Source: an uncultured Verrucomicrobiota bacterium
GTDB lineage: Bacteria; Verrucomicrobiota; Kiritimatiellia; CAIKKV01; CAITUY01
NCBI GenBank assembly: GCA_964611575.1
Contig: CAZTAJ010000007.1
Location: 1,847-65,846, forward strand
Length of the DNA stretch: 64,000 nucleotides
Direction of reading: 5' to 3'
The notes under the pieces were generated by a model. It was not told the DNA's origin and did no database searches. It worked only from the letters and a program-made list of their open reading frames with translations. Positions within the stretch are counted from its first letter, which is position 1, and each line of letters begins with the position of its first letter. Shown here piece by piece: positions 1 through 64,000 of this stretch. A program made the translations under genes and the position numbers.

Positions 1-134
1 TGCTCGCCTTCATCCGCGCCCGCCACCCTTACGAGGTTCCTGAAATCATCGTGACCCCGATCTTGGCGGGCGATCCGGACTACTTGGCCTGGATTGATCG
101 CGAAACGATCGTCCGCAAGACGGTGGCGCCATGA
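1..134 (+). CDS. cutA: Divalent-cation tolerance protein CutA, C-terminal part (5' end outside the window)
   Basis: Manual translation from position 3: LAFIRARHPYEVPEIIVTPILAGDPDYLAWIDRET, with the CutA HPYEVPEI...YLxW motif. The stop overlaps the metX start (ATGA at 131-134). Confidence 0.9.
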   Translation, partial: LAFIRARHPYEVPEIIVTPILAGDPDYLAWIDRETIVRKTVAP

Positions 135-1891
135 CGCCGGAGCCTCTGCAAGAGTCCGTGGGGATCGTAGAGACCCGCGTGGCCCGACTCCCCCTGCCCC
201 CTGAGGGCTTCCGCCTCGAAAGCGGACGGACTCTTTCCGAACTGCAGGTGGCGTACGAAACGTACGGGACCCTTTCGGCTGCCCGCGATAACGTCGTCTT
301 CGTGTGCCACGCGATCAGCGGCGATGCGCATGTGGCCGGCGAGCACACGCCCGACGACAAGCATCCCGGCTGGTGGGACGACATGGTCGGCCCCGGCAAG
401 GGCATCGACACCACGCGGTTCTTCGTGGTCTGCGCCAACGTGCTGGGCGGCTGCAAAGGCACGACCGGCCCCTCGTCCACCGACCCGCGCACCGGCCGAC
501 CGTACGGGTCACAGTTCCCGGCCATCACCGTCGGCGACATGGTGAATGTGCACCGGCTGCTGCTTCATCACCTGGGGATCGAAACGATCTACGCCGCGAT
601 CGGCGGTTCATTCGGCGGCATGCAGGTCCTCGAATGGGGCATCCGCCACCCGCATTCCGTCCGACGCTGCATCTGCATCGCCACGGCGGCATCCCTCTCC
701 ACCCAGGCGCTCGCGTTCGACATTGTCGGCCGGGAAGTGATTGTCAGCGACCCGGCCTGGTCCGGTGGCGACTACTACGGCACGGGACGCCAGCCGGACG
801 ACGGACTGGCGGCAGCCCGGATGATCGGCCATATCACCTACCTCTCGCCGGAGATCATGACGCGGAAATTCGGGCGCCGCAAACGCGACCTGCCCGCCCT
901 GGAGCGGTTCGGCACGCGTTTCGAGGTCGAGAGTTACCTGCAACACCAGGGCGAAGCCTTCGTGGAGCGCTTCGATTCGAACTCGTACCTGCACATCACG
1001 CACGCCATGGATGCCTATGACCTGGCCGAACAGCACGGCAGCCTCACGGCCGCCTTGCGCGGCGTCGAGGCGCGCTTCCTGGTGATCGCGCTCAGTTCCG
1101 ACTGGCTGTTCCCGCCCGAACAGTCGCTGGAACTCGCCACGGCCCTCGTGCAGGCAGGAAAGTCCGTGTCCTACGGCCTGCTCAAGGCGCCCTACGGGCA
1201 TGACGCCTTCCTCGTCGACATCGACCAACTGGCGCGGCTCATCGACACGTTCCTGGCCGGCGCGCCCGTCACCGTGACCTCGCCCGCCGGGACCCCGCGC
1301 CACGACGACAACCTGATCGCGGACATGATCGAGCCCGACTCCCGGGTCCTCGACCTCGGCTGCGGCGACGGCGACCTGCTGGCGCACCTGGCCGCCACCC
1401 GCCATGTCACGGGCCTGGGACTCGACATCGACCTCGAGCGCCTGATCAACACCCTCGGCAAGGGCATGGATGTCTTCCAGGGCGACATCGACGAGGGCCT
1501 CGGGTTCATCCCTGACCAGGCCTATGACTATGTGATTCTCAGCCAGACGCTCCAGGTGGTTCGCAAGCCCCGGCGCGTCCTCCAGGAAATGCTGCGGGTG
1601 GCCCGCGCGGGCATCGTGAGCATTCCGAACTTTGCCAACTGGCAGAACCGGATCCGTTTGGGACTGACCGGCCGGATGCCTCAATCGCGGGCGATCCCGT
1701 TCGAATGGCACGACACGCCCAATATCCATCTCGCCACCTTCCGGGACTTCATGGACTTGTGTCGCAAGGACGGCATCCGGGTCGAGCGCACCGTGCCGCT
1801 GGGGGATTCGCCCGCCAGCCGCCTGCTCGTCAAGACGGGATTGTGGAATTTGGGCGCGGAACGCATCCTGGTTCGGATCACACGCGCCTGA
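131..1891 (+). CDS. metX: Homoserine O-acetyltransferase MetX fused to a C-terminal MetW methyltransferase-like domain
   Basis: MetX motifs CHAISGDAH, GGSFGGMQ and YGHDAFL, followed by MetW motifs RVLDLGCGDG, SQTLQ and WHDTPNIHL. Confidence 0.92.
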   Translation: MTPEPLQESVGIVETRVARLPLPPEGFRLESGRTLSELQVAYETYGTLSAARDNVVFVCHAISGDAHVAGEHTPDDKHPGWWDDMVGPGKGIDTTRFFVVCANVLGGCKGTTGPSSTDPRTGRPYGSQFPAITVGDMVNVHRLLLHHLGIETIYAAIGGSFGGMQVLEWGIRHPHSVRRCICIATAASLSTQALAFDIVGREVIVSDPAWSGGDYYGTGRQPDDGLAAARMIGHITYLSPEIMTRKFGRRKRDLPALERFGTRFEVESYLQHQGEAFVERFDSNSYLHITHAMDAYDLAEQHGSLTAALRGVEARFLVIALSSDWLFPPEQSLELATALVQAGKSVSYGLLKAPYGHDAFLVDIDQLARLIDTFLAGAPVTVTSPAGTPRHDDNLIADMIEPDSRVLDLGCGDGDLLAHLAATRHVTGLGLDIDLERLINTLGKGMDVFQGDIDEGLGFIPDQAYDYVILSQTLQVVRKPRRVLQEMLRVARAGIVSIPNFANWQNRIRLGLTGRMPQSRAIPFEWHDTPNIHLATFRDFMDLCRKDGIRVERTVPLGDSPASRLLVKTGLWNLGAERILVRITRA

Positions 1892-1907
1892 CGAAGATGA
1901 GGACCCC

Positions 1908-2867
1908 ATGACAACGACATTGAAGACCGACATCGCCCAACTGATCGCGGAAGCCGCCGGGACGCTGTGCACCTGCGAGACCTGCGCCCTGACCGCCAAC
2001 ACGGTGAAGGGCATCCACCTCGCCGGCCGCAAGGCCATCTGCCGCGTGCTCGACGAACTGGTCGCCATCCTGTTCCCGGGGTGCCACGGCGCCGACCCCG
2101 TGCCGCCTGCCCACGTCCGCTTGTTCATTCAGGAGCGCCTCCAGGAATCAGCCGACACCCTGAAGGAACAGATCGAACGGGCCTTCCGCTATCAATGCAG
2201 ATTCGACAAATGCACGGACTGCGGCGATTGCGGCCGAAACGCGGAGGCCGCCGTGCATGCGCTGATCACGGCATTGCCCGACATCAAGCGCCTGCTGCAG
2301 GAGGACGTCCAAGCCGCCTACGAAGGCGACCCAGCCGCACGGTCGATCATGGAAGTCGTGATGAGTTATCCGGGATTCCAGGCGATCATCACGCACCGCA
2401 TCGCCCATGTCCTGTACCTGCACAATGTGCCCCTCATTCCCCGCATCATGACTGAATATGCCCATTCCCAGACCGGCATCGATATCCATCCGGGCGCCAC
2501 CATCGGCGCGGGCTTCTTCATCGACCACGGAACGGGCGTGGTCATCGGCGAGACGACCCTCATCGGGCGCAACGTCAAACTTTACCAGGGCGTCACGCTC
2601 GGCGCCTTGAGCTTCCCCAAGGATGCGGCAGGCAACCCGATCAAGGGCGTCAAACGCCATCCGAATGTCGAGGACCATGTCACCATCTATGCCGGCGCCA
2701 CCATCCTGGGCGGCGAGACCACCATCGGGGCCGGCTCCGAAATCGGCGGCAATGTCTGGCTGACGCATTCCGTGCCCCCGAATTCGAAAGTCTACAACCA
2801 GCAACCCAAGCCACTGATTACCAAACGCCCCGCCCCCGCCACGGCGACCCAAGAGCCCATCCCATGA
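1908..2867 (+). CDS. cysE: Serine O-acetyltransferase (long EpsC/CysE type)
   Basis: [38 protein letters not shown] and KRHP motifs. Confidence 0.93.
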
Positions 2868-5800
2868 GCACACCGTCCACCGTGAATTGCTTCCGTGCCG
2901 GGCCGGCCCTGTCGGATTTCCGGACCGTTGCGCTGATCCGGGCTTTCTCCGCAGGGGAGCCCGCCCTGCGTGTCGCCCGGGTCGAAACCGCCACGCTCTA
3001 TCTCGTGGAGGCCGCCGCGAATGCCGACTCAGCCCTCTGGCCCCGGGTGGCCGCCCTGCTCGGCACCGACCGACGGATCGAACCCGTCGTCCGCGACGGC
3101 TTCTTCGTGACCCCGCGCAAGGGCACCCTCTCGCCCTGGTCGTCCAAGGCCACCGACATCTTCCACAACTGCGGCCTGAATGAGATCCGCCGGGTTGAGA
3201 AGGGCAGCCTGTTTCAGGTCTACGACGCCACAGGGAAATGCCTGAGTCCCACCGTGTTGCGCACCGGCCTGCACCTTGTGCACGACCGCATGACGGAGGG
3301 GGTCTACCAGGACGTGTCGAACATCTTCCAGCATGTCGCGCCGGCCCCGCTGGTGTCGGTCGATATCCTGGGAGCCGGCATCGCCGCCCTGCAGGAGGCC
3401 AACGCCTCCATGGGACTGGCTTTGGCGGATGAGGAAATCAAGTACCTGTATGACGTGTATGCAGGCCTTAAGCGCAATCCCACGGACGTCGAACTGGTCA
3501 TGTTCGGCCAGGTCAACTCCGAGCACTGCCGGCACAAGATCTTCCGGGCGGATTGGATCATCGACGGCCAGGCGCAGACCACCAACCTATTCGACATGAT
3601 CCGCAACACGCACCGGAGGCATCCGGCCGGGACGCTGCTCGCCTATTCCGACAATTCCGCCGTCATGGAGGGATTTCCGGGGCAGTGGTACGAAATCCGG
3701 CATGACGGCCCGCCGCGTTACACGCGTGTGCAGGAACAGGTCGACATCCTGATGAAAGTCGAAACGCACAACCATCCCACGGCGATCTCCCCCTACCCCG
3801 GCGCCGCCACGGGGGTCGGCGGCGAGATCCGCGACGAAGGCGCCACGGGCATCGGCGGCCGCCCCAAGGCCGGCCTGGCGGCGTTCATGGTCTCCAACCT
3901 GCGGATTCCGGGTTTCCTAATGCCGTGGGAGAAGGACTTCGCCGAATTCCCCGCCCGCCTGGCCACGCCCCTGGAAATCATGACCGACGGTCCGCTGGGG
4001 GGCGCCCGGTTTGGCAACGAGTTCGGCCGGCCCCAACTCACCGGCCTCTTCCGCACGCTGGAACAGTCGTACAACCACCGCTACCGCGGCTACCACAAGC
4101 CGATCATGGTGGCAGGCGGAATGGGCAACATCAAACGCCGGCACGTCCACAAGAAGGACATCCCGCCACGCGCCCTGGTCATCCAACTCGGCGGTCCGGC
4201 TCTGCGCATCGGGCTCGGCGGCGGCGCCGCCTCCTCCATGGGCAGCGGCAGCAACGCCGAGAACCTGGACTTCGATTCCGTGCAGCGCGACAACGCCGAG
4301 ATCCAGCGCCGCTGCCAGGAGGTCATCAACGGCTGCATGGCGTTCGGCGATGCCAACCCCATTCTCAGCGTTCACGACATCGGAGCCGGCGGCCTCTCGA
4401 ACGGCTGCCCCGAGTTGATCGCCGCCACGGGGGGCCGCTTTGACCTGCGCGCCATCCCGAACGAGGAATCGTCCATGAGCCCCATGGAGATCTGGTGCTG
4501 CGAAGCCCAGGAACGGTACGTACTGGCCGTGATGCCCGAGGGGCTCGACCGCTTCATGACGCTATGCCGCCGCGAACGATGCCCTGCCCACGTCATCGGC
4601 GAGGCCACTGGGGATGGGCGACTGGTGTTGCACGACGCGCATTTCGGCAATGACCCGATCGACATTGACGTCCAGGTGATTCTCGGCAAGCCCCCTCAGA
4701 TGCTGCGTAATGTGCGCCACCTTGCCGAGTCCCATGCGGAGTTCGACGTCTCCAGCCTCGACCTGCGTGAGGCCATCGACCGCGTGCTGCATTTCCCCGC
4801 CGTGGCCAACAAGACCTTTCTCATCACCATCGCCGACCGCTCCGTCACGGGCATGGTCACGCGCGACCAGATGGTCGGACCGTGGCAGACGCCGGTCGCT
4901 GATGTGGCCGTCACGGCAGCCACCTACGATGGCTATGCGGGCGAAGCCATGGCGATGGGTGAACGCACGCCCGTGGCCATGGTATCCGGGCCGGCCTCCG
5001 GCCGCCTCGCCCTCGGCGAGGCGTTGACGAATATTGCCGGCGCGGCCATCGGGGCCATGGGGAACGTCAAGCTCTCGGCCAACTGGATGTGCGCCTGCGG
5101 CGAGGAAGGCGAAGATGCCGCCCTGTTCGATACCGTCAAGGCCCTGGGCATCGACCTATGCCCCACCCTCGGCCTCTCGATCCCCGTCGGCAAGGACTCG
5201 CTGTCCATGCGCACGACCTGGAAAGACTCGCACGACAAGACCATCAAGATGACCGCCCCGCTGAGCCTGGTCATCACAGCCTTTGCGCCGGTCACCGATG
5301 TCCGCCGCACCGTCACCCCCGACCTGAAACCCGTGCCCGACAGTTCACTGATCCTCATCGATCTTGGACGGGGACAGAACCGGCTCGGAGCCTCGACCCT
5401 GGCCCAAGTCTACAACCAGGTCGGGGGAACCACCCCGGATGTCGACCACCCCGCGGACCTGGCAGCCTTCTTTGCCGCCATGCAGGACCTGGTGAGCGAA
5501 GGCCTGTTACTTGCCTACCACGACCGGTCCGACGGCGGACTGTTCGTGACCGTGGCCGAAATGGCCTTCGCGGGCCGCCAGGGTGTGCGCCTCCATCTGG
5601 ACGAACCGGAGGGCGATCCCGTGCGTATCCTCTTCGCTGAGGAGTTGGGCGGCGTCCTGCAAGTGGCCGACCGTGATCTGGCCCGCGTGAACGACATCCT
5701 GCGCCGACATGAGCTGGGCGCCCTGTCGATGCTGATTGGCGGCCCCACCGCCGCCAAGACGCTCACCATCGAAGTTGCCGACCGCATCATCCTTGAGGAA

Positions 5801-6754
5801 AAGCTGGCCGTACTGAACCAGACCTGGTCCGAACTGACCTGTGAAATGCAGGCGCGCCGCGACAACGCCGGGTGCGCCCGCCAGGAGTTCGAAGACCTCA
5901 AGGACGAAACCGATCCCGGCCTGACCTTCGCACTCACCTATGATCCGTCCGCACCCTTCGTTCGTCGCGGCGCCCGGCCGCGCATGGCGATCCTCCGCGA
6001 ACAGGGTGTCAACGGCCATATGGAAATGGCGGCCGCCTTCGAGAGCGCCGGTTTCGACAGTTTCGACGTGCATATGACCGACCTGCTCGGCAACCGGGTC
6101 GACTTGAAGGACTTCGCCGGGCTCGTGGCCTGCGGCGGCTTTTCCTACGGCGACGTACTGGGCGCCGGCGCCGGCTGGGCCAAGTCGATCTTGTTCAACG
6201 AACGGTTGCGGGACATGTTCGAAGCCTTCTTCGCCCGGCCCAACGCCTTCGCCCTCGGCGTCTGCAACGGCTGCCAGATGCTGTCGCTGCTGAAGGACAT
6301 CATCCCGGGCGCAGAACACTGGCCACGCTTTACGCGCAACCTCTGCGAGCAGTTCGAGGCGCGCTACGTCAACGTGGAGATCCTCCGTTCGCCCTCCCTC
6401 TTCTTCCGGGGCATGGAAGGTTCGCGCCTGGGCATCCCGGTGGCACACGGCGAAGGGTTCGCGAATTTCGCCCTGACGGGCTCTCTGGAAGGCATCCGGC
6501 GTGAAGGCCTGGCCGCAGTCCGTTTCGTGGATCACCTGGGCCGACCGGCCACGCGCTACCCGCTCAATCCGAACGGGTCGCCTGACGGATTGACCAGCGT
6601 CACCAACCGCGATGGACGCATCACGATCCTGATGCCGCACCCTGAGCGGGCCTTCCGGGCTGTGCAGCTTTCCTGGAAACCCGACGGCCTGTTCAAGAAC
6701 GACGCCGGCCCCTGGCTGCGCATGTTCCAGAACGCCCGGGCGTTCGTGGCATAA
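2864..6754 (+). CDS. purL: Phosphoribosylformylglycinamidine synthase, large single-chain form
   Basis: [30 protein letters not shown] and MPHPER motifs; 1296 aa. Confidence 0.97.
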
Positions 6755-6808
6755 GTCAGGGGCCCGGGAGCCCGGTCCGACCGTTGGCCCCTGACTTCGG
6801 ACCTCGGG
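6753..6808. repeat. Inverted repeat with degenerate heptamer periodicity between convergent genes; possible bidirectional terminator
   Basis: AAGTCAGGGGCC (6753-6764) pairs with GGCCCCTGACTT (6786-6797). The right side reads ggtccga-ccgttgg-cccctga-cttcgga-cctcggg. Confidence 0.6.
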
Positions 6809-7030
6809 TCACATTCCGCCGCGATGCGGACACCCTGCGCTGGGGCAGGTGGCGCACTTGGCAGACGGCTCATGCTTGGCGGCTGTCGCCATCGAAACGC
6901 TGAACGTCGACAGGGCCTTCCGCAGTTTGCCGCCGCACTGGGCGCACTTGGCGGGAATGTCTTTCTGGTTGCGGATCAGCGCTTCCACGCGTCCGCCGCA
7001 TTGGGCGCACTCGTATTCGTAAATAGGCAT
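6809..7030 (-). CDS. FmdB-family zinc-ribbon regulatory protein
   Basis: MPIYEYECAQCG...CAQCGG...CATCPSAGC. Start trimmed to the MPIYEY ATG. Confidence 0.88.
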   Translation of the reverse strand: MPIYEYECAQCGGRVEALIRNQKDIPAKCAQCGGKLRKALSTFSVSMATAAKHEPSAKCATCPSAGCPHRGGM

Positions 7031-7159
7031 GGGTATCTTCCGATAAAATGTCCTTCTTCCGGCGATGCGGCCACACGCTCGCGGGCGACAGCCGGAAGCT
7101 GCGTCTTTATGGCAATGACTGTATCCAAGCAGAGCGGGAACAGCAAGCATGCCGCGCAC

Positions 7160-7399
7160 AGACGGCAACTCATCTGCCAGTTCCATGCACGGGTTTGCGC
7201 AACGACCTGCGGCGTGGCGCGACTGGAGAGGTCAAGGAGCAGGATACGCGCGACATCATCCGGGCCCGGCGCATGGTCCATGAACTCCGCTTCCATGCAT
7301 ATCGGAAAGATGGACGAAGGTGAAGAGCGTCGGATCCCCGCCCACGAGAGGGGACGCGAGCATGACCGTGAGCAGCAGAATCACAGATCTCGTCAGCAT
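7160..7399 (-). pseudogene. Remnant of a secreted metallophosphoesterase-like gene (signal peptide plus DxH motif, then a frame break)
   Basis: AGGAG RBS, then ATG at 7399: MLTRSVILLLTVMLASPLVGGDPTLFTFVHLSDMHG, stop at 7256. A second frame continues with protein-like FMDHAPGPDDVARILLLDL...VAQTRAWNWQM. Confidence 0.55.
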
Positions 7400-7429
7400 G
7401 CCAGACGCTCCTGCAGTCGCCTGTTGGAC

Positions 7430-7464
7430 AAAAAAAGAGGCCGCACTTTGCCGTGCGGCCCCTC
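7430..7464 (-). terminator. Rho-independent terminator of hup
   Basis: Minus strand GGCCGCAC-GGCAAA-GTGCGGCC followed by TCTTTTTTT, just after the HU stop. Confidence 0.85.
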
Positions 7465-7487
7465 ACGCAAAAGGTCAGTACTCTTGC

Positions 7488-7769
7488 TTAGCCCAGGATC
7501 GCATCCTTGCAGGCTTTCGCGACGCGGAACTTCACCACGCGCTTCGCGGGAATCTTGATCGTCGCGCCCGTCGCGGGGTTGCGGCCCATGCGAGCCTTGC
7601 GGTTGACCAGGACGAGCTTGCCGAGACCGGGAACCGTAAACCCGTTCTTCGCGTTCTTGTAAGCCAGCGCCACCAGGGCCTCGATCACTGCCCCTGCCTG
7701 CTTCTTCGAGATTTCCGTCGCCTCAGCCACGCCCGCCACGATCTGACTCTTTGTCAACGCCTTCGCCAT
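7488..7769 (-). CDS. hup: DNA-binding protein HU
   Basis: TKSQIV...GLGKL...RKARMGRNPATGATIKIPAKRVVKFR. Confidence 0.96.
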   Translation of the reverse strand: MAKALTKSQIVAGVAEATEISKKQAGAVIEALVALAYKNAKNGFTVPGLGKLVLVNRKARMGRNPATGATIKIPAKRVVKFRVAKACKDAILG

Positions 7770-7903
7770 TAGAGTAACTCCTCTTGGGGATTCGGCCGCA
7801 TCACCATGATACGGCCTCCTAGGTACGCGACAATAGCGCTTTTACTGGGCAATGCAAGCGCGATGTTGATTTTTATCAATGCTGGCAAGGGTTTGAGGCC
7901 CGT

Positions 7904-9073
7904 TCAACCCGCCAACACGCGGGCGCCGTCTGACGGCCGGATCGTCATGGTCGTGCAAGGGTGACCGAACGCCTGGCGATAGGCTTCGGCCAGATGGTCG
8001 CCCACCCCCACCGCATCGCCGGCCCGCACGAGCACGACCACGCTCCCGCCGAACCCGCCGCCCGACAGCCGCGCCCCGAGCACTTTCGGGTTCATCCGGG
8101 CCGCGGCGACCAGCACATCGAGTTCGCGACAGGAGTTCTCGAACTGGGTCCGGGAGCTTTCATGCGAGTCGAACATCAGGCGGCCGAATGCGGCCAGATC
8201 ATGCCGCGCCAGGCAGTCCCGGCCCTTGAGCACACGGGTGTTCTCGCCGATGATGTGCGCCGCACGCCGGGCCGCAATCGGGTTCATCTTCGCCCGGTGT
8301 TGTTCCCACTCGTCCCACGAGACGTCGCGCAGCGCCTGCACAGGATGCGGCAACACTGATGCAAAGAACCGCGCCGCCTCTTCACACCGTTCCCGGCGCT
8401 CGTTGTACTCCGACTCGACCAGCGAGTGTTTGACTGCCGTGTTGCAGATCAGGAAACACGCGTCAGCGCCCAACGGAACGGCGGTCGCCACCAAGGTACG
8501 GAAATCCGACATGACCAGCGCGTTCTCGCGGCCAAACAGGCTGGAGAGCTGATCCATCAACCCGCATTTGACGCCGGCATAGTCGTGTTCCGCCGCCTGC
8601 CCGATCCTGGCCAGGTCAAGCGGCGCAAGGGTCAACCCATGGAGCCGAGCCAACGCCATGCCCGCGCTCATTTCCAGCGCCGCCGAACTGGACAAGCCGG
8701 CGCCCAACGGCACGTTGCCGCCTAGCAATCCCAGAAAACCGGTGTTCATCGTGCCCTGTTTCCGCAGTCCCGCCACAACCCCTTTAACGTAGTTGGCCCA
8801 CGCCATGACCTTGGACGGAGCCGGGTCCGCAACAGAGAAACGGCATTCCTGCATCACGTCGCCGGCCAGCAGGCGGCACTCCGGGCCCGACGACAACGCT
8901 GCCAGGAAATAGGTTCCGCGATCGATGGCCGCGGACAGCACGTAGCCCTCGTTGTAGTCGGTGTGATTGCCCAGGACTTCCACGCGGCCCGGGGCATACG
9001 CCACCACCGTCGGCGCCGTTCCGAACTGGGCGCAAAAGGTCTTTTTCAGAGTCGTCAGCAAATCGTTAGTCAT
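7904..9073 (-). CDS. galK: Galactokinase
   Basis: APGRVEVLGNHTDYNEG, PLGAGLSSSAA, CGLMDQ and GARLSGGGFGG. Confidence 0.95.
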   Translation of the reverse strand: MTNDLLTTLKKTFCAQFGTAPTVVAYAPGRVEVLGNHTDYNEGYVLSAAIDRGTYFLAALSSGPECRLLAGDVMQECRFSVADPAPSKVMAWANYVKGVVAGLRKQGTMNTGFLGLLGGNVPLGAGLSSSAALEMSAGMALARLHGLTLAPLDLARIGQAAEHDYAGVKCGLMDQLSSLFGRENALVMSDFRTLVATAVPLGADACFLICNTAVKHSLVESEYNERRERCEEAARFFASVLPHPVQALRDVSWDEWEQHRAKMNPIAARRAAHIIGENTRVLKGRDCLARHDLAAFGRLMFDSHESSRTQFENSCRELDVLVAAARMNPKVLGARLSGGGFGGSVVVLVRAGDAVGVGDHLAEAYRQAFGHPCTTMTIRPSDGARVLAG

Positions 9074-9185
9074 CGTCTATTCCCTCTGTGTCGATATTCC
9101 CTGACGACGCAATCGCAACCTACACGATGCTTTTCCGGGCCTCAGGGCGATTCATTGGTGGATCCACCGGGAGTAACCGCCGAGG

Positions 9186-9428
9186 TCACAAGCCGAGTTC
9201 GGCCAACACTTGCTCAACTGTCACCCCGTGATGGGCGGCAACGCTCTTCAGGATGCTGCTCAAAGTGCCGACCTTAATGGGAGTGTGGACCGGGATGGTC
9301 TCGTGGTGTTCGCCATCACGCGTGGTGCTGACACGTACATGAGTACCTTTCTGGCGCGTCACCACGTAGCCAAAGAAACGCAGGGCCTTGATCAGATCCT
9401 GCCCCGAGATATCTCGCGGCAGCCTCAC
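9186..9428 (-). CDS. hicA: HicA-family mRNA interferase toxin
   Basis: 80 aa; LIKAL..FGY..TRQKGTH...TIPVH..IKVGTLSSILK pattern. Overlaps the upstream gene by 4 nt. Confidence 0.88.
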   Translation of the reverse strand: MRLPRDISGQDLIKALRFFGYVVTRQKGTHVRVSTTRDGEHHETIPVHTPIKVGTLSSILKSVAAHHGVTVEQVLAELGL

Positions 9429-9637
9429 ACCGCAAGCACCTCATCGCGCACAAAATGCAGTCTCACGATGCCGGGGAGGGCTTTGGGATCATCAAAATGA
9501 CAATCCACAGCCTCCCTCACGTTGCGGCGCAAGTCATCCAATGTGTCGGCCTGCGTATGGATGCCATAGCCCAGAGCAGATGCCGTATATCCTCCATCCA
9601 CATCGTCTTCCCGCACCTCGAAGATGAGTTCCTTCAT
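9425..9637 (-). CDS. hicB: Short HicB-like antitoxin
   Basis: MKELIFEVREDDVDGGYTA...IHTQADTLDDLRRNVREAV; coupled to hicA. Confidence 0.8.
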   Translation of the reverse strand: MKELIFEVREDDVDGGYTASALGYGIHTQADTLDDLRRNVREAVDCHFDDPKALPGIVRLHFVRDEVLAV

Positions 9638-9800
9638 GTCCGTATATTGCCACAAATGACCGCAAAGAAACAGCCGCTTTTGGGGCCTCTGAAGTTCACG
9701 CACCCCAACTACCTCAGTCAACCTGTGTCGCTACGTCTTCACCCGTCGGTTGGTTCTTCACAACGCCGTGAACTTCATTTTCTTGACGGGACGATGTGCG

Positions 9801-12173
9801 TCACAAGGCCAACTCCGGTTGATCACTCTGCGATTCGTTGACTTCGCCTCGGTGCTTTCCAAGTCTCCGCAAGAATTCTGCCTCAGTGAGAATCGGCACT
9901 CCAAGTTCCCGAGCTTTGGCCAGCTTTAAACCGGCTTCCTTCCCTGCCACGACGTAATCGGTGTTCCTGCTCACAGTGGCCGTGACACTGCCGCCACGGG
10001 TTCGAATCGCCTCGGCTGCCTGGTCGCGCGTCATGGATTCCAGGGTCCCCGTCAGGACGACCGTTTTGCCGGCGAACACCTGAGCCACCCCGGCGGCGCC
10101 CGCGTCAGGGCCACCCCGGGGGGCGATCCCAAGGAGCTTGAGGCGGCGCACGACACCCCCCCCTGCCGTCGAAGCGAAGAAATCCACCACACTACGGGCC
10201 ACTTCAGGCTCGATCTCCGTCGTGACATCAAACAAGGGCGGGGAGTTCGACTTGCGCTTCTCCCGTCTCTTGAGTGAGACGTTGACCCCGGCCTCGTGCA
10301 GCCGGGCGACCGCCTCTTCAATCTGCCGGTTGAGGGCCTGATGTCGCTCCGCCAGGCTCTTCCGCTCCGCCTCGCTCTTCTTTCGGTTGTCCTTGGAGTC
10401 GGGATTGACCTGCCGTGTCTCATCAACCCATCTTCTGAGTTCCAGGAGACGACCCAGCACCGGCGAATCGGCGACATCCTCCATATCACGATGCACACGA
10501 CCGACCTGCAGGGCGGCGATCTCCCCCACATTCTGGATCCCAAGCGCATGCAACCATCTAGCCAACGACATGGACCGGGCCCGTTCGAGGCCATCGATGA
10601 CCTTGGCGGCGTTCTTCACGCCGAACACGCGGGGCGCCTGTTGGGTGCCGAGATTCAGAGCGCCCAGTTGGTCAAGGCCGAGTCCGAACAGATCCAGTGG
10701 CTCCTTGGCCAGCCCGCTTTCGACGAGTTTCTCCGCCACAACACCCCCGAGCCCCTCGATATCGAGCGCGCTGCGTTGAGCGAAGAACTCGATCCGGCGC
10801 ACCCGCTGCGCCGGGCACGCGGCAATGTTGTCGCAGCGCCAGGCAACTTCATCCTTCCCGCCTGCCGCCGACACGCGCTGCCTGGAGATGGTGCCGCCGC
10901 AGGCGGGACAACGGTTGTGTACGTGTTTGGCCAAGTCGAATGGTGCGGCACCGCGAGCGTGTTTTGACTCCACAACTTCGACTACTTCGGGGATCACCAT
11001 GCCCGCTTTGCGAACAATGACCGTGTCGCCAATGTGGATGTGCTTGCGCCTGATCTCGTCCTCATTGTGCAGGGTCGCCCGGGAAATCGTCGAACCCTGC
11101 ACGAAGACCGGCGTCAACTCGGCCACCGGAGTGAGGACGCCGGTGCGGCCGACCTGTACGGTGATGCCCTGCAGCGTGGTGGTGGCCACCTTGATCCAGT
11201 GTTCGGGCTTGTAGACCATGGCGTAGCCGGGCGTTTTCGTTTTCGCTGGAACGCGGCGCCCTTGGTCCAGGTTGTTGAGCTTTACCACAATGCCGTCGAG
11301 TTCGTAAGCGACGCGGGTGCGCAAGTCCGTGGCTTCGTCATGATGCGAGACAATCTCGTCCTCGTAGCGGCGGAGAACTTCCTCCATCGACTCGCACAAC
11401 CACCAGGGCTGGACGGTCGGAAGGCCCAGCGCCTGCAATGCGCTCAACGCCTCGGCATGAGTGGTGAACGTGACACCACGGGTCTCGCCGACCGCGTAGA
11501 ACACAGCGCTGAGGGGGCGGCTGGCGACCATGCGCGGATCGAGCTGCTTCAGGGTGCCGGCCGTGGCATTGCGGGAGTTCGGGAAGGGCTCCTCGCCGGC
11601 TTCGCGCAACCGGTCGTTCAGCGTTCCGAAATCCTGAATCGCGATATAGGCCTCACCCCGCACCTCCAGCAACTCCGGAGGACGATCGGTATGCAACCGC
11701 ATGGGGAGGGAGCGGAGGGTCCGCACGTTGGCGGTAATGTCATCACCCTCAATGCCGTTTCCACGGGTTGCCCCCAAGTCGAGCAGGCCATTCACATACC
11801 GCACACTGATGGACACGCCGTCAATCTTGGGTTCGAGGACGTATTCCACCCTCTCGCCAGGCAGTTGCCGCCGGATCTCTGCATCGAACTTCCGGAGCCC
11901 TTCGAGCGTGTCGGACTTCCCCAGCGAAAGCATGGGGATCGCATGACGAACGCTCCTGAATTCCTTGAGGGGCTGACCGCCCACCCGCTGCGAGGGCGAA
12001 TCGGGCGTGACCAATCCGGGGAACTGCGCCTCCAGACCCTCCAGTTCCCGATACAGTGCATCATAGTCCCAATCGGAAATCTCCGGCCGGGCCTCAACGT
12101 AGTAGAGACGGTCATGGCGGGCGATCTCGGCACGCAGTTCCGCAAGACGCTGCCGGGCTTGGGTCTCATTCAT
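9801..12173 (-). CDS. ligA: NAD-dependent DNA ligase (divergent, with insertions)
   Basis: YY..ISD..YD, EPKIDG, TRGNGIEGDDIT, EVRGE, VGRTG, ATLHN, zinc finger CPAC..C..C, and a C-terminal BRCT domain (VVLTGTL, KAREL). Confidence 0.93.
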   Translation of the reverse strand: MNETQARQRLAELRAEIARHDRLYYVEARPEISDWDYDALYRELEGLEAQFPGLVTPDSPSQRVGGQPLKEFRSVRHAIPMLSLGKSDTLEGLRKFDAEIRRQLPGERVEYVLEPKIDGVSISVRYVNGLLDLGATRGNGIEGDDITANVRTLRSLPMRLHTDRPPELLEVRGEAYIAIQDFGTLNDRLREAGEEPFPNSRNATAGTLKQLDPRMVASRPLSAVFYAVGETRGVTFTTHAEALSALQALGLPTVQPWWLCESMEEVLRRYEDEIVSHHDEATDLRTRVAYELDGIVVKLNNLDQGRRVPAKTKTPGYAMVYKPEHWIKVATTTLQGITVQVGRTGVLTPVAELTPVFVQGSTISRATLHNEDEIRRKHIHIGDTVIVRKAGMVIPEVVEVVESKHARGAAPFDLAKHVHNRCPACGGTISRQRVSAAGGKDEVAWRCDNIAACPAQRVRRIEFFAQRSALDIEGLGGVVAEKLVESGLAKEPLDLFGLGLDQLGALNLGTQQAPRVFGVKNAAKVIDGLERARSMSLARWLHALGIQNVGEIAALQVGRVHRDMEDVADSPVLGRLLELRRWVDETRQVNPDSKDNRKKSEAERKSLAERHQALNRQIEEAVARLHEAGVNVSLKRREKRKSNSPPLFDVTTEIEPEVARSVVDFFASTAGGGVVRRLKLLGIAPRGGPDAGAAGVAQVFAGKTVVLTGTLESMTRDQAAEAIRTRGGSVTATVSRNTDYVVAGKEAGLKLAKARELGVPILTEAEFLRRLGKHRGEVNESQSDQPELAL

Positions 12174-12212
12174 GGCCGACCCCAGGTGCGGATGAAACAA
12201 CGGGTTCCCGTC

Positions 12213-12401
12213 TCAATCATCGAGCGGCATCGGGTTGCAGAGGTTGCCCTCGTGGTCCGCAACGCGCCCGCAGTTGAAGCACATGAACCGGGGGTTCTTG
12301 ATCATGGCCTTGATCTCTTCAAATTCACCTTTGCCGGCCAGTACGCAAAGATGGCCGGGATGACCGTGCTCGTGCTTGCAGACTTTCTTCTTGTCACTCA
12401 T
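12213..12401 (-). CDS. Small Cys/His-rich hypothetical protein, putative metal-binding
   Basis: 62 aa with HLC, CFNCGR and NLCNP; AAGGAAAGG RBS; co-oriented with its neighbours. Confidence 0.75.
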   Translation of the reverse strand: MSDKKKVCKHEHGHPGHLCVLAGKGEFEEIKAMIKNPRFMCFNCGRVADHEGNLCNPMPLDD

Positions 12402-12449
12402 GGCTGCCCTTTCCTTCGCCCATGGTCCCGATCCGTTCCGGTTCGACCC

Positions 12450-13124
12450 TCACGCGGTCCAGAGTTGTACCGCCGCGGCATCGCGCACCGCACGCCCGGC
12501 CACCAGCGACTCGGGATCCTTCATCAAACGGGACACCACGTCCCGTTTGTCTTGTCCCATGGCCAGAAAGATAAGCACTTCGACCCGTTTCAGCAAGTCG
12601 GGCGTCACCGACACGCGATCGAGCCCTTCCCGACGGGACACCGCGACCGCCAGCGATCCCTCACCTCTTGCCAGGTCGTCGTCCGTGAACAGTGATGCCG
12701 TATGCCCATCCGCCCCCAAGCCCAACAGACCCAGGGTGATACGGCCGCCGCTCCGCACAAAGTGCTGCAGGGCGCAGGCGTAATCGGAGGCCGCCTTCTT
12801 GAGCGGCAATGCCGTCTTCACCTGTATGATGCGGTCGTCCTCCAACTCCAGTGCGTTCAACATCGGCCGGAGGCGCCCCAGATTGCTCTCGGGGGACTCC
12901 TCGGGCACCAGGCGTTCGTCCGCCAACAGCACGTGCAGGTCATCGGCGGCCCAGAAGCCGCGTTGTGCCACCTCCGCATACGCCGACACCGGCGTACGCC
13001 CACCGGAAAGCATTACGGCATGCGGCCGACCGAACGTGTGCTTGAAACGATCCTCGAGCAGGCCGGCGACCGCCGCCGTCATGTCCTCAGGCGATCGAAA
13101 ATCACGCTTACGAATGGACCGCAT
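12450..13124 (-). CDS. pgl: 6-phosphogluconolactonase
   Basis: LSGGRTP, DERLVP...SN and LGLGADGHTASLF; directly downstream of zwf. Confidence 0.9.
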   Translation of the reverse strand: MRSIRKRDFRSPEDMTAAVAGLLEDRFKHTFGRPHAVMLSGGRTPVSAYAEVAQRGFWAADDLHVLLADERLVPEESPESNLGRLRPMLNALELEDDRIIQVKTALPLKKAASDYACALQHFVRSGGRITLGLLGLGADGHTASLFTDDDLARGEGSLAVAVSRREGLDRVSVTPDLLKRVEVLIFLAMGQDKRDVVSRLMKDPESLVAGRAVRDAAAVQLWTA

Positions 13125-13133
13125 GGCTGCTCC

Positions 13134-14597
13134 TCACGAGGGTGCGCCGCCACGGGCCGCCAGGCGGAATGCCGCCTCTGGGCCCCGACTGCCGGCCGCA
13201 TACGCTTCCGGCGCCACGCGCCGGGACTCCAGGGCACGCAGAACCGGCGTGAAAATATCCCACGCGACCGCGAGTTCATCCGCCCGGATGAACAGACTGC
13301 GATCGCCCCGGATCACGTCGAGCAGCAGGCATTCGTACGCATCCGGAATTTCGGTGTTGAAGGCGGCCTGGTAGCGCAAGTTGAGCGGGGTCGACTGCAG
13401 CGTCATCTTGAGGCCCGGGACCTTATTCATGATGCGCATCTCGATGGCCTCGTCAGGCTGCACGCGAATCACCATTTCGTTGGCGCCTGACGGCCCCACG
13501 GCGTCACCGAACAAATCGCCCGGCGCCCGGCGGAACCGGATGCGGACTTCATTGACCCGAACGTCCAGCGCCTTGCCCGCCTCGATGAAGAACGGGATGC
13601 CGCGCCAGCGGTCGTTCCCGATGTGCAGCACCGCCGCGGCATAGGTGGGGGTCATCGAATCCGGCGGCACGGTCGGTTCCTGGGTGTACGCCGGTCTGTT
13701 CGGCGACGCCGTGTACTGGCCCACAACCAGGTCGTCAAGCGTGACCGGCGCCACGGCACGCAACAGGCGCACTTTCTCGTTCCGCACGGCGTCAGCCTCA
13801 AACCGGGCGGGGCGCTCCATGGCCAGAAGCGCGAGGATCTGCAACAGGTGGTTCTGCATCACGTCCCGAATGATGCCGAAGCCGTCGAAGTAACCGCCGC
13901 GCTGTCCGACCCCGACCGGTTCCTTCCACACGATGCGCACACTCTCGACATACTCGCGGTTCCACAACGGCTCGAAGACAATGTTGGCAAAGCGCAGCAC
14001 CATCAGGTTTTGCACGATTTCTTTCCCGAGGTAGTGATCGATGCGGTAGGTGTTTTCCTCGGTGAAGACCTTGTGCATCTCACGCACCAGTGCATCGGAT
14101 GAAGACCGATCAAGACCAAAAGGCTTTTCCACAACCATACGGGTCCATTCGCGGCCGGATCCGCACGCCACCAGTCCGGCATCGCCCAGCGCCCTCGCCA
14201 CGTCGAGGAACACACCGGGCGGAATGGCCATGTAGAAGACGCGATGGCCCAGCTCCGGCCCTTCGACCTCTCGCATGACCTGGTACAGATCCAGGAAGGC
14301 ATCCTTCGAGCCATAGGTGCCGGTGGAGTAGAAGCAACGCGCCAGGAATTCAGCCGTCCGGTCGGCACACGCCACACCGGGGGCGTAACGGCAGGTGAGA
14401 TTCTCGGAAACCCGCTGCCGGAATGCCTCGTTTGTGAACGGCGTGCGTGCCAGGCCGAAAATGTGGAACGGTTCGGGCAGCAAGCCCTGACAGAAGAGGG
14501 CAAACAGCGCGGGAATGATCTTACGCTGCGCCAGGTCGCCCGAAGCGCCCACAACGACGATCCCCAGCGGGCGCCCATCCGACAAGGAGGGTTTCAT
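13134..14597 (-). CDS. zwf: Glucose-6-phosphate 1-dehydrogenase
   Basis: GASGDLA, VEKPFG, RIDHYLGKE and RDVMQNHL. Start set at MKPSLS. Confidence 0.96.
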   Translation of the reverse strand: MKPSLSDGRPLGIVVVGASGDLAQRKIIPALFALFCQGLLPEPFHIFGLARTPFTNEAFRQRVSENLTCRYAPGVACADRTAEFLARCFYSTGTYGSKDAFLDLYQVMREVEGPELGHRVFYMAIPPGVFLDVARALGDAGLVACGSGREWTRMVVEKPFGLDRSSSDALVREMHKVFTEENTYRIDHYLGKEIVQNLMVLRFANIVFEPLWNREYVESVRIVWKEPVGVGQRGGYFDGFGIIRDVMQNHLLQILALLAMERPARFEADAVRNEKVRLLRAVAPVTLDDLVVGQYTASPNRPAYTQEPTVPPDSMTPTYAAAVLHIGNDRWRGIPFFIEAGKALDVRVNEVRIRFRRAPGDLFGDAVGPSGANEMVIRVQPDEAIEMRIMNKVPGLKMTLQSTPLNLRYQAAFNTEIPDAYECLLLDVIRGDRSLFIRADELAVAWDIFTPVLRALESRRVAPEAYAAGSRGPEAAFRLAARGGAPS

Positions 14598-14769
14598 GGC
14601 TTCTTTCCCGCAACCGCGACGGACCGTACGCGCCCCCCGCACGAGCCCTTTGAAGACTCCGCCGCGGGCGACTTCACACACCATCCCTGGCAGGCGACGC
14701 AGCGCGCATCCGAACACCACTGGCACACCCGGCAGTCAGGACAGGCATGTTTCTTTGAGCGGCACGCCT

Positions 14770-16443
14770 TCACGGCACACTGACTCCCGCGCCGCCGGAC
14801 ACGGGTTTGAGCACAACGTAGGTCGGCAGCCCCTTGACGCCAAAATGCTCCAGCGTCGCCCGCGTCGCCGCGTCATTCGGCCGTTCCGCCTGGCACTTTA
14901 CCACAACGAATCCCTGCAGGCTTTCCCGGACTCGCGCCTCTCGGAACGTGGTGGCGTCCATGGCCTCGCAGTTCTTGCACCAGGTGGCCCAGAAATCCAC
15001 GAATACGGGTTTCCCGGCGGCGTGCGCCAGGGCGACCACCCTGGCCCATGCCGCCGGTCCCTGGTCCGCCGACACGTGAACAATCCCGGCATCCGCCGGA
15101 CCCGCCGCACGCGGGCCGCGCCACCCCCGGACCGCCACCGAGGCGTAGTAGATGGCCAGGCCCATGATGAAGACCCCGAAACCTGCCTTGACCCGGGACA
15201 TCCAGACTCCGGGTTTGGGCATGAAGGCCAGCCCGGCCCCGGCCAGAGGCCATGGCAGCGCCATGCCGAGACCCAGTACGAAGGGCAACACCAACCCCAC
15301 GGCAGCCCCTGCCGCATACAGCGTGCCGGAAAGCAGCAGCACGGCGATAACCACTGGCGCCACGCATGCTCCGGCCAGAAGCGCCGCGATGCCCCCCATC
15401 CCCGCCGCCGCCACATAGCTGCCGCGCCGGGCGGGTGAACCGCCCGTCCCGCCCTGGAACCGCGTCAAGTCGATCTGAATCACATCGAACATGGCCAGCC
15501 CGAGAACCGCAAACACCACGGCAATGGCGGCATTGAACCCCGGGCTGGAATTCAACGCCCCGAACTGGGACCCGCTGAGCACCACCACCAGCCCGAGCAT
15601 TCCATAGACCACGGCGATACCCGCCCCGTAGGCCGCCCCAAGGCCGAACCCGCGCGCTCGCGAACTCCCCTGCGCCCCAACACCCAGGATTGCCAGATTG
15701 ACAGGGATCATGGGCAGCACGCAGGGCGTCAGATTCAACAGCAATCCACCCAGGAGAATGAGCACGACCGTCCATGTCGCGCCGAAACGGCGCAGAAACT
15801 CAGCCGGACTGGCGCTGAACAGCGCTGCAGTCTCACGGATCCGGATCCAAACGGATGAACTCCCCTGACTGCCGGCTCCGCGCCCGTGAAGCGCTTCGTC
15901 CAAGAACGCCGTGAACTCGGTTGCCCGGAGGTAGCCCACGGCGCGCTCTTCGATCTTCAGGGCGGCATCGAACGCCGGCCAGTCTCCGATGCCGTTCTCA
16001 ACGGGACGCGCCTCCGGCGGCACGTCGCGCACAACCGGTGCAAGCGGAAACAGGCGGGTCTGGGGAAAGAAACAGGTAGCCTCGTCGCACCCCTGATAAT
16101 CCACCTTCAAGACGAGTCCGGTTAACGTCGAAGCACCCATCCGGTAGCTCAGGACGAAATCGTTGGTGTAGACGTCGCGTTCATCGCCCGTGAAGGAATC
16201 GTGAATGCGCGTGGGTTTAGCCACGGCTGCGGAAACGAGCGCCAGGCCCCCCGTTTCCTGAACCCGGATATCGTCGGCATACAGGTGATGTCGCGCCGGA
16301 ACCGTGAACGTGACCGCCGCCACCCACCCGGTGCCGTCGGCGCTCGCAGACACGCCCACACCGAAGGGGTCCGCAACCCCCGCGCCGCTCCGGCCGGACA
16401 TCAACCCGACCACAGCAACTATCACTGCCCATCGTCGTCGCAT
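14770..16443 (-). CDS. dsbD: Thiol:disulfide interchange protein DsbD-like
   Basis: N-domain QGCDEATCF, membrane motifs NLTPCVLPMIP and GACVAP, thioredoxin WCKNC. Confidence 0.9.
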   Translation of the reverse strand: MRRRWAVIVAVVGLMSGRSGAGVADPFGVGVSASADGTGWVAAVTFTVPARHHLYADDIRVQETGGLALVSAAVAKPTRIHDSFTGDERDVYTNDFVLSYRMGASTLTGLVLKVDYQGCDEATCFFPQTRLFPLAPVVRDVPPEARPVENGIGDWPAFDAALKIEERAVGYLRATEFTAFLDEALHGRGAGSQGSSSVWIRIRETAALFSASPAEFLRRFGATWTVVLILLGGLLLNLTPCVLPMIPVNLAILGVGAQGSSRARGFGLGAAYGAGIAVVYGMLGLVVVLSGSQFGALNSSPGFNAAIAVVFAVLGLAMFDVIQIDLTRFQGGTGGSPARRGSYVAAAGMGGIAALLAGACVAPVVIAVLLLSGTLYAAGAAVGLVLPFVLGLGMALPWPLAGAGLAFMPKPGVWMSRVKAGFGVFIMGLAIYYASVAVRGWRGPRAAGPADAGIVHVSADQGPAAWARVVALAHAAGKPVFVDFWATWCKNCEAMDATTFREARVRESLQGFVVVKCQAERPNDAATRATLEHFGVKGLPTYVVLKPVSGGAGVSVP

Positions 16444-16466
16444 GAACCCTCGCTGCCGGTGAATAC

Positions 16467-16853
16467 TCAAGCCGCCGGCTGTTTCATCCTCGCAAGCACA
16501 ATCTGCAGGACTTCGCGCACAAAGGCGCACTCACATTCCAAGGGGCACGGGCTCAAGTCTTGCGCATGCAGGCAATGCCCGCCGCACTCCTTCTGGCCGA
16601 ACTTGCTGCCCTGGAACACGGGGCCCCTGTAAAGGTCGAAGAACTCACCGGCCCGGACGGACACCGTCGAGCCGCAGCCCTTATGCAAGTGGTTGAATAG
16701 AAAATAGCCGGCCTCCAGATGCTTCATCATGGCCTGGTAGCCCACCAGTGTCACCTCGGCATCGCCCAGAAAACCATCCCGGCTTGCCCACACATGCCCG
16801 CACCCTGAACACTGCTTGAACACCAGCCCCCCCCAATGCGAGACGAGCGGCAT
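16467..16853 (-). CDS. Cys-rich hypothetical protein, putative metal/Fe-S binding (start uncertain)
   Basis: FKQCSGC, FNHLHKGCGST, ECGGHC and CPLECECA; lies between ferritin and dsbD. Confidence 0.75.
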   Translation of the reverse strand: MPLVSHWGGLVFKQCSGCGHVWASRDGFLGDAEVTLVGYQAMMKHLEAGYFLFNHLHKGCGSTVSVRAGEFFDLYRGPVFQGSKFGQKECGGHCLHAQDLSPCPLECECAFVREVLQIVLARMKQPAA

Positions 16854-16913
16854 GGCAGCCGCTCGTCCTGCATGATCCTGTCGCGCCTCTACGGCCGGAG
16901 CCGCCCCGGCCCC

Positions 16914-17411
16914 CTACTCGGCCTTCGCCCGCTTTCCGAGCTGTTTGTCGATCATGAGGAGCGTCCCGGTGGAACTGCCCGCCATCTTCAACATCGTCAG
17001 AATATCGTTGTCGTTGGCTTCCTCTTCAACCTGTTCCTTGATATACCACTGCAAGAGCAGCTGAGTGGCATAGTCCTTCTCGCTTACCGCCAGATCCATC
17101 AACTCGTTGATCGACTGGGTGATGAAGCGCTCATGCTTGAGCGTGGCCTCGAACAGGCTCAGCAACGACTTGAATCCGGCCTTCGGCTTTTCGATCGCTC
17201 CCAATTCGACCGTAGCCCCCTGTTCCAGCAGGTACTTATAGAGTTTCTGGGCATGCGCCGTTTCTTCCTGATACTGCACGTAGAACCAACCACTGGTGCC
17301 CCGCAGGCCCAAGGCACTGGCATCGGCCGACATGGCGAGATATAGATACGCCGAGTACAGCTCTTTGTTGATCTGCCCATTCAAAGCTTTTTCGATTTTC
17401 TTTCCAATCAT
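16914..17411 (-). CDS. ftnA: Non-heme ferritin
   Basis: QINKELYSAYLY, EETAHA, HERFIT and WYIKEQVEEE ferroxidase residues. Confidence 0.94.
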   Translation of the reverse strand: MIGKKIEKALNGQINKELYSAYLYLAMSADASALGLRGTSGWFYVQYQEETAHAQKLYKYLLEQGATVELGAIEKPKAGFKSLLSLFEATLKHERFITQSINELMDLAVSEKDYATQLLLQWYIKEQVEEEANDNDILTMLKMAGSSTGTLLMIDKQLGKRAKAE

Positions 17412-17443
17412 AGTCGTTCCTTTCCGCAAGAGATTAGGACCCC

Positions 17444-17821
17444 TCACGCCTTCCACAAACCATGCACATTACAGAACTCACGCGCGCTCACGGCAGCGGC
17501 CGTCACGCCTTCAAAAACCGCGACGGGCGCCTGGCCCGGCTTCAGAAACCGTCGATGGACCTCATCGCCTGCGATCAATTCGATCCATTCAATGTAGTGC
17601 TTTTCCTCCATGGGATGCGGAACGCTGCCGACAGTGACCCGATAGCCATTGCTCAGCCGCTCGATGACCGGAGTGTGCTTTTCTTTGGAGGCATCGACCG
17701 TGTTCTCTTTGAACAACTTCATGGGTTTGCCGCAGCAAACCAGCTCACCCCCGCCGCCATGCAGAACTTCTGCAATGATACCACACGACTCGCATTTGAA
17801 AACTTCAAGTCGATCTGCCAT
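17444..17821 (-). CDS. dfx: Desulfoferrodoxin (superoxide reductase)
   Basis: KCESCG...LVCCG desulforedoxin domain; EKH, HPM, HYI and CNVHGLW. Confidence 0.95.
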
Positions 17822-17850
17822 GTTCGCCTCCTGTTCTATCTGTCTTCCGA

Positions 17851-18423
17851 TTACCAGTACTCTCCCGCGACCTCGAAAAATGCCCTCGGATGCGCGCACG
17901 CGGGGCAGGCATCGGGCGCGTGGGTCCCTTGATGCGTGTAACCGCAATGACGACAGCGCCATGTGACCGCGCGGTCACGCTGGAATACCCGTCCCGTTTC
18001 GATGTTCGCCGCCAACCCCAGATAGCGCTTCTGGTGCCCCTGCTCGGCCACCGCAATGGACTCGAAAATGGCCGCGATGTCGTCAAGACCTTCCTCACGG
18101 GCGACCCTGGCAAACCCCGGGTACATTTCCGACCATTCGTAATGTTCTCCGGCTGCTCCTGCCTTGAGATTATCTACCGTCGCCCCGACAACGCCTGCCG
18201 GAAATGCGGCTGTGATTTCGACCTCGCCGCCTTCGAGCAATTTGAAGAGCCGATGGGCGTGCTCGCGCTCCTGGTTGGAGGTTTCCTCGAAAATGTCGGC
18301 GATCTGAACAAAGCCGTCCTTCTTCGCCTTGCCGGCAAAAAAACTGTACCGGTTGCGCGCCTGCGACTCACCGGCAAAGGCCGTCAATATGTTGCGCTCG
18401 GTCCTCGTCCCCTTAACTTTCAC
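17851..18423 (-). CDS. rbr: Rubrerythrin
   Basis: [27 protein letters not shown], and C-terminal CRHCGY...CPACAHP. Confidence 0.96.
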
Positions 18424-18495
18424 GCGATGCTCCTTCTCTCAGCCTGATGTTGTCCTGCCCACCGGCCTGCGCAAGTTCCGTCGCAGGCCATCAAC

Positions 18496-18654
18496 CTATG
18501 TTTGGGGCGAGAATTCCCCCTTGCCCACACCACAGTCCGGACAGCACCAGTCGTCCGGAAGATCCTCGAAAGCCGTTCCCGGCACTATGCCGTGCTCGGC
18601 ATCGCCAACCTTGGGATCATAGACGTATCCGCACACGTTACAGACATATTTCAT
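18496..18654 (-). CDS. rub: Rubredoxin
   Basis: [14 protein letters not shown]...[15 protein letters not shown]; 52 aa after a GAGGAG RBS. Confidence 0.96.
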
Positions 18655-18756
18655 TATGACGAACTCCTCAGGATACCGGCCCACTTCATCGTTCAACCTG
18701 ATTCGTTGAACGTCCCATTTTACACTGCCAGCCGCGGGGCCTAACACAAGCCGGCT

Positions 18757-18984
18757 TCACTCGCGCCACCGTCCGCGGGAACGATGTACAAGTCGCTCAC
18801 GCTCAGCCACCCCCCGTATCTTGTAGGCGCAATCCCGCACAATGCCATACAGGGTCATACAGCCATCATCGCAGCTTGCGCCCTCGCCCTGACTTGCCAG
18901 CATAATCATATCCGCCGCCAAGTCAAGCGACCTCACTATATTGCGATTGTATTCCTCAGGCTTCCGTGCATCACTCTTGCGCAT
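18757..18984 (-). CDS. Small helical hypothetical protein, first gene after the sigma54 promoter
   Basis: Protein-like 75 aa ORF (NIVRSLDLAADM...CDDGCMTLYGIVRDCAYKIR). Start uncertain. Confidence 0.7.
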   Translation of the reverse strand: MRKSDARKPEEYNRNIVRSLDLAADMIMLASQGEGASCDDGCMTLYGIVRDCAYKIRGVAERERLVHRSRGRWRE

Positions 18985-18998
18985 GGTGATTTGAGTAC

Positions 18999-19013
18999 GC
19001 AAGTTACGTGCCG
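18999..19013 (-). promoter_or_regulatory. Sigma54 (-24/-12) promoter
   Basis: Minus strand CGGCACGTAACTTGC against consensus TGGCACG-N4-TTGC, with exact GG-N10-GC spacing, directly downstream of a sigma54 activator gene. Confidence 0.8.
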
Positions 19014-19080
19014 GTCCAGCGGAAACTGCGCCAGTAATACTATAAACAACATCCGGAGAATGGGTTGCGTCAGCGATGTT

Positions 19081-19134
19081 TGTCGCCATATAAGTGAGTC
19101 GGTGTCTCACACGTTGCTGCAAACCGATGTCTCA
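19081..19134. promoter_or_regulatory. Candidate upstream activator sites for the sigma54 activator
   Basis: TGTCTCA at 19103 and 19128, TGTCGCCA at 19081, and palindrome GTGAG-N7-CTCAC at 19094-19110; about 70-120 bp upstream of the -24 element. Confidence 0.45.
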
Positions 19135-19165
19135 TCGTCAAGAAGACCCTGCCCTTTGCGCCAAG

Positions 19166-20938
19166 TCAGGAGACACCGTCGCTATCGAGGAAGCGGTACA
19201 GTGTCGCGCGGGAAACGCCCAGCATCTTGGCGGCCGCGACCCTGTTGCCGCCTGAGCGCTCCAGCGCGGCGCGCACGGTGTCGCGATCGAGTCTCACCCG
19301 CAACCTGCCGATGCCCGCCAGGGCGGTACCCGGCGCCGGCGGCGGCGGCACAGGCGGCATGTGCACGGATTTCAGGGCTACCGGTGGCAGATGCTCCAAC
19401 CGAATGGCCCCGCTCTTGCATTTGATCAGGGCAAACTGTATCCAGTTCTGAAGCTCACGAACGTTGCCTGGCCAGGGATATGACACCATGAAACTGATGG
19501 TTTCATCGCTGAACGACAATTCTGAACGTCCGACCTCGCGGAGTGCGCGCTCCAGGAAGTGGTTGGCAATGAGGGGAATGTCAGTCGGCCGTTCGCGCAG
19601 AGGCGGCACGGTCAAGGGAATGACACCGAGGCGATAGAAGAGATCTTCGCGGAATCGTCCCGCCGCCATTTCCCTGGTCAGGTCCTTGTTTGTGGCGCTG
19701 ATGACGCGCACATTGACGCGGACGGTCTTCTCGCCGCCCACATGCACAAAACACCCTTCCTGGAGTACGCGCAAGAGTTTGACCTGCATGGCCGGCGATA
19801 CATCGCCGATCTCATCCAGAAAGATCGTGCCCCCGTCCGCCAGCTCAAAACGACCTTTCTTGTCGCGAATAGCGCCGGTAAAGGCGCCGCGAACATGCCC
19901 GAACAACTCACTCTCGAGGAGCCCCTCAGGCAGGGCGCCGCAGTTCACCGGCACGAAAAGCTTGCCGGCGCGCGGCCCCTCATTGTGCAAGGCCGCGGCG
20001 ATCAATTCCTTGCCGGTCCCGCTTTCGCCCTGGATAAGCACAGGGACATTCGACTCCGCCAACTCGGGAATGAGATCGAACAGGGCCAGCATTTTAGGGT
20101 CGCGCCCGATGATGCCCGCAAACTGCTCGATTTCACCGAGACGCCGCGCCAAACGTACCTCACGCGTCACATCCCGGAAACAGACGATGATGCCGACCTG
20201 CCGTCCCTGCTGGTTGCTCATGGTGTGCAGCGTCATCCCCACACGCCGCCGTTCACCCTGACGCGTGCAGACATCCAGTTCGCGGAATTCGCCGTCGGCC
20301 GGCAACGGCTGCCCGTCGCAGAACGAACATTTGCCTCCGCAGAGGCCACCCGACAAGGTGTCATGGCAGTCGTGATTAAGGACCTCTTCACGTGCATAGC
20401 CGGTGATGCGTTCGGCTGCGGCGTTGAAATAGAGGATCCGGCGCTGCATGTCATGGGCGATGACCCCTTCCGAAATGTGGTCAAGCACCAGATCGGCATA
20501 TTGCTTCACGTGAGCCAGTGCGTCCAGATACCCCTTGTCGAACAGGTCATCCACGAGACGGCGAATGTCATCGCGCACGGCCCTGAAGGCGGCCACCTCG
20601 CCGGAACCGACGGCCGGATCGGCAACCTCCCACTGCACCTGCGCAGGATTGCCGGGAAGCATCGGGATGCCCTGCGCCGCCGTTCCGCCCAAGGTGACGA
20701 CCATGTCAAAATTCCTCACGGAAAGAGCGTCCAGCGTCTGGGTTCCCTGGGGTCGAATGTCGGCACCCGCCTCGGCCATGACCTGAACGGCCAGCGGTTG
20801 CACGGCCCCGGATCCGGTGCTCGCGCTGTAGACGAGGACGTCAGGTCGGGCCCGCATACGAGCAAAGCCCTCTGCCATCTGGCTCCGACAGGAATTGCCA
20901 TCGCACGAGAAAAGAAGATGGATGCGTCGTTCGGCCAT
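19166..20938 (-). CDS. Sigma54-dependent activator: ArsC/LMW-PTP-like domain + PAS + AAA+ + Fis-type HTH
   Basis: N-terminal CDGNSCRSQMAEG; PAS (NAAAERITGY); GESGTGKE, GAFTGA, FLDEIGD and WPGNVREL; HTH AAKMLGVSRATLYR. Confidence 0.92.
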   Translation of the reverse strand: MAERRIHLLFSCDGNSCRSQMAEGFARMRARPDVLVYSASTGSGAVQPLAVQVMAEAGADIRPQGTQTLDALSVRNFDMVVTLGGTAAQGIPMLPGNPAQVQWEVADPAVGSGEVAAFRAVRDDIRRLVDDLFDKGYLDALAHVKQYADLVLDHISEGVIAHDMQRRILYFNAAAERITGYAREEVLNHDCHDTLSGGLCGGKCSFCDGQPLPADGEFRELDVCTRQGERRRVGMTLHTMSNQQGRQVGIIVCFRDVTREVRLARRLGEIEQFAGIIGRDPKMLALFDLIPELAESNVPVLIQGESGTGKELIAAALHNEGPRAGKLFVPVNCGALPEGLLESELFGHVRGAFTGAIRDKKGRFELADGGTIFLDEIGDVSPAMQVKLLRVLQEGCFVHVGGEKTVRVNVRVISATNKDLTREMAAGRFREDLFYRLGVIPLTVPPLRERPTDIPLIANHFLERALREVGRSELSFSDETISFMVSYPWPGNVRELQNWIQFALIKCKSGAIRLEHLPPVALKSVHMPPVPPPPAPGTALAGIGRLRVRLDRDTVRAALERSGGNRVAAAKMLGVSRATLYRFLDSDGVS

Positions 20939-21011
20939 GAGTACATCTTGTCCAAAGGCTGGGGAGCATTCTGTCGGTGCAACCGCACGAATGCAAGCCC
21001 GTTACAGCCCG

Positions 21012-21848
21012 TTACGGTAAAGGCGGTTTCGACAGGGTAAGCCGTCGCCACTGCTGAAAGACAGCCAGCGCCTCGCGATGTACGGCAAGCACGTCCCGGA
21101 TCATGGCAGGCTCGTTGTCAGGCGTAACGCCGGGCGCGACACTTTTCACGACGAACGAGAGCCTTTCTTCGCTGGCCCAGGCCGGCTGGCGCAACCGCAG
21201 GAACGTCAGCAGATCCGTGCGGGAGCTGTTCCAGCGGGCCCGGAACCACGCTCCGACCGAGACCAGCGGATGGCGGAGCGTTTCCCGCGTAATGCCCCGA
21301 GGAATCCAGCGCGGGTCTTCCGGTCCATCAACCCGCGGAAAGGCCATGGAGCGGATATCCTCGTTCATGGCGACGAAATCGCCGGCTCTCAGGATCGTGG
21401 TTGTCGCAATTGACACCTCCCCGCCCGGCGACCTCAGTCGCCAAACCTGCACTGTGTCCCGAGGCTCTCGGGGAGTCGGGTCCGACACTCCGGCCTGAAT
21501 CAAGTCCACGTCATACGACTTGAGCCGCATACAAGTGGGCATGTTGTAACCATGAACCAGCCGGACCAGGGTCGTCCGGCCGCCACGCCGCACCTCCATG
21601 GCGACAATATTCGGCTCCGCGGGATCATTGGTCGAAACCGGCACCATCCGGCTCATGCCCCCCTTCAAGGCGGGTTGAAACCCCCGGAAATCGGCGGCGG
21701 TCAGATCGAAGGGGCTGAAAGGACGGCGACTGGCCCGTGCCATCAGTTCCCACACGCCGGTCAAGGCGATGCAGATCAACAGAATGGACGGCACCACCCA
21801 TTCGCGTGAACGACGCTCCACAACGATGGGATCCTCTTCGGGGTTCAT
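21012..21848 (-). CDS. Exosortase-locus protein, EpsI-like periplasmic protein with an N-terminal TM helix
   Basis: One N-terminal hydrophobic helix; HGYNMPTCMRLKSY resembles the EpsI H-x-P-x-x-C-Y motif; genomic context. Confidence 0.5.
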   Translation of the reverse strand: MNPEEDPIVVERRSREWVVPSILLICIALTGVWELMARASRRPFSPFDLTAADFRGFQPALKGGMSRMVPVSTNDPAEPNIVAMEVRRGGRTTLVRLVHGYNMPTCMRLKSYDVDLIQAGVSDPTPREPRDTVQVWRLRSPGGEVSIATTTILRAGDFVAMNEDIRSMAFPRVDGPEDPRWIPRGITRETLRHPLVSVGAWFRARWNSSRTDLLTFLRLRQPAWASEERLSFVVKSVAPGVTPDNEPAMIRDVLAVHREALAVFQQWRRLTLSKPPLP

Positions 21849-21871
21849 GGCATGGGCATCCGGCGGACCGG

Positions 21872-23293
21872 TCAGCGCATCTCGCGTTCCAGGCCGAAAA
21901 GGACGATACGCAGCGTACGCAGCAGGATCCGCAGATCAAGCCCGAATGAAAGATTCTGGAGATAGTACATGTCGTATTCCAGCTTGGTCTTGGCATCCTT
22001 CACCGACGCACCGTACGGGTAGCGGATCTGTGCCCAACCCGTGAGGCCCGGGGGTATGTTTTCACGCTCGCGGTAGAGGGGGATCTCCTTTTCCAACTGG
22101 GCGGCCAGCTCGGGCCGCTCCGGGCGAGGCCCGACGAGACTCATGCTGCCTTTCAGTATGTTGATGAACTGGGGCATTTCGTCCAGACGATACCGGCGCA
22201 GGAATCGTCCGATCGTCGTCACGCGCGGATCCTGCAGGGGAGACCAGACCGCCCCCACCCCATGTTCCGCCCCATGCACCATGGTCCTGAACTTGTAGAT
22301 CAGAAACGGATGCCCGAATCGCCCCACCCGCTCCTGGCAGTAGAACACCGGACTTTGTGGCGCCGAGGCCTTGATCAACAAGGCGACCAGGGCACAAATG
22401 ATGAGGGCAGGCACACCGATCAACAGCACGATGACCACGTCGGACACCCGCTTGAAGCGCATGACAACCGTCGAGGCAAACCCAAGGCTGGCCTGCATCA
22501 ACCAAGCCTCATTGATCAAGTCAAGCGGCACACGCCCGGCATACACTTCCGCCACGTTAAGCGCCGTGAGCACGGGAACGCCTTCGAAACGCAATCGCCG
22601 CAATTGCGAATGCAGTCTGGCGGCATCCTCCTCCTTCTCCAGACCAATGAGGATGACATCGACCGACAGCGAACGGATGACCGACGCCAGCGTTTCCGCC
22701 GTGGCCCGGATGACCGGCACCCCCTCCGCCCGAGGACCGAGCGTCGGCGTCGCCCCGCGGGTATCCACCTCGATCAATGCCGTGACCCGGTGCACCGGTC
22801 GAATGCCGGCATGCTCCACCATCTCCAGCACCTGCCGTGCCTGTGGCCCGGCCCCCACCACCGCCACCCGGTAACCGAAGGCATCCTTCCGGAAAAGGAA
22901 ATAGTAGATGACCAACCGCATCGACAGCCACAGGACCGAGTAAAACACCAGGGTCAACACCAGCACACCGCGGCCCACCAGCAGACCCAGCCAGGCATAG
23001 GACGTTGTGCTGACCACGAGCAGCGCCATGCCGATGGAAAAGAGCCAATTGACCACCATGTTGAATCGCGACACACGAATCTCGAAACCGTAGGTGCCGG
23101 TCACGTAGTTGGCGACAATGATGGTGGCGCCCATGTACATCCACCCGGAGAGATTCTCGAAGAGGTAAGGCTGCAGGGCTGCTCCACCCAGGCGCACGAT
23201 GATCGCCGCCACGACGCCGACAGCCAGACAGAGGGCGTCCAGTGCGGCCATCCTCACAATCTGGGTGTCGAGATGACTGCGATGAACAGCCAT
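21872..23293 (-). CDS. Priming polyprenyl-phosphate sugar phosphotransferase
   Basis: N-terminal TMs; KRVSD, YKFRTM, DPRVT, LDEMPQ, MSLVGPRPERP, PGLTGWAQI and KLEYDMYY. Confidence 0.93.
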   Translation of the reverse strand: MAVHRSHLDTQIVRMAALDALCLAVGVVAAIIVRLGGAALQPYLFENLSGWMYMGATIIVANYVTGTYGFEIRVSRFNMVVNWLFSIGMALLVVSTTSYAWLGLLVGRGVLVLTLVFYSVLWLSMRLVIYYFLFRKDAFGYRVAVVGAGPQARQVLEMVEHAGIRPVHRVTALIEVDTRGATPTLGPRAEGVPVIRATAETLASVIRSLSVDVILIGLEKEEDAARLHSQLRRLRFEGVPVLTALNVAEVYAGRVPLDLINEAWLMQASLGFASTVVMRFKRVSDVVIVLLIGVPALIICALVALLIKASAPQSPVFYCQERVGRFGHPFLIYKFRTMVHGAEHGVGAVWSPLQDPRVTTIGRFLRRYRLDEMPQFINILKGSMSLVGPRPERPELAAQLEKEIPLYRERENIPPGLTGWAQIRYPYGASVKDAKTKLEYDMYYLQNLSFGLDLRILLRTLRIVLFGLEREMR

Positions 23294-23296
23294 AGT

Positions 23297-25549
23297 CTAC
23301 TCCGACGACAGCACGCCACCCCGCAGCCAGCGCTTCACCGTGCTCCGCATCCGGCTGAACCGACCGCCCACCGCATGCCGGCCATGCTCGTCGTAGAGAT
23401 CGTAGTTGTAGCCGTACTTGTAGGCGTAACTGTAGTAGGCATAGTTCGGGTATTGGTAGGCGTAGTAGAGGCTGCTGATCCTGTGCATCTCGATGCTGTT
23501 GACGATCAGCCCGATCACATGCACATCGCCCAGCATGTCCAGTGAGTACTTGATGACCGGCTTGGAGGTCTTATTGGCATGCGCCACGTAGATCACGCAA
23601 ACAAGGGGGCAGTTGGCCAGAATGACCGTGTCGGTCACACGCAGAACGGGCGCCGAATCCATCATGACGAAATCGAACTTGTCGACGACATCGCTCAACA
23701 TCCCTTCCAGGCCCGCCGCATGCAGAAGTTCCGACGTGTTCTTTTCGACAGTGCCCGCCGGGATAAACCACAGGTTGTCGTGCGGCGTCGCACACACGAC
23801 CTCGCCCAGGGGCCGTCGGTCGCGCAAGACATCGATCACCCCCGGGGTACGCTCGCACTCCAGTGACTTGTGCAGAACGCCACGCCGCAGGTCCATGTCG
23901 ATCAAGAGGACGCGCTTCCCTGTCTTTGCCATCATGATGGCAAGATTGAGGGACGTAAGCGTCTTCCCCTCTTTGGAATCGGCGCTCGTGATCAGGATGA
24001 CCTTCTTGCCGGCCTTTTCGACCGCCGAGAGTACGTTCGTCCGCAGGGCACGGTAAGCCTCCGCCGCCCCCGACCGGTGCTGTTCGCTGACAATCGGCCG
24101 AATCCGCGTCGTCAGATCGCTGTGCACCCAGTAAGGGATGCCACCAAGAAACGGGACCCCGACGACCGACTCGACATCGCTCACCGACTGCACTTTGTCA
24201 TCGAAGAAGTACGCGACCATCGCCAACGCCAGCCCCGAACCAATACCGGCCACCAAGACGGTCACAAGGATCTTCCACGGGTCAGGCCAGGCGGGTTTTG
24301 GATTGGTGCGTACAGGCACCACCACCGCGAAATGTTCCCCCTTGATTTCCTTCTCAATCCGCAGATCGTTCAGGCGGCCATACAATTCCCCGTACATTGT
24401 TTCCAGTCGTGCCACGGCCATCGTAAGGTGGCGCAAGTCAGCGCCTTTGCGACTGGCAAGCAGAAACGAGTTCTTCCAGCGCCTCTGGGCTTCGTCCAGC
24501 GCATTGATTTGCATGCCGAGCGCCGATGCCCTCTGCCTCAAACGGACATATTCGACCTCCGACTGCAACTCCGTGTCCCTGCGAATCGCGGCCATCTCGT
24601 CATCGATGGATCGCAGCTTCGGATTATCGGGCTGCATGTGCGAGGTCAACTCTGCCCGTTCACGTTGCAGACGGGCAAGCCTGAGGCGCTTGTCCTGGAA
24701 AGCGCCGCTCCAGTCATCCGGGCGAGCAGCCCCCATCCCGGGCTCATTTGTCACGCCGCCTGCCGATGAAGAGGTGGACGAGGACAACGCCCCAGTCTCC
24801 TTCGTCAACGCCATGACGTCACGAATGACCTCGGGGGCTTCGCCCTTCAGCCCCGGGTATTGCAGTTCCAGCATCCACTTCTCGGTGCTCAGCCTCTGAC
24901 TGCGGTTGACCAGGTCATTCAGGTAGCCCAACTCGAAAGAACCGCGAGCCTGAACGTACTCCATCTCATTGACGCGCTGGTACTCGATCACATCGTCTTC
25001 GGCTGAGCGAATCTGCTCACGAAGCCGGGATAGTTCTTCCTGCAAAACTCGTTCCGCCGACCCGAACGAGTCCTGCTTCACGACCTCCCGCTGGAGTTGG
25101 AACTCCCGGTTCACTTCCCGCAGAAAGGCCCGGGCATACGCCGGATGGGAATTCCGGATCGACAAGGTGATCATGAACCCGTCGCCAACCTCCAGGCCGA
25201 CCGTTAAGGCGGGCCACAGTTCTTTCCCGTTGCCACCCAGGCGCGACAGCCATATGGGGGCCAGTCGCTCCACGATCCTGGCCCTGAACGCCTCGCTCCT
25301 CAGCAGGCTGACATGCGACTGACTCTGAGAGGAATGATATCCCTGCGATTCAATCTTTGTACTCGGATCGCGGTAGATGAACAACCGGGTAGCCGTGTCG
25401 TATTGCTTAGGCGTGAACTCCAGGTACAGGACTCCGCCCAGCAGACAATAGAGGAAGCAGATGAGAATCAGCTTCCAGCGGAATACCAATATGCCAAGGT
25501 AGATCCGAGGATCGATCTTCTTCTGTTCAAAGGTATCGTTTACAGGCAT
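23297..25549 (-). CDS. wzc: Polysaccharide co-polymerase / BY-kinase (Wzc-like)
   Basis: Two TMs around a coiled-coil region; EAYRALRT, Walker A SKEGKT, DMDLRR and DSAP; Tyr-rich tail. Confidence 0.9.
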   Translation of the reverse strand: MPVNDTFEQKKIDPRIYLGILVFRWKLILICFLYCLLGGVLYLEFTPKQYDTATRLFIYRDPSTKIESQGYHSSQSQSHVSLLRSEAFRARIVERLAPIWLSRLGGNGKELWPALTVGLEVGDGFMITLSIRNSHPAYARAFLREVNREFQLQREVVKQDSFGSAERVLQEELSRLREQIRSAEDDVIEYQRVNEMEYVQARGSFELGYLNDLVNRSQRLSTEKWMLELQYPGLKGEAPEVIRDVMALTKETGALSSSTSSSAGGVTNEPGMGAARPDDWSGAFQDKRLRLARLQRERAELTSHMQPDNPKLRSIDDEMAAIRRDTELQSEVEYVRLRQRASALGMQINALDEAQRRWKNSFLLASRKGADLRHLTMAVARLETMYGELYGRLNDLRIEKEIKGEHFAVVVPVRTNPKPAWPDPWKILVTVLVAGIGSGLALAMVAYFFDDKVQSVSDVESVVGVPFLGGIPYWVHSDLTTRIRPIVSEQHRSGAAEAYRALRTNVLSAVEKAGKKVILITSADSKEGKTLTSLNLAIMMAKTGKRVLLIDMDLRRGVLHKSLECERTPGVIDVLRDRRPLGEVVCATPHDNLWFIPAGTVEKNTSELLHAAGLEGMLSDVVDKFDFVMMDSAPVLRVTDTVILANCPLVCVIYVAHANKTSKPVIKYSLDMLGDVHVIGLIVNSIEMHRISSLYYAYQYPNYAYYSYAYKYGYNYDLYDEHGRHAVGGRFSRMRSTVKRWLRGGVLSSE

Positions 25550-25602
25550 GCAAGCTCCGTCGCACAGGAGAATGATCCTTCAGAGGCGGGCCCGGCCCAG
25601 GG

Positions 25603-26862
25603 TCAAAAGAAGGCAAATCGGCGGGCACGGACAACAACACGGTCGCCCGATTCCAGGACAAGGTCATTCTTCGGATCACCCACACTCATCAAATCGCTCC
25701 CATTGACCAGGAATGTCTTTTCGCGCCCGTCTTTGGCCGTCCGCACCACCTGAATCCGGTCAGCCCTGGCAAAACGAGGCAACCCGCCGATCTTGAACAA
25801 CAGGTACATCACTGTACAGGGCTCATTCTCCGCAAAATCCACAACGCCCCGGCGCGGCACCTCGCCCAGAAGCAGGATGCGTTTCCCGCCGCCGCTGACC
25901 CTTCCCGGCTGGGTGGTTTCATAAGTAAAGACGTAGGCCATGTCATTATTACGCAGCAGAACATCGGGAACCTGGAGCCGTCCGTCCGACGACGACAGCA
26001 CATACACCTCCCCAGGTGCCGCAGGGCCAAACGGCGTGCGCATGCCGCCACGCACGATCTTTACACGGGCGTTATCGCGATTGCCGCGCAACCCCCCGGC
26101 GCGGCGCAAAGCTTCATTCATTGTTATTGTCGCGCCAGCCCCAATCTTGATCTGTGCCGGCATATCGACGGCACCCAACACCGCCACCTGATCGTACGAT
26201 GCCTTCGCGATCTTGACGCTCACGGTAGCGCGATTCAGATACCGGCCCTCCAACGCATTTCGGATAGCCGCCTCCGCTTGATCGACATTCATGTCCGACA
26301 GGAAGATCAGACCCACGTAACCGAAATCGATGGCGGAGGCGCTGTTAACCAAATACCGTCCATTGAGGCTGGGATCCTCCGACACCGAAACCCAGAGCAG
26401 CGTCTCCGGTTGGATCGTGGGCGCCGTCATCTTGATCATCGTCGGCTCTGCAGCGAGGTTGGACGACACCCCGACCGGCGCAGGAACACTGGGCGCAGGA
26501 ACACTGGGCGCAAGAACACTGGGCGCAGGAACACTGGGCGCAAGAACAGCCACTGGCACGGGAACCGTCGATGCCGGAGCGGGAGCGACTACAGTCTCCG
26601 GGACAGTACCTGTGACTGCGGAAACCTGAGCGGGCGCAACATCAACTGCGGGCACGATGGCAGGGGGAGGCACATCGACCGGTTCAACCGGTGTTGCAAG
26701 GGGCTGGGAGTCCGCCATGGCTTCCGCAATGATCTGCTGGACGTAGTCGTCATTACTCGGGGTGGCACACCCACCCGCCAGGATCGATATGCCCAAGGCA
26801 CACATCCCAACGAGCAGAGGCATGACCACTCGCCCCCATCTGTCCGGCCAGGCCCAATTCAT
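25603..26862 (-). CDS. wza: Polysaccharide export lipoprotein (Wza-like, SLBB domains)
   Basis: Lipobox LAGGC, Pro/Val/Ala linker, poly_export domain and SLBB repeats (ALRRAGG, LESGDRVVV). Confidence 0.82.
   Translation of the reverse strand: MNWAWPDRWGRVVMPLLVGMCALGISILAGGCATPSNDDYVQQIIAEAMADSQPLATPVEPVDVPPPAIVPAVDVAPAQVSAVTGTVPETVVAPAPASTVPVPVAVLAPSVPAPSVLAPSVPAPSVPAPVGVSSNLAAEPTMIKMTAPTIQPETLLWVSVSEDPSLNGRYLVNSASAIDFGYVGLIFLSDMNVDQAEAAIRNALEGRYLNRATVSVKIAKASYDQVAVLGAVDMPAQIKIGAGATITMNEALRRAGGLRGNRDNARVKIVRGGMRTPFGPAAPGEVYVLSSSDGRLQVPDVLLRNNDMAYVFTYETTQPGRVSGGGKRILLLGEVPRRGVVDFAENEPCTVMYLLFKIGGLPRFARADRIQVVRTAKDGREKTFLVNGSDLMSVGDPKNDLVLESGDRVVVRARRFAFF
26477..26548. repeat. 15-bp coding tandem repeat, about 4.8 copies
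   Basis: GGCGCA(G/A)GAACACTG repeated; encodes APSVP/APSVL in the Wza linker. Confidence 0.9.
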
Positions 26863-26946
26863 GAACAGACTACCCTCCGCAACGACCCCCCAACCGCATA
26901 CCGCGGGCGCCGCAACACCCCACGAAAATGCAGAAAATCACTAAAC

Positions 26947-26975
26947 CTTATACGACCCGCCGCCATAGGTGTCAA
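26947..26975 (-). promoter_or_regulatory. Sigma70-type promoter for wza-wzc
   Basis: Minus strand TTGACA-17 bp-TATAAG. Confidence 0.75.
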
Positions 26976-26990
26976 CGCGAAACAGGCACA

Positions 26991-29900
26991 CTATTCGCGT
27001 TCGCGGCGCAGAATCTCGTCGAGGAGCGCCCGAACCCGTGTTTCGGTGGCCGGAGAGCGCTCGGCGCTTTGACGGACAAGGTCCAGATTCTGCCGAGCCT
27101 CGCGATATCGCCCCAATCTAATCTGTGCCTCCGCCGCATTCAGATAGACCTCATGCCAGGCATAATCCCCTTGTTTGACGAGATTTACCGCCTTGGCGGC
27201 ATAGTCGCCCGCCGCTTTCAGATCCCCGGAGCGCAACGCCACCACGGCCGCCGTGTCGTACACGGCAAAGCCCCCCCCGCCCGCCTTAAGCAAATCGGGC
27301 AACAAAGCAACCGCTTTTCCAATAGTAGCAGGATCCTGGGCCAATGCATAGACCAGGTTGTTCAATATGTTCGGATCATCGGGATAGTCCTTGCGCGCTC
27401 CTTCCAGAACCCGCACAGCCTTGGTCGCATTGCCTTCAAGGCGGGCCGCTTCTGAAGCAATGAGATAGGTCCTAATGCGCGGCGGCTGCTTGGTGCCCGT
27501 GCGCCGCAGGGCATCCTCAAGTACATCCATGGCCTGGTCGGGCTGTCCCCGCTGGAAATAAGCATCGCCCAGCCTTTCATCCCAAACCCCTTCGTTCGGG
27601 TATTGAGCCTGCAGTCCCACCAAAGCACGAATAACATCGGCATCGGGTTTCACGTCCTTCGACTTGAGCCCGACGATGATCTTGTAGAATGGCCAAGGTT
27701 CCAGGGCCTGTTCGGCGCCGTCCCGGGCGCATCGTGCAGCCCACACCATGTCCTTGGACTTGATCGCACAGGCCAATCCCATCACATAGGCGGGAAGCAG
27801 GCCCTGACCCCGGGCGATCGCCTCGCGCGCGGCGGCTGAAGCGACCTCGCCCATTCCCTTGCGCAGCAGGAAATCCGAAGCCACGACCAAGGTGCCCGGC
27901 GCGCGGTCCCGTGCGGCAATGGCCTGGTTCACCATGGCCGCCGCGCCAGCCTCATCCTTGCGGGAGTTGACGCGCGCGATCAGTGCGGCCAGCCACAGGT
28001 TTCCATCCCACGGACAAGCCTTATACGCCTGCTCGACAATCTCCGGATCGCCGCCCGAAAGCGCCACCTCGATCCGCCGCAAAGCGATCCACCCCGGACG
28101 CAATGCCACGGCCCGTCTGGCCACCGCAAGCGCCTCCTTCTGGCGACCCGACTGGCGGGCCAGCAGAATCGTTAACTCATTGAGCGCCGTGGCCTGCTCC
28201 CCGGCATCGCGCCCTGCCGACTGCCAGGCGGCCGGGTCGCTGGTGGCCCCAGCCCCCCGTTCCCGGTACCACGCATCCTTGAGCGCACGAATACGCGCCA
28301 GGAATACGCTCTGCCGCGCGGGCATCGCCAGCCGCTCGCGCTCGTAGTCCGCCTCGGCCAGAACGCCGCCGCGCCACTGGATCACCCGCTCCGCCGGCGG
28401 CAGGAGTTCCGTCTGGCGGCGCGGAAGCTGCAGGGCGGTCAGACGTTCCGAGCCCGCCAACTTGTCGCCTTCCTTGATGCGCCCTGTGGCCATCAGGAAC
28501 CGCAGACGAATCGCAGGATCGGCGGGCACCTTCATCTGGCCGATCTTATGCAGTGCTTCCTCCGCCAACCCGAAATACCCCAGGGTCACCGCCGTCAATT
28601 CCATCAGTTCATCCGACGCGGGGAACATGCGCGCGGCATCGTCCAGGATGCCCATCGCATACGGCCCCATGTCGAGCGTCAGTACAACCGCGGCCATGTC
28701 GAGCCGGACCGTGAGCGACGGATGCGACTCATCACGGCTGTAGTCGCTGAACGCCTCGTAAGCCGACTCTGTCAGGCCCTGCGTCCGATAGAGTGCGGCA
28801 TGTTGGAGTTTGTAGACGCGGCGGCGCAAAGGATGGGTCTTCTCAAACTGATCGAGCTTGGCGTGAGCCTCATCCCAACGTTTCAGTTCTCCTAGAATCT
28901 GCACATAGACCGATTCCATCCGCGGCTCAAGTTTGCCCGCGCGTTCGAGCGTCTCGAGAATCGTCAAGCACTCGCGCAACCGGCGTTGGCGTTCGCCCGA
29001 TCCCGGCTGTGTCTGGAGTTCGGAGGCTTCGGGAATCGCGGCCCAAAGCCGGCGCCACGGAGCCAGATTGCCGACGGTGGCAAGAAAGGCCCGCGAGTCA
29101 ACAACCCCGCCCCCCCCCTGCGTCGCCAACCCCAGATAGGTCTGACGGAACGAAAACCACGCGGCGGCGAACTGGGTCGGCGCGATCACCAGGTCGGGGT
29201 CGCCTGGAAATCCCCTGCGCAACCGCCCATAGGCCCGCCAGCCCAAGTCGGCCCGGCCGGCCTTGAAGGCCCCTTCCATCACCTGGGACAGTTCGGCAGC
29301 CGTGAACGTATCCAGATGCTCCCGCAAGACGGTTTCCACCCGTGACTCCCACTCGGCTTCGCGTTTGGCCACCCATACGGCGACGAGCGGGGTCAAGAAC
29401 AAGCGGTCCATATCCTTACGAACCATGGCGCGCCGCAAGACGTTGGCAGCACCGTCGAAATCGTTCATCCGTATTCGCGCCGTCGCCGCAATCACCCCAT
29501 GCAAGGGGTTGGCGTAGGGCATGTCGGGATCAACCTTGGAAATCGTCTCCCACAACTCGCGAGCGGCAAGATAGGGAAACAAGCTCCGAATACGGTCCAG
29601 CAACCCGATGCCATACGATGCCTTGATCAACGCAGGGGATACTTCATCCGGCTTGTCGAGCATAGCCATGAACTCGGCCATGACCATCGCGACGCCCGGC
29701 CAGCCGCGAGTCTCAGCCGGCAGCCCGTTCATGACGGCCCGGGCTTCGTCAAACCGCTTGAGTTCCATCAGTGCCCGTGCCTCGAGCACGCGATCGCCAA
29801 GGGACCGTGCCTCGACCGGGCGCCGTCTGACATAGGCAAGCGCTTCGTCCAACCGACGGCGCTCGAACAGGATGGTCGCCATGTCCGTATGCAGGGCCTC

Positions 29901-30989
29901 GTTGCGGGGATTGATGGCCAATGCCGCCTTCACCGCCCGTTCGGCGGTCGCCACATCGGCCCGAACCAGGGCCTCGGCCACGCCTCGGATCATCTCGGCA
30001 CGATGAAAGGGCCTGAGGCGGAATGCAAAAAAAGCCGTCACCGACCCAACGATGGCCACCGCCAGCACTGGCCGCCACCAGAGAAACACCATCCGCCAAA
30101 AGACCGGCCATCGTTTGAGTTTCTCCTCCCATTCACCAACGTCGTCATTGATCTCGTGCAAGATCCGCCGCCGTTGCCGCCAGCGAATCGCCTGCCGAGC
30201 CAATACCGCATCAAGATAGATCAACACCACCCCGATGACCATGAAGACACCCATCGTGTCGTGGAGCACCTTGGCGTTCCACTCTGCCGGCCGGTCGGTG
30301 CCAAACCACACAATGCCCGAAATGCGCAGCACGTTGAGCAGAACCACCTGGACCATCCCGATCCCCAACAACCATGCCACGTTCACCCAGCGGAAGCGCA
30401 TCAGCAATGCCACCCCGAGCCCGCAAAAGAACACCGTGGTGGCCGTCTTCATGCCGCTACAAGACTCGGGCACGCCGAACACGCGTACCCCGGAGCGCAG
30501 AAAGAGTCCATCACCCCACACCCGCATGTTCAAGGATTGCAGCAGGTACTCGCTGAGTTTGACGGAGACCTTCTGCATTCCCAATTGCAGGGGGCCAAAT
30601 ACCTGACTGGGCATTGGGTGGATCCAATAGAGGATGAACAGGCCCAGCGCCACATCACGAACATACCGCCCCGGCAGCGCCCACGCCAGGCACGCGAACA
30701 GGACCAGCAGCATCCCCAACCACTCAAGTTGATGGATGGGCACAACGATGCCGACAACCACCGCCATCAGTCCAGCCACCGCCAAACCGGCAAGCCGGCC
30801 GGCCGGCAGCATCACTTCACGCTCGCCCCGCGGTTTCGGGCGTGCCGCCAGCAAGACCGCAAACAAGACGCCCAGCGTGATTGAAGTCGTGCCGCCGGGA
30901 CCGCCCGCCAAGCGGGTGAGGTTGGCCGCCAGCCAGACGGCCGCCAGCATCATGGAGGCCAGAAGGACCACGCGTTTCGAGGCAGGCAT
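26991..30989 (-). CDS. Exosortase family protein fused to a long TPR-like helical region
   Basis: Multi-TM N-terminus with VPESCSG, LNVLRI and VLHD (Cys/Arg/His triad), then about 1000 aa of TPR-like repeats (e.g. LGDAYFQRGQPDQA, ILNNLVYAL). Start set just after the upstream stop. Confidence 0.85.
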   Translation of the reverse strand: MPASKRVVLLASMMLAAVWLAANLTRLAGGPGGTTSITLGVLFAVLLAARPKPRGEREVMLPAGRLAGLAVAGLMAVVVGIVVPIHQLEWLGMLLVLFACLAWALPGRYVRDVALGLFILYWIHPMPSQVFGPLQLGMQKVSVKLSEYLLQSLNMRVWGDGLFLRSGVRVFGVPESCSGMKTATTVFFCGLGVALLMRFRWVNVAWLLGIGMVQVVLLNVLRISGIVWFGTDRPAEWNAKVLHDTMGVFMVIGVVLIYLDAVLARQAIRWRQRRRILHEINDDVGEWEEKLKRWPVFWRMVFLWWRPVLAVAIVGSVTAFFAFRLRPFHRAEMIRGVAEALVRADVATAERAVKAALAINPRNEALHTDMATILFERRRLDEALAYVRRRPVEARSLGDRVLEARALMELKRFDEARAVMNGLPAETRGWPGVAMVMAEFMAMLDKPDEVSPALIKASYGIGLLDRIRSLFPYLAARELWETISKVDPDMPYANPLHGVIAATARIRMNDFDGAANVLRRAMVRKDMDRLFLTPLVAVWVAKREAEWESRVETVLREHLDTFTAAELSQVMEGAFKAGRADLGWRAYGRLRRGFPGDPDLVIAPTQFAAAWFSFRQTYLGLATQGGGGVVDSRAFLATVGNLAPWRRLWAAIPEASELQTQPGSGERQRRLRECLTILETLERAGKLEPRMESVYVQILGELKRWDEAHAKLDQFEKTHPLRRRVYKLQHAALYRTQGLTESAYEAFSDYSRDESHPSLTVRLDMAAVVLTLDMGPYAMGILDDAARMFPASDELMELTAVTLGYFGLAEEALHKIGQMKVPADPAIRLRFLMATGRIKEGDKLAGSERLTALQLPRRQTELLPPAERVIQWRGGVLAEADYERERLAMPARQSVFLARIRALKDAWYRERGAGATSDPAAWQSAGRDAGEQATALNELTILLARQSGRQKEALAVARRAVALRPGWIALRRIEVALSGGDPEIVEQAYKACPWDGNLWLAALIARVNSRKDEAGAAAMVNQAIAARDRAPGTLVVASDFLLRKGMGEVASAAAREAIARGQGLLPAYVMGLACAIKSKDMVWAARCARDGAEQALEPWPFYKIIVGLKSKDVKPDADVIRALVGLQAQYPNEGVWDERLGDAYFQRGQPDQAMDVLEDALRRTGTKQPPRIRTYLIASEAARLEGNATKAVRVLEGARKDYPDDPNILNNLVYALAQDPATIGKAVALLPDLLKAGGGGFAVYDTAAVVALRSGDLKAAGDYAAKAVNLVKQGDYAWHEVYLNAAEAQIRLGRYREARQNLDLVRQSAERSPATETRVRALLDEILRRERE

Positions 30990-30996
30990 GCGCGTA

Positions 30997-32559
30997 TTAG
31001 AAGTCATGCTGGTATGTGAGCGTAGCGCCCACCGTGTCACGTTCGAAATCCAAGGAAGCGTCGGCACCCGATTGCACCAGATGCTCCGCGTAATAGAACG
31101 CAGCCAGGTTGTCGGTGAAACGCTGGGTAAGTCCTACATTGACCGCCCACGTGGTGTAGTCTTGGGAGATGAACACCTGGTCGGCGTTCACGTCGCCTGT
31201 GGCGACTTCCCCATTATTGCGCACCGTATGAGCCACATTGGCGACCGCCGTCACGTTGCGCGACAATACGCGCGTCATCCCCAACTGGTTGAGCCAGTCG
31301 CTGTACTCCGACACCATGGCAAGGCGGGGCTGCACCGTCTCGTACAACGTCAAGTATGACCACGACCACGTATTGTTGTGCCACTCGATCGCATACCGGT
31401 ACTGGTCGATGATCTCAAGCCCCGCCTCGAAGCCCCCCTCCTGCCGGCGCGAGTAACCCATCGAGTGCGCCGTCCGATCTGTCAGCATGGACCGCAGCGA
31501 GGCAAGCCCAATCACGGAATCCGAACTGCCATCCTGTTCGTAAGGCCCGGGGTCGACCAGACTGGCCGACGAATAACCGCCGCCGAGGTTAAGCGTGGTG
31601 TTCTCGCTGAGATCGGCGCCGATAAAGCCCAGATAGTCCTGCTGGAATTGGTTTCCACGCAACGATTCATCGAACTCCCGCCAGGTGAAATCGGCCCGGG
31701 CACCGACCATGAAAACGGGGTTGACTTGATTCTGATATACGAGCGAATGCCGGGTGACGGTGCTGCGCGCCTGGTTGAGATCGTTGTCCTGCGGCCAGGT
31801 ATCCAGACGCATGAAGGAATACGCAAGCTCCTGACCCTTGGCCAGGAGCCAGTCAAGGTCGAGCCCCAGCGTATTCTGGAAGTAGCGGTACTTGTCACCC
31901 CTCAGGTTGTCGCTGCGCCCGCGGCGGTCCACATAGTCGGCCGTGTACGACGGGGTGTCGTAAAGGCGGGCCCGGACAAACTTGGTAATGTCGAACTCGG
32001 TTGACAAGGTGGCGGAAACATCCGCCCCCTTGCTCCCATCGCTCCGTGTGTAGGCATTGGCCGTCACATTGCGACCGTTGAAACTGCCCGCCGCACCGTC
32101 GCGCGTTACACTCATGGTAAAAGCGCCCATGCGGGCCGTCATGCCTTCACTCACAATGTTCACGTCCAACTGGTCATCCTCGGTGCCCGCGGGAAAGTAG
32201 CTGTACGAGATGTTGACCGACAGATCGAGGTCCATGTACTTGTTGATCAGCAGGTAGTTCTGCATGTTCAACGTCGAGACCATCGGAAATTCGAGACCAT
32301 CCTCGCGTGTCCGGCCCAGGCGGCCCTCTTCCAGCGTGGTAGCACCCGCTCCCGAGGTGCGCGTGTAACGCACGCCCACGGACTGCGCAAACGCCCAATC
32401 AGAATAGAAACTGCCGAACCGTATGTTGGCGTTGTCGGGAATGACCAGGTCACGGTAGTTGTCGAACCGGAGCATTTGACCCCGCGCCGCCCCTGGCGCC
32501 AGGCTGAGCACACACACACCCGTCAATATGGTCAGAACCCGACAGGGCGATCGACTCAT
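30997..32559 (-). CDS. Outer-membrane beta-barrel protein of the exosortase/EPS locus
   Basis: Signal peptide, alternating aromatic beta-strands and C-terminal LTYQHDF. Confidence 0.75.
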   Translation of the reverse strand: MSRSPCRVLTILTGVCVLSLAPGAARGQMLRFDNYRDLVIPDNANIRFGSFYSDWAFAQSVGVRYTRTSGAGATTLEEGRLGRTREDGLEFPMVSTLNMQNYLLINKYMDLDLSVNISYSYFPAGTEDDQLDVNIVSEGMTARMGAFTMSVTRDGAAGSFNGRNVTANAYTRSDGSKGADVSATLSTEFDITKFVRARLYDTPSYTADYVDRRGRSDNLRGDKYRYFQNTLGLDLDWLLAKGQELAYSFMRLDTWPQDNDLNQARSTVTRHSLVYQNQVNPVFMVGARADFTWREFDESLRGNQFQQDYLGFIGADLSENTTLNLGGGYSSASLVDPGPYEQDGSSDSVIGLASLRSMLTDRTAHSMGYSRRQEGGFEAGLEIIDQYRYAIEWHNNTWSWSYLTLYETVQPRLAMVSEYSDWLNQLGMTRVLSRNVTAVANVAHTVRNNGEVATGDVNADQVFISQDYTTWAVNVGLTQRFTDNLAAFYYAEHLVQSGADASLDFERDTVGATLTYQHDF

Positions 32560-32689
32560 GCTGCGTCTCCGGTCGCTGAGTTTACAAAGCCGCAAACGCA
32601 GCCGCCTGAGGCGGAACCGCATCGCAGCACTATGTGCCACACAATTACACGGGCCGCAGGTCTGCGCAAGCAAAATGCCCGCACCCCGT

Positions 32690-34285
32690 TCAGGGCTTTC
32701 GAACAAAGATCTCGAGCGTCGTCTCTCCCTGGCCAAACGGCCTCACCTTTCCCGCAGGCGCATAGCGCTCAGTCAAGGCGTCACGCAGGCGGCGCTGCGC
32801 TTCGGGGTCAAGTTCCGTGACCGCCGGTGCGGCTACCGCCAGGCCATACCCGCTGATGGCCGCCACCTGTGCCGGGGCGGAGCGCAGCAGGGCTTCCAGT
32901 AGTTCGCGGTTCATGACGCGGCGACGCAGCGCCGTCGGCGTATCGAGCGCCGGATAATAGCTGAATGGCCCAAGTTCCAGGCCGCGCGGGACATGCAGTC
33001 CCGCCTCCACCGCCAGGTAGGTGTCCTCGGTCAGCAACAGGTCACTGTCACCTGACAGGGCCTTTGCCCGGGCGGCCGTCTCGCGCAGCACCTGGAGGTG
33101 CGGCTTCTCGCGCAACCGCCACCAGATCCGGTCACGCCCACTCACGAACCAGGATTGGTTGACAGGCGAGGACCATGCTGCGGCCATGGAGAGCAGGAGG
33201 ATCACGACCACCGTCCACCGTTCCGCCCGCCCGCCCGGCACAACACCGACCACCCCTGTCGCCAGCGCCATGGCCGCCAGGGGAACCAGAATCACCTGGT
33301 AGTCTTCATAGGGGACGGATGCCGTGAGATGCAGGGCGGTCACCCCGAGAATCCCCGCCCACGCCGTCCGGTTCAGCCAGACGCCCCCATCCGCGATGGA
33401 GGGGGTGTCGTCCCGCCGGGTCATCCACCAGGCAACACCGACGCCCAGCGCTACCCCCGCCATGACGAAATAGTTCTGCACCAGGCGCGAGATGAACCCG
33501 GCCCGGTAGACCAGCCACGTCACCAGATCGTCGGCTCGGCGACCGGTGTGGTATTCGAACACGCCAAACAGGAAATTCTCCGGCGCCAGCCAGAGGAATG
33601 GCAGCACCAGCACGGCACCGACAATCCCCGCCCCCACCACCAGACGTCCCCAGTCGCCCGGTCGGCGCTTCCGCACACACCACAACCCGACGACAGCCGC
33701 CGGGATCATCAGCACGGCCGAAAGCCGTGTCGCCGCACCGAGCGCCAACGCGACTCCCGCCAGATAGGCCGCCCACCGCCCGAGCCGGTCGCGTTCGATC
33801 GTCAGCAGGGCAAACCCCGCCATGATGAACAGACCACACAAGGCATAGGTCTTGACGATGGTCGTAAAGTAGCTGTGGTAGGCATTCAAGGCCACCAGCG
33901 CAAAAGCCAGCAGCGCCGCCGGCCGGCGCCGGGCCACAGGCGCCACGCGGGCGGCCGCCACCGCCGCCAACAGGGCGCCGCCAAACCCCAGCAGCGCCGT
34001 AAACAGCCGCCCGCCGGCCAGCCCCCAGCGCGCCACCAGCGGCCAAGCCAGCGCATAGGTGAACGCCATGGCGGGCGGTTGCGTGTGAGCGAAATCCAGA
34101 TAGGGCAACTGCCCCTCAGCGACCAGCCGACTGGCATACAGATACCAGCCCTCATCCTGGTTTAACTCCCCAAACACCAGGTTGCAGACATAGAGGATCG
34201 ACGCCACCCCGGCAACCGCGATCCACCACCAGCCGAGAACGGCGCCGGTGAAGGAAGATTCCGATGATGCACGCTCCACAGCCAA
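32690..34285 (-). CDS. GT-C fold membrane glycosyltransferase (ArnT/PMT-like)
   Basis: LNQDEGWY first-loop motif, PYLDF..QPP, and many TM helices. Confidence 0.75.
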   Translation of the reverse strand: MAVERASSESSFTGAVLGWWWIAVAGVASILYVCNLVFGELNQDEGWYLYASRLVAEGQLPYLDFAHTQPPAMAFTYALAWPLVARWGLAGGRLFTALLGFGGALLAAVAAARVAPVARRRPAALLAFALVALNAYHSYFTTIVKTYALCGLFIMAGFALLTIERDRLGRWAAYLAGVALALGAATRLSAVLMIPAAVVGLWCVRKRRPGDWGRLVVGAGIVGAVLVLPFLWLAPENFLFGVFEYHTGRRADDLVTWLVYRAGFISRLVQNYFVMAGVALGVGVAWWMTRRDDTPSIADGGVWLNRTAWAGILGVTALHLTASVPYEDYQVILVPLAAMALATGVVGVVPGGRAERWTVVVILLLSMAAAWSSPVNQSWFVSGRDRIWWRLREKPHLQVLRETAARAKALSGDSDLLLTEDTYLAVEAGLHVPRGLELGPFSYYPALDTPTALRRRVMNRELLEALLRSAPAQVAAISGYGLAVAAPAVTELDPEAQRRLRDALTERYAPAGKVRPFGQGETTLEIFVRKP

Positions 34286-34300
34286 GACAAGCCTCCCCCA

Positions 34301-34879
34301 TCAGGAACCGGGATGCTCGATCGCCTGACCGGCCGCACACAGAGGGCAGGCGGTCGGCGGATAGGTCACGGGTTCCATGCGCAGCAGGCTGACCGTGGGG
34401 CACCTGAAACCCGCCTTGCCCCCGCTCCGATCGACCAGCACAGCTACCGCCGCCACCCGGCCGCCGCGGCTCTCAACAATGTCGATGGTCTCCTGCACGC
34501 GACCACCGCGCGTGATCACATCTTCCGCCACGACGAATGAAGCGCCCTGGGCAATCGCAAACCCCCGCCGCAGCACCAGCTTCCCGTCCTGCTTTTCGGC
34601 AAAGATCGAGCGCACGTCCAATGCCTTGGCCACCTCGTGCCCCACGTACAGCCCGCCCATGGCCGGGGCAATCACCCCGTCTGCCTTGAAGCCGGCTCCC
34701 AGTTGCCCCTTCATCTTGTCGACCAGCGCCTGGCAAAGTTGCGCGGCGATGCGCGGATGCTGGAGAACCTGCGCACACTGGAAAAACTGGTCGCTGTGCA
34801 ATCCCGATCGCAACTCGAAATGGCCCTTGAGCAATGCCCGCGTGTCGAGGAAAACCTGAAGAACCTCATTGTCTGTCAT
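34301..34879 (-). CDS. pyrE: Orotate phosphoribosyltransferase
   Basis: GHFELRSGLHS, AEDVITRGG PRPP loop and VLVDRSGG. Confidence 0.95.
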   Translation of the reverse strand: MTDNEVLQVFLDTRALLKGHFELRSGLHSDQFFQCAQVLQHPRIAAQLCQALVDKMKGQLGAGFKADGVIAPAMGGLYVGHEVAKALDVRSIFAEKQDGKLVLRRGFAIAQGASFVVAEDVITRGGRVQETIDIVESRGGRVAAVAVLVDRSGGKAGFRCPTVSLLRMEPVTYPPTACPLCAAGQAIEHPGS

Positions 34880-35002
34880 CGCGCGTTGTCTCCTTGCCCC
34901 GCCCCAGTGGATACAGGTCCGTGAGTCTGCGGCACACCCGACCGACCGTCAAGTCCATCCGCCCCGAGCGCGAGGAAGCTGTGCTCGCCTCCACCCCGTG
35001 CT

Positions 35003-35854
35003 TCACTTCTTCCCGATGGCATCCAGCTTCCCGGGGATGACCAGAATGGCCCGGATCATGTCCACCACAAGATAGTTGAGAACGAAGAGCACGTATCCGA
35101 TCAGGGGCAAGGCGGCGGAACCCAGAACCACCCAGGCCGACAATGAAGCGCCCGCAATCGAGTATTCCTCGTCGCGGAATAGACGGACGATGGCCGCGAG
35201 TATCTCGAAGTCACCCACAATGACTCCGATACCGAACGCGATGGGAATCAGGCGCAGCAGCGCCTTCATCGTGAACGTGAGGACGCCGATGGCTTCTTCG
35301 CCGGCCGTCGAGGCCGGAAGAATGGCGATATTCAACAAAGCGGGGTTCAAACACAGCCACACCACCAACTCGCAGACCACGAAAACCACGATGCCCAGTC
35401 CGAATGAAGAGAGCGAGTCCATTCTGACGGCCGTGTAGGTGCACCCTGCAAGAGCAACCACCCCCAGCAGCAAACTCCAGATCGCCAGGCAGGCCAGGAA
35501 CGCACTCGACGACAACTGGCTCCCCGAAGATCGGATGAGCCCCCGCGACGTGGACGAGAATTTGAAAGCCGCGTATTGCGCCACACCCACACAAGGGATC
35601 CAGACCAGCCCGATCAAAGCGGGAGAAAGCTGATCCCATTTGAAGGCGCCCACGACTCCGTAGATCAGACCCAGACCCGCTGCCATGACGAGCGCATAGT
35701 GGCCAGCCTTCTCAATCCACGACTCCACGGCCTCATATCGCGGCGCCGTCATCACGCGATTAGCCCAGGCCAATACCTGATCGCCCCAACGAACGGCCGT
35801 GAACGCATCCCACTTCCTGGTCCCATGCACTGCCGGTGCGTCATTCAATTCCAT
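35003..35854 (-). CDS. Hypothetical integral membrane protein (about 6 TM)
   Basis: 283 aa hydrophobic ORF with a GGAAGG RBS; no family recognised. Confidence 0.7.
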   Translation of the reverse strand: MELNDAPAVHGTRKWDAFTAVRWGDQVLAWANRVMTAPRYEAVESWIEKAGHYALVMAAGLGLIYGVVGAFKWDQLSPALIGLVWIPCVGVAQYAAFKFSSTSRGLIRSSGSQLSSSAFLACLAIWSLLLGVVALAGCTYTAVRMDSLSSFGLGIVVFVVCELVVWLCLNPALLNIAILPASTAGEEAIGVLTFTMKALLRLIPIAFGIGVIVGDFEILAAIVRLFRDEEYSIAGASLSAWVVLGSAALPLIGYVLFVLNYLVVDMIRAILVIPGKLDAIGKK

Positions 35855-36029
35855 GGCATACCTTCCCTTCTTTACTGGCCCTTAACAAACGAATGGGCTT
35901 TGCCCCGACCCCCATTACCGTGATCTTCACGGTTTTTAGTATGCTCACAGCCCCGCCCCGCCAGCAAGCCAGAAGTCTGAGGCGGCTGACGAGGGGGAAG
36001 CCAGCGGTCGGCAAGGGATATAGTCTGAC

Positions 36030-36554
36030 CTAGAATCCGTACACCTGACGCAACTGACCCACAGTTGGCATTGCGTCATAGTACTCACCCTTTGGCCCGA
36101 CCCACTGCGATCCCACGGAGTGCAGAGTCACAGGCGTAAATGACCCATTTGAGTTCTGTATGTTGATCGTAACCATGGCTGGTCGTGGCTGTTCCACCTG
36201 AACCACGACAGGTTGCTGAACCACTTGGGGTTGCTGGACATAAATGACCCGGGGCTCCTGGTACACAACCTGAACAGGTTGTTGCACATACACCGGTCGA
36301 TCAACCGCCGCCACTATGGCCGCGGCCATGCCGATGCCCAGCAATCCAAAGAACAAATCCCCACGCGCGTTACGATAGCACCCGTAATGCCGACCCCCAT
36401 CATAGTGGCCGCGATAGCTTCGCCCGCCATCGCCATGCCCACCACGATAGTCCCGACCCCGATCGCCGGCCATGGTCACAGACCCCGCCAGCGCGACCGC
36501 CACTAATACACTTCCTATCTTCATGGTTCTGTTCGTCTTCATCACCCTTCCCAC
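36030..36554 (-). CDS. Hypothetical secreted low-complexity protein
   Basis: Signal-like N-terminus, G/R/Y/H-rich segment, hydrophobic helix and Q/P/V-rich linker. Confidence 0.65.
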   Translation of the reverse strand: MGRVMKTNRTMKIGSVLVAVALAGSVTMAGDRGRDYRGGHGDGGRSYRGHYDGGRHYGCYRNARGDLFFGLLGIGMAAAIVAAVDRPVYVQQPVQVVYQEPRVIYVQQPQVVQQPVVVQVEQPRPAMVTINIQNSNGSFTPVTLHSVGSQWVGPKGEYYDAMPTVGQLRQVYGF

Positions 36555-36636
36555 CCTTTCTTCACGGTCTGCAATTCCGGAGAACCCACACCGTCTTGCC
36601 GATACGGTCTTGACGAGCCACTGGCTCTCCCTTCAC

Positions 36637-36695
36637 TTGACAGCATCGCACTTCTCTCATTATAAGAGTATCAGCAATATAACATATATGCTGAT
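36637..36695 (+). promoter_or_regulatory. Putative promoter and palindromic operator upstream of the LysR gene
   Basis: TTGACA (36637)-18 bp-TATAAG (36661), then ATCAGCA-N12-TGCTGAT (36670-36695) in an AT-rich patch. Confidence 0.6.
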
Positions 36696-36731
36696 TCCTT
36701 AGTCATATATCTGCTGCCGCAAGGAGGCCGT

Positions 36732-37658
36732 ATGCCGAGCGAACTGCTGTTTGAAAAGGGAGTCTCCATGAGCCGGCTTCAGACCCTGGTCCGGGTCGCC
36801 GATAAAGGCAGCATCGCCGCCGCCGCCGGTCAGGATGACCTGGTGCGGCAAAGCCAGTTCAGTCACCAACTCAAGGACTTGGAGATCAGTTTCGGACGGA
36901 AGTTGACCGAAAGAAAGGGCCGGACCTTGAGGCTCACCCCCGCGGGGACCCGGCTGGCCACCCTCATGCGAGAACATCTGCTGGCACTATCCCGATTCGC
37001 CGACGAAACGAATGATGAAGCCTTCACGGTCAGGATCGGAGCCGGAGAAAGCACCTTTAACTGGCTTCTGACCCCGAGCTTGTCCAAGGTCGACAACCCA
37101 TCGCGCCGTATTCGCTGGTGTTTTGTGACTCTGCACGCGGAAGACATCAGGGAACGCCTGCTGGATCAACGGCTCGATTTCGGCATTGTCCGCGGCATCC
37201 GCGACACGGCCAGGCTCAAACAGGAGAAACTGGGGACTCTGGAGAACAGGCTGTTCGTCCCCAGGGCTCTGATGCCCGTGCCGCCCCCGTCAGCCTTGGA
37301 CGCGATCACGAGTCTTCCCTTGGCACTCCTGGAGGACGGCTCCAGAACCCGACAGGACATCGAAAACGCATGCGTGAGGCAAAGCCGACAACCTGATCTC
37401 CGCTACGAGTGCAACACCGCGATTCAATTGGCAGCCGTGATTGCGAATGACTTGGCCGCCGGTCCGCTCCCCGAACTGGCACGTCCCCAGTTCGATCGCA
37501 CCAAGGTCTTCGATATCAGTCTGGGCGGTATTCTCAGAAAGGACCCGCCGCTCTGCCTGGCCTGGAACCCACGGACACTGGCCATGAGTTCATCGCTCGA
37601 GACGCTGCGCCAAACCCTCATCCGTGTGCTGTCCACATCGCTGAGGGGGAAGGAATGA
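36732..37658 (+). CDS. LysR-family transcriptional regulator
   Basis: GSIAAAA...QSQFSHQLKDLE..FGRKL..R.GR.LRLTPAG HTH; LDFGI substrate domain. Confidence 0.9.
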   Translation: MPSELLFEKGVSMSRLQTLVRVADKGSIAAAAGQDDLVRQSQFSHQLKDLEISFGRKLTERKGRTLRLTPAGTRLATLMREHLLALSRFADETNDEAFTVRIGAGESTFNWLLTPSLSKVDNPSRRIRWCFVTLHAEDIRERLLDQRLDFGIVRGIRDTARLKQEKLGTLENRLFVPRALMPVPPPSALDAITSLPLALLEDGSRTRQDIENACVRQSRQPDLRYECNTAIQLAAVIANDLAAGPLPELARPQFDRTKVFDISLGGILRKDPPLCLAWNPRTLAMSSSLETLRQTLIRVLSTSLRGKE

Positions 37659-37726
37659 AAGAGGAAGGTCATCCTATAACTATTTAGATTTGCAGCCCAT
37701 GCATGGGTTAGCTATAACCTCCCGCC

Positions 37727-39262
37727 ATGCTTGCACGCGTCTACTCGGGAGCCGTCTACGGCGTCGATGCCTACCCGGTTGAAATCGAGGTCAATGCCGG
37801 ACACGGGGATCCGTCCACCGTTATCGTGGGTTTGCCGGATGCCGCCGTCAAGGAAAGCAAGGACCGTGTTCACACCGCCCTTGTCAACTCGGGCTTCAAG
37901 CCCCACGTCGGCAGGACCACCATCAACCTTGCCCCGGCCGATATCCGCAAGGAGGGCCCCAACTTCGACCTGCCGATCGCCATGGGCATCCTGGCCACCC
38001 AGGAGGCCGTGCCCGTGGCACGCCTGGCCGACTACGCCCTGGTGGGCGAACTGGCGCTGAGTGGCGAAGTCCGCCGGGTCAAGGGCGTGCTGCCGATCGC
38101 CATGCGCATGAAGGCCGAGGGTCGGCGTGGGTTTCTGGTGCCGATGGACAATGCCGACGAGGCCGCCGTGGTTGAGGGATTGAACGTCTACCCCGTCGGC
38201 AACCTGCGTGAAGCCGCGGACTTTCTGGCCGGACGGGCACCTCTCCAGCCGTATGCCGTCGATGTCGATCGCGTCTTCGCGACACAGGGCGAACACGAGG
38301 ATGATTTCTCGGACGTCAAGGGCCAGCACCACGCCAAGCGGGCGATCGAAATTGCCGTCACGGGAGGGCACAATATTCTGATGATTGGCCCGCCAGGGAC
38401 CGGCAAGACCATGCTTGCACGCCGACTGGCCTCGGTATTGCCGCCGCTGTCAATCGAGGAGGCGCTGGAGGCAACCCGTGTGCACAGCATCGCAGGCACG
38501 TTGCCCGCCCACCAGGCTTTGGTCGCACGGCGACCGTTCCGGGCGCCCCACCACACGATCTCGGATGCCGGCCTGCTGGGAGGCGGTGCCCACCCCATGC
38601 CGGGTGAAGTGAGCCTCGCCCATCGCGGCGTGCTGTTCCTGGACGAATTGCCGGAGTTCCATCGCAATGTCCTGGAAGTACTGCGGCAGCCGTTGGAGGA
38701 TGGGACCGTCACCATCTCGCGGGCCGCCGCCACAGTGACCTTTCCCTGTCAGTTCATGCTCGTGGCCGCCATGAACCCTTGTGCCTGCGGGTACTTCGGG
38801 GACCCCAAACGCGACTGTCGCTGCACCCCCACCCAGATCCAGGGTTACCGCAACCGTCTATCCGGGCCGCTGCTCGACCGCATCGATCTGCATGTCGAAG
38901 TGCCGGCCATCCGCTACCAGGATCTGGCCGCCGCCGCACCCGGCGAGCCGTCTGCCGCCATCCGCCAGCGGGTGATTGCCGCGCGCCGCCTCCAGCAGGA
39001 CCGGTTTCGAACCCTCCGCCGCGTCCACAACAACGCCGGCATGCGGACCCGGGACATCCAGAAATGGTGCGGGCTCAGTTCGGATGCGCAAGACGTCCTC
39101 AAGCAAGCCATCACCATGCTGAACTTCAGCGCGCGGGCCTATGACCGCATCCTCAAGGTCGCACGGACGATCGCCGATCTGGCCGGCGTCGAGACCATCG
39201 ACCCGCGTCATGTGTCCGAGGCTATCCAATACCGCGCCCTGGACCGAAACCTCTGGGTGTAG
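37727..39262 (+). CDS. comM: ComM/YifB Mg-chelatase-like AAA+ ATPase, intact
   Basis: [41 protein letters not shown] and SGPLLDRID. Confidence 0.95.
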
Positions 39263-39402
39263 AGTCAACGCGCTTCAAGCGGCGGGCAGCAGCGAGCGTC
39301 ATCGGAGTGACGTTAATACGACCTTGCGGGACAGATGATAGATTTGTAGCATGACAGCATCGTCGCGATTCACCCTGCACCGGTTGCGCGAACGGAGTTG
39401 GC

Positions 39403-40941
39403 ATGAAACGTAGCCCCGCCACTGAAGTCGAGAATCTCCGCAAGCGTGTCATTGAGTTGGAGGCTCGTATCGCTGAGGTGACGAACACGGCGGAGGAGCT
39501 GCGAAAGGAAACGGCGTTGTTCGAGTCGTTCTTCGATGCGGCGCCCAATATCCTCAACATCACCGACGGCGAACTCCGATACCTTAAGACAGACGATATG
39601 ACGCCGACTTACTTCGGGCTCGACCGCCGGAGTATTGTCGGCATGGCGCTCAAAGATCTCGCTCCCGAGTTCCACCGCGATTATGCGATCATGGCGCAAC
39701 GGGTCATGGAGACCGGAACGCCCGCGGTGAACGCCAACGTCCAGGGGCCCGTATCGACACGGTCGGGAAGAACCGCCCACTGGCGCGCCACCTACTTCCG
39801 CGTTCGCCTGCCGGACGGACAGTGGGGCCTCGGAGTCATCGGCGTCGAGATCACGGACGTCAGACAGGCGGCCGCAAAAGCGCTGTTGGAGTCCGAGACA
39901 CGCTACCGCAGCCTGTTCGAACAGGCGGCGAGCTCGATCGTGCTCTTCGATCCGGAGACCCTGGTCATCATGGATTTCAACGATGAAGCCTGCCGACGCC
40001 TCGGCTACTCGCGCGCGGAGTTTGCCCAACTCAGGGTGTCCGATATCGAGGCGATCGAATCCACCGATGAGCTGAAGCGCCACAGTCACCGTGTACCGTT
40101 GGACAGCGTCGACATATTCGAAACACGACAAAGAACCAAGCAAGGTAAGTTGCTGGATATTGAAGTCCGGGCCAAGGCCATTCGCATGGGTGGAAGGACC
40201 CTGGTTCAGTGCTTCTGGCGCGACATCACCGCCCGCAAACAAGCCGAGGAGGCTTTGCGCAAGGCGCATGACACCCTGGAAGCGAAGGTCCGAGAGCGCA
40301 CCTCGCAACTCAGAACCCTGACGGCTGAAATGGTCGGTATCGAGCAGGCGGAACGCGAACGGATCGGCCAGATCATTCACGATGACCTGCAACAGATGCT
40401 GGTAGCCGTGGAGTGCCATATCGCAGGTTTGCCGATGGCTGCGTCGCACGCCAAACAGAAGGCTGCGGTAAACAAAGCCTGCATCATTCTGGACAAAGCG
40501 GTCCAGGTTGCCCGCACACTGAGTGTCGACCTCATGCCGCCGATTCACCGCGGCGAGCAACTGGGGACCGTGCTGGCAGGACTGGCGAACGACATGCGGA
40601 CCAGTTTTGGGTTGATCGTCGAACTCAAGTTGGACCCCGACGTGCAACCGGCCTCGCACCCCATGCGCGTCTTCGCTTTCAATGCTGTGCGTGAATTGCT
40701 CTTTAATGTGGTCAAGCATGCCGGGACGAAAGCGGCGCGTCTGGCGCTGGAACCGCTGGAAACCGATCGGATCTTGATCGAGGTGCGCGATGAGGGGGCG
40801 GGGTTCGAAGGCGAGCAGCGGCCTACCCGCACAGGGCTCTCCCGCATTCGTGAACGCGCGGAACTCTTTGGCGGGGAATTGCGCATCGTTTCCAAAGCCA
40901 GCCAGGGCACTCGTGCGAGTTTGATCCTGCCGCGGGGCTGA
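39403..40941 (+). CDS. Cytoplasmic PAS-PAS histidine kinase (HisKA_3 type)
   Basis: Two PAS domains; ERERIGQIIHDDLQQ, ELLFNVVKHA and DEGAGF. Confidence 0.88.
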   Translation: MKRSPATEVENLRKRVIELEARIAEVTNTAEELRKETALFESFFDAAPNILNITDGELRYLKTDDMTPTYFGLDRRSIVGMALKDLAPEFHRDYAIMAQRVMETGTPAVNANVQGPVSTRSGRTAHWRATYFRVRLPDGQWGLGVIGVEITDVRQAAAKALLESETRYRSLFEQAASSIVLFDPETLVIMDFNDEACRRLGYSRAEFAQLRVSDIEAIESTDELKRHSHRVPLDSVDIFETRQRTKQGKLLDIEVRAKAIRMGGRTLVQCFWRDITARKQAEEALRKAHDTLEAKVRERTSQLRTLTAEMVGIEQAERERIGQIIHDDLQQMLVAVECHIAGLPMAASHAKQKAAVNKACIILDKAVQVARTLSVDLMPPIHRGEQLGTVLAGLANDMRTSFGLIVELKLDPDVQPASHPMRVFAFNAVRELLFNVVKHAGTKAARLALEPLETDRILIEVRDEGAGFEGEQRPTRTGLSRIRERAELFGGELRIVSKASQGTRASLILPRG

Positions 40942-40956
40942 GCCATCCGCCGGAAT

Positions 40957-41853
40957 TCAGGACCGGCCATCGGCATATAACCGGTCGGCGTGATAGGATG
41001 AGCGCACCATGGGGCCCGATGCCACGCCGTGGAACCCCAGACGGGTCGCCTCCCGGGCATACGCCGTAAACGTCTCAGGCGTCACGTAGCGCTGCACCGG
41101 CGCGTGCCGGCGCGACGGGGCGAGATATTGCCCGATCGTCAGCAGATCGCAGCCGGCATTCCGCAAATCGTTCATGGCCTCGAACAACTCGTCGTCGGTC
41201 TCGCCCAACCCGACCATCAGGCCCGATTTGACGGTCAGCCGCGGCGTCCAGGCTGCCGCAAAACGCAGGACATCCAGCGAGCGCTCATACTCCGCAGCCG
41301 GGCGGATCGTCCGTTGCAGGCGCCGCACGGTTTCAAGGTTATGATTGAAGACATCCGGCCCTGCCGCCAGCACGGTCGTCAGATCAACCCCTCGCCCGAG
41401 GAAATCGGGCACGAGCACCTCGACTTTGGCGGCCGGCAAGCGTCTCCGGAGCGCGCCGATGGTCGCGGCAAAGAGCCCCGCCCCACCGTCCGACAGATCG
41501 TCACGGGTGACGCTGGTAACCACCACGTGGCGCAGCCCCAGTCGGCCGGCTGCCTCGGCTACGCGATCCGGCTCACCGGGATCGGGCAGCGACGGATGCC
41601 CGGTGGTGACCGCGCAAAACCGGCAGTCCCGCGTGCAGACATCGCCAAGGATCATAAAGGTGGCCGTGCCGCGACTGAAACATTCGTGCTGATTGGGGCA
41701 CTGCGCTCCCTGGCAGACCGTGTGAAGTGCCGTTTGACTGAGGAGTCGGCTCACCTCCGCCGTGCTGCCATGGGCGCCGATCCGCACGCGGATCCAAGGG
41801 GGCAGCCGTCCTGCACCGCCATTCGACACGTCAGCTTTTTCGTTCTCAGTCAT
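40957..41853 (-). CDS. lipA: Lipoyl synthase
   Basis: CQGAQCPNQHEC, CTRDCRFC, NHNLETV, GQYL and RSSY. Confidence 0.96.
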   Translation of the reverse strand: MTENEKADVSNGGAGRLPPWIRVRIGAHGSTAEVSRLLSQTALHTVCQGAQCPNQHECFSRGTATFMILGDVCTRDCRFCAVTTGHPSLPDPGEPDRVAEAAGRLGLRHVVVTSVTRDDLSDGGAGLFAATIGALRRRLPAAKVEVLVPDFLGRGVDLTTVLAAGPDVFNHNLETVRRLQRTIRPAAEYERSLDVLRFAAAWTPRLTVKSGLMVGLGETDDELFEAMNDLRNAGCDLLTIGQYLAPSRRHAPVQRYVTPETFTAYAREATRLGFHGVASGPMVRSSYHADRLYADGRS

Positions 41854-41876
41854 GAATTGGTGATATTATAGGCGGT

Positions 41877-43013
41877 ATGAGCCCGAACGCCAAACCCGGA
41901 ATCCCGCGCCGCGATTTCCTGGCGGCCGGGGTTGCCTGCGCCGGGCTGGCCTGCGGACGCGCCTGGGCGGATCCCAACCGGGCAAGGACGCTCCCGGCCA
42001 CCCCGCCTCACGAGGCCCAATTCTACGAGATGCTGGATGATAAGTCCGTGCGCTGCGGGCTCTGTCCACGACATTGCAGGGTGCCTGACGGCCGGCGCGG
42101 TTACTGCCGCGTCAGAGAGAATCGCGGCGGCCGGTACGTAACACTCGTGTACGGACAGTGCTGCAGCGCCAACCTCGACCCTGTTGAAAAGAAGCCATTT
42201 TTCCATGTTTACCCCGGGACGAAGGCCTTTTCGATCGCCACAGTCGGGTGCAACATCCACTGCAAGTTCTGCCAGAACTGGGACATCTCGCAGGCCAACC
42301 CGGAAGACACCGCCACGCCCTACCGCCGCCCGGAGGAGATCGCCGAGGCGGCCGCGACATCGGGTGCCAGGACTCTGGCCTACACTTACAGCGAGCCGAC
42401 CATCTTCTACGAGTACATGGCCGACTGCGCCCGCGCCGCACAGAACCGCGGAATCGACAGCCTAGTCGTCTCCAACGGCTTCATCGCCGAGGCTCCGCAG
42501 AGAGCCTTGATCCCGCTGGTGAAGGCCGTGAAGGTCGATCTCAAGGCCTTTAACCCGTCGTTCTACAGCGAGGTGTGCGATGGCATGCTTGAACCGGTGC
42601 TGGCCAGCCTGAAACGCCTGGCCGTCTCAGGCGTGTGGATCGAGATCGTCTGCCTGCTGATCCCCACCCTGAACGACAACCCCGACGAAACGCGACGCAT
42701 GGCCGCCTGGGTGGCGAAAGAGCTCGGACCCCACGTCCCTCTGCATTTCACCCGCTACCACCCGACCTACCGGCTGAAGAATCTCCCGCCTACTCCTGCG
42801 GAGACGCTGCTCAGAGCCCGAGCCATCGCCATGGAAGAAGGCTGCCGATTTGTCTACTCGGGCAACGTCCCCGGACTGGAAGGGCAGGACACGATTTGCC
42901 CCGCGTGCAAGAAGCCGGTGGTTCGGCGGTACGGCAACCGAGTACTCGAGAACACACTCAAAGCCGGCGCTTGCGGGGCCTGCGGCGCCGTCATTCCCGG
43001 CGTATGGGGGTGA
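41877..43013 (+). CDS. amrS: AmmeMemoRadiSam radical SAM enzyme with a Tat-like signal peptide
   Basis: CGLCPRHC, DPVEKKP, GCNIHCKFCQNW and YTYSEP; N-terminal RRDFL...AWA. Confidence 0.92.
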   Translation: MSPNAKPGIPRRDFLAAGVACAGLACGRAWADPNRARTLPATPPHEAQFYEMLDDKSVRCGLCPRHCRVPDGRRGYCRVRENRGGRYVTLVYGQCCSANLDPVEKKPFFHVYPGTKAFSIATVGCNIHCKFCQNWDISQANPEDTATPYRRPEEIAEAAATSGARTLAYTYSEPTIFYEYMADCARAAQNRGIDSLVVSNGFIAEAPQRALIPLVKAVKVDLKAFNPSFYSEVCDGMLEPVLASLKRLAVSGVWIEIVCLLIPTLNDNPDETRRMAAWVAKELGPHVPLHFTRYHPTYRLKNLPPTPAETLLRARAIAMEEGCRFVYSGNVPGLEGQDTICPACKKPVVRRYGNRVLENTLKAGACGACGAVIPGVWG

Positions 43014-45246
43014 ACGGTTCGCACCCGATGCACGCCAGGCAGCACAGCACGACCGTAACCCCGCAAGCACCGGTGATGCCGGCCACCGGCACCAGCACAA
43101 CACCGCCTAGCAACGCCCCGAGCATGGAACCGCCATAATCCGCCACATCCGTCCATGCCGCCGCCTGCCCCGCATCCATCCCCCGGGCGCGCAGCATGCC
43201 GGCGACCACGACGAACTGCGCAGCCACCACCGCACCCGTCAAGGCAAGCATGCCCCCGATCCACACGGCCGGGCGCGGCACCGTCATGAGTGCCGATCCG
43301 TTCCAGGCCAGTGCGGCCGCCAGTGCGGCGAGCGCCAGCAGCAGAACCGTCGCCACCCCACGGGCCACACGCTCCGAGGCAGATTCCAGCCGACTGGCCG
43401 CACATGCCCCCAATGCCGACCCGCCCATAAACAGCGCCACCAGAAGACCATACTGAACGTACAGATATCCCTGGATGCCCTGAATCAGATACAGGAGGAT
43501 AACCTCAAGCGTCACACCCCCGAACCCGGTCGCCACCATCGCCACCACGGCTCTCCGCCGTCGCAACGGTGGCACGGCCCACACCAGCGCCGCGACCAGC
43601 ACACACATGCCCGTGATCAGCGTGCCGGGCCGAATGCCCTCCAGGACATTCAATACCCGGTCCACTCCCGATGCGCTGAACCGGCTCCAAAGCACGAGGG
43701 ACTGGCGATACGTCACCGGCCGCCACAGGGTATTGACCGGCACGGCCGCGCTTTGCAGGCTGCGCTCCACGATGCGAATCTTGGCGGGATCAAGTTCGTC
43801 GGCATCAAGCAGGTATTCCGGGCGATAGTAGCGGGTCGGAACAGGCGCGGCCAGGCTGCGCCGGTAAAGCGTATCCCGGTCAACGGTCAGCGAACTCTCA
43901 CGGGCACCCGCGACCAACTGCAGCGGGCTTCCCGCGGTGACCCGCACCGTATCGAATACCGTCGCCAAGGTTCGGTAGACGCTGGCGGCCACACGGCGCG
44001 CATCGGGTCCCAGACGTTCTGAAGCCTCCACCGAGGTCCATACCACACCGTCTGGCGCCAGACGCGCCTTGACCGCTTCGTAGAACTCGCGGGTGAAGAA
44101 TCGGTTGGAGGCGCCGCTGAGGGGTTCCGGCGCGCGAATGATGATGAGATCGAAAACTTCACGACTCTGGCGCACGAAGAGCGGGCCATCCTCATGAAGG
44201 GACCGTACCCGCGAATCGCACAGCACCGCCGCCATCTGGTCCGGAACCACACGCCGGAGCAGTCGTTTGATCCCAGGATCGAGTTCAACGTGAACGACCC
44301 GTTCCACCGGATACTTCAACAGCTCCGGTACATCCGCCGTTGGATCGCCGCCCAGCAGCAGGATTCTTCTGGCGGAAGGATGCTGGGCCATGATGGGATG
44401 CAAGGCGTGCTCCGCGGCAATCGGGTCAGGCAGGCTGAACAACACGTGACCATCGCCATACAGGGTGAACTGCCCGGCCCGTTCCACGAGTTGGAGATTC
44501 TGGTAACGGGTGTCAACGGAAGCGACCATCCGCCACGGTTCTGCCGTCATCGCCCCAATTCCCTGAAGGCGCCAGGCGGCGGTGCGCGATTCCAGCGCAG
44601 TCCAGCATGGCGGACATAGCCCGGCCGCCAGCGTCAATCCGGCCAGCACGCCCAGCATCCGTCGCGGAAGCCCCTGTGCCGTGATGGCCGCCGCATAGAC
44701 GAAGACGGCGGCGCCCAGGGACATGATCTGCCAGGCATTCAGGCAACCGGCCAGGACGAACGTCATCAACAGGCCTCCCAGCATCGACCCGATGGCCTCG
44801 GCGGCGTAGAGCCGGCTGATGGCGCGCCCGTGGCCACGCCGCGCCAATGCCTCGCAGCCCGGCGGCAGCAATCCGCCCACGGCCAGACACACGGGGAAGA
44901 TAACGATGGCTGTAAGACCGGCGGTTGCGGCCAACGAGAGATACTCCCCCGCCCCCACACCAAGAATGTGACGCGCGCCGCGAATCAGGAGCACGGCCAG
45001 GGGGAGCCATCCGGCAAGCAACCCCAATCCCACGGCAACACCGCCCGGCAACCGCCGGCCGGTCAGCCGCGCCGCCGCGCGGCGCCCCACCCCGGCACCG
45101 ACCGCCACCGCGGCCAGCCACAGTCCCAGCATCAAGCCGATCGTCAATTCATTGCCGGAACAGACTGCCAGCAGTTCGCGGGTGAGCACCGCCTGCGCCA
45201 GCAGGGCGCCAAACCCGACCGCCAGCATGACAACGATGATGTCCAT
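42991..45246 (-). CDS. Membrane protein with a central spermidine-synthase-like domain
   Basis: N- and C-terminal TM bundles (TRELL..GNEL, LYAAEAIGS, DYGG) around TRYQ, LLLGG, VELDP and FFTREFY motifs. Confidence 0.82.
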   Translation of the reverse strand: MDIIVVMLAVGFGALLAQAVLTRELLAVCSGNELTIGLMLGLWLAAVAVGAGVGRRAAARLTGRRLPGGVAVGLGLLAGWLPLAVLLIRGARHILGVGAGEYLSLAATAGLTAIVIFPVCLAVGGLLPPGCEALARRGHGRAISRLYAAEAIGSMLGGLLMTFVLAGCLNAWQIMSLGAAVFVYAAAITAQGLPRRMLGVLAGLTLAAGLCPPCWTALESRTAAWRLQGIGAMTAEPWRMVASVDTRYQNLQLVERAGQFTLYGDGHVLFSLPDPIAAEHALHPIMAQHPSARRILLLGGDPTADVPELLKYPVERVVHVELDPGIKRLLRRVVPDQMAAVLCDSRVRSLHEDGPLFVRQSREVFDLIIIRAPEPLSGASNRFFTREFYEAVKARLAPDGVVWTSVEASERLGPDARRVAASVYRTLATVFDTVRVTAGSPLQLVAGARESSLTVDRDTLYRRSLAAPVPTRYYRPEYLLDADELDPAKIRIVERSLQSAAVPVNTLWRPVTYRQSLVLWSRFSASGVDRVLNVLEGIRPGTLITGMCVLVAALVWAVPPLRRRRAVVAMVATGFGGVTLEVILLYLIQGIQGYLYVQYGLLVALFMGGSALGACAASRLESASERVARGVATVLLLALAALAAALAWNGSALMTVPRPAVWIGGMLALTGAVVAAQFVVVAGMLRARGMDAGQAAAWTDVADYGGSMLGALLGGVVLVPVAGITGACGVTVVLCCLACIGCEPFTPIRRE

Positions 45247-45260
45247 TGGATACGACTTGA

Positions 45261-45350
45261 GTAGCCCGAATTCAGGAGTCAGGAGTCAGAATCCGTAATT
45301 GAACAACACGGAATCTTCCTTCTGATTCCTGGATTCTGAATTCTGACTAC
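45261..45350. repeat. Inverted pair of heptamer arrays, 31-bp imperfect arms
   Basis: Left arm gtagcccgaattcaggagtcaggagtcagaa; reverse complement of right arm gtagtcagaattcagaatccaggaatcagaa. Confidence 0.85.
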
Positions 45351-46921
45351 TTGGCTTTATCGATGGCCGGTTCCTCAAAGGCAAACACCGTGAACACGTG
45401 GAGTTCGGTGGCGGGGTCCTTCCAGGCGGCGGATTCGAGATGGGCTTTCTGACGGCAGAGTTCGTCCAGGAAATCCTCCTTGGTCGAAAAGTGCTCCCAT
45501 ACCTGCGGCAGAAACAACCCGCTGCGCCACCCCTTCCGCACGAGAACGCCATGTTCATGTTCGCGGATTTCAGCGGCGCTTTTCACGCGACGCATTGGCG
45601 AAAGCACGGAAATCTCGATGTGGGTGCGCGGTAACTCGGCCGCCGTGAGGGTGGGGAAGCGATTGTCTTCCACCGCGGCCGCCACCGCCAGGCGCGCCAC
45701 CGCCAGATACAACGGATCGCGCGGCTCGGTGGTCCCGATGCACCCGCGCAGTTGCCCCTTCTGCGTGAGTGTGACGAACACCGCGCCCGGAGCCGTAAGC
45801 TCCCCCTCGGGCACCTCAAATTGGGCGGCTTTGCCCGTTTTGAGCTGCGACTCGATCGCCTGGCGGGCAATGTCGAGCAGTCGTTTCTGACTCGCATCGG
45901 TGAGCCGAAACGGTTCGTGCCCGACCGGATTCGTTTGGTTTGTCATGGTGCCTCCTGTTGCCTGCGTTGATGTGTCTGTTGCCGCCCCTCCCCCGGCACC
46001 GCCGGATTCAAAGAACCCGATGGCCGCATACGAGACTGAGTTTTCATAGTCGTCCACGACATCGCCCGACATGGCCAGGCCCAACACCTGTCCGTGGACA
46101 AGATGCGCCTGGCTCCTCAGGGTTGCCATCAGGACCCGAATCGGGTTCTGCCCGCAGATCGTGTCATGCGTCTCACGGCAACGCCGGTCGAATCCGGCCA
46201 GGTCCAGCGCCGCAACGCGTGACGCGGCCTCGGATAACCAGGCTTTCAGCGTGGCCTCCCGATCCGTCGTAAAGGGCACAAAATCATAGTTGGGCCCATA
46301 GTGGGTGAAGTCCGAAGACGCCACCATCAAGGTCCCCGTGCCTGCGTAAGCGGCCAGCGCACCGGCCACGCAGGCGACGGTCTGCGCCTCCATTGCCCCG
46401 CAAATCAGCGGCACCAACCGGAACGGTCCCACGGCGCGTTGCAGCAACGGTAGATGGACCTCAATCGCATGTTCCTGACGGTCCGCCCCGGCCGCCTCCG
46501 TGAAACCCGGCATGCCCCGCAATGCGCTGCACACGGCCTGATCAACCGGCACATTGCCCAGCGGGGTCCGATAGGCCGTCAATGCGGCATCGGGCAGCGA
46601 CACGCCTGCAAAAGCAGCGCGATGGCTGGGCGCCAGGATGAAGATGCGATCCACCTGCCCGGTCGTCAGCCGTCGATAGACACCGGCGGCGCACCGGCCG
46701 GAGTAGACATAACCGGCGTGGGGCGCCACGGCCGCCACCAAGCGCCCGGTCACCGCAGGCGAAACGGCGGAATGCAGCAATCCATCGACCTGCACCTCCA
46801 ATGCCACCGGCAGGCGTTCGTAAAAGGCGCCCGCCACGGCGGGCGGACGCACATCGGCCGAACCGGTCATGACGCACACCGCTGCCGCCACGATTCCAAC
46901 GAGGCATGAATGCGTTTGCAT
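45347..46921 (-). CDS. amrB: AmmeMemoRadiSam AmrB (MEMO)-AmrA (AMMECR1) fusion with a Sec-like signal peptide
   Basis: MEMO motifs RPPAVAGAFY, PHAGYVYSG, EHAIEV, SSDFTHYG and TICG; AMMECR1 motifs GAVFVTL, LRGCIG and FLPQV; GGAGG RBS. Confidence 0.92.
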   Translation of the reverse strand: MQTHSCLVGIVAAAVCVMTGSADVRPPAVAGAFYERLPVALEVQVDGLLHSAVSPAVTGRLVAAVAPHAGYVYSGRCAAGVYRRLTTGQVDRIFILAPSHRAAFAGVSLPDAALTAYRTPLGNVPVDQAVCSALRGMPGFTEAAGADRQEHAIEVHLPLLQRAVGPFRLVPLICGAMEAQTVACVAGALAAYAGTGTLMVASSDFTHYGPNYDFVPFTTDREATLKAWLSEAASRVAALDLAGFDRRCRETHDTICGQNPIRVLMATLRSQAHLVHGQVLGLAMSGDVVDDYENSVSYAAIGFFESGGAGGGAATDTSTQATGGTMTNQTNPVGHEPFRLTDASQKRLLDIARQAIESQLKTGKAAQFEVPEGELTAPGAVFVTLTQKGQLRGCIGTTEPRDPLYLAVARLAVAAAVEDNRFPTLTAAELPRTHIEISVLSPMRRVKSAAEIREHEHGVLVRKGWRSGLFLPQVWEHFSTKEDFLDELCRQKAHLESAAWKDPATELHVFTVFAFEEPAIDKAK

Positions 46922-47053
46922 GGCCATCCCTCCTGCGCACAGCATACACCGACACCGACGGGCATCAAGACTGGAGGCCATTCGACGCGCAACTCCATCC
47001 TTTCCTCTCCATCGGCTCGTGCTAGACTGCGCCCTATCCAGCGGGAGGCGAGC

Positions 47054-47320
47054 ATGAAACAACACAGTCACATCATCATCGGCATTCACATCACAGACCG
47101 GGTCAAGCGGGCGGCCGCCGTACAGAAAGTGTTCACACAGTTTGGCGTACACATCAAGACGCGCCTCGGCTTGCACGATCTCACCGCATCATCGTCTTCA
47201 CCAAATGGGATCATTATTCTCGAGATGGTGGGCAACGAACGTCAGTGTCTGTCCATCCTCAAGAGACTCACCGCCATCCCCGGCGTGGAAGCAAAGAAGA
47301 TGGTCTTCAGCCACGACTGA
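47054..47320 (+). CDS. Small ACT-like protein, TM1266/Fe-hydrogenase-regulator-like
   Basis: IIGIHITDR..AAAVQKVFT.FG..IKTRLGLHD...GIIILE; GGGAGG RBS. Confidence 0.75.
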   Translation: MKQHSHIIIGIHITDRVKRAAAVQKVFTQFGVHIKTRLGLHDLTASSSSPNGIIILEMVGNERQCLSILKRLTAIPGVEAKKMVFSHD

Positions 47321-47563
47321 AGCGACTGTTTGCGGGCTCAAGGTTCGCCGTCGTCAGCGTCGTGTACAGGGGTCCCCCGGGCCTCACTTCGCTGCGCATG
47401 AGGTGGATCGCGTTGACTTGGACAATTCCATAAGAACGGTCTGCATGGGTATGCAGCCAGCGCCATGCGCACGGGGTCACCCATATCCACGGCAACAAGT
47501 GCGCGAACGGTGTCGGCTGGGGCATTCATGACGCGTTCGAATGCGTGCGTCACCGCATCGGGC

Positions 47564-48745
47564 TCACTCCTTGTCCAGCCGCGTGCTCAGCGCAAGCAGG
47601 AACTCGCGGTTATCCAAAGAAATATAACGCATGACACCGCCCATGCGACTGAAGGTCTTGCAGTACCGAAGGTAGTAGGCCGGATTATCCATGGGAGGTT
47701 CGCCGTCCCTCTGCCAGTCCCAACGTGACTCGGCCAGGTCAACGACCGCGATGAAGTGCCGGTCAATCCGTGCGCCTTGCTGAAGGCTGAGGTTCTGCGC
47801 CATGGATAGCGCCTTCTCGAAAATCATCGGCGACATGACGGCCGAGCCCACCGACAGGTACACGCCATCCTGAATGCGGCTGACATTGTGCGCGAACGCC
47901 AGGAAGTCCCGTTCTGCCGTGCGCCCAATCGCCGCGCCATGATTCATCGGGTGATTGTAAATGATGTCGTGCCCGAACATGGGATGCCCCGTGAAGGGCA
48001 CCCCCAGGCGATACGCCGCGGCCTGCGCGCTGCAGGCTTTGTGGGGATGCGACACGGCCATCCACCCCGTTTTCAAACCGAACTGCCGGATGACGCCAAG
48101 CAGGTCGAGCGCCGCCGCCGCGCGATCCAGAGGATCAACGGGTGATGGGTGTTGGGTGTCAGGTGATATGTCCTGCTTGTTCCCATCATCCTCCCTCCGG
48201 CCACCTCCCACCTCCCACCTCCCACCTGCTTCCCGCAGCTCCGCCTCCGCGGGAATCCGCAGCCCCTCCTGCTCGATAAGCTTGCCGACCGCCTCTCCGT
48301 ACCCGAGCCCTTCATAGGCGCCAACGACAATGGCCAGATTGATGAAAAAGCCGGTTTCCTTCCAGATCCCGAACTCTCCCCTTTCCACACCCCCGCGCAC
48401 GTCTTCACTGCTCATGCCCTGGTAGGCAAACTCCCAGTCATGGATGATGCCCGCCCCGTTGGTAGCCAGGTGAGTCACCCACCCGCGCTCCATAAGCCGA
48501 ATCAGGACCGGCGCCAGCCCGTTCTTGATGGTATGGGCGCCAAACGCAAGGATCACCGGCCGCCCGGCCAAGCGAGCCGCCTTGATGCGATCGGCGACCT
48601 CCGCGATCACGGCCAGTTTATCGGCCGGCAATGCCCCGACCGGATGATCGGCCGACACGAAGTTGGTCGCGACACACAGTTTGTTCTGGCGCGAACCAAG
48701 TGGTTTGATGCCCAAGGCGTGACGGTCAAGTTGCGGATAAGGCAT
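47564..48745 (-). CDS. Conserved hypothetical protein, deoxyhypusine-synthase-like fold
   Basis: GAHTIKNGL, LATNGAGIIHDWE, GHDIIY and GSAVMSPMIFEKALS. Confidence 0.65.
   Translation of the reverse strand: MPYPQLDRHALGIKPLGSRQNKLCVATNFVSADHPVGALPADKLAVIAEVADRIKAARLAGRPVILAFGAHTIKNGLAPVLIRLMERGWVTHLATNGAGIIHDWEFAYQGMSSEDVRGGVERGEFGIWKETGFFINLAIVVGAYEGLGYGEAVGKLIEQEGLRIPAEAELREAGGRWEVGGGRREDDGNKQDISPDTQHPSPVDPLDRAAAALDLLGVIRQFGLKTGWMAVSHPHKACSAQAAAYRLGVPFTGHPMFGHDIIYNHPMNHGAAIGRTAERDFLAFAHNVSRIQDGVYLSVGSAVMSPMIFEKALSMAQNLSLQQGARIDRHFIAVVDLAESRWDWQRDGEPPMDNPAYYLRYCKTFSRMGGVMRYISLDNREFLLALSTRLDKE
48140..48228. repeat. In-frame pair of opposed heptamer arrays
   Basis: gggtgat-gggtgtt-gggtgtc-aggtgat ... 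ccacctc x3 + ccacctg. Confidence 0.8.
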
Positions 48746-48748
48746 GGT

Positions 48749-49162
48749 TCACTCCGCGGGAGGTGACACTTGTTGCACGACCAGCGCGACCTGGCCCTTG
48801 AGCCGGATAAGATCGAAATGCCGGTCGCAACACAACACCGGCACCTTGCGATCACAGGCCACAGCGGCAATCAGAATGTCATCGCGCGGGACAACCGTTC
48901 CGTTCCGCCTCAAGGCACACTCCAACTGCGCCGCCTGCACCCAGTCGGCCGCCCCGAACGGCAGCCTCACGCATAGGTCCAGCGTATCCCGAACAAGCGC
49001 AATCTCGCTGTCCTGGCGGGCGCCGACCAGCAACTCGAAAAGCACCGGACACGTATACGCCGCCGTATCGTCATTCAGCGCCGCTGCCACATGGCGCTTG
49101 GCCGCCGGATTACCTTGCCTGCGAAAGAAATGGATCCAGGCGGAAGTGTCAATGAGGATCAT
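48749..49162 (-). CDS. vapC: VapC PIN-domain toxin
   Basis: MILIDTSAWI, FELLVGA, DILIAA and DRHF. Confidence 0.92.
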   Translation of the reverse strand: MILIDTSAWIHFFRRQGNPAAKRHVAAALNDDTAAYTCPVLFELLVGARQDSEIALVRDTLDLCVRLPFGAADWVQAAQLECALRRNGTVVPRDDILIAAVACDRKVPVLCCDRHFDLIRLKGQVALVVQQVSPPAE

Positions 49163-49364
49163 ACGCGGCGGCGGCCTCCAATTCCTCGTTGGTCGTCGAA
49201 TAGTCGCTCTTGCCTTCCATGACGCACTGGATCAACCGGCGTTTCCTGACATTGCGCAGGTAGTCGTGAAGGGCCTGGCAGACGGCTGGCGATTTCTTCG
49301 ACACACCCGTCAGATGCTGAATCGAACGCATCGTTCTATCATCAATGTTTACAGTAATCCTCAT
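49149..49364 (-). CDS. vapB: VapB antitoxin
   Basis: MRITVNIDD RHH-like start; overlaps vapC. Confidence 0.85.
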   Translation of the reverse strand: MRITVNIDDRTMRSIQHLTGVSKKSPAVCQALHDYLRNVRKRRLIQCVMEGKSDYSTTNEELEAAAAYDPH

Positions 49365-49480
49365 CGTCCATTCCCTCATATACAATCAAAGTTATCATCT
49401 TTTATGGCATTTGATTGCATCATCGTCAAGCATGAGAACAATTCCCCGGCAGACAGGGTCGCCACAACGGAACGTTGTTC

Positions 49481-51748
49481 CTACCGGACTTCAAACTCTT
49501 TTCTAAACACGGCCACGGACTTATTCGCCGGCCACTGGGTGGACACCCATACACCCAGAGGCTTGGCCTGCATGTCGACGAAGGGATGGGGCGACGTCCA
49601 GATGTGCGGCGGCATCGGAGGGCCTTCCACCATGCTATTGCCGGTGTAGGCCCACGTACGGGTATCGAATCCGGGCCGTTGCCAGGCATCGCCGGCCGGC
49701 CGGAACTCGAATTGCCAGTCACCGTCCGTCATGACATACCCCTGGTGGGTGCGCAGGCAGGCTTGGACCCACTCCGGATACTGCTTGTGCCGCGATTCGA
49801 TGGCCAACACGTGGGCTCCGCGTCCAAGGGTTACGGGGGCGATGCCGAAGGCCTGGGGATCGTTCACTTCCACCACCACCCGGTCATCAACAAAGCCGCG
49901 GGCCTGATTGACGCAAAACAGGCTCATCAACGCGTTGGTCGGGCTCTCGTGGAACCACAGCAGCAGCTCCGCGTACTTGACGGCGGCGGGATCCTTCTCC
50001 GTGGCGGCAAACTGCCGATAGAGCGGCCGCGCCGCGTCAATGCCGTCCAATTGTTCGAGGTAGGCAATCTGTCGCAATCGAAGCATCGGCACAAACGGTA
50101 CGTTGACGTTCTTATTCAGATAACGATCGATGGCCTGATACGCCCGCCGGTAGTCACCGAAACGCTCATAGTTGGCCAGATCCAGCATGATGGTGCCCTG
50201 CTCCATCGGGTCCGAGGGAAGCGCCCTGCGTTCCGACGTGGCTTCGGCGGATGGCGCCGCGGCCGGTTTGTCGAGATAGTAGAACGCCACGCTTTCCATA
50301 AGCCCGTGGCTGGCCTGATCCGGCCCCCGCTCGAATTGGACATCGACGCTGGAAACAAAAGCCGGCGCGTCTTCCGTATGTATCCTGTACTGCACGGTAC
50401 GGAACGGCGATTTGAAGACCAGGCCATGCAGCGGCCGGGTCAGGTTGTTCTTGTAGTACCAGGCGCAGTTGAAATAGTCCTCCAGCCCGGTCCCCCGCCA
50501 TTGAGGCGTTGCCGCCCCATCGGTCCTGATCGTTTCATCCCCCTCCAATAACCACCAGGTTCGGTCAAAGTTGATCACGCCCAGCAGGCAGCCCACGTAC
50601 TTGCCTCTGCCCTGCGCTTGCAGGACCGAATGCGGCCGACCGGTCTCGGTGGGCTCGGTCCGGCTCCAGGAGGCGTGGAAGTAACCGGGCGAAGAGAGCC
50701 TGTCAGAAGGAGATGGGTGGCAAGTGGAAGTCGAACACTGAACGCTCACCTCGGTCTTCGCCAGATTCTCGATCTCGATCCGCGCATTCTTCTTGAATGG
50801 CATCGGGAACCGACAGGCAAACACCCCGTTGCTCAACCCGAAGAACCGTGATTCGAAAGACGGCGAGAACCACAGGTCACCGCACAGGGGCCCCAATGGC
50901 ACGGTCACACTCGCCTGGGCCGCGTCGTCCCATGTGATCCGGACGAGCAGATCGCGCGACGACACCACCGCATTTGAATCCACAGCCGTAAAGGAAAACT
51001 CAAGGCCGTTCAGGACGGCCGGCCCCGGAATCGCCTCGAACGCCCGACGCTGGCCCGGCGGCACGACAATCTGCCCTCTGCCCACTGCCCTCTGCCCGAT
51101 GCCCTCTGCCCACTCCCACGTCGCGGCATATCGCTCGAGGGCGGCCAGGTGTTCGGGGGCCAGGCGCGCGGGAAATGACTCGACCGATTGTTCCGCTGTC
51201 GTCCGGGCCCAGTTAAGTTGGTAGAACAACCGGGGGCCCCCTTGGCGCGAGAAGTCCGCCCCGTCTGCAAGGATTCGCAGACGCTTGTTGAACGTCAGCG
51301 GGACATAGCACCACCAACAGGACTGCTCGTAACGACACAGCGGCGGCACCAATCCGGGGGCCTTGCCTTTCTGCAACTCACTCACGGTCGCATCGATTCG
51401 GGGCGTCTTCTCGTTATCGAAGAAGAACTGCAGTCGCTGCTTGGCGTCTTTGCCGCCGGTTGTCCAGAAACGCGTGACAACCCCCGGGCCCTTGAGATCC
51501 GCCAGAACAGCCCAGCCGTCCGACCCCTTGTCGGTGAAGTTGTTGAAGTCGTCGTTGCCCCCCGAACGGTCGAACGACGAAATCAATGTCGATGAGGGCA
51601 CGTCCAGACGCGCCATCCGATCCGGGGTGGTCAGGGTCGACAAGAACTGCCCATAACCAAGAGAGGGGCGCCGGTCGCCGCACCCCGTCAGCAAGGCAAC
51701 AGCAGCCAGTATGACGCCAGTCCCGACAAACCGTTGAATCGGTCTCAT
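49481..51748 (-). CDS. DUF2961 (GH172-like) lipoprotein with a C-terminal extension
   Basis: Lipobox LLTGC; SSFDRSGGNDD, GPGVVTRFW, YFHASW, EGDE and GTGLEDYFN. Confidence 0.82.
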   Translation of the reverse strand: MRPIQRFVGTGVILAAVALLTGCGDRRPSLGYGQFLSTLTTPDRMARLDVPSSTLISSFDRSGGNDDFNNFTDKGSDGWAVLADLKGPGVVTRFWTTGGKDAKQRLQFFFDNEKTPRIDATVSELQKGKAPGLVPPLCRYEQSCWWCYVPLTFNKRLRILADGADFSRQGGPRLFYQLNWARTTAEQSVESFPARLAPEHLAALERYAATWEWAEGIGQRAVGRGQIVVPPGQRRAFEAIPGPAVLNGLEFSFTAVDSNAVVSSRDLLVRITWDDAAQASVTVPLGPLCGDLWFSPSFESRFFGLSNGVFACRFPMPFKKNARIEIENLAKTEVSVQCSTSTCHPSPSDRLSSPGYFHASWSRTEPTETGRPHSVLQAQGRGKYVGCLLGVINFDRTWWLLEGDETIRTDGAATPQWRGTGLEDYFNCAWYYKNNLTRPLHGLVFKSPFRTVQYRIHTEDAPAFVSSVDVQFERGPDQASHGLMESVAFYYLDKPAAAPSAEATSERRALPSDPMEQGTIMLDLANYERFGDYRRAYQAIDRYLNKNVNVPFVPMLRLRQIAYLEQLDGIDAARPLYRQFAATEKDPAAVKYAELLLWFHESPTNALMSLFCVNQARGFVDDRVVVEVNDPQAFGIAPVTLGRGAHVLAIESRHKQYPEWVQACLRTHQGYVMTDGDWQFEFRPAGDAWQRPGFDTRTWAYTGNSMVEGPPMPPHIWTSPHPFVDMQAKPLGVWVSTQWPANKSVAVFRKEFEVR
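51071..51112. repeat. In-frame heptamer array, 6 x 7 bp
   Basis: ctgccct-ctgccca-ctgccct-ctgcccg-atgccct-ctgccca. Confidence 0.88.
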
Positions 51749-51830
51749 GGATTCGGTCTCCTTATACCTGCTAATCATGCACCGCGCCGCGTGACGGGCA
51801 CAAGCAAAAGCACATGCCTCACTCACACCC

Positions 51831-51915
51831 TGTGGGCGCGCCACCCCGTGGCGCGCGCCTGCGCACCCCCCCACCTCCCACCTTCCGCCCCCCTCCCCCC
51901 TTGCACCTTCCATCC
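51831..51915. repeat. REP-like palindrome followed by a degenerate C-rich heptamer array
   Basis: GCGCGCCAC-ccc-GTGGCGCGC (51836-51856), then acctccc-accttcc-gcccccc-tcccccc. Confidence 0.6.
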
Positions 51916-52001
51916 TGTGGCGCTCCCCACAAATCACTGGTTTGCAGCCTTTCCATGCGTTAAACTTCAACCACTTTTGCCATTCAGGACAAGGGGAATT
52001 G

Positions 52002-53045
52002 ATGGGCGACTTTGTCTCATTCGTCATACCAACGCTGAATTCCGAGCCGATCCTGGCCCAGTGCCTGAAATCCATCCGCATGCAGGACGTCGCTCCCGAC
52101 TGCTATGAAATCCTCATAGCCGACGGCGGTTCAGCCGACCGCACGGTAGAGGTGGCGGCCCAACACGGCTGTCGCCTGATCGAGGCCAGGGGTCTGCTGG
52201 CCGAAGAGGCGAAGAAGGCGGCGTTCGCCCAAGCCAAGGGCGACTACATCGCCCTCGTCGATACGGACAACGAAGTGGCAAACGCCGACTGGTTACGCCG
52301 GGCACTCGACGCCCTCCACCAGCACCCCGACGCGCTGGGCTTCGAATCCTACTACTTGAAGCACCCCCTCGACACGCACCTGAACCGCCTCCTCACCACG
52401 GACATCCTGGGAACGGACCCCTGCGCCCGCAGCATGTCGAGCGAATTGCGCCTCCTGGAACGGGGCGCCGATGGCGTTGAAGTGTTCGAATTGCCGGCCA
52501 ATGGCGCCTACCCAACAGGGGCCAACGGATTCATTTTCCGCAAGGAACTGTTGAAAAGCGTCGACCCGAATGAGCCCTATCATGAGGCGGCCTTCTTCCC
52601 CACGCTCATTCACCAAGGCAGGCGCAAACTGCTCAAGGTCCAGGGCAGCGGCGTCTACCACCATTACGTGCGTGGATTCGGCGACTTCCTCCGTAAACGC
52701 CGACGCAACACCATCAACTACATGATGCGCAAGCAGGAAGTCTCCGTCACCTGGGATAGTGAGTCGTTCCCCTGGCGCAAACTGTGGGCGCTGGCCTATA
52801 ACGGAACGTTCGTGGGCCCCTGCCTGGAGGGTGTGTTCAAGGCGATCGCCCGGCGCAGCGCCGAGTGGCTGCTCTATCCGGTCGTCGCCTTCGTATCCGC
52901 GTTCGGGGTTGCAGTCGGCCTGGTCGACTATTGGCGCACGGGCTCCCAGGAAGGGGCGAAGCGCATGTCCATGCGACTCGGCGCCGAAATGCACCGCACC
53001 GGCCAGGCCGGAGGTCGTCCATGCCGGACCGATTGCGGACGTTGA
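52002..53045 (+). CDS. Glycosyltransferase family 2
   Basis: VSFVIPTLNS, ADGGSADRT and DTD (DxD) motif. Confidence 0.88.
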   Translation: MGDFVSFVIPTLNSEPILAQCLKSIRMQDVAPDCYEILIADGGSADRTVEVAAQHGCRLIEARGLLAEEAKKAAFAQAKGDYIALVDTDNEVANADWLRRALDALHQHPDALGFESYYLKHPLDTHLNRLLTTDILGTDPCARSMSSELRLLERGADGVEVFELPANGAYPTGANGFIFRKELLKSVDPNEPYHEAAFFPTLIHQGRRKLLKVQGSGVYHHYVRGFGDFLRKRRRNTINYMMRKQEVSVTWDSESFPWRKLWALAYNGTFVGPCLEGVFKAIARRSAEWLLYPVVAFVSAFGVAVGLVDYWRTGSQEGAKRMSMRLGAEMHRTGQAGGRPCRTDCGR

Positions 53046-53115
53046 CGTTACCGCTATTGTGTGGGATTTTCATGTGACAGGGCGACGTCTCAAGAAACCC
53101 GCCGGGAGTCGAAAG

Positions 53116-54105
53116 ATGCTATTGGGAACGAAGGTCAAACGTGTGTTCGTAACCGGAGGCGCCGGGTTCATCGGCAGTCATGTTGTGGACCTCCTCATGC
53201 GCCAGGGATACGAGACGCGGGCTTACGACAATCTTTCCAACGGGCACCAGGAGTTCATCCAGCAGCATATCGGCCGTCCGGGCTTTGATTTCGTCAAGGC
53301 CGATCTGGGCGACATGGACCGGCTCGCCGAAGCAATGGCCGGGTATGACCTGGTGTGGCATCTGGCGGCCAATACGGACATTATCGGCGGGGCGGAACAG
53401 CCGCGTCGCGACCTGCGCGACTGCGTCATCGGCACATTCAATGTCCTTGAGGCCATGCGGGCGAATGGCATTCGTGATGTTCTGTTTTCATCGACCGGCG
53501 CCGTCTACGGGGACCTCTGCGCGGAGACGGCCCGGGACGAGTCGTGCGGGCCCCTGTTGCCTGTATCGACCTATGCGGCCGGCAAGATCGGAAGCGAAGC
53601 CTTCGTGTCATCGTTTTGTCACCTGTACGGTCTGCACGCCTGGATCTTCCGCTTCGGCAACGTGATTGGAGCGCGCATGACACATGGCGTGATCTTCGAT
53701 TTCGTCCGGCGGCTGACGGCCAACCCTCGTGAATTGCTGATCAAGGGCGACGGCCGGCAGGAGAAGAACTACTTCCTGGTCGAGGAGTGCATCGCGGGCA
53801 TGGCGCATGCTTTTCGGGAAGTCGCCATGACCGGCGACGCCCCGTGCGATATATTCAATCTGGGCACATCTTCGATCACCCGGGTGGTCGACCTCGCAGA
53901 GATCGTCAAGGCGGAGATGAACCTGCCTGAGGCACGGATTGTCATCGAAGGGACGCGGCGGGCTTGGCCCGGCGATCAGCCGCGGGTCCATATCTCCGTC
54001 GACAAGATCGAGCGACATGGGTGGCGGGCGCGGCTGACATCGAACGAGGCGGTTCATGTGGCCGTCCGCAGAATGCTCGGCAAAGACGACGGGATAGTAG
54101 GATGA
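53116..54105 (+). CDS. NAD-dependent nucleotide-sugar epimerase/dehydratase
   Basis: TGGAGFIGSH, SSTGAVYG, YAAGK and RFGNVIG. Confidence 0.92.
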   Translation: MLLGTKVKRVFVTGGAGFIGSHVVDLLMRQGYETRAYDNLSNGHQEFIQQHIGRPGFDFVKADLGDMDRLAEAMAGYDLVWHLAANTDIIGGAEQPRRDLRDCVIGTFNVLEAMRANGIRDVLFSSTGAVYGDLCAETARDESCGPLLPVSTYAAGKIGSEAFVSSFCHLYGLHAWIFRFGNVIGARMTHGVIFDFVRRLTANPRELLIKGDGRQEKNYFLVEECIAGMAHAFREVAMTGDAPCDIFNLGTSSITRVVDLAEIVKAEMNLPEARIVIEGTRRAWPGDQPRVHISVDKIERHGWRARLTSNEAVHVAVRRMLGKDDGIVG

Positions 54106-54120
54106 AGGGACTTTAGGACC

Positions 54121-54723
54121 ATGGAATTCATTGCCAGACACCTGGACGAGACACAGCGCATCGTGCGACAGTTGGACCCTCAGGCCATTCGCCGGGTGGT
54201 CGACCTTCTGGTTGACCTGCGGCAGCGTGGAGGCCGTCTATTCCTCCTGGGGGTGGGCGGAAGCGCCGCCAACTGCTCGCATGCCGTGAACGATTTCAGG
54301 AAGCTGACCGGAATCGAGGCCTACGCGCCCACGGACAATGTCTCGGAACTGACCGCCCGCATCAACGATGAGGGGTGGGCCGGCGTGTTTGTCGGCTGGC
54401 TCAAAGCAAGCCGGCTCAAAGCAGACGACATGATCTTCATCATGTCCGTGGGGGGCGGGGACTTGGAGAGGAATGTCAGTCCGAACCTGGTTGAGGCGCT
54501 CACCTACGCCAAGGATGTGGGCGCCCGAATCGTGGGGATTGTGGGCCGAAACGGCGGGTATACGGCGAAGGTGGCCACCGCCTGTGTGATTGTCCCGACG
54601 GTCAATCCGGAGTCGGTGACGCCTCATACGGAGGCTTTCCAAGCCGTGGTGTGGCACTTGATCGTATCCCATCCCGCGCTTAAGTCCGCGGCCACGAAGT
54701 GGGAATCGGTGGCCGGTAAATGA
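54121..54723 (+). CDS. SIS-domain phosphosugar isomerase, GmhA-like
   Basis: GVGGSAANCSH, TARINDEG and GRNGG; genomic context. Confidence 0.82.
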   Translation: MEFIARHLDETQRIVRQLDPQAIRRVVDLLVDLRQRGGRLFLLGVGGSAANCSHAVNDFRKLTGIEAYAPTDNVSELTARINDEGWAGVFVGWLKASRLKADDMIFIMSVGGGDLERNVSPNLVEALTYAKDVGARIVGIVGRNGGYTAKVATACVIVPTVNPESVTPHTEAFQAVVWHLIVSHPALKSAATKWESVAGK

Positions 54724-54733
54724 GGGGAGAGGA

Positions 54734-55504
54734 GTGGCGGCTATGAACACGGCGGGCGACAAGCACGAAACGACGGGCGGCGGCACGATCCCACCGCTTC
54801 AGGATCTGAAGGTCAAAATCTTCTCCGATGGGGCGGACCTGGATTCGATCATCGCGGCATACAACCGGAAACTGGTCAAAGGCTTCACAACCAACCCGAC
54901 CCTGATGTGCAAGGCCGGCGTCACCAACTACATCACCTTCGCACGGGAAGTGCTCCGGGTCGTCCCCGACCTGCCGGTCTCTTTCGAGGTCTTCTCGGAC
55001 GACTTTGAGGGCATGCGGCGGCAGGCGGCCAAACTGGCGGAGTTGGGCGACAATGTGTATGTGAAGATCCCCGTCACGAACACCAAACGCGAATCCGCCG
55101 CCCCCTTGATTCGCGACTTGGCCAAAGCAGGACTGAAGCTCAACATCACGGCCATGCTCTCGTTGAGGCAGGTCCGGGAGGTCGCCGCCGCGTTGAACCC
55201 CGCCGTGCCGGCATTCGTCTCCGTGTTTGCGGGACGCATCGCCGACAGCGGCCGTGATCCGCTGCCGATCATGAAGGAGGCGCTGAGCATCCTGCGTCCC
55301 TTCCCCGTCGCCGAGTTGATCTGGGCCAGCCCACGCGAGGCCTTGAACCTGATCCAGGCGAACGACATCGGGTGTCACATCATCACCATTACCCCGGACT
55401 TGCTGGCCAAGGCCGCCAATTTCGGCAAGGACCTCGAGGAGTACTCGCTGGACACGGTGAAGATGTTTTACAACGATGCCGTCAAGAGTGGCTTCAGTAT
55501 CTAG
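54734..55504 (+). CDS. tal: Transaldolase (small TalC/FSA-type)
   Basis: GFTTNPTL, SFEVF, YVKIP Schiff-base lysine, SVFAGRI and WASPRE. Confidence 0.9.
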   Translation: MAAMNTAGDKHETTGGGTIPPLQDLKVKIFSDGADLDSIIAAYNRKLVKGFTTNPTLMCKAGVTNYITFAREVLRVVPDLPVSFEVFSDDFEGMRRQAAKLAELGDNVYVKIPVTNTKRESAAPLIRDLAKAGLKLNITAMLSLRQVREVAAALNPAVPAFVSVFAGRIADSGRDPLPIMKEALSILRPFPVAELIWASPREALNLIQANDIGCHIITITPDLLAKAANFGKDLEEYSLDTVKMFYNDAVKSGFSI

Positions 55505-55515
55505 GAGTACACCCC

Positions 55516-56553
55516 ATGATTATCACACGCACACCCTTTCGCATCACCCTTGGAGGCGGTGGCACGGACCTTCCATCGTTCTACGAACAGCACGGCGGCT
55601 TCGTGTTCACGATGGCCATCAACAAGTTCATGTACGTGTTCCTGCACCGGTTACCAGTGACGGAACGGAGATCGATCATCCGCTACTCGCAAGTTGAGTA
55701 CGTGAACAGCTATGAAGAGATCAAGCACCCCCTGGCGCGCGAGGTGTTGCGATTGCACGACGTCCGGGAATACATCGAACTGAGCAGCATGGCCGACCTG
55801 CCGGCGCGCACAGGGCTGGGATCCTCGGGTGCCTATCTCGTCGGCCTGCTGGCCGCCGTGCGGGCGTACCGGAGGAAGTCCATTGAACCGGCCGAGATCG
55901 CGGAAGAAGCCTGCCGGATCGAGATGGACATCCTGAAGGAGGCGGTGGGCAAGCAGGATCAGTATATCGCGGCCTTTGGCGGCTTCCGGACACTCGAGAT
56001 CGACAAACAGGGCCACGTCGAGGTGGGAACCGTGCCCGTGGACTTCATGATGGCCGCCGAACTCGCCCAGAAAGCCCGCGTCTACTATACCGGCATCCAG
56101 CGTTCGGCAACCGCCGTGCTCAAGAATCAGGATGACGCCGCCCGGAAAAAGTCGTCCGGGGACCATGCCCGGGTGATCGACAACCTCTGCCGCATCAAGG
56201 ACCTGGGGCGAGAGATCTGCCAGGCATTCAAGAACCGCGATCTGGACGCCTTCGGCCGGCTCATGGATGAGCATTGGCAATGCAAACGCAACATGTCAAA
56301 GATGATCACCCTCTCCGTCCTGGAGGACCTCTACGCCAACCTGAAAAAGGACTTCGGGGTGCTGGGCGGGAAGTTGATCGGCGCGGGCGGCGGCGGCTTC
56401 TTCATGCTCTATTGCCCGACCCGGGGGCGCGAACTGGATGAGTTCATGGCAAAGCAGGGCATGCCGCGCGTCAGCTTCTTCCCCTCTCTCAAAGGGGTCA
56501 GCCTGGTCAGCGATATGACTGAACTCGACGACTTTGATGCTCAAGTCGGATAG
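55516..56553 (+). CDS. GHMP sugar-phosphate kinase, HddA-like
   Basis: RTPFRITLGGGGTD, GLGSSG, GKQDQY and GAGGGGF. Confidence 0.9.
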   Translation: MIITRTPFRITLGGGGTDLPSFYEQHGGFVFTMAINKFMYVFLHRLPVTERRSIIRYSQVEYVNSYEEIKHPLAREVLRLHDVREYIELSSMADLPARTGLGSSGAYLVGLLAAVRAYRRKSIEPAEIAEEACRIEMDILKEAVGKQDQYIAAFGGFRTLEIDKQGHVEVGTVPVDFMMAAELAQKARVYYTGIQRSATAVLKNQDDAARKKSSGDHARVIDNLCRIKDLGREICQAFKNRDLDAFGRLMDEHWQCKRNMSKMITLSVLEDLYANLKKDFGVLGGKLIGAGGGGFFMLYCPTRGRELDEFMAKQGMPRVSFFPSLKGVSLVSDMTELDDFDAQVG

Positions 56554-56563
56554 GCGGGCCGAG

Positions 56564-57277
56564 ATGATGCAGGTTGTGATCCTCGCCGGTGGTCTCGGGA
56601 CTCGCCTGAGAAACGTGGCCCCGAATGTGCCGAAATCGCTGGTGCCCGTGGCGGGACGCCCCTTTGTGGACCACCAATTGGCCCTATTGCGGCAACAGGG
56701 GTTCACCCGTGTCCTGATGTGCGTGGGCCATGGCGCCGACCTGATCGAACGGCACGTCGGGAACGGGCAGGCCAGCGGGGTCACGGTCACGTTCTCCCGC
56801 GAAGACCCGGCTCGTCTGCTGGGCACCGGCGGCGCCTTGATCAACGCGCTGCCGCTGTTGGAGGACGAGTTCCTGGTCCTGTATGGCGATTCGTACCTGC
56901 CCACGGACTACGCGGCGATCGTCCGGGCCTTCCGGGAAAGCGGCTGCCCAGCCCTGATGAGCGTCTATCGCAACCAGGGCCGGTGGGACCGCAGCAACGT
57001 GCGCGTGGCCGATGGTCGCGTGGTGTTCTACTCCAAGTCAGCCGAAGCGGCTGAGGTGGACTGCATCGACTACGGACTATCCGCCTACCGACGGCACGTT
57101 CTGGAAGCGTTGCGTGGGACTCCGCTGCCGCTCGATCTGGCAGCGCTGCAGCGGGACTTGGTGGCGCGCGGAGAGATGGCGGCCCATGTGGTGCCTGATC
57201 GTTTCTACGAAATCGGCAAACCGGAAGGGTTGGCTGAAGTTGACCGTCTGCTGAGCGTTGCCGGAGTCGCACCATGA
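56564..57277 (+). CDS. Sugar-1-phosphate nucleotidyltransferase, HddC-like
   Basis: LAGGLGTRL, PKSL, LGTGGAL, YGDSY and YEIG. Confidence 0.9.
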   Translation: MMQVVILAGGLGTRLRNVAPNVPKSLVPVAGRPFVDHQLALLRQQGFTRVLMCVGHGADLIERHVGNGQASGVTVTFSREDPARLLGTGGALINALPLLEDEFLVLYGDSYLPTDYAAIVRAFRESGCPALMSVYRNQGRWDRSNVRVADGRVVFYSKSAEAAEVDCIDYGLSAYRRHVLEALRGTPLPLDLAALQRDLVARGEMAAHVVPDRFYEIGKPEGLAEVDRLLSVAGVAP

Positions 57278-57894
57278 AACCCGCACTGTTCATTGACCGG
57301 GATGGCACCCTGAACGAGATGGTATACGACGAAACGCACGGCCTGCTGGATTCGCCGCGCCGGCCGGAACAGGTCAGGATGATCGCGGGTGCCGGTCGAT
57401 TCCTCCGGGAAGTGCGAGGCCTGGGATACCTGATCATCGTGGCGACCAATCAGCCCGGAATCGCGAAAGGCACGCTGACCGTCGAGGAACTGGAAGCCGT
57501 GAATGCCCGGCTGAAGGCCCAGTTGGAGAATGAAGGAGGCCGGTGGGACGATCTGTTCTATTGTCCCCACCACCCGGCGGGCGACACGATCGCGAGGCCG
57601 GAATTTGCCGTGGCATGTAAATGCAGGAAACCGATGCCAGGCATGCTTCTGGAGGCCGCCCGCAAATGGGCTATCGACCTGCCCCGCAGTTGGATGATCG
57701 GGGACGGGCTGAACGACATTGAGTGCGGCCAGTCGGCAGGCGTACGGACGGCCCTCGTGACTCAACTCAAGATCGAGCACATCGAACGTTTTCTTGCATG
57801 GAAGCAGGGGCCACCGACACGAATCGCAGGAACGCTGGAAACCCTGCTCCCGGACCTCCAAGAATCGATCTCTGGCTCACTTGTGTTGACCTGA
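57274..57894 (+). CDS. HAD sugar-bisphosphate phosphatase, GmhB-like
   Basis: DRDGTLN, TNQPG, CPHH...CKCRKP and IGD. Confidence 0.9.
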   Translation: MKPALFIDRDGTLNEMVYDETHGLLDSPRRPEQVRMIAGAGRFLREVRGLGYLIIVATNQPGIAKGTLTVEELEAVNARLKAQLENEGGRWDDLFYCPHHPAGDTIARPEFAVACKCRKPMPGMLLEAARKWAIDLPRSWMIGDGLNDIECGQSAGVRTALVTQLKIEHIERFLAWKQGPPTRIAGTLETLLPDLQESISGSLVLT

Positions 57895-57967
57895 GCACCC
57901 TGAAGCAAGCACCGACCGTCATCGCCCTGCTTCCACGTGCCAATCTTCCCGTCCGCCACAAAGCCGG

Positions 57968-58013
57968 TTGACCTCACACATGTATCGGTTATTATGGAAT
58001 GGTAACTTCCATA
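57968..58013 (+). promoter_or_regulatory. Putative promoter with an overlapping palindromic operator
   Basis: TTGACC-16 bp-TATTAT, overlapped by TATGGAA-N7-TTCCATA (57993-58013). Confidence 0.5.
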
Positions 58014-58025
58014 TTGAGGCGCAAA

Positions 58026-59186
58026 ATGGAATCAGTTGGTCGATTTCTGGCAAGCCCGGAGCGGAGCTTCTTTCTCTTTGGCCCGCGCGGGACGGGCAAG
58101 ACTACCTGGCTCAAACAGCAGTTCCCGGATGCCCTCCGAGTCGATCTGCTTGAGCCTGACGATCTTCGCGCTTTCAGTGCCAAACCTGAGCGCCTGCGTG
58201 ATCTCGTCTTGGCAAACCCCGACCGAAAGGTGTTGATCATCGACGAGGTTCAACGACTCCCCGACCTCTTAAGCGTTGTGCATGCCCTTATCGAGTCCGA
58301 TCAGTCCCGTGTATTTGTATTAACAGGGTCGAGTGCACGGAAACTGAAACGCACGGGCGTGGACCTGCTCGCGGGCCGCGCCGTGGTTCGTAATATGCAC
58401 CCGTTCATGGCCGCCGAACTGGGCGACCGATTCGATCTGACACGCGCCCTGAAAACCGGGCTCGTCCCGATTGTTGAGGCGTCGGACACGCCGCAGGATG
58501 TGCTGAATTCCTATGTGGGTCTCTACATTCGTGAGGAAGTGATGGCGGAGGGGTTGGTTCGCAATGTCGGTGCGTTCGCGCGCTTTCTGGAATCGATGGC
58601 CTTCGCCCACGCCTCGATGCTCAACATCGCCAATGTGGCTCGGGAGTGTCAGGTTGAGCGCAAAGTTGCCGAAGGGTACGTCGGCATCATGGAGGACTTG
58701 CTGCTGGGATACCGCCTGCCTGTGTTCACGAAACGGGCTCAGCGGGCCCTGGTCACCCATCCCAAGTTCTACTTTTTCGACGCCGGGATATATCGGTCCT
58801 TGCGGGCGACCGGCCCTCTGGACCGTTCGGAGGAGATTGACGGGCACGCGCTCGTGGGACTACTGGCACAGCACCTCCGCGCCTGGATTGCCTACAGCGG
58901 CGGAGGCAACCAGTTGTTCTTCTGGCGCACTCGCCATGGCGTTGAGATCGATTTCGTGGTGTATGGCGCCTCGGGATTTTGGGCGCTGGAAGTGAAGAAC
59001 GCAGACCGACTCTACCCGGCCGACACAAAACCGCTGCGCTCTTTCCTCGAAGAATACCCGGAATGCAGGCCTATTTTGCTCTACCGTGGCAAGGACCGGC
59101 TTATGTTGGACGGTGTGTTGTGTGTGCCCTGCGCCGACTTTCTGAGGCAACTCCACCCCAACCGACCCCTGATGTCAGACCATTAA
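58026..59186 (+). CDS. AAA_14 ATPase with DUF4143 and a C-terminal PD-(D/E)xK-like domain
   Basis: GPRGTGKTT, IDEVQR, LTGSS, PKFYFFDAG and EIDFV...LEVK. An alternative ATG lies at 57999. Confidence 0.9.
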   Translation: MESVGRFLASPERSFFLFGPRGTGKTTWLKQQFPDALRVDLLEPDDLRAFSAKPERLRDLVLANPDRKVLIIDEVQRLPDLLSVVHALIESDQSRVFVLTGSSARKLKRTGVDLLAGRAVVRNMHPFMAAELGDRFDLTRALKTGLVPIVEASDTPQDVLNSYVGLYIREEVMAEGLVRNVGAFARFLESMAFAHASMLNIANVARECQVERKVAEGYVGIMEDLLLGYRLPVFTKRAQRALVTHPKFYFFDAGIYRSLRATGPLDRSEEIDGHALVGLLAQHLRAWIAYSGGGNQLFFWRTRHGVEIDFVVYGASGFWALEVKNADRLYPADTKPLRSFLEEYPECRPILLYRGKDRLMLDGVLCVPCADFLRQLHPNRPLMSDH

Positions 59187-59240
59187 CCATCAACCATTCC
59201 CCCTCAACCATTAACCATTCCCCTTGAACCCCGAACCCTG
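59178..59240. repeat. Heptamer array, 9 units, with a 21-bp higher-order period
   Basis: gaccatt-aaccatc-aaccatt-ccccctc-aaccatt-aaccatt-ccccttg-aaccccg-aaccctg. Confidence 0.88.
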
Positions 59241-59254
59241 AAAGCCAATTCCCC

Positions 59255-61942
59255 ATGAAGCCCATCCCTCCTGCCGTCCGGTTCTGGTTTGGCATCCTGA
59301 TCTTGCTGCTCATCCCCATCGCCGCTCTCTGGCCGGTCCTGAGTCACCCAGATGAAGTCCTGGCTTTCAATGACGGCAATATCGAATCGGTGCTGTCGCC
59401 GATGGTTCACTTTCCCGACGCCTTGTTACGAATATGGGACAATCAAACCTTTTTCGGACAAGGCATCGGCCAGGCATCCCTGAACATACAGGGCATCAGC
59501 GAGTCTCTCTTGGGACCCCACCACACGCGCCGCGAAGGTGTGGCCGTGGTGCTGTTCCTGTGCGGGCTCGCCGTCTACTGGTTCATCCGGCAACTGGCAT
59601 TCTCGCGCTTCGCGGCTTTCTTCACCGCCGCCGTCATCATGCTGTCGGGCTTCTCGTTCTCCTTTGCCGTGGTGGGACTGTACGTGCGGCCGGTCGCCAT
59701 CGCCTTCGGCGCGCTATCGCTGGGCTTTGCTGAACGCGGCCGCTTGACCGGCAAGTGGCTGAACTATGCCCTGGCAGGCGGTTTTCTGGGTCTGGCCGTG
59801 GCCGAGGTGCCGGATGTGGGAGCCTTGCTGGCCATCTGCTGTGCGGTGTATGTCGCCTGGTCACACCTCTTCCTGGACGGTCCTGTGGCATGGATTCCGC
59901 CGGCCATCCAAGAAGGTGGTGCGAGGGCCTCCCGCTCCGCCGAGACAGAGCGCAAATCGAAGAGGCGCGGCGAGGACGCCGTCGCCCTACCCGGAAAACA
60001 GGCCACAATTCCCGATGACGCGCAAATTGCCACCGCAATATCTGGTCCTCGATTCTCCCCCCCCCGCCTCATGCGTCTTGCCGGGGTACTGCTCCTCTAT
60101 GCCGCTTGCAGTCTGCTGCTGGCATGGCAGACGATGGGCATCATGTTCCAGACGCAAATCAAGGGCGTCACACAGGGTTCGGCCGAGGACCCCCAAGCTC
60201 GCTACGACTGGGCCACCCAATGGAGCGTGCCCAAGGCTGAAACCTGGGATTTTGTCGCCTCCACGTATTTCGGGAGTTCGATGCATTCCGAATCGGCTCC
60301 CTACTGGGGCGGACTGGGCCGTGGTGCGGATTGGGACTCGGGTCACAAGGGGTTCCGCAATTTCAAACTGACCGGTTGGCACCTCGGAGTCGTGCCATCC
60401 ATTCTGCTGCTCGCCCTGGCCATCAGCCTGTTCACCCCGACACAGCGCCGCTTGTGGGACGCCAATTCCCGGCGCCTCGCGTGGTTTGTGCTCGGCATGA
60501 TCGGCGTCACACTCATGTTCAGTTGGGGCCGCTATTTCCCGGCCTACCGCCTCGTCTATGCGCTGCCGTTCTTCAGCACCATCCGCAATCCCGACAAGTG
60601 GATAGAGCCATTGACGCTGTTTGCCGGCATGGGGCTGGCGCTGGTGCTGCATAACGTCTTGCGCCGTGACGAGGCCGGACGGCTGTTGCGTACGGGCCTG
60701 CTCAAGTCCTGCGGCCTGGCCGCTGCCGCCATCGCCGCCATCGCGTTGATCCTGCTCTTCAAGGACCTGGGACGACAGGCGGGCTTTGTGGCGGACCTGG
60801 CGGCACAAGGTTTCGGCGATATCGGACAGCAGGCCTGGTTGCACGCGGTCAGGACATCGGCCAAGGTTCTGGCCATCGCCGTGACGGCCGGCGCGCTGTG
60901 CGGGCTGGCGCTCTTGCGCCCGGCCAGGCCTTTCCTGAGCGCTGGGGTGCTGGCATGTGGGTTGGCTTTGCTCACGGGCGCCGACATGCTCCACACCAAC
61001 TCCTTCTACGTGCAGCGCCACGCCTACAAGGCCATCCTCGCTCCGAACCCGCTCTACACGTTCCTGGACGAGCACCGGCACGAAGGCCGGCTCAAACTCC
61101 TGCCCCCGCAGCATCCCCTGCTCAACAATCTGCGCATGACCCTCCTGGTCGCCAAAGGCTACGACCTCTTCGACCCCGTCAGCATCTCCCGCATGCCTTC
61201 CGACTATGCGGCATTCTTCACAGCTTTCGACAAGAACCCGGTTCGGATGTGGGAACTGGCGGGCATCCGGCATTTCGTCACCCTCCCGGGCGCGGTCGAT
61301 CAGTTGAACCAGATGGACCGTCCGGCGCAACGTTTTGTGGAGCGGCTGGCCTTGGGAGTCGGGATCCTTGACGGCCAATATGTGCCGGTCGAATCCACCC
61401 GACCCGACCAGCGGCCCTTGCGTATCGTCGAGTTCACGGGAGCACTGCCAAAATATCGTCTGGTAGGCAAGGCAGACCTCGTTCCCCCGACAGTGGACGG
61501 CGAGCGAACGGCGCTGGCTCGACTGTCGGCTCCGGGATTTGATGCCACATACGAAGCCCTGGTGCATGCCAAAGAGGCGCCGGAACTGGGATCTGGTTCA
61601 TCCAATGGCGTAGTCCGCATTGAAAGCGAGATGCCAACGGAAGCTCGCGTGACTGTGTCGTGTTCCACCCCGAGCCTGTTGGTTCGCGCCACCAAGTTCA
61701 ATGACGACTGGAAAGCGACCATCGATGGCCGGGCGACCGAAGTGCTGCGCGTCAACTCTGTCTTCCAAGGGGTCGTCGTTCCGACCGGCGCCCACGACGT
61801 GGAGTTTGCCTACCGGCCATCGCTCCATGCCTTGATGGTTGCTGCTGGCAGCCGTGCGCTATTGTTGTTGGGCGTGATAGTCGCCCTGGTAATGAAACGA
61901 TCGCACTGGCGGCCCCACAGGTCCGCCGAGACTGTAGGCTGA
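59255..61942 (+). CDS. YfhO-like GT-C membrane protein
   Basis: Many TMs; LPFFSTIRNPDKW; C-terminal WKATIDG...VN..FQGVVVP.G.HDVEF.Y.P. Confidence 0.8.
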   Translation: MKPIPPAVRFWFGILILLLIPIAALWPVLSHPDEVLAFNDGNIESVLSPMVHFPDALLRIWDNQTFFGQGIGQASLNIQGISESLLGPHHTRREGVAVVLFLCGLAVYWFIRQLAFSRFAAFFTAAVIMLSGFSFSFAVVGLYVRPVAIAFGALSLGFAERGRLTGKWLNYALAGGFLGLAVAEVPDVGALLAICCAVYVAWSHLFLDGPVAWIPPAIQEGGARASRSAETERKSKRRGEDAVALPGKQATIPDDAQIATAISGPRFSPPRLMRLAGVLLLYAACSLLLAWQTMGIMFQTQIKGVTQGSAEDPQARYDWATQWSVPKAETWDFVASTYFGSSMHSESAPYWGGLGRGADWDSGHKGFRNFKLTGWHLGVVPSILLLALAISLFTPTQRRLWDANSRRLAWFVLGMIGVTLMFSWGRYFPAYRLVYALPFFSTIRNPDKWIEPLTLFAGMGLALVLHNVLRRDEAGRLLRTGLLKSCGLAAAAIAAIALILLFKDLGRQAGFVADLAAQGFGDIGQQAWLHAVRTSAKVLAIAVTAGALCGLALLRPARPFLSAGVLACGLALLTGADMLHTNSFYVQRHAYKAILAPNPLYTFLDEHRHEGRLKLLPPQHPLLNNLRMTLLVAKGYDLFDPVSISRMPSDYAAFFTAFDKNPVRMWELAGIRHFVTLPGAVDQLNQMDRPAQRFVERLALGVGILDGQYVPVESTRPDQRPLRIVEFTGALPKYRLVGKADLVPPTVDGERTALARLSAPGFDATYEALVHAKEAPELGSGSSNGVVRIESEMPTEARVTVSCSTPSLLVRATKFNDDWKATIDGRATEVLRVNSVFQGVVVPTGAHDVEFAYRPSLHALMVAAGSRALLLLGVIVALVMKRSHWRPHRSAETVG
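59915..59991. repeat. REP/REPIN-like inverted element lying in-frame in the YfhO-like gene
   Basis: Right arm cggcgaggacgccgtcgccctacc (reverse complement GGTAGGGCGACGGCGTCCTCGCCG); decayed left arm ggtggtgcgagggcctcccgctccg. Confidence 0.65.
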
Positions 61943-62104
61943 AGGCTGAAGCGCAAACAACCAGATGTCCCCAAGGCGGGCTACCGCCCACAACCCAATG
62001 GGAGGGCGCGCATGTCTTGCCCGACGTAGCCTTGGCGAAGTCGGGTGCGCGCCGCGGACGGGACACCTCCCACTGACAGCCTTCAGCCTTCAGTCTTCAG
62101 CCTT
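61928..62104. repeat. Nested repeat complex: inverted heptamer arrays enclosing a REP-like hairpin, which encloses a short palindrome
   Basis: (a/t)aggctg units on the left and cagcctt x4 on the right; tgggagggcgcgca...tgcgcgcc...cctccca; core cccgacgtagccttggcgaagtcggg. Confidence 0.8.
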
Positions 62105-62892
62105 CTACTGGCTACGAGCAGGATGTCTCTGGCGAACAGGCGGAAGGGCCAGATGTCGGCCAGACGGTCGAGTGCGTCGAACAATCTCTGGTACTTGTTC
62201 GCCAACCACGATGGAAACTGGGGGGCATAGATGACCCTCCTGAAGGCCACCGTCTCGAAGCCGAACCGGGCAAGAAACGACTGAATCTCCTGATCGCCCC
62301 ACCGGCGTTGATGGTAGTTGCGTCCGTAGAGCTTGTTGGCAATTTCCAGCCACGCCCATCGGCGTGGCAGATAAGAAACCAGCAAGTGCCCCCCAGGCTT
62401 GGTCACACGGCGGATCTGAGTCATCACCTCCTGCAGTTGGTCCTCGGGAATGTGCTCGATCACGCCGTACGCCACGACCGCGTCGAAGGCAGCGGGCTCG
62501 GCAGGGATGATGTTGTTCCAGTAGTGCTGGAAATGCAGCGTCGGATGCGCTGCCGTTAGAAGCGTCCATAGCAAGCGCTGTTCCGCGGCCATGCTGGTCG
62601 TTTGGTCGGCGAAACAATCGATATCGATGCCGTCGGCATCATGTCCCATGCCGGAAAACAGCCATCCGGCAATGCCGCTGCCGGCGCCGAAGTCCAGAAC
62701 ACGCGACTTCGCGCCGAGATGGCGAGCAAACACAACGAAATCGTCATAGAGCCGGTCCAGATATCGACGTGACGCCAGCATCTCCAACTGGTCATTCAGG
62801 AAGGGACAGTCCGCCGATGCCGCACGAATGGATGTGTCCACATGGGCGCGAAACTCGTCTATGAGGGAATCAAACTCCGCCCGACTGATCAT
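62083..62892 (-). CDS. Class I SAM-dependent methyltransferase
   Basis: VLDFGAGSG, FDAVV..VIEHI and RVTKPGG. Confidence 0.88.
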   Translation of the reverse strand: MISRAEFDSLIDEFRAHVDTSIRAASADCPFLNDQLEMLASRRYLDRLYDDFVVFARHLGAKSRVLDFGAGSGIAGWLFSGMGHDADGIDIDCFADQTTSMAAEQRLLWTLLTAAHPTLHFQHYWNNIIPAEPAAFDAVVAYGVIEHIPEDQLQEVMTQIRRVTKPGGHLLVSYLPRRWAWLEIANKLYGRNYHQRRWGDQEIQSFLARFGFETVAFRRVIYAPQFPSWLANKYQRLFDALDRLADIWPFRLFARDILLVASRRLKTEG

Positions 62893-63080
62893 GCTTTACT
62901 CCCGGCAATCGATGACACATGAAATTGCAGTGGCGTAGGCTATCGGAATGCCCGTGGGCAGACAAGCGATTTGGGGCGTGCCTCTCTGCACGTTTTTGCG
63001 TTCCATTCGTCACCAGCCACAGCTATGATTTGTTGACGTGCGACGCTTGAGCGGCCCAGGTGGTACAGTTGGGGTGAAAC

Positions 63081-64000
63081 GTGCGAATTCTATTTGTTGT
63101 GATGGGGTACATTGAGTCGGATCGGCCATCCGTCAGTGGCGGCGATATGCGCTGGCTGAAGTTTGCCCAGTGGTTGACCGACCACGGCCACACCGTCACG
63201 GTGCTGTCGACCGCCGCCTGCGGGCATTTCCTGACCAAATGCGACTGCCGGGCCAAATTCATTTCTGTCGGGAATATGGGTGGCGCGACACCACTCAACG
63301 GGATCAAGCGCATTCTCTATGCGATTGGCGTGGTGCCACGTCTGCGGAAGCAGTTCGACTGCGTGTATTCGGTCTCCGACTTGATCCATGACGTGCTGCC
63401 CGGCTTCCTCCTGAAACTGTTTTCGCGCGTCAAGTGGGTGGTCGTCTGCCATTGGGTGACCCCGCTGACCGGCCGAAAGACGCGCGCGTTGTCGGCGCTA
63501 TTGTTCTTTGCAGGCAACAAGATGGGGAGTCTTCTGTCCGGGTACGCCGATCTCCTCCTGTGCGTATCCGAACCTACGCTTGCCAAGGTCAGAAAGCAGT
63601 GGTGGATCCACAACGATCGAACGAGCGAAGTTGGCTGTGGAACCGACCTGGCCATGGCGAGCGGGGGACAAACCTCTCCCAAACAGATCGATGCCATCAA
63701 CATCAAACGCATCGCGCTCGCCAAAGGCACGTATGACCTCCCGGAGATATGGCGCCTGGTGCGACAATCCCTCCCAGCAGCCCGGTTGATGATCTGCGGA
63801 GAAGGGTCCGACGAGGAGGTCACGACCTTGAGACAATTGATCGACCAGGCCGGGATGAAGGATGCCATCGAATACCCAGGCGTGATTTACGATCAGGAGC
63901 GCAAGTATGCGCTCCTGCATTCCGCCCGTGTATTCGTGCTCCCCAGTTACGAGGAGAACTGGGCCATCGTGATTGGCGAGGCGCTTGCGTCAGGACTTGA
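63081..64000 (+). CDS. Glycosyltransferase family 4 (3' end outside the window)
   Basis: Manual translation from GTG: MRILFVVMG..SGGDMR...; ends FVLPSYEENWAIVIGEALASGL (E-x7-E motif). Not in the ORF track because it has no stop in the window. Confidence 0.88.
   Translation, partial: MRILFVVMGYIESDRPSVSGGDMRWLKFAQWLTDHGHTVTVLSTAACGHFLTKCDCRAKFISVGNMGGATPLNGIKRILYAIGVVPRLRKQFDCVYSVSDLIHDVLPGFLLKLFSRVKWVVVCHWVTPLTGRKTRALSALLFFAGNKMGSLLSGYADLLLCVSEPTLAKVRKQWWIHNDRTSEVGCGTDLAMASGGQTSPKQIDAINIKRIALAKGTYDLPEIWRLVRQSLPAARLMICGEGSDEEVTTLRQLIDQAGMKDAIEYPGVIYDQERKYALLHSARVFVLPSYEENWAIVIGEALASGL

Follow-up and report, generated by a model that had tools for sequence, protein, structure and literature searches.

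An activator with two candidate sensors

Which part of a sigma54-dependent activator that carries both an arsenate reductase (ArsC)-like domain and a cysteine-rich PAS domain detects the stimulus, and does this protein control the oxygen-defense genes that lie beyond its stop codon? The locus is found in a 64-kb window, by which we mean the whole stretch of DNA that was analyzed; the source organism is represented by an uncultured freshwater MAG. The first-pass annotation had proposed a non-catalytic ArsC fold reused as a thiol or oxyanion sensor, giving sigma54 control of reactive oxygen species (ROS) defense.

The activator is a sigma54 enhancer-binding protein of 590 residues, encoded on the minus strand at 19166..20938. 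Pfam profiles divide it into an ArsC/LMWPc-like N-terminal domain (residues 9-133, 20540..20914; LMWPc, 1.3e-15), a PAS domain (residues 150-262, 20153..20491), an AAA+ sigma54-interaction domain with its lid (residues 276-523, 19370..20113) and an HTH_8 DNA-binding domain (residues 552-582, 19193..19285), all on the minus strand; the same scan found no GAF domain in the protein. Within the AAA+ region, Sigma54_activat (PF00158, 5e-68) covers residues 276-442 and is followed by AAA_lid_14. The Walker A motif GESGTGKE and the GAFTGA loop are invariant in the alignment of homologs, the latter lying intact at residues 351-356 as originally annotated, and the C-terminal helix-turn-helix is of the Fis type (PF02954, 5.4e-10). 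A profile match of 199 bits places rpoN on contig C151 of the same genome.

Gene callers place the start of the activator at Met21, giving proteins of 570 residues here (P0001) and 571 residues in the closest relative (P0002), and thereby cut off the P-loop of the N-terminal domain in both. The fact that homologs align from residue 1 supports the longer form of 590 residues, which we favor.

The ArsC-like domain as a likely accessory module

By fold, the N-terminal domain matches arsenate reductases with confidence. Its Foldseek match to Bacillus subtilis ArsC (1jl3_A) has a TMt of 0.85 at 38% identity. Of 15 solved relatives, the best 14 are entered either as ArsC or under the Low molecular weight phosphatase family, and two of them carry the title 'Arsenate reductase (ArsC2)'. 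The single-Cys, mycothiol-dependent ArsC 3rh0 is also among the matches, and YwlE, an arginine phosphatase that shares the LMW-PTP fold but is not an ArsC, is matched at only 4.6e-6. The Pfam LMWPc score of 58.3 exceeds the cut-off of 23.2; the score against TIGR02691 (arsC_pI258_fam) is 98.5 bits, under the cut-off of 174.3. In a HMMER alignment to 1jl3 (E 1.4e-21), C12, C17, R18, S19 and D107 pair with Cys10, Cys15, Arg16, Ser17 and Asp105, so the P-loop CDGNSCRS and the Asp are kept, and the columns of the resolving cysteines Cys82 and Cys89 are occupied by G85 and I92 (TLGGTAAQGIP versus TLCGDAADKCP). The first reading of these residues, with an intact P-loop and both resolving cysteines missing, was therefore correct.

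The further proposal, that the ArsC fold is the sensor, finds no support as the principal mechanism. On that reading the P-loop (C12, C17, R18) would gate the AAA+ motor either as a thiol switch, for example through a C12-C17 disulfide or a sulfenate, or as an oxyanion (arsenate or phosphate) site. A Cys, Arg, Ser and Asp kept without resolving cysteines would fit a site that does not turn over, the confident fold match to ArsC points the same way, and mammalian LMW-PTP offers a precedent, as its two P-loop cysteines form a reversible disulfide with H2O2. Two related loci also speak for it: the regulator of L017 has lost the PAS cysteine triad yet retains the P-loop Cys and Arg, and the operon of L015 includes an ArsP-type permease. 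Against this, L015 apart, there is no linkage to ars genes, and an equivalent of Cys10 is present in only 28 of the 92 N-termini scored, with Arg16 alongside in 23 of these 28. The pattern seen in the window (Cys and Arg kept, resolving cysteines lost) is found in 4/92, the complete set of Cys10, Arg16, Cys82 and Cys89 occurs in 19/92, and 20/92 have no Cys, no Arg and no Cys pair; here Cys82/Cys89 were counted by the pattern C-x6-C, which admits a few false matches (for example, CDLVITLC), mostly in rows without Cys10. Furthermore, in sister regulators that drive the same small-gene and defense operons, the ArsC-like domain is replaced by GAF or by no domain at all; the N-terminal regions in L021, L023, L027, L032 and L041 were read by eye as GAF, and all five retain the PAS triad. 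The frequent loss of the P-loop Cys, the replacement of the domain in sister regulators and a PAS triad that is much better conserved all argue for an accessory role. We regard a primary P-loop sensor as unlikely, and the ArsC-like domain as likely an optional module built on an enzyme fold that has largely decayed, although C12, C17 and R18 may provide a thiol or oxyanion input in this particular activator.

A PAS cysteine triad as the likely sensor

The PAS domain contains the C-x8-C-x3-C-x2-C cluster noted in the initial annotation, as C191-H-D193-x6-C200-x3-C204-x2-C207 (20318..20368, minus strand). In the family alignment, C191, C200 and C204 are kept in 118 of 119 homologs and H162 in 99 of 99. 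The acidic residue at +2 from the first cysteine, D193 in the activator, is D or E in 78/99, and the fourth cysteine, C207, is found in 86/119. One relative, L017, lacks the triad but still has the locus. The cysteine loop is the weakest part of the predicted structural model, with a pLDDT of 58 for residues 201-210.

A close parallel to this arrangement is found in OrpR (DVU2106), the Desulfovibrio vulgaris Hildenborough sigma54 activator whose PAS domain carries a redox-sensitive [4Fe-4S] cluster, a system that has been reconstructed in E. coli. In OrpR, C52, C61 and C65 (C-x8-C-x3-C) together with D/E54 bind the cluster, and replacing conserved cysteines by Ser (C52, C61 and C65, with C70 also in the plasmid table) abolishes sensing (PMC8359166). 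Since the triad is fixed across the family and has the same spacing as the cluster ligands of OrpR, the PAS domain, rather than the ArsC fold, is the likely sensor of the activator, judging from these alignments, and we infer that it binds a cluster of the same kind. Among the seven AAA+ matches in the genome, only the activator has this type of PAS domain.

A sigma54 promoter and upstream repeats

The first-pass annotation had placed a near-consensus -24/-12 promoter about 150 bp past the activator stop. Such a site is present on the minus strand as CGGCACGTAACTTGCG at 18998..19013, with GG at 19012-19011, GC at 19000-18999 and a predicted +1 near 18987; its core, GGCACGTAACTTGC at 19012..18999, lies 154 bp beyond the stop at 19166. 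At the first position of the -24 element there is C in place of T. Upstream of the promoter are three hexamers that are candidate activator sites on the minus strand: TGTCTC at 19170..19175, which overlaps the activator's final codons, and GAGACA at 19128..19133 and 19103..19108. By itself the bare motif GGCAC-N5-TTGC carries little weight, since the window has a single copy and 65 of 100 shuffles have one or more, which is chance level; the weight of the promoter comes instead from the conservation of its position in relatives. Across the genome, only 6 of 2584 sigma54-like sites have two or more hexamers within 250 nucleotides upstream, and the promoter at 18998..19013, with three, ranks first of those six. 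A tandem TGTCTC site also precedes a rhodanese-like gene on contig C78.

Sequences from RNA libraries cover the genes downstream. In two runs of one sample, assembled contigs extend over 16182-18976 and 16229-18962, although such contigs give neither strand, level nor exact ends and RNA libraries may contain DNA. Their ends at 18976 and 18962 are about 10 to 25 nucleotides from the predicted start. The first contig terminates in sequencing adapter at 18976, where a DNA contig from the same sample continues, which weakly suggests that the 5' end is close to the predicted +1. Over the activator gene, the RNA contigs have little length and low depth, but contig depth cannot be used to rank genes. 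A scan of 15900-19300 for intrinsic terminators gave none on the minus strand, the sole terminator-like site in this interval being on the plus strand at 17658-17675.

The promoter match could in principle be fortuitous, with the operon transcribed from a sigma70 promoter under a different regulator and the activator controlling something else. Defense genes of this kind are usually under PerR or Fur, the bare motif is found at chance frequency, and there is a weak sigma70-like site (9/12) at 18926-18899. However, the RNA-library contigs start upstream of that site, no match to the FUR/PerR family was found in the genome (88.7% complete), and the promoter, the repeats and the first gene hold their relative positions across phyla (see below). 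These findings make a fortuitous match very unlikely.

The defense operon and its small first gene

The promoter does point at the rubredoxin, rubrerythrin, desulfoferrodoxin and ferritin genes, as had been proposed, but rubredoxin is not the first of them: a conserved ORF at 18757..18984, encoding a two-helix protein of 75 residues, comes before it. The remaining genes follow on the same minus strand: rubredoxin (18496..18654, 52 residues from the ATG at 18654), rubrerythrin (17851..18423), desulfoferrodoxin, or superoxide reductase (17444..17824), and ferritin (16914..17414), all identified by Pfam. A Cys-rich protein of 128 residues without a family (16467..16853) is included in the same RNA-library contig, and its relatives come after the small gene in L096, L097, L098 and L100.

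The small protein has no Pfam or NCBIfam match, yet its family comprises at least 3,949 clusters in the Atlas, every one of them unnamed, with A30, G33, D39, C42, D51 and E63 invariant. Foldseek gave no match in the PDB with E below 1; helical hairpins and an encapsulated ferritin were discounted as relatives at E values of 1.1 to 1.2 or above. A predicted complex of the activator with the small protein scored 0.40, compared with 0.00 for the best of three controls, and at least 97% of the contacts agreed among runs, with a partner pLDDT of at least 77. Of 157 solved complexes, 116 reach the mark used for such predictions, as do 2 of 215 mismatched pairs; at scores of 0.60 or lower only 18 of the 157 reach it, along with both of the passing mismatches. 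Modeling thus lends weak support to binding of the small protein to the activator.

Conservation in several phyla

Related loci from several phyla share one layout, in which TGTCTC repeats precede a sigma54 promoter, the small gene and then defense genes (rubrerythrin, desulfoferrodoxin, ferritin, flavodiiron protein, cytochrome bd or AhpC). With the activator as seed, 16 loci were found in which the small gene comes after it, frequently alongside rubrerythrin, desulfoferrodoxin, ferritin or rubredoxin. Of 17 loci, 10 have a sigma54-like site scoring 9/12 or better at a fixed distance, and a relaxed scan added four more. Within the 330 nucleotides upstream of the small gene, TGTCTC/GAGACA reaches a density of 10.3 per kb (17/17 loci), versus 0.53 per kb elsewhere.

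An independent sample of 80 metagenome loci, seeded on the small gene, gave the same picture. A promoter of at least 9/12 is present in 59/74 of these loci, compared with 46 of 1311 control windows; two or more hexamers are present in 33/67 versus 8 of 1026 controls, and a defense gene lies downstream in 44/48. Where there was enough flanking sequence, the activator is directly upstream in 17/35 loci and no activator is adjacent in the other 18/35. With rpoN in the genome, the promoter and TGTCTC repeats conserved across phyla and RNA-library contigs over the operon, the proposed sigma54 control of ROS-defense genes by the activator is well supported, and the loci probably represent a widespread regulon in anaerobes of several phyla.

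The same neighborhoods bear on the least probable alternative, that the ArsC-like domain is a working enzyme. It would be either an arsenate reductase or a phosphatase, with a low-molecular-weight thiol taking the place of the Cys82/Cys89 relay, or a Wzb-like partner of a BY-kinase-like protein 2.4 kb upstream. The kept nucleophile Cys, Arg and general-acid Asp, the relatives with all four catalytic residues and the 3rh0 match would suit the former, and a 750-residue AAA_31 protein with a Tyr-rich tail and the polysaccharide-export genes beside it (21872-26862) the latter. On the other side, the domain falls short of the NCBIfam cut-off for ArsC, the nucleophile is missing in most relatives, and the best matches are to ArsC and not to PTPs. 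A scan of 188 neighbor ORFs from related loci turned up no BY-kinase and no polysaccharide-export protein, so the adjacency is not conserved.

Proposed mechanism

The reading that we prefer, with a probability of roughly 0.65, is that the activator is a one-component regulator of the OrpR type, which uses an iron-sulfur PAS domain and TGTCTC sites to drive the small gene and the defense operon. In the PAS domain, C191, C200 and C204 would bind an iron-sulfur cluster, the fourth ligand being C207 or D193, and the domain would pass a cellular redox or oxygen-stress signal to the AAA+ motor. Bound at the TGTCTC repeats about 90-165 bp upstream of the -24/-12 promoter, the activator would remodel sigma54-RNA polymerase there. 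The predicted transcript would have a short leader or none, and would encode in order the 75-residue helical-hairpin protein, rubredoxin, rubrerythrin, desulfoferrodoxin, ferritin and the Cys-rich 128-residue protein. An optional thiol or oxyanion input could be added by the ArsC-like domain through C12, C17 and R18.

As for the direction of the switch, OrpR is active when reduced, and the same logic would leave the defense genes off under oxidant, which is counter-intuitive. On the basis of gene content, we lean slightly towards a switch that is on under oxidant stress, opposite to that of OrpR.

A more elaborate version of the model, which we consider doubtful, has three inputs: the OrpR-like iron-sulfur PAS domain; the decayed ArsC fold as a second redox input, by a P-loop thiol in this activator and by a thioredoxin-read Cys82/Cys89 disulfide in the 19/92 relatives with the complete set of residues; and the hairpin protein as an activator-binding feedback partner. 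Together these would form a widespread, PerR-independent master switch of oxygen defense in anaerobes of several phyla.

The oxygen defense of anaerobes, through rubrerythrin, superoxide reductase, flavodiiron proteins and cytochrome bd, is usually attributed to PerR- or Fur-type repressors. If the OrpR-type reading is true, an iron-sulfur PAS domain combined with sigma54 and a recognizable DNA motif would be an alternative to PerR/Fur control across phyla, in about a hundred related loci, and the sensing chemistry of OrpR would extend to a much larger regulon. The unannotated small-protein family would gain a functional context, and the ArsC-like domain would illustrate how an enzyme fold can decay into a module for regulation. 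Through its predicted cis-elements, the regulon would be directly testable and usable in MAG annotation.

Comparison with known systems

We found no description, in the literature searched, of a sigma54 activator with an iron-sulfur PAS domain over oxygen-defense genes, and the search found no paper on LMWPc combined with Sigma54_activat. The Carboxydothermus hydrogenoformans genome paper names rubrerythrin and sigma54 regulators in unrelated passages, and rubrerythrin, ferritin and TGTCTC were all without a match in the DvH sigma54 regulome and in a 2025 cross-phylum sigma54 regulon paper.

In anaerobes, rubrerythrin and superoxide reductase genes are controlled by PerR/Fur-type sigma70 repressors, which respond through metal-catalyzed His oxidation; these repressors share their class of target genes with the operon in the window. 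The Staphylococcus oxygen-sensor histidine kinase NreB has PAS cysteines that hold an oxygen-labile [4Fe-4S] cluster, in a Cys pattern that differs from that of the activator. NreB is also in the reference list of the OrpR paper (PMC8359166).

The thioredoxin-coupled reductases (1jl3 of B. subtilis and 1ljl, from pI258 of S. aureus) share the fold of the N-terminal domain (TMt 0.85-0.88, 33-38% identity), the Cys, Arg and Ser of the CX5R(S/T) P-loop and Asp105. Unlike them, the domain in the window has Gly and Ile at Cys82 and Cys89 and a score below the family cut-off, and is fused to a transcription factor outside any ars operon.

PexR of Myxococcus xanthus is an H2O2-sensing sigma54 activator that induces ahpC and katB and has an auto-inhibitory, metal-binding sensory domain at its N terminus; it is described as the first such activator to sense H2O2, with only OrpR, AdhR and RtcR named as redox- or stress-linked relatives (PMC12754779). 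Like the activator studied here, PexR is a sigma54 enhancer-binding protein placed over peroxide-defense genes in lieu of OxyR or PerR. The two differ in their sensors, a Zn/Fe-binding GAF domain in PexR versus a PAS Cys triad and an ArsC-like domain in the window, and in their targets, which are peroxiredoxin and catalase for PexR, and rubrerythrin, superoxide reductase, ferritin and rubredoxin here.

For OrpR, the likeness extends over the PAS-AAA+-HTH core. The Cys triad spacing is identical, with an acidic residue at +2 and a FN-AAE-ITG block ahead of the triad. Compared by eye with the alignment in supplement Fig. S2, the two agree at 20 of 50 ungapped positions, the three Cys and the Asp among them. 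Both proteins are also one-component regulators that adjoin their own sigma54 promoter. In contrast to OrpR, the window's activator has about 140 additional, ArsC-like residues at its N terminus, GAFTGA rather than GAFTDA, and a fourth cysteine, C207, that is common in its family. The site of OrpR is the palindrome GGGCGYRTTTTGCGCCC rather than TGTCTC repeats, and OrpR controls only the orp cell-division operons, whereas the targets in the window are oxygen-defense genes and a small hairpin protein. The activator is thus probably OrpR-like in its working, and not an OrpR ortholog.

Architecture of the activator and its downstream operon

The features that the first-pass annotation had read from the DNA are all correct: the sigma54 activator (19166..20938, minus strand; a 590-aa ORF) keeps the P-loop and Asp of ArsC but has lost the resolving cysteines, and a promoter-like GGCACGTAACTTGC lies at 19012-18999, 154 bp beyond its stop codon. 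Pfam places LMWPc at residues 9-133, PAS at 150-262, Sigma54_activat at 276-442 and HTH_8 at 552-582, and also identifies AAA_lid_14. HMMER aligned residues 8-131 to Bacillus subtilis ArsC (1jl3, E 1.4e-21), pairing C12 with Cys10, C17 with Cys15, R18 with Arg16, S19 with Ser17 and D107 with Asp105; G85 and I92 stand at the positions of Cys82 and Cys89. The best structural matches to a predicted model of residues 1-270 (pLDDT 83.8) are thioredoxin-type ArsC proteins (1jl3_A, TMt 0.85, 38% identity; pI258 ArsC structures, TMt 0.84-0.88), and the second half of the model resembles heme and LOV PAS domains. The NCBIfam model arsC_pI258_fam gives 98.5 bits, under its cut-off of 174.3.

The gene calls for this activator (P0001, 570 aa) and its closest relative (P0002, 571 aa) begin at Met21, which removes the P-loop (20879-20938, minus strand, in the window); a GGAG stands before this internal ATG. 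The 590-aa form is the probable one, as homologues align with it starting at residue 1. Directly upstream of the activator is a polysaccharide-export cluster (21872-26862, minus strand) encoding a Wza-like exporter, a sugar transferase and a BY-kinase-like AAA_31 protein of 750 aa whose C-terminal tail is Tyr-rich. LMW-PTPs are the usual partners of BY-kinases; this adjacency was not found in the related loci.

Between the promoter and the rubredoxin gene, the annotation had missed a gene for a 75-aa protein (18757-18984, minus strand), for which the ATG at 18984 is the sole plausible start codon. It is followed on the same strand by genes for rubredoxin (18496-18654), rubrerythrin (17851-18423), desulfoferrodoxin (17444-17824), ferritin (16914-17414) and a Cys-rich 128-aa protein (16467-16853). 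This last protein has no Pfam or NCBIfam family, and its relatives are found downstream of the small gene in four other loci (L096, L097, L098 and L100). Genes for a DsbD homologue and glucose-6-phosphate dehydrogenase (13134-16530, minus strand) come after the operon, both here and in a Lentisphaerae locus (L017), and could tie the supply of NADPH, and thiol reduction in the periplasm, to the defence genes. The RNA-library contigs over this pair are separate from the one over the operon.

Promoter and upstream repeats

The GGCACGTAACTTGC-type motif is single in the window, yet at least one occurs in 65 of 100 shuffles; sigma54 is encoded in the genome. Among 17 loci seeded on the activator, including the window, a sigma54-like 16-mer (9/12 or better, GG and GC being required) was present 47-74 nt ahead of the small-gene homology start in 10, and a relaxed scan added L004 and L021-L023 at 10/12. 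The small gene of L026 and L028 sits after a rubredoxin gene. Common to all of these loci are TGTCTC/GAGACA hexamers upstream of the promoters, frequently in the form TGTCTCA-N4-TGTCTCA plus a more distal TGTCTC-TT-GAGACA. The 330 nt before the small gene hold 58 hexamers, with some in 17/17 loci (10.3 per kb versus 0.53 per kb elsewhere in these loci).

The window's genome contains 939 copies of the hexamer (0.197 per kb), and only 6 of 2,584 sigma54-like sites have at least two within 250 nt upstream. The operon promoter ranks first of the six, with three hexamers. Ranked second is a site on contig C78 of the same genome (L082, about 4050-4760, minus strand), where a perfect TGGCACGCTTGTTGCA has a tandem TGTCTCAtcTGTCTC about 125 nt upstream and precedes a gene whose product combines a signal peptide with a rhodanese domain; this promoter is likely a second target of the activator. 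None of the seven AAA+ matches in the genome is another activator with this PAS type, the next PAS having 30% identity.

A possible transcript of the operon

Eight runs from two studies of freshwater metagenomes contain at least half of the window's sampled words (0.92-1.00), two of them metatranscriptomic libraries from one sample. When run contigs were mapped on 14500-21500, one RNA-library contig covered 16182-18976, ending in Illumina adapter at 18976, and that of the second run covered 16229-18962; both span the small gene through the gene for the 128-aa protein, which is the last in the contig. A DNA contig from the same sample runs on across 17097-21500. The annotation had predicted a +1 near 18987; this position is 12 nt downstream of the C in the -12 GC. 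The contig ends at 18976 and 18962 lie close by, but as they come from one sample and are contigs only, with neither strand nor level given, they are a weak hint of a 5' end at that position. A +1 at about 18987 would put the ATG at 18984 close to the very 5' end of the transcript, with hardly any leader. The promoter offset is -29 and -30 in the two closest small-gene relatives versus -29 in the window, and the leader in Desulfobacterota loci is about 25 nt.

The small gene and its gene neighbourhood

Relatives of the small gene lie directly downstream of an activator homologue in 16 of the fetched loci (tblastn, genome_contigs). A profile search with the protein scored 8,000 candidates and matched at least 3,949 clusters at E <=0.001; the named clusters among 120 listed are 'hypothetical protein', with no Pfam domain in any of these, and NCBIfam, Pfam and Atlas hold no family for it. 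Residues A30, G33, D39, C42, D51 and E63 of its core are invariant. The protein is predicted to form a two-helix hairpin (H9-36, H40-69; pLDDT 90.2) whose turn carries the invariant D-x-G-C, and Foldseek gave no match to the model with E <1.

As an independent sample, we collected 80 metagenome loci seeded on the small gene. A promoter of at least 9/12 was found within 120 nt in 59/74 loci, compared with 46/1,311 random windows, and one of at least 10/12 in 48/74 versus 9/1,311; two or more hexamers were present in 33/67 loci versus 8/1,026 controls. In 44/48 loci, the 4 kb downstream contained one or more redox-defence genes in the same orientation. An activator was directly upstream in 17 of the 35 loci with at least 2.5 kb of flank, eight of these activators being ArsC-bearing and one GAF-bearing.

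Pfam annotation of neighbours covered 188 of 315 crudely called ORFs, those left out being mainly short opposite-strand or distant ones. It identified rubrerythrin, desulfoferrodoxin, ferritin, rubredoxin, AhpC, flavodiiron protein, cytochrome bd subunits I and II, NifU with cysteine desulfurase, formamidopyrimidine-DNA glycosylase, thioredoxin-like proteins, DsbD, Ni-SOD, a DJ-1-like protein and multihaem cytochromes. Activator relatives lacking the small gene adjoin hybrid-cluster protein and a rubredoxin-reductase-like flavoprotein. Multihaem cytochromes follow the small gene in L021 and L022. A search for FUR-family proteins (Fur/PerR/Zur) gave no match in the 88.7%-complete genome; 13 of 14 control genomes gave one.

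Because the small gene is paired with the promoter in most loci seeded on it and, where the flank is long enough, with the activator about half the time, while the enzymes vary, a regulatory or chaperone role is suggested for its protein. Complex prediction scored the activator with the small protein at 0.40, versus 0.00 for the best control, with runs agreeing in at least 97% of contacts and a partner pLDDT of at least 77. The mark used is reached by 116/157 solved complexes and 2/215 mismatches, and scores of 0.60 or below include 18 of the 157 and both passing mismatches. The prediction thus weakly supports a possible complex of the two proteins.

Conservation of the PAS cysteines and drift of the ArsC-like domain

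A homologue search with activator residues 1-270 returned 281 proteins of similar length. All of the 120 listed have sigma54 domains and most have LMWPc; the few source names are Lentisphaerae, Bacillota, Sumerlaeota and Sedimentisphaerales MAGs. The annotation had proposed the ArsC fold as the sensor, and C12, C17 and R18 are indeed present here, but across relatives conservation lies elsewhere: the PAS triad C191, C200 and C204 is complete in 118/119 homologues (C200 and C204 in 99/99, C191 in 98/99), while the P-loop Cys10-equivalent is found in just 28/92 N-termini. H162 (99/99) and D163 (98/99) are likewise fixed, H192 (87/99) is nearly so, position 193 is acidic (D or E) in 78/99, and C207 is found in 86/119. 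The 92 N-termini, scored by pattern, derive from the 120 hits by dropping 12 without the PAS anchor pattern, excluding P0001 and adding the window (108 rows), then leaving out 16 that were short or unrecognised. The full set of Cys10, Arg16 and the C-x6-C pair occurs in 19/92, the window's pattern of Cys and Arg without the pair in 4/92, and none of these features in 20/92. Given this drift of catalytic residues, the ArsC-like domain, judged by sequence, keeps its fold yet cannot be a catalytic or P-loop-thiol device in most members.

Reading the sequences distinguished three N-terminal architectures on one PAS, AAA+ and HTH core. An ArsC-like N-terminus is found in the window, L002, L004-L012, L014, L017-L020 and L067; a GAF-like one of about 170 aa, read by eye, replaces it in L021, L023, L027, L032 and L041; and L024, L026, L028-L031 and others have no N-terminal module. 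In the ArsC-bearing Myxococcota loci (L005, L018 and L067), the triad is spaced C-x9-C-x3-C, one extra residue, and the ArsC-like domain has an insert of about 25 residues after the TLC motif. The L022 activator has an N-terminal extension about as long as the GAF-like ones; this locus, labelled 'archaeon', is probably a mis-binned contig, since it is nearly identical to deltaproteobacterial L021. In L017 (6010-7725), the triad is lost, with two Cys left in the loop, and the P-loop Cys and Arg are kept. Genes in this locus run in the order seen at the tail of the window's operon (small gene, ferritin, DsbD, glucose-6-phosphate dehydrogenase), without rubredoxin, rubrerythrin and desulfoferrodoxin.

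In a quick maximum-likelihood tree rooted on four paralogous activators of the window's genome, the deeper branches are ArsC-bearing forms. One 21-row clade (SH-aLRT 99) contains the PAS-only and GAF forms together with ArsC-bearing L011 and L012; the N-terminal domain therefore appears to have been lost or gained more than once.

Proposed mechanism

We propose that the conserved HTH of the activator would bind the TGTCTC repeats, and that a PAS Fe-S cluster would decide whether the AAA+ ring engages sigma54 at the -24/-12 promoter. The output would be the small protein, rubredoxin-dependent reduction of peroxide and superoxide, and iron storage. Since the regulon holds repair and detoxification genes, Fe-S assembly and 8-oxoG repair, a switch that is on when oxidised seems slightly more likely; the logic of OrpR, a redox-responsive activator, would predict one that is on when reduced. 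An optional accessory is the best description of the ArsC-like domain. In the window's protein, its C12, C17 and R18 could still serve to hold an oxyanion or to make a P-loop disulfide; such a disulfide has precedent in LMW-PTPs.

Comparison with OrpR and PexR

In the literature searched, which leaves most subscription journals outside, we found no report that places rubrerythrin and superoxide-reductase genes in a sigma54 or Fe-S-PAS regulon, no paper on an LMWPc-sigma54 fusion and no description of the small protein; the DvH regulome and a 2025 cross-phylum regulon paper have none of these either. The closest known sensor is OrpR, with a redox-sensitive [4Fe-4S] PAS domain (PMC8359166). In that paper, C52, C61 and C65 are fully conserved with D/E54 conserved nearby, and OrpR is active in the reduced state, is off at raised redox potential, and becomes redox-blind once the PAS domain is deleted or the cysteines are changed to serine. 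Its C52-x8-C61-x3-C65 with an acidic residue at +2 equals the window's C191-x8-C200-x3-C204 with D193, and the offset of 139 residues is the size of the added ArsC-like domain. Against the alignment in Fig. S2 of that paper, 20/50 ungapped positions are identical by eye; all three Cys, the Asp and the FN-AA-ITG block are among them. OrpR differs in having GAFTDA, the binding site GGGCGYRTTTTGCGCCC and only orp operons as targets, and it is not an orthologue of the window's activator.

PexR was presented in December 2025 as the first H2O2-sensing enhancer-binding protein, and the only activators with a link to redox or stress that the paper names are OrpR, AdhR and RtcR (PMC12754779). We file the activator as one with probable OrpR-type sensing and a PexR-like role, in which the targets, the DNA motif, the lead gene and the accessory domain are new.

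Follow-up and report, generated by a model that had tools for sequence, protein, structure and literature searches.

The described system closest to the locus presented here is AmmeMemoRadiSam, in which the radical SAM enzyme AmrS is the partner of AmrA, an AMMECR1 protein, and AmrB, a Memo protein. Human relatives of Memo and AMMECR1 are linked to disease. Radical SAM enzymes are regarded as cytoplasmic because of their need for SAM and a strong reductant, and we know of neither SAM nor low-potential reductants outside the cytoplasm. Pyruvate formate-lyase activating enzyme (PFL-AE), for instance, is a cytoplasmic radical SAM activase whose substrate is a protein and whose reductant is flavodoxin. 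It is also the nearest solved relative of the AmrS described below (3C8F, 8FO0; E 4.2e-7, residues 121-318), from which AmrS differs in having a leader and extra cysteine motifs towards both termini.

AMMECR1, radical SAM and Memo are named together in one paper, PMC7159879. A literature search returned no paper describing an exported form of this trio. The excerpts found on AmmeMemoRadiSam contain nothing on localisation, and those combining radical SAM with twin-arginine and periplasmic describe no exported radical SAM enzyme; the phrases periplasmic, extracytoplasmic, secreted and exported radical SAM likewise returned none. The main comparative study of Memo-AMMECR1 systems is said to be Burroughs et al. 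2019 (J Biol Chem), and it may mention exported forms.

The 64,000-nucleotide stretch of DNA analysed here as a whole (the window) encodes an AmrS, a fused AmrBA and a membrane protein, hereafter called memSpe. A preliminary description of this DNA had named these three elements, and all are present where it located them:

41877..43013, plus strand: amrS, AmmeMemoRadiSam radical SAM enzyme, 378 aa (TIGR04337 and PF04055 matches)
41877..41969, plus strand: twin-arginine leader of AmrS, residues 1-31, comprising n-region, RRDFL, h-region, a basic c-region residue and AWA before D (from sequence and conservation)
42991..45246, minus strand: memSpe, polytopic, 751 aa, with seven TM helices, a spermidine-synthase-like domain and seven more TM helices (PF01564)
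43687..44556, minus strand: SpeE-like domain of memSpe, residues 231-520, predicted to face outward, catalytic motifs degenerate (alignment, Foldseek, K+R bias)
45347..46921, minus strand: amrBA, fused Memo (AmrB, residues ~25-301) and AMMECR1 (AmrA, ~347-514), 524 aa (PF01875, PF01871, TIGR04336, TIGR04335)
46856..46921, minus strand: Sec-type signal peptide of AmrBA, residues 1-22, ending GSA before D (from sequence and orthologue leaders)
46929..46934, minus strand: AGGAGG ribosome-binding site, 7 nt 5' of ATG 46921 (direct reading)

As in canonical AmmeMemoRadiSam (TIGR04335/TIGR04336/TIGR04337), all three models score above cut-off and the enzyme motifs are intact. AmrS reaches 374.8 bits against TIGR04337 (cut-off 220), covering model positions 2-333 of 349 in an alignment that begins at residue 48. 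Its CX3CX2C cluster motif reads GCNIHCKFCQN, with cysteines C125, C129 and C132 invariant among 48 aligned homologues, and its T170-Y171-x-E173-P174 motif is invariant in the exported clade, the canonical enzyme having a similar one. The AmrA and AmrB partners lie 2.3 kb away as amrBA, which scores 204.9 bits against TIGR04336 (cut-off 26) and 174.6 bits against TIGR04335 (cut-off 99) and contains the Memo motifs as well as LRGCIG of AMMECR1. In contrast to canonical proteins, which lack leaders in the AmrA/AmrB/AmrS cluster of the same class that served as negative control (G060), the window combines a Tat leader, a Sec leader and an obligatory polytopic partner.

We favour, as the likely reading, an AmmeMemoRadiSam module adapted to export, whose site of action is the outer surface of the cytoplasmic membrane. 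Radical SAM/Memo-AMMECR1 chemistry would then probably work outside the inner membrane, because AmrS and AmrBA carry export signals and travel with one membrane protein. The preliminary description had proposed just such an extracytoplasmic system, and as a prediction this stands as the best reading of the leaders, co-occurrence, Tat genes, memSpe topology and FMN_bind/NapH-like fusions.

Leaders of AmrS and AmrBA

AmrS begins MSPNAKPGIPRRDFLAAGVACAGLACGRAWA followed by D. Set against the Tat consensus [ST]-R-R-x-F-L-K, its leader is laid out as P-RRDFL-AAGVACAGLACG-R-AWA before D, with P ahead of RR where most orthologues have S or T, and an h-region of ~14 residues. The twin-arginine motif, h-region and AxA site proposed from this one sequence are all present, the h-region being moderately hydrophobic, and conservation agrees: the RR motif occurs in 22 of 22 type-1 (orthologous, leader-bearing) loci, and among the 48 aligned homologues R11, R12 and F14 never vary. 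Among the 120 best database homologues, 100 have the RR motif, the other 20 being fragments or gene calls that start within or after the leader. In many orthologues a lipobox-like (L-A-G-C) cysteine motif, read by eye, lies downstream of RR. Pfam TAT_signal (PF10518) gives the window's leader 10.4 bits, below its cut-off of 22.7; among the 48 aligned homologues 27 match it at E <= 1, the best at 3.1e-6. TIGR01409 has no match to the leader alone. In four related AmrS (L121, L124, L141, L152) the leader is Sec-like and lacks RR, and Sec export fits poorly with an iron-sulfur cluster assembled beforehand.

The genome encodes TatC (185.8 bits) and two TatA/B genes, one of them adjoining TatC. All 23 genomes with type-1 AmrS have TatC, as do 58 of 61 relatives overall, so its presence does not discriminate.

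The amrBA reading frame is open to 47176, and ATG 46921 yields MQTHSCLVGIVAAAVCVMTGSA followed by DVRPPAVAG. A Sec-like leader ending GSA-D ahead of the MEMO domain had been claimed here, and both the strong AGGAGG site and the orthologues uphold it. Hydrophobic leaders are present on all readable AmrBA orthologues in three sets (9/9, 13/13 and 29/29), and every readable AmrBA adjoining memSpe has a hydrophobic or lipoprotein leader. Many of the orthologue leaders are followed by a lipobox-like cysteine motif, and AmrA-only neighbours likewise have lipoprotein-type leaders. Sequence comparison shows genuine, conserved leaders, and export of both AmrS and AmrBA is well supported as a prediction.

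The membrane partner memSpe

memSpe follows amrBA in the same orientation after ~100 bp, and its overlap with the 3' end of amrS is 23 bp; the earlier account of a multi-TM spermidine-synthase-like gene in this arrangement is confirmed by its 14 helices and PF01564 match. That match falls on residues 282-406 (64.4 bits, E 1.3e-17), and equivalog-level scores are not reached against PRK03612 (126.6 bits, cut-off 472), PRK00811 (98, cut-off 260) or TIGR00417 (75.4, cut-off 249.6). The N-terminal helices and SpeE fold align to positions 32-436 of the membrane-bound spermidine synthase PRK03612. An AlphaFold2 model of memSpe (pLDDT 89.1, pTM 0.89) matches 1uir in Foldseek at E 2e-11, with target-normalised TM-scores to SpeE of 0.72-0.76, and solely SpeE chains are among the matches listed for the whole model.

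Unlike PRK03612 and SpeE (1UIR, 3O4F, 1INL), memSpe has a second seven-helix bundle after the domain and has lost both acidic aminopropyl motifs. Aligned to 1UIR/3ANX, GGGDG is replaced by GGDPT and DxxDP by RAPEP; across the family alignment these positions read GGNPxG and [RHLMNIV]xPEP. In SpeE, the aminopropyl amine is held by the acidic residues within GGG[DE]G and DxxDP. The ribose- and adenine-binding acidic residues are retained, a pattern compatible with binding of an adenosyl ligand, although it proves nothing.

Charge bias predicts that the synthase-like domain faces outward: predicted loops of 17 orthologues contain 289 K+R inside versus 39 outside. This topology agrees with the extra helix and FMN_bind domain in fused forms, whereas residues 692-742 make one helix in the AlphaFold2 model where the topology requires a hairpin. 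The sole sign of an MFS-like bundle is a sub-threshold MFS_1 match (24.7 and 25.8 bits versus 33.4) in two distant homologues; MFS_1 matches none of the 17 aligned members.

Co-occurrence, sister forms and phylogeny

Type-1 AmrS occurs in 23 of 61 genomes of the class; memSpe, scored as present at 33% identity or above, accompanies it in 22 of them and does not occur among the 38 others. Within one genus, amrS and memSpe are each found in the same 5 of 17 genomes. One genome that is 91% complete (G009) has a type-1 AmrS, yet memSpe and AmrBA were not found in it; two others (G013, G036) have a leader-bearing AmrBA, and amrS and memSpe were not found there. amrS and amrBA are linked in 10 of 20 related contexts, and amrBA and memSpe remain adjacent where amrS is located elsewhere. 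The trio recurs in many phyla: at 53 of 80 loci across phyla Amr genes lie no more than 7 kb from memSpe, while at the other 27 none was near it within the DNA examined. Clustering of neighbours at the 80 memSpe loci gave no further conserved neighbour, the next largest cluster comprising 8 loci. The joint occurrence of the three traits, suggested earlier as a check, is therefore found both within the class and across phyla, and these sequence comparisons indicate that leaders and linkage are under selection.

Sister forms of memSpe (including P0164) are fused to an FMN_bind and Fer4_5 (NapH-like) electron module. This architecture is shared with NosR/NapH-like conduits, which passages of PMC8238504 describe as ApbE-flavinylated and as delivering electrons to enzymes outside the cytosol; NapH-like proteins are said there to have an extracytosolic FMN-binding domain. 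The main text of that paper does not mention radical SAM, Memo, AMMECR1 or spermidine. The window's memSpe lacks both domains, and no FMN-binding or NapH-like partner is encoded in the window. FMN_bind matches elsewhere in the genome were dismissed as partners, being unlinked and, as judged from ORF starts only, Rnf/Nqr-like by their neighbours.

At loci with a signal-less AmrS, the RR signal sits on a separate ORF of 52-70 aa. In 8 of 10 gaps examined this small ORF ends in '[HKR]EAD[FY]Y', the start strand of full-length AmrS. These split relatives resemble the Tat 'hitchhiker' co-export of HybO/HybC (Rodrigue et al. 1999, as cited in a section of PMC10924467) in that the signal is on a separate small protein and not on AmrS. 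They differ in that the tiny carrier seems, from its sequence, to donate the enzyme's own first strand. The window's AmrS has its signal fused, so hitchhiking is not needed. At locus L124, AmrS and AmrBA share one open frame behind one leader.

AmrS of the window type also separates from canonical AmrS on a tree (a quick search, with midpoint rooting only). A branch with SH-aLRT 95 divides all 67 leader-bearing or split rows from 10 canonical rows; one row initially labelled canonical groups with the exported side. This AmrS clade, predicted to be exported, is old, spans many phyla and keeps its catalytic residues.

Site and mode of action

For localisation, outward topology, a physical complex, an electron route and the origin of SAM, we infer the following course. 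AmrS would fold and load its iron-sulfur clusters in the cytoplasm and then cross by Tat through its own RR leader, while the Memo-AMMECR1 fusion would cross unfolded by Sec, to be lipid-anchored afterwards in many relatives. Both would meet the 14-helix memSpe, whose degenerate outward domain may be a docking or adenosyl-ligand-binding platform and whose bundle would be the system's sole link to the cytoplasm. In sister lineages the FMN-binding domain and NapH/NosR-like iron-sulfur module would extend this link, carrying electrons outward. AmrS could then perform PFL-activase-like radical chemistry on AmrBA or on an AmrBA-held substrate. Its SAM might come from memSpe, cross the membrane as a ligand of AmrS, or be regenerated in every cycle.

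If a large and old branch spanning many phyla is indeed built for export, the cytoplasm-only view of radical SAM enzymes would fall, and SAM and low-potential electrons would have to cross the membrane by unknown routes. For the Memo/AMMECR1/radical SAM trio this would mean a definite site on the outer side of the membrane together with a constant membrane partner, and both would narrow the search for its substrate.

Whether the proteins leave the cytoplasm at all bears first on their starts. Were the leaders start-codon artefacts, these would be ordinary cytoplasmic Amr proteins starting downstream; an internal amrBA ATG does give MTGSADVRPP, a normal Memo N-terminus without the leader, and gene callers did shorten 20 of 120 AmrS homologues. 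We nevertheless regard such an error as highly improbable, because that internal ATG lacks a ribosome site comparable to the AGGAGG 7 nt ahead of ATG 46921, and leader character is kept over orthologues of 55-76% identity and over phyla while the sequence itself varies. In amrS, the stretch from ATG 41877 to the conserved 'HEAQFYE' contains no further in-frame ATG, GTG or TTG, and any translation of the family's N-terminal strand must therefore include the leader. True starts downstream of the signal peptides, which the preliminary description had said would refute it, were looked for, and the starts of both genes include the leaders. It is less improbable, but still quite unlikely, that AmrS sits on the cytoplasmic face, its RR leader an uncleaved tether or a vestigial chaperone-binding Tat remnant of the kind known from NarG, with memSpe coupling it to exported AmrBA. 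That arrangement would suit the cytoplasmic location of SAM and reductant, the non-RR leaders of four relatives, the window leader's score below the Pfam TAT_signal cut-off, and the donor electrons that the iron-sulfur part of the NapH-like module is said to take across the membrane (a passage of PMC8238504). Against it, the [ST]RRxF[LIV] motif is canonical and invariant, AxA-type sites or lipobox-like cysteine motifs follow RR, and an h-region of ~14 residues is short for a membrane helix. The single L124 frame also places AmrS and AmrBA behind one leader, and a separate Tat peptide that completes AmrS in split forms is sensible only for co-export.

If the module acts outside, as we favour, the form of its chemistry is a further question. 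Tentatively, and with some doubt, we consider full periplasmic radical SAM catalysis: memSpe, transporter-like, would bring SAM or hold an adenosyl ligand outside, and a flavinylated NapH-like wire, fused in sister lineages, would reduce AmrS as flavodoxin does. If true, this would be a SAM economy outside the cytoplasm, the first of its kind, and would offer a way into Memo/AMMECR1 function. Rather improbable, to our minds, is export without external SAM-dependent turnover, in which AmrS acts once with pre-bound SAM or joins Memo and AMMECR1 as the iron-sulfur redox or scaffold component of their complex, memSpe being a mere anchor or electron link. We know of no SAM source outside the cytoplasm, the catalytic motifs of the SpeE-like domain are lost, relatives gain an electron conduit and no recognisable SAM carrier, and Tat carries folded proteins with bound cofactors (a section of PMC10924467). 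Yet CX3CX2C and T170-Y171-x-E173-P174 stay invariant in an old, multi-phylum exported clade, and such retention of catalytic residues argues for retained radical SAM activity.

Metatranscriptome contigs from four runs of one study match the locus with zero differing letters and in three runs bridge the amrBA-memSpe junction. DNA carry-over is possible for these contigs, which reveal neither strand nor starts nor whether there is a single transcript; the 5' end of amrS has no contig cover. Genes of the CPF_0552 and GSU2086 families beside amrBA were considered as parts of the system and set aside, since they are not near it elsewhere. On the other flank, lipA is divergent from amrS, with 23 bp between the starts. 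This adjacency occurs in 12 of 20 related contexts versus 2 of 80 cross-phylum loci; being found mainly in related contexts, it is taken as inherited gene order.

Three genes and their encoded leaders

The amrS and amrBA genes, which encode the AmmeMemoRadiSam radical SAM enzyme and an AmrB (Memo)–AmrA (AMMECR1) fusion, flank a gene for a membrane protein with a spermidine-synthase-like (SpeE-like) domain, hereafter called memSpe. The preliminary description had reported a leader-bearing AmrS and a leader-bearing AmrBA with a membrane gene between them; this trio is real, and its genes and leaders were located in the window.

Features of the Amr locus and its flanks (position, strand, description)
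40957–41853, −, lipA
41877–43013, +, amrS, 378 aa; TIGR04337 (AmrS) 374.8 bits, cut-off 220
42991–45246, −, memSpe, 751 aa; PF01564 in mid-protein, residues 282–406
start codon at 46921, −, amrBA, ~100 bp upstream of memSpe on the same strand; TIGR04336 (AmrB) 204.9 bits, TIGR04335 (AmrA) 174.6 bits
46910–47320, +, CPF_0552-family / TM1266-like small protein, upstream of amrBA; 84.8 bits, cut-off 85
47564–48745, −, GSU2086-family protein, upstream of amrBA; 329 bits

The 3' ends of amrS and memSpe overlap by 23 bp on opposite strands. On the other side, amrS diverges from lipA, the gene for lipoyl synthase, also a radical SAM enzyme; only 23 bp separate the two start codons, so each promoter must lie inside the neighbouring gene. 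Of 20 related contexts, 12 keep this pairing, whereas just 2 of the 80 cross-phylum loci do. CPF_0552-family and GSU2086-family genes were not found near the Amr system in other genomes.

Both leaders belong to the encoded proteins, as first proposed. The TIGR04337 match on AmrS begins only at residue 48, and the stretch HEAQFYE, just ahead of the first cysteine motif, lies within the family model. Because no in-frame ATG, GTG or TTG falls between ATG 41877 and HEAQFYE, that ATG is the only start upstream of it, and the leader, MSPNAKPGIPRRDFLAAGVACAGLACGRAWA followed by D, is part of the protein. The amrBA frame is open to 47176, its upstream portion overlapping the CPF_0552-family gene on the opposite strand. 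An AGGAGG site stands 7 nt ahead of ATG 46921, from which the N-terminus reads MQTHSCLVGIVAAAVCVMTGSA followed by DVRPPAVAG; an internal ATG could yield a leaderless product, but it lacks a comparable site.

Against the small Pfam model TAT_signal, the AmrS leader scores 10.4 bits (cut-off 22.7), and 27 of 48 AmrS homologues match at E ≤ 1. The source genome encodes TatC and two TatA/B proteins. Elsewhere in it (G000:C25, locus L080, 395–964, +), a protein adjoining a Fer4_5 protein opens with TRRDFLK, after which come a hydrophobic stretch and ferredoxin-type cysteine motifs; the organism therefore equips iron-sulfur proteins with canonical Tat leaders.

Conservation and co-occurrence

AmrS sequences from 60 relatives in the same class sort into groups. 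Orthologues (55–76% identity) align from residues 2–24; for paralogues (38–48%) the alignment mostly begins only near residue 45. Each of the 22 loci in the orthologue group carries [ST]RRxF[LIV] and then a short hydrophobic stretch, while the remainder of the leader is free to vary; R11, R12 and F14 are invariant in a 48-sequence alignment. The RR motif is present in 100 of the 120 best database homologues, named as Kiritimatiellae and neighbouring Verrucomicrobiota and Lentisphaerota, and the remaining 20 come from gene calls or fragments whose starts fall within the leader or past it. Read by eye, many orthologues also have a lipobox-like cysteine motif behind the RR region. Every readable AmrBA adjoining memSpe bears a hydrophobic leader (9/9, 13/13 and 29/29 in three sets), many with a lipobox, and where AmrA is the sole Amr neighbour of memSpe it likewise has a lipoprotein-type leader. 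In a canonical three-gene Amr cluster of the same class, no protein carries a leader. Judged from these sequences, the AmrS and AmrBA leaders are real and selected, and export is the best-supported, though predicted, reading.

The three traits co-occur, as had been anticipated. Leader-bearing AmrS is found in 23 of 61 genomes of the class, and memSpe, counted at ≥ 33% identity, in 22 of those 23 versus 0 of the 38 others, related genomes being non-independent samples and many assemblies incomplete. Within one genus, amrS and memSpe are both present in the same five of 17 genomes and in none of the other 12, and amrBA–memSpe adjacency is kept where amrS sits on a different contig. Among the exceptions, G009 has AmrS only, and G013 and G036 have leader-bearing AmrBA, with the other two genes not found. 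A cross-phylum scan, using one genome per species, found 360 memSpe relatives. The best 80 come from Verrucomicrobiota, Planctomycetota, Omnitrophota, Ignavibacteriota, Bacteroidota, Elusimicrobiota, Gammaproteobacteria and others; 53 of these loci have amrS or amrBA within 7 kb, and neighbour clustering around the 80 found no further conserved neighbour.

Metatranscriptome contigs from three runs of one study span the amrBA–memSpe junction (44820–46173) with at most one differing letter. They are compatible with co-transcription; the contigs do not give strand, and DNA carry-over is possible.

The membrane protein and variant AmrS forms

A confident AlphaFold2 model of memSpe (pLDDT 89.1, pTM 0.89) comprises seven helices, a SpeE fold and a second helical bundle, and the Foldseek matches listed are SpeE structures only. 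The last 50 residues form one helix in the model and a hairpin in the assumed topology. Under that topology, loops of 17 orthologues hold 289 K+R inside versus 39 outside, a strong bias that predicts an outside position for the SpeE-like domain. Relative to solved SpeE, memSpe keeps the acidic residues of VExDP and EDG, which we take to be ribose-binding and near adenine, respectively. Across the family GGNPxG stands in place of GGG[DE]G, and [RHLMN]xPEP in place of the catalytic motif DxxDP. With both altered, memSpe appears not to be an aminopropyltransferase; its SpeE-like domain may still bind an adenosyl compound.

In other families of the class, as well as in Gammaproteobacteria and Elusimicrobiota, AmrS adjoining memSpe is leaderless and begins at the first cysteine motif. 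Directly 3' lies a 52–70 aa ORF bearing an RR signal, which in 8 of 10 gaps examined terminates in [HKR]EAD[FY]Y...HDLAG, the same strand that opens full-length AmrS. Read most simply, this AmrS is a split enzyme whose first strand rides on a Tat peptide and would pull the rest through the Tat pathway. At these loci memSpe is 944–1420 aa, with an added FMN-binding domain and, in three of four long forms tested, a NapH-type iron-sulfur module. One additional helix stands ahead of the FMN domain, in line with the proposed topology. FMN-binding and NapH-type modules are described as a route by which electrons reach extracytosolic enzymes (PMC8238504).

In a quick maximum-likelihood tree of 78 AmrS sequences (midpoint root, labels partly assigned by eye), a branch supported at SH-aLRT 95 separates all the RR, KR, Sec-like and split forms from ten canonical AmrS. 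At nine loci from Ignavibacteriota, Bacteroidota and Chlorobiota (L109, L111, L115, L116, L120, L122, L137, L147, L157), AmrS leaders carry S/T-K-R-[DE]-F-[LI] rather than RR, a KR version of the motif that is conserved. A small clade from Planctomycetia and Omnitrophota (L121, L124, L141, L152) has very hydrophobic, Sec-like leaders with neither RR nor KR; these do not fit easily with export of an iron-sulfur enzyme. At the Omnitrophota locus L124 (about 9186–11612, −), AmrS and AmrBA apparently form one open frame, ~800 residues past the first cysteine motif, behind a single Sec-like leader, which would place all three domains in one compartment.

Proposed working and wider surroundings

We propose as most likely that AmrS would acquire its clusters in the cytoplasm and leave in folded form via Tat, that AmrBA would be exported via Sec, and that both would act at the outward domain of memSpe, the module's sole connection to the cytoplasm. 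SAM might reach the outside through the membrane bundle, travel bound to exported AmrS or be regenerated per cycle; some radical SAM mutases regenerate SAM each cycle. A role of memSpe in SAM supply is a hypothesis. Outside the main Memo–AMMECR1 comparative study, which our literature search did not cover, we found no account of an exported radical SAM enzyme or exported Amr system.

Elsewhere in the window, at 26991–31067 (−), an exosortase (EpsH) domain and many TPR repeats are combined in a 1358-aa protein, encoded next to polysaccharide export, chain-length and sugar-transferase genes. At 14770–18423 (−), a DsbD-type thiol-disulfide transporter adjoins ferritin, desulfoferrodoxin and rubrerythrin genes, a neighbourhood in keeping with an anaerobe that has a redox supply for its envelope.
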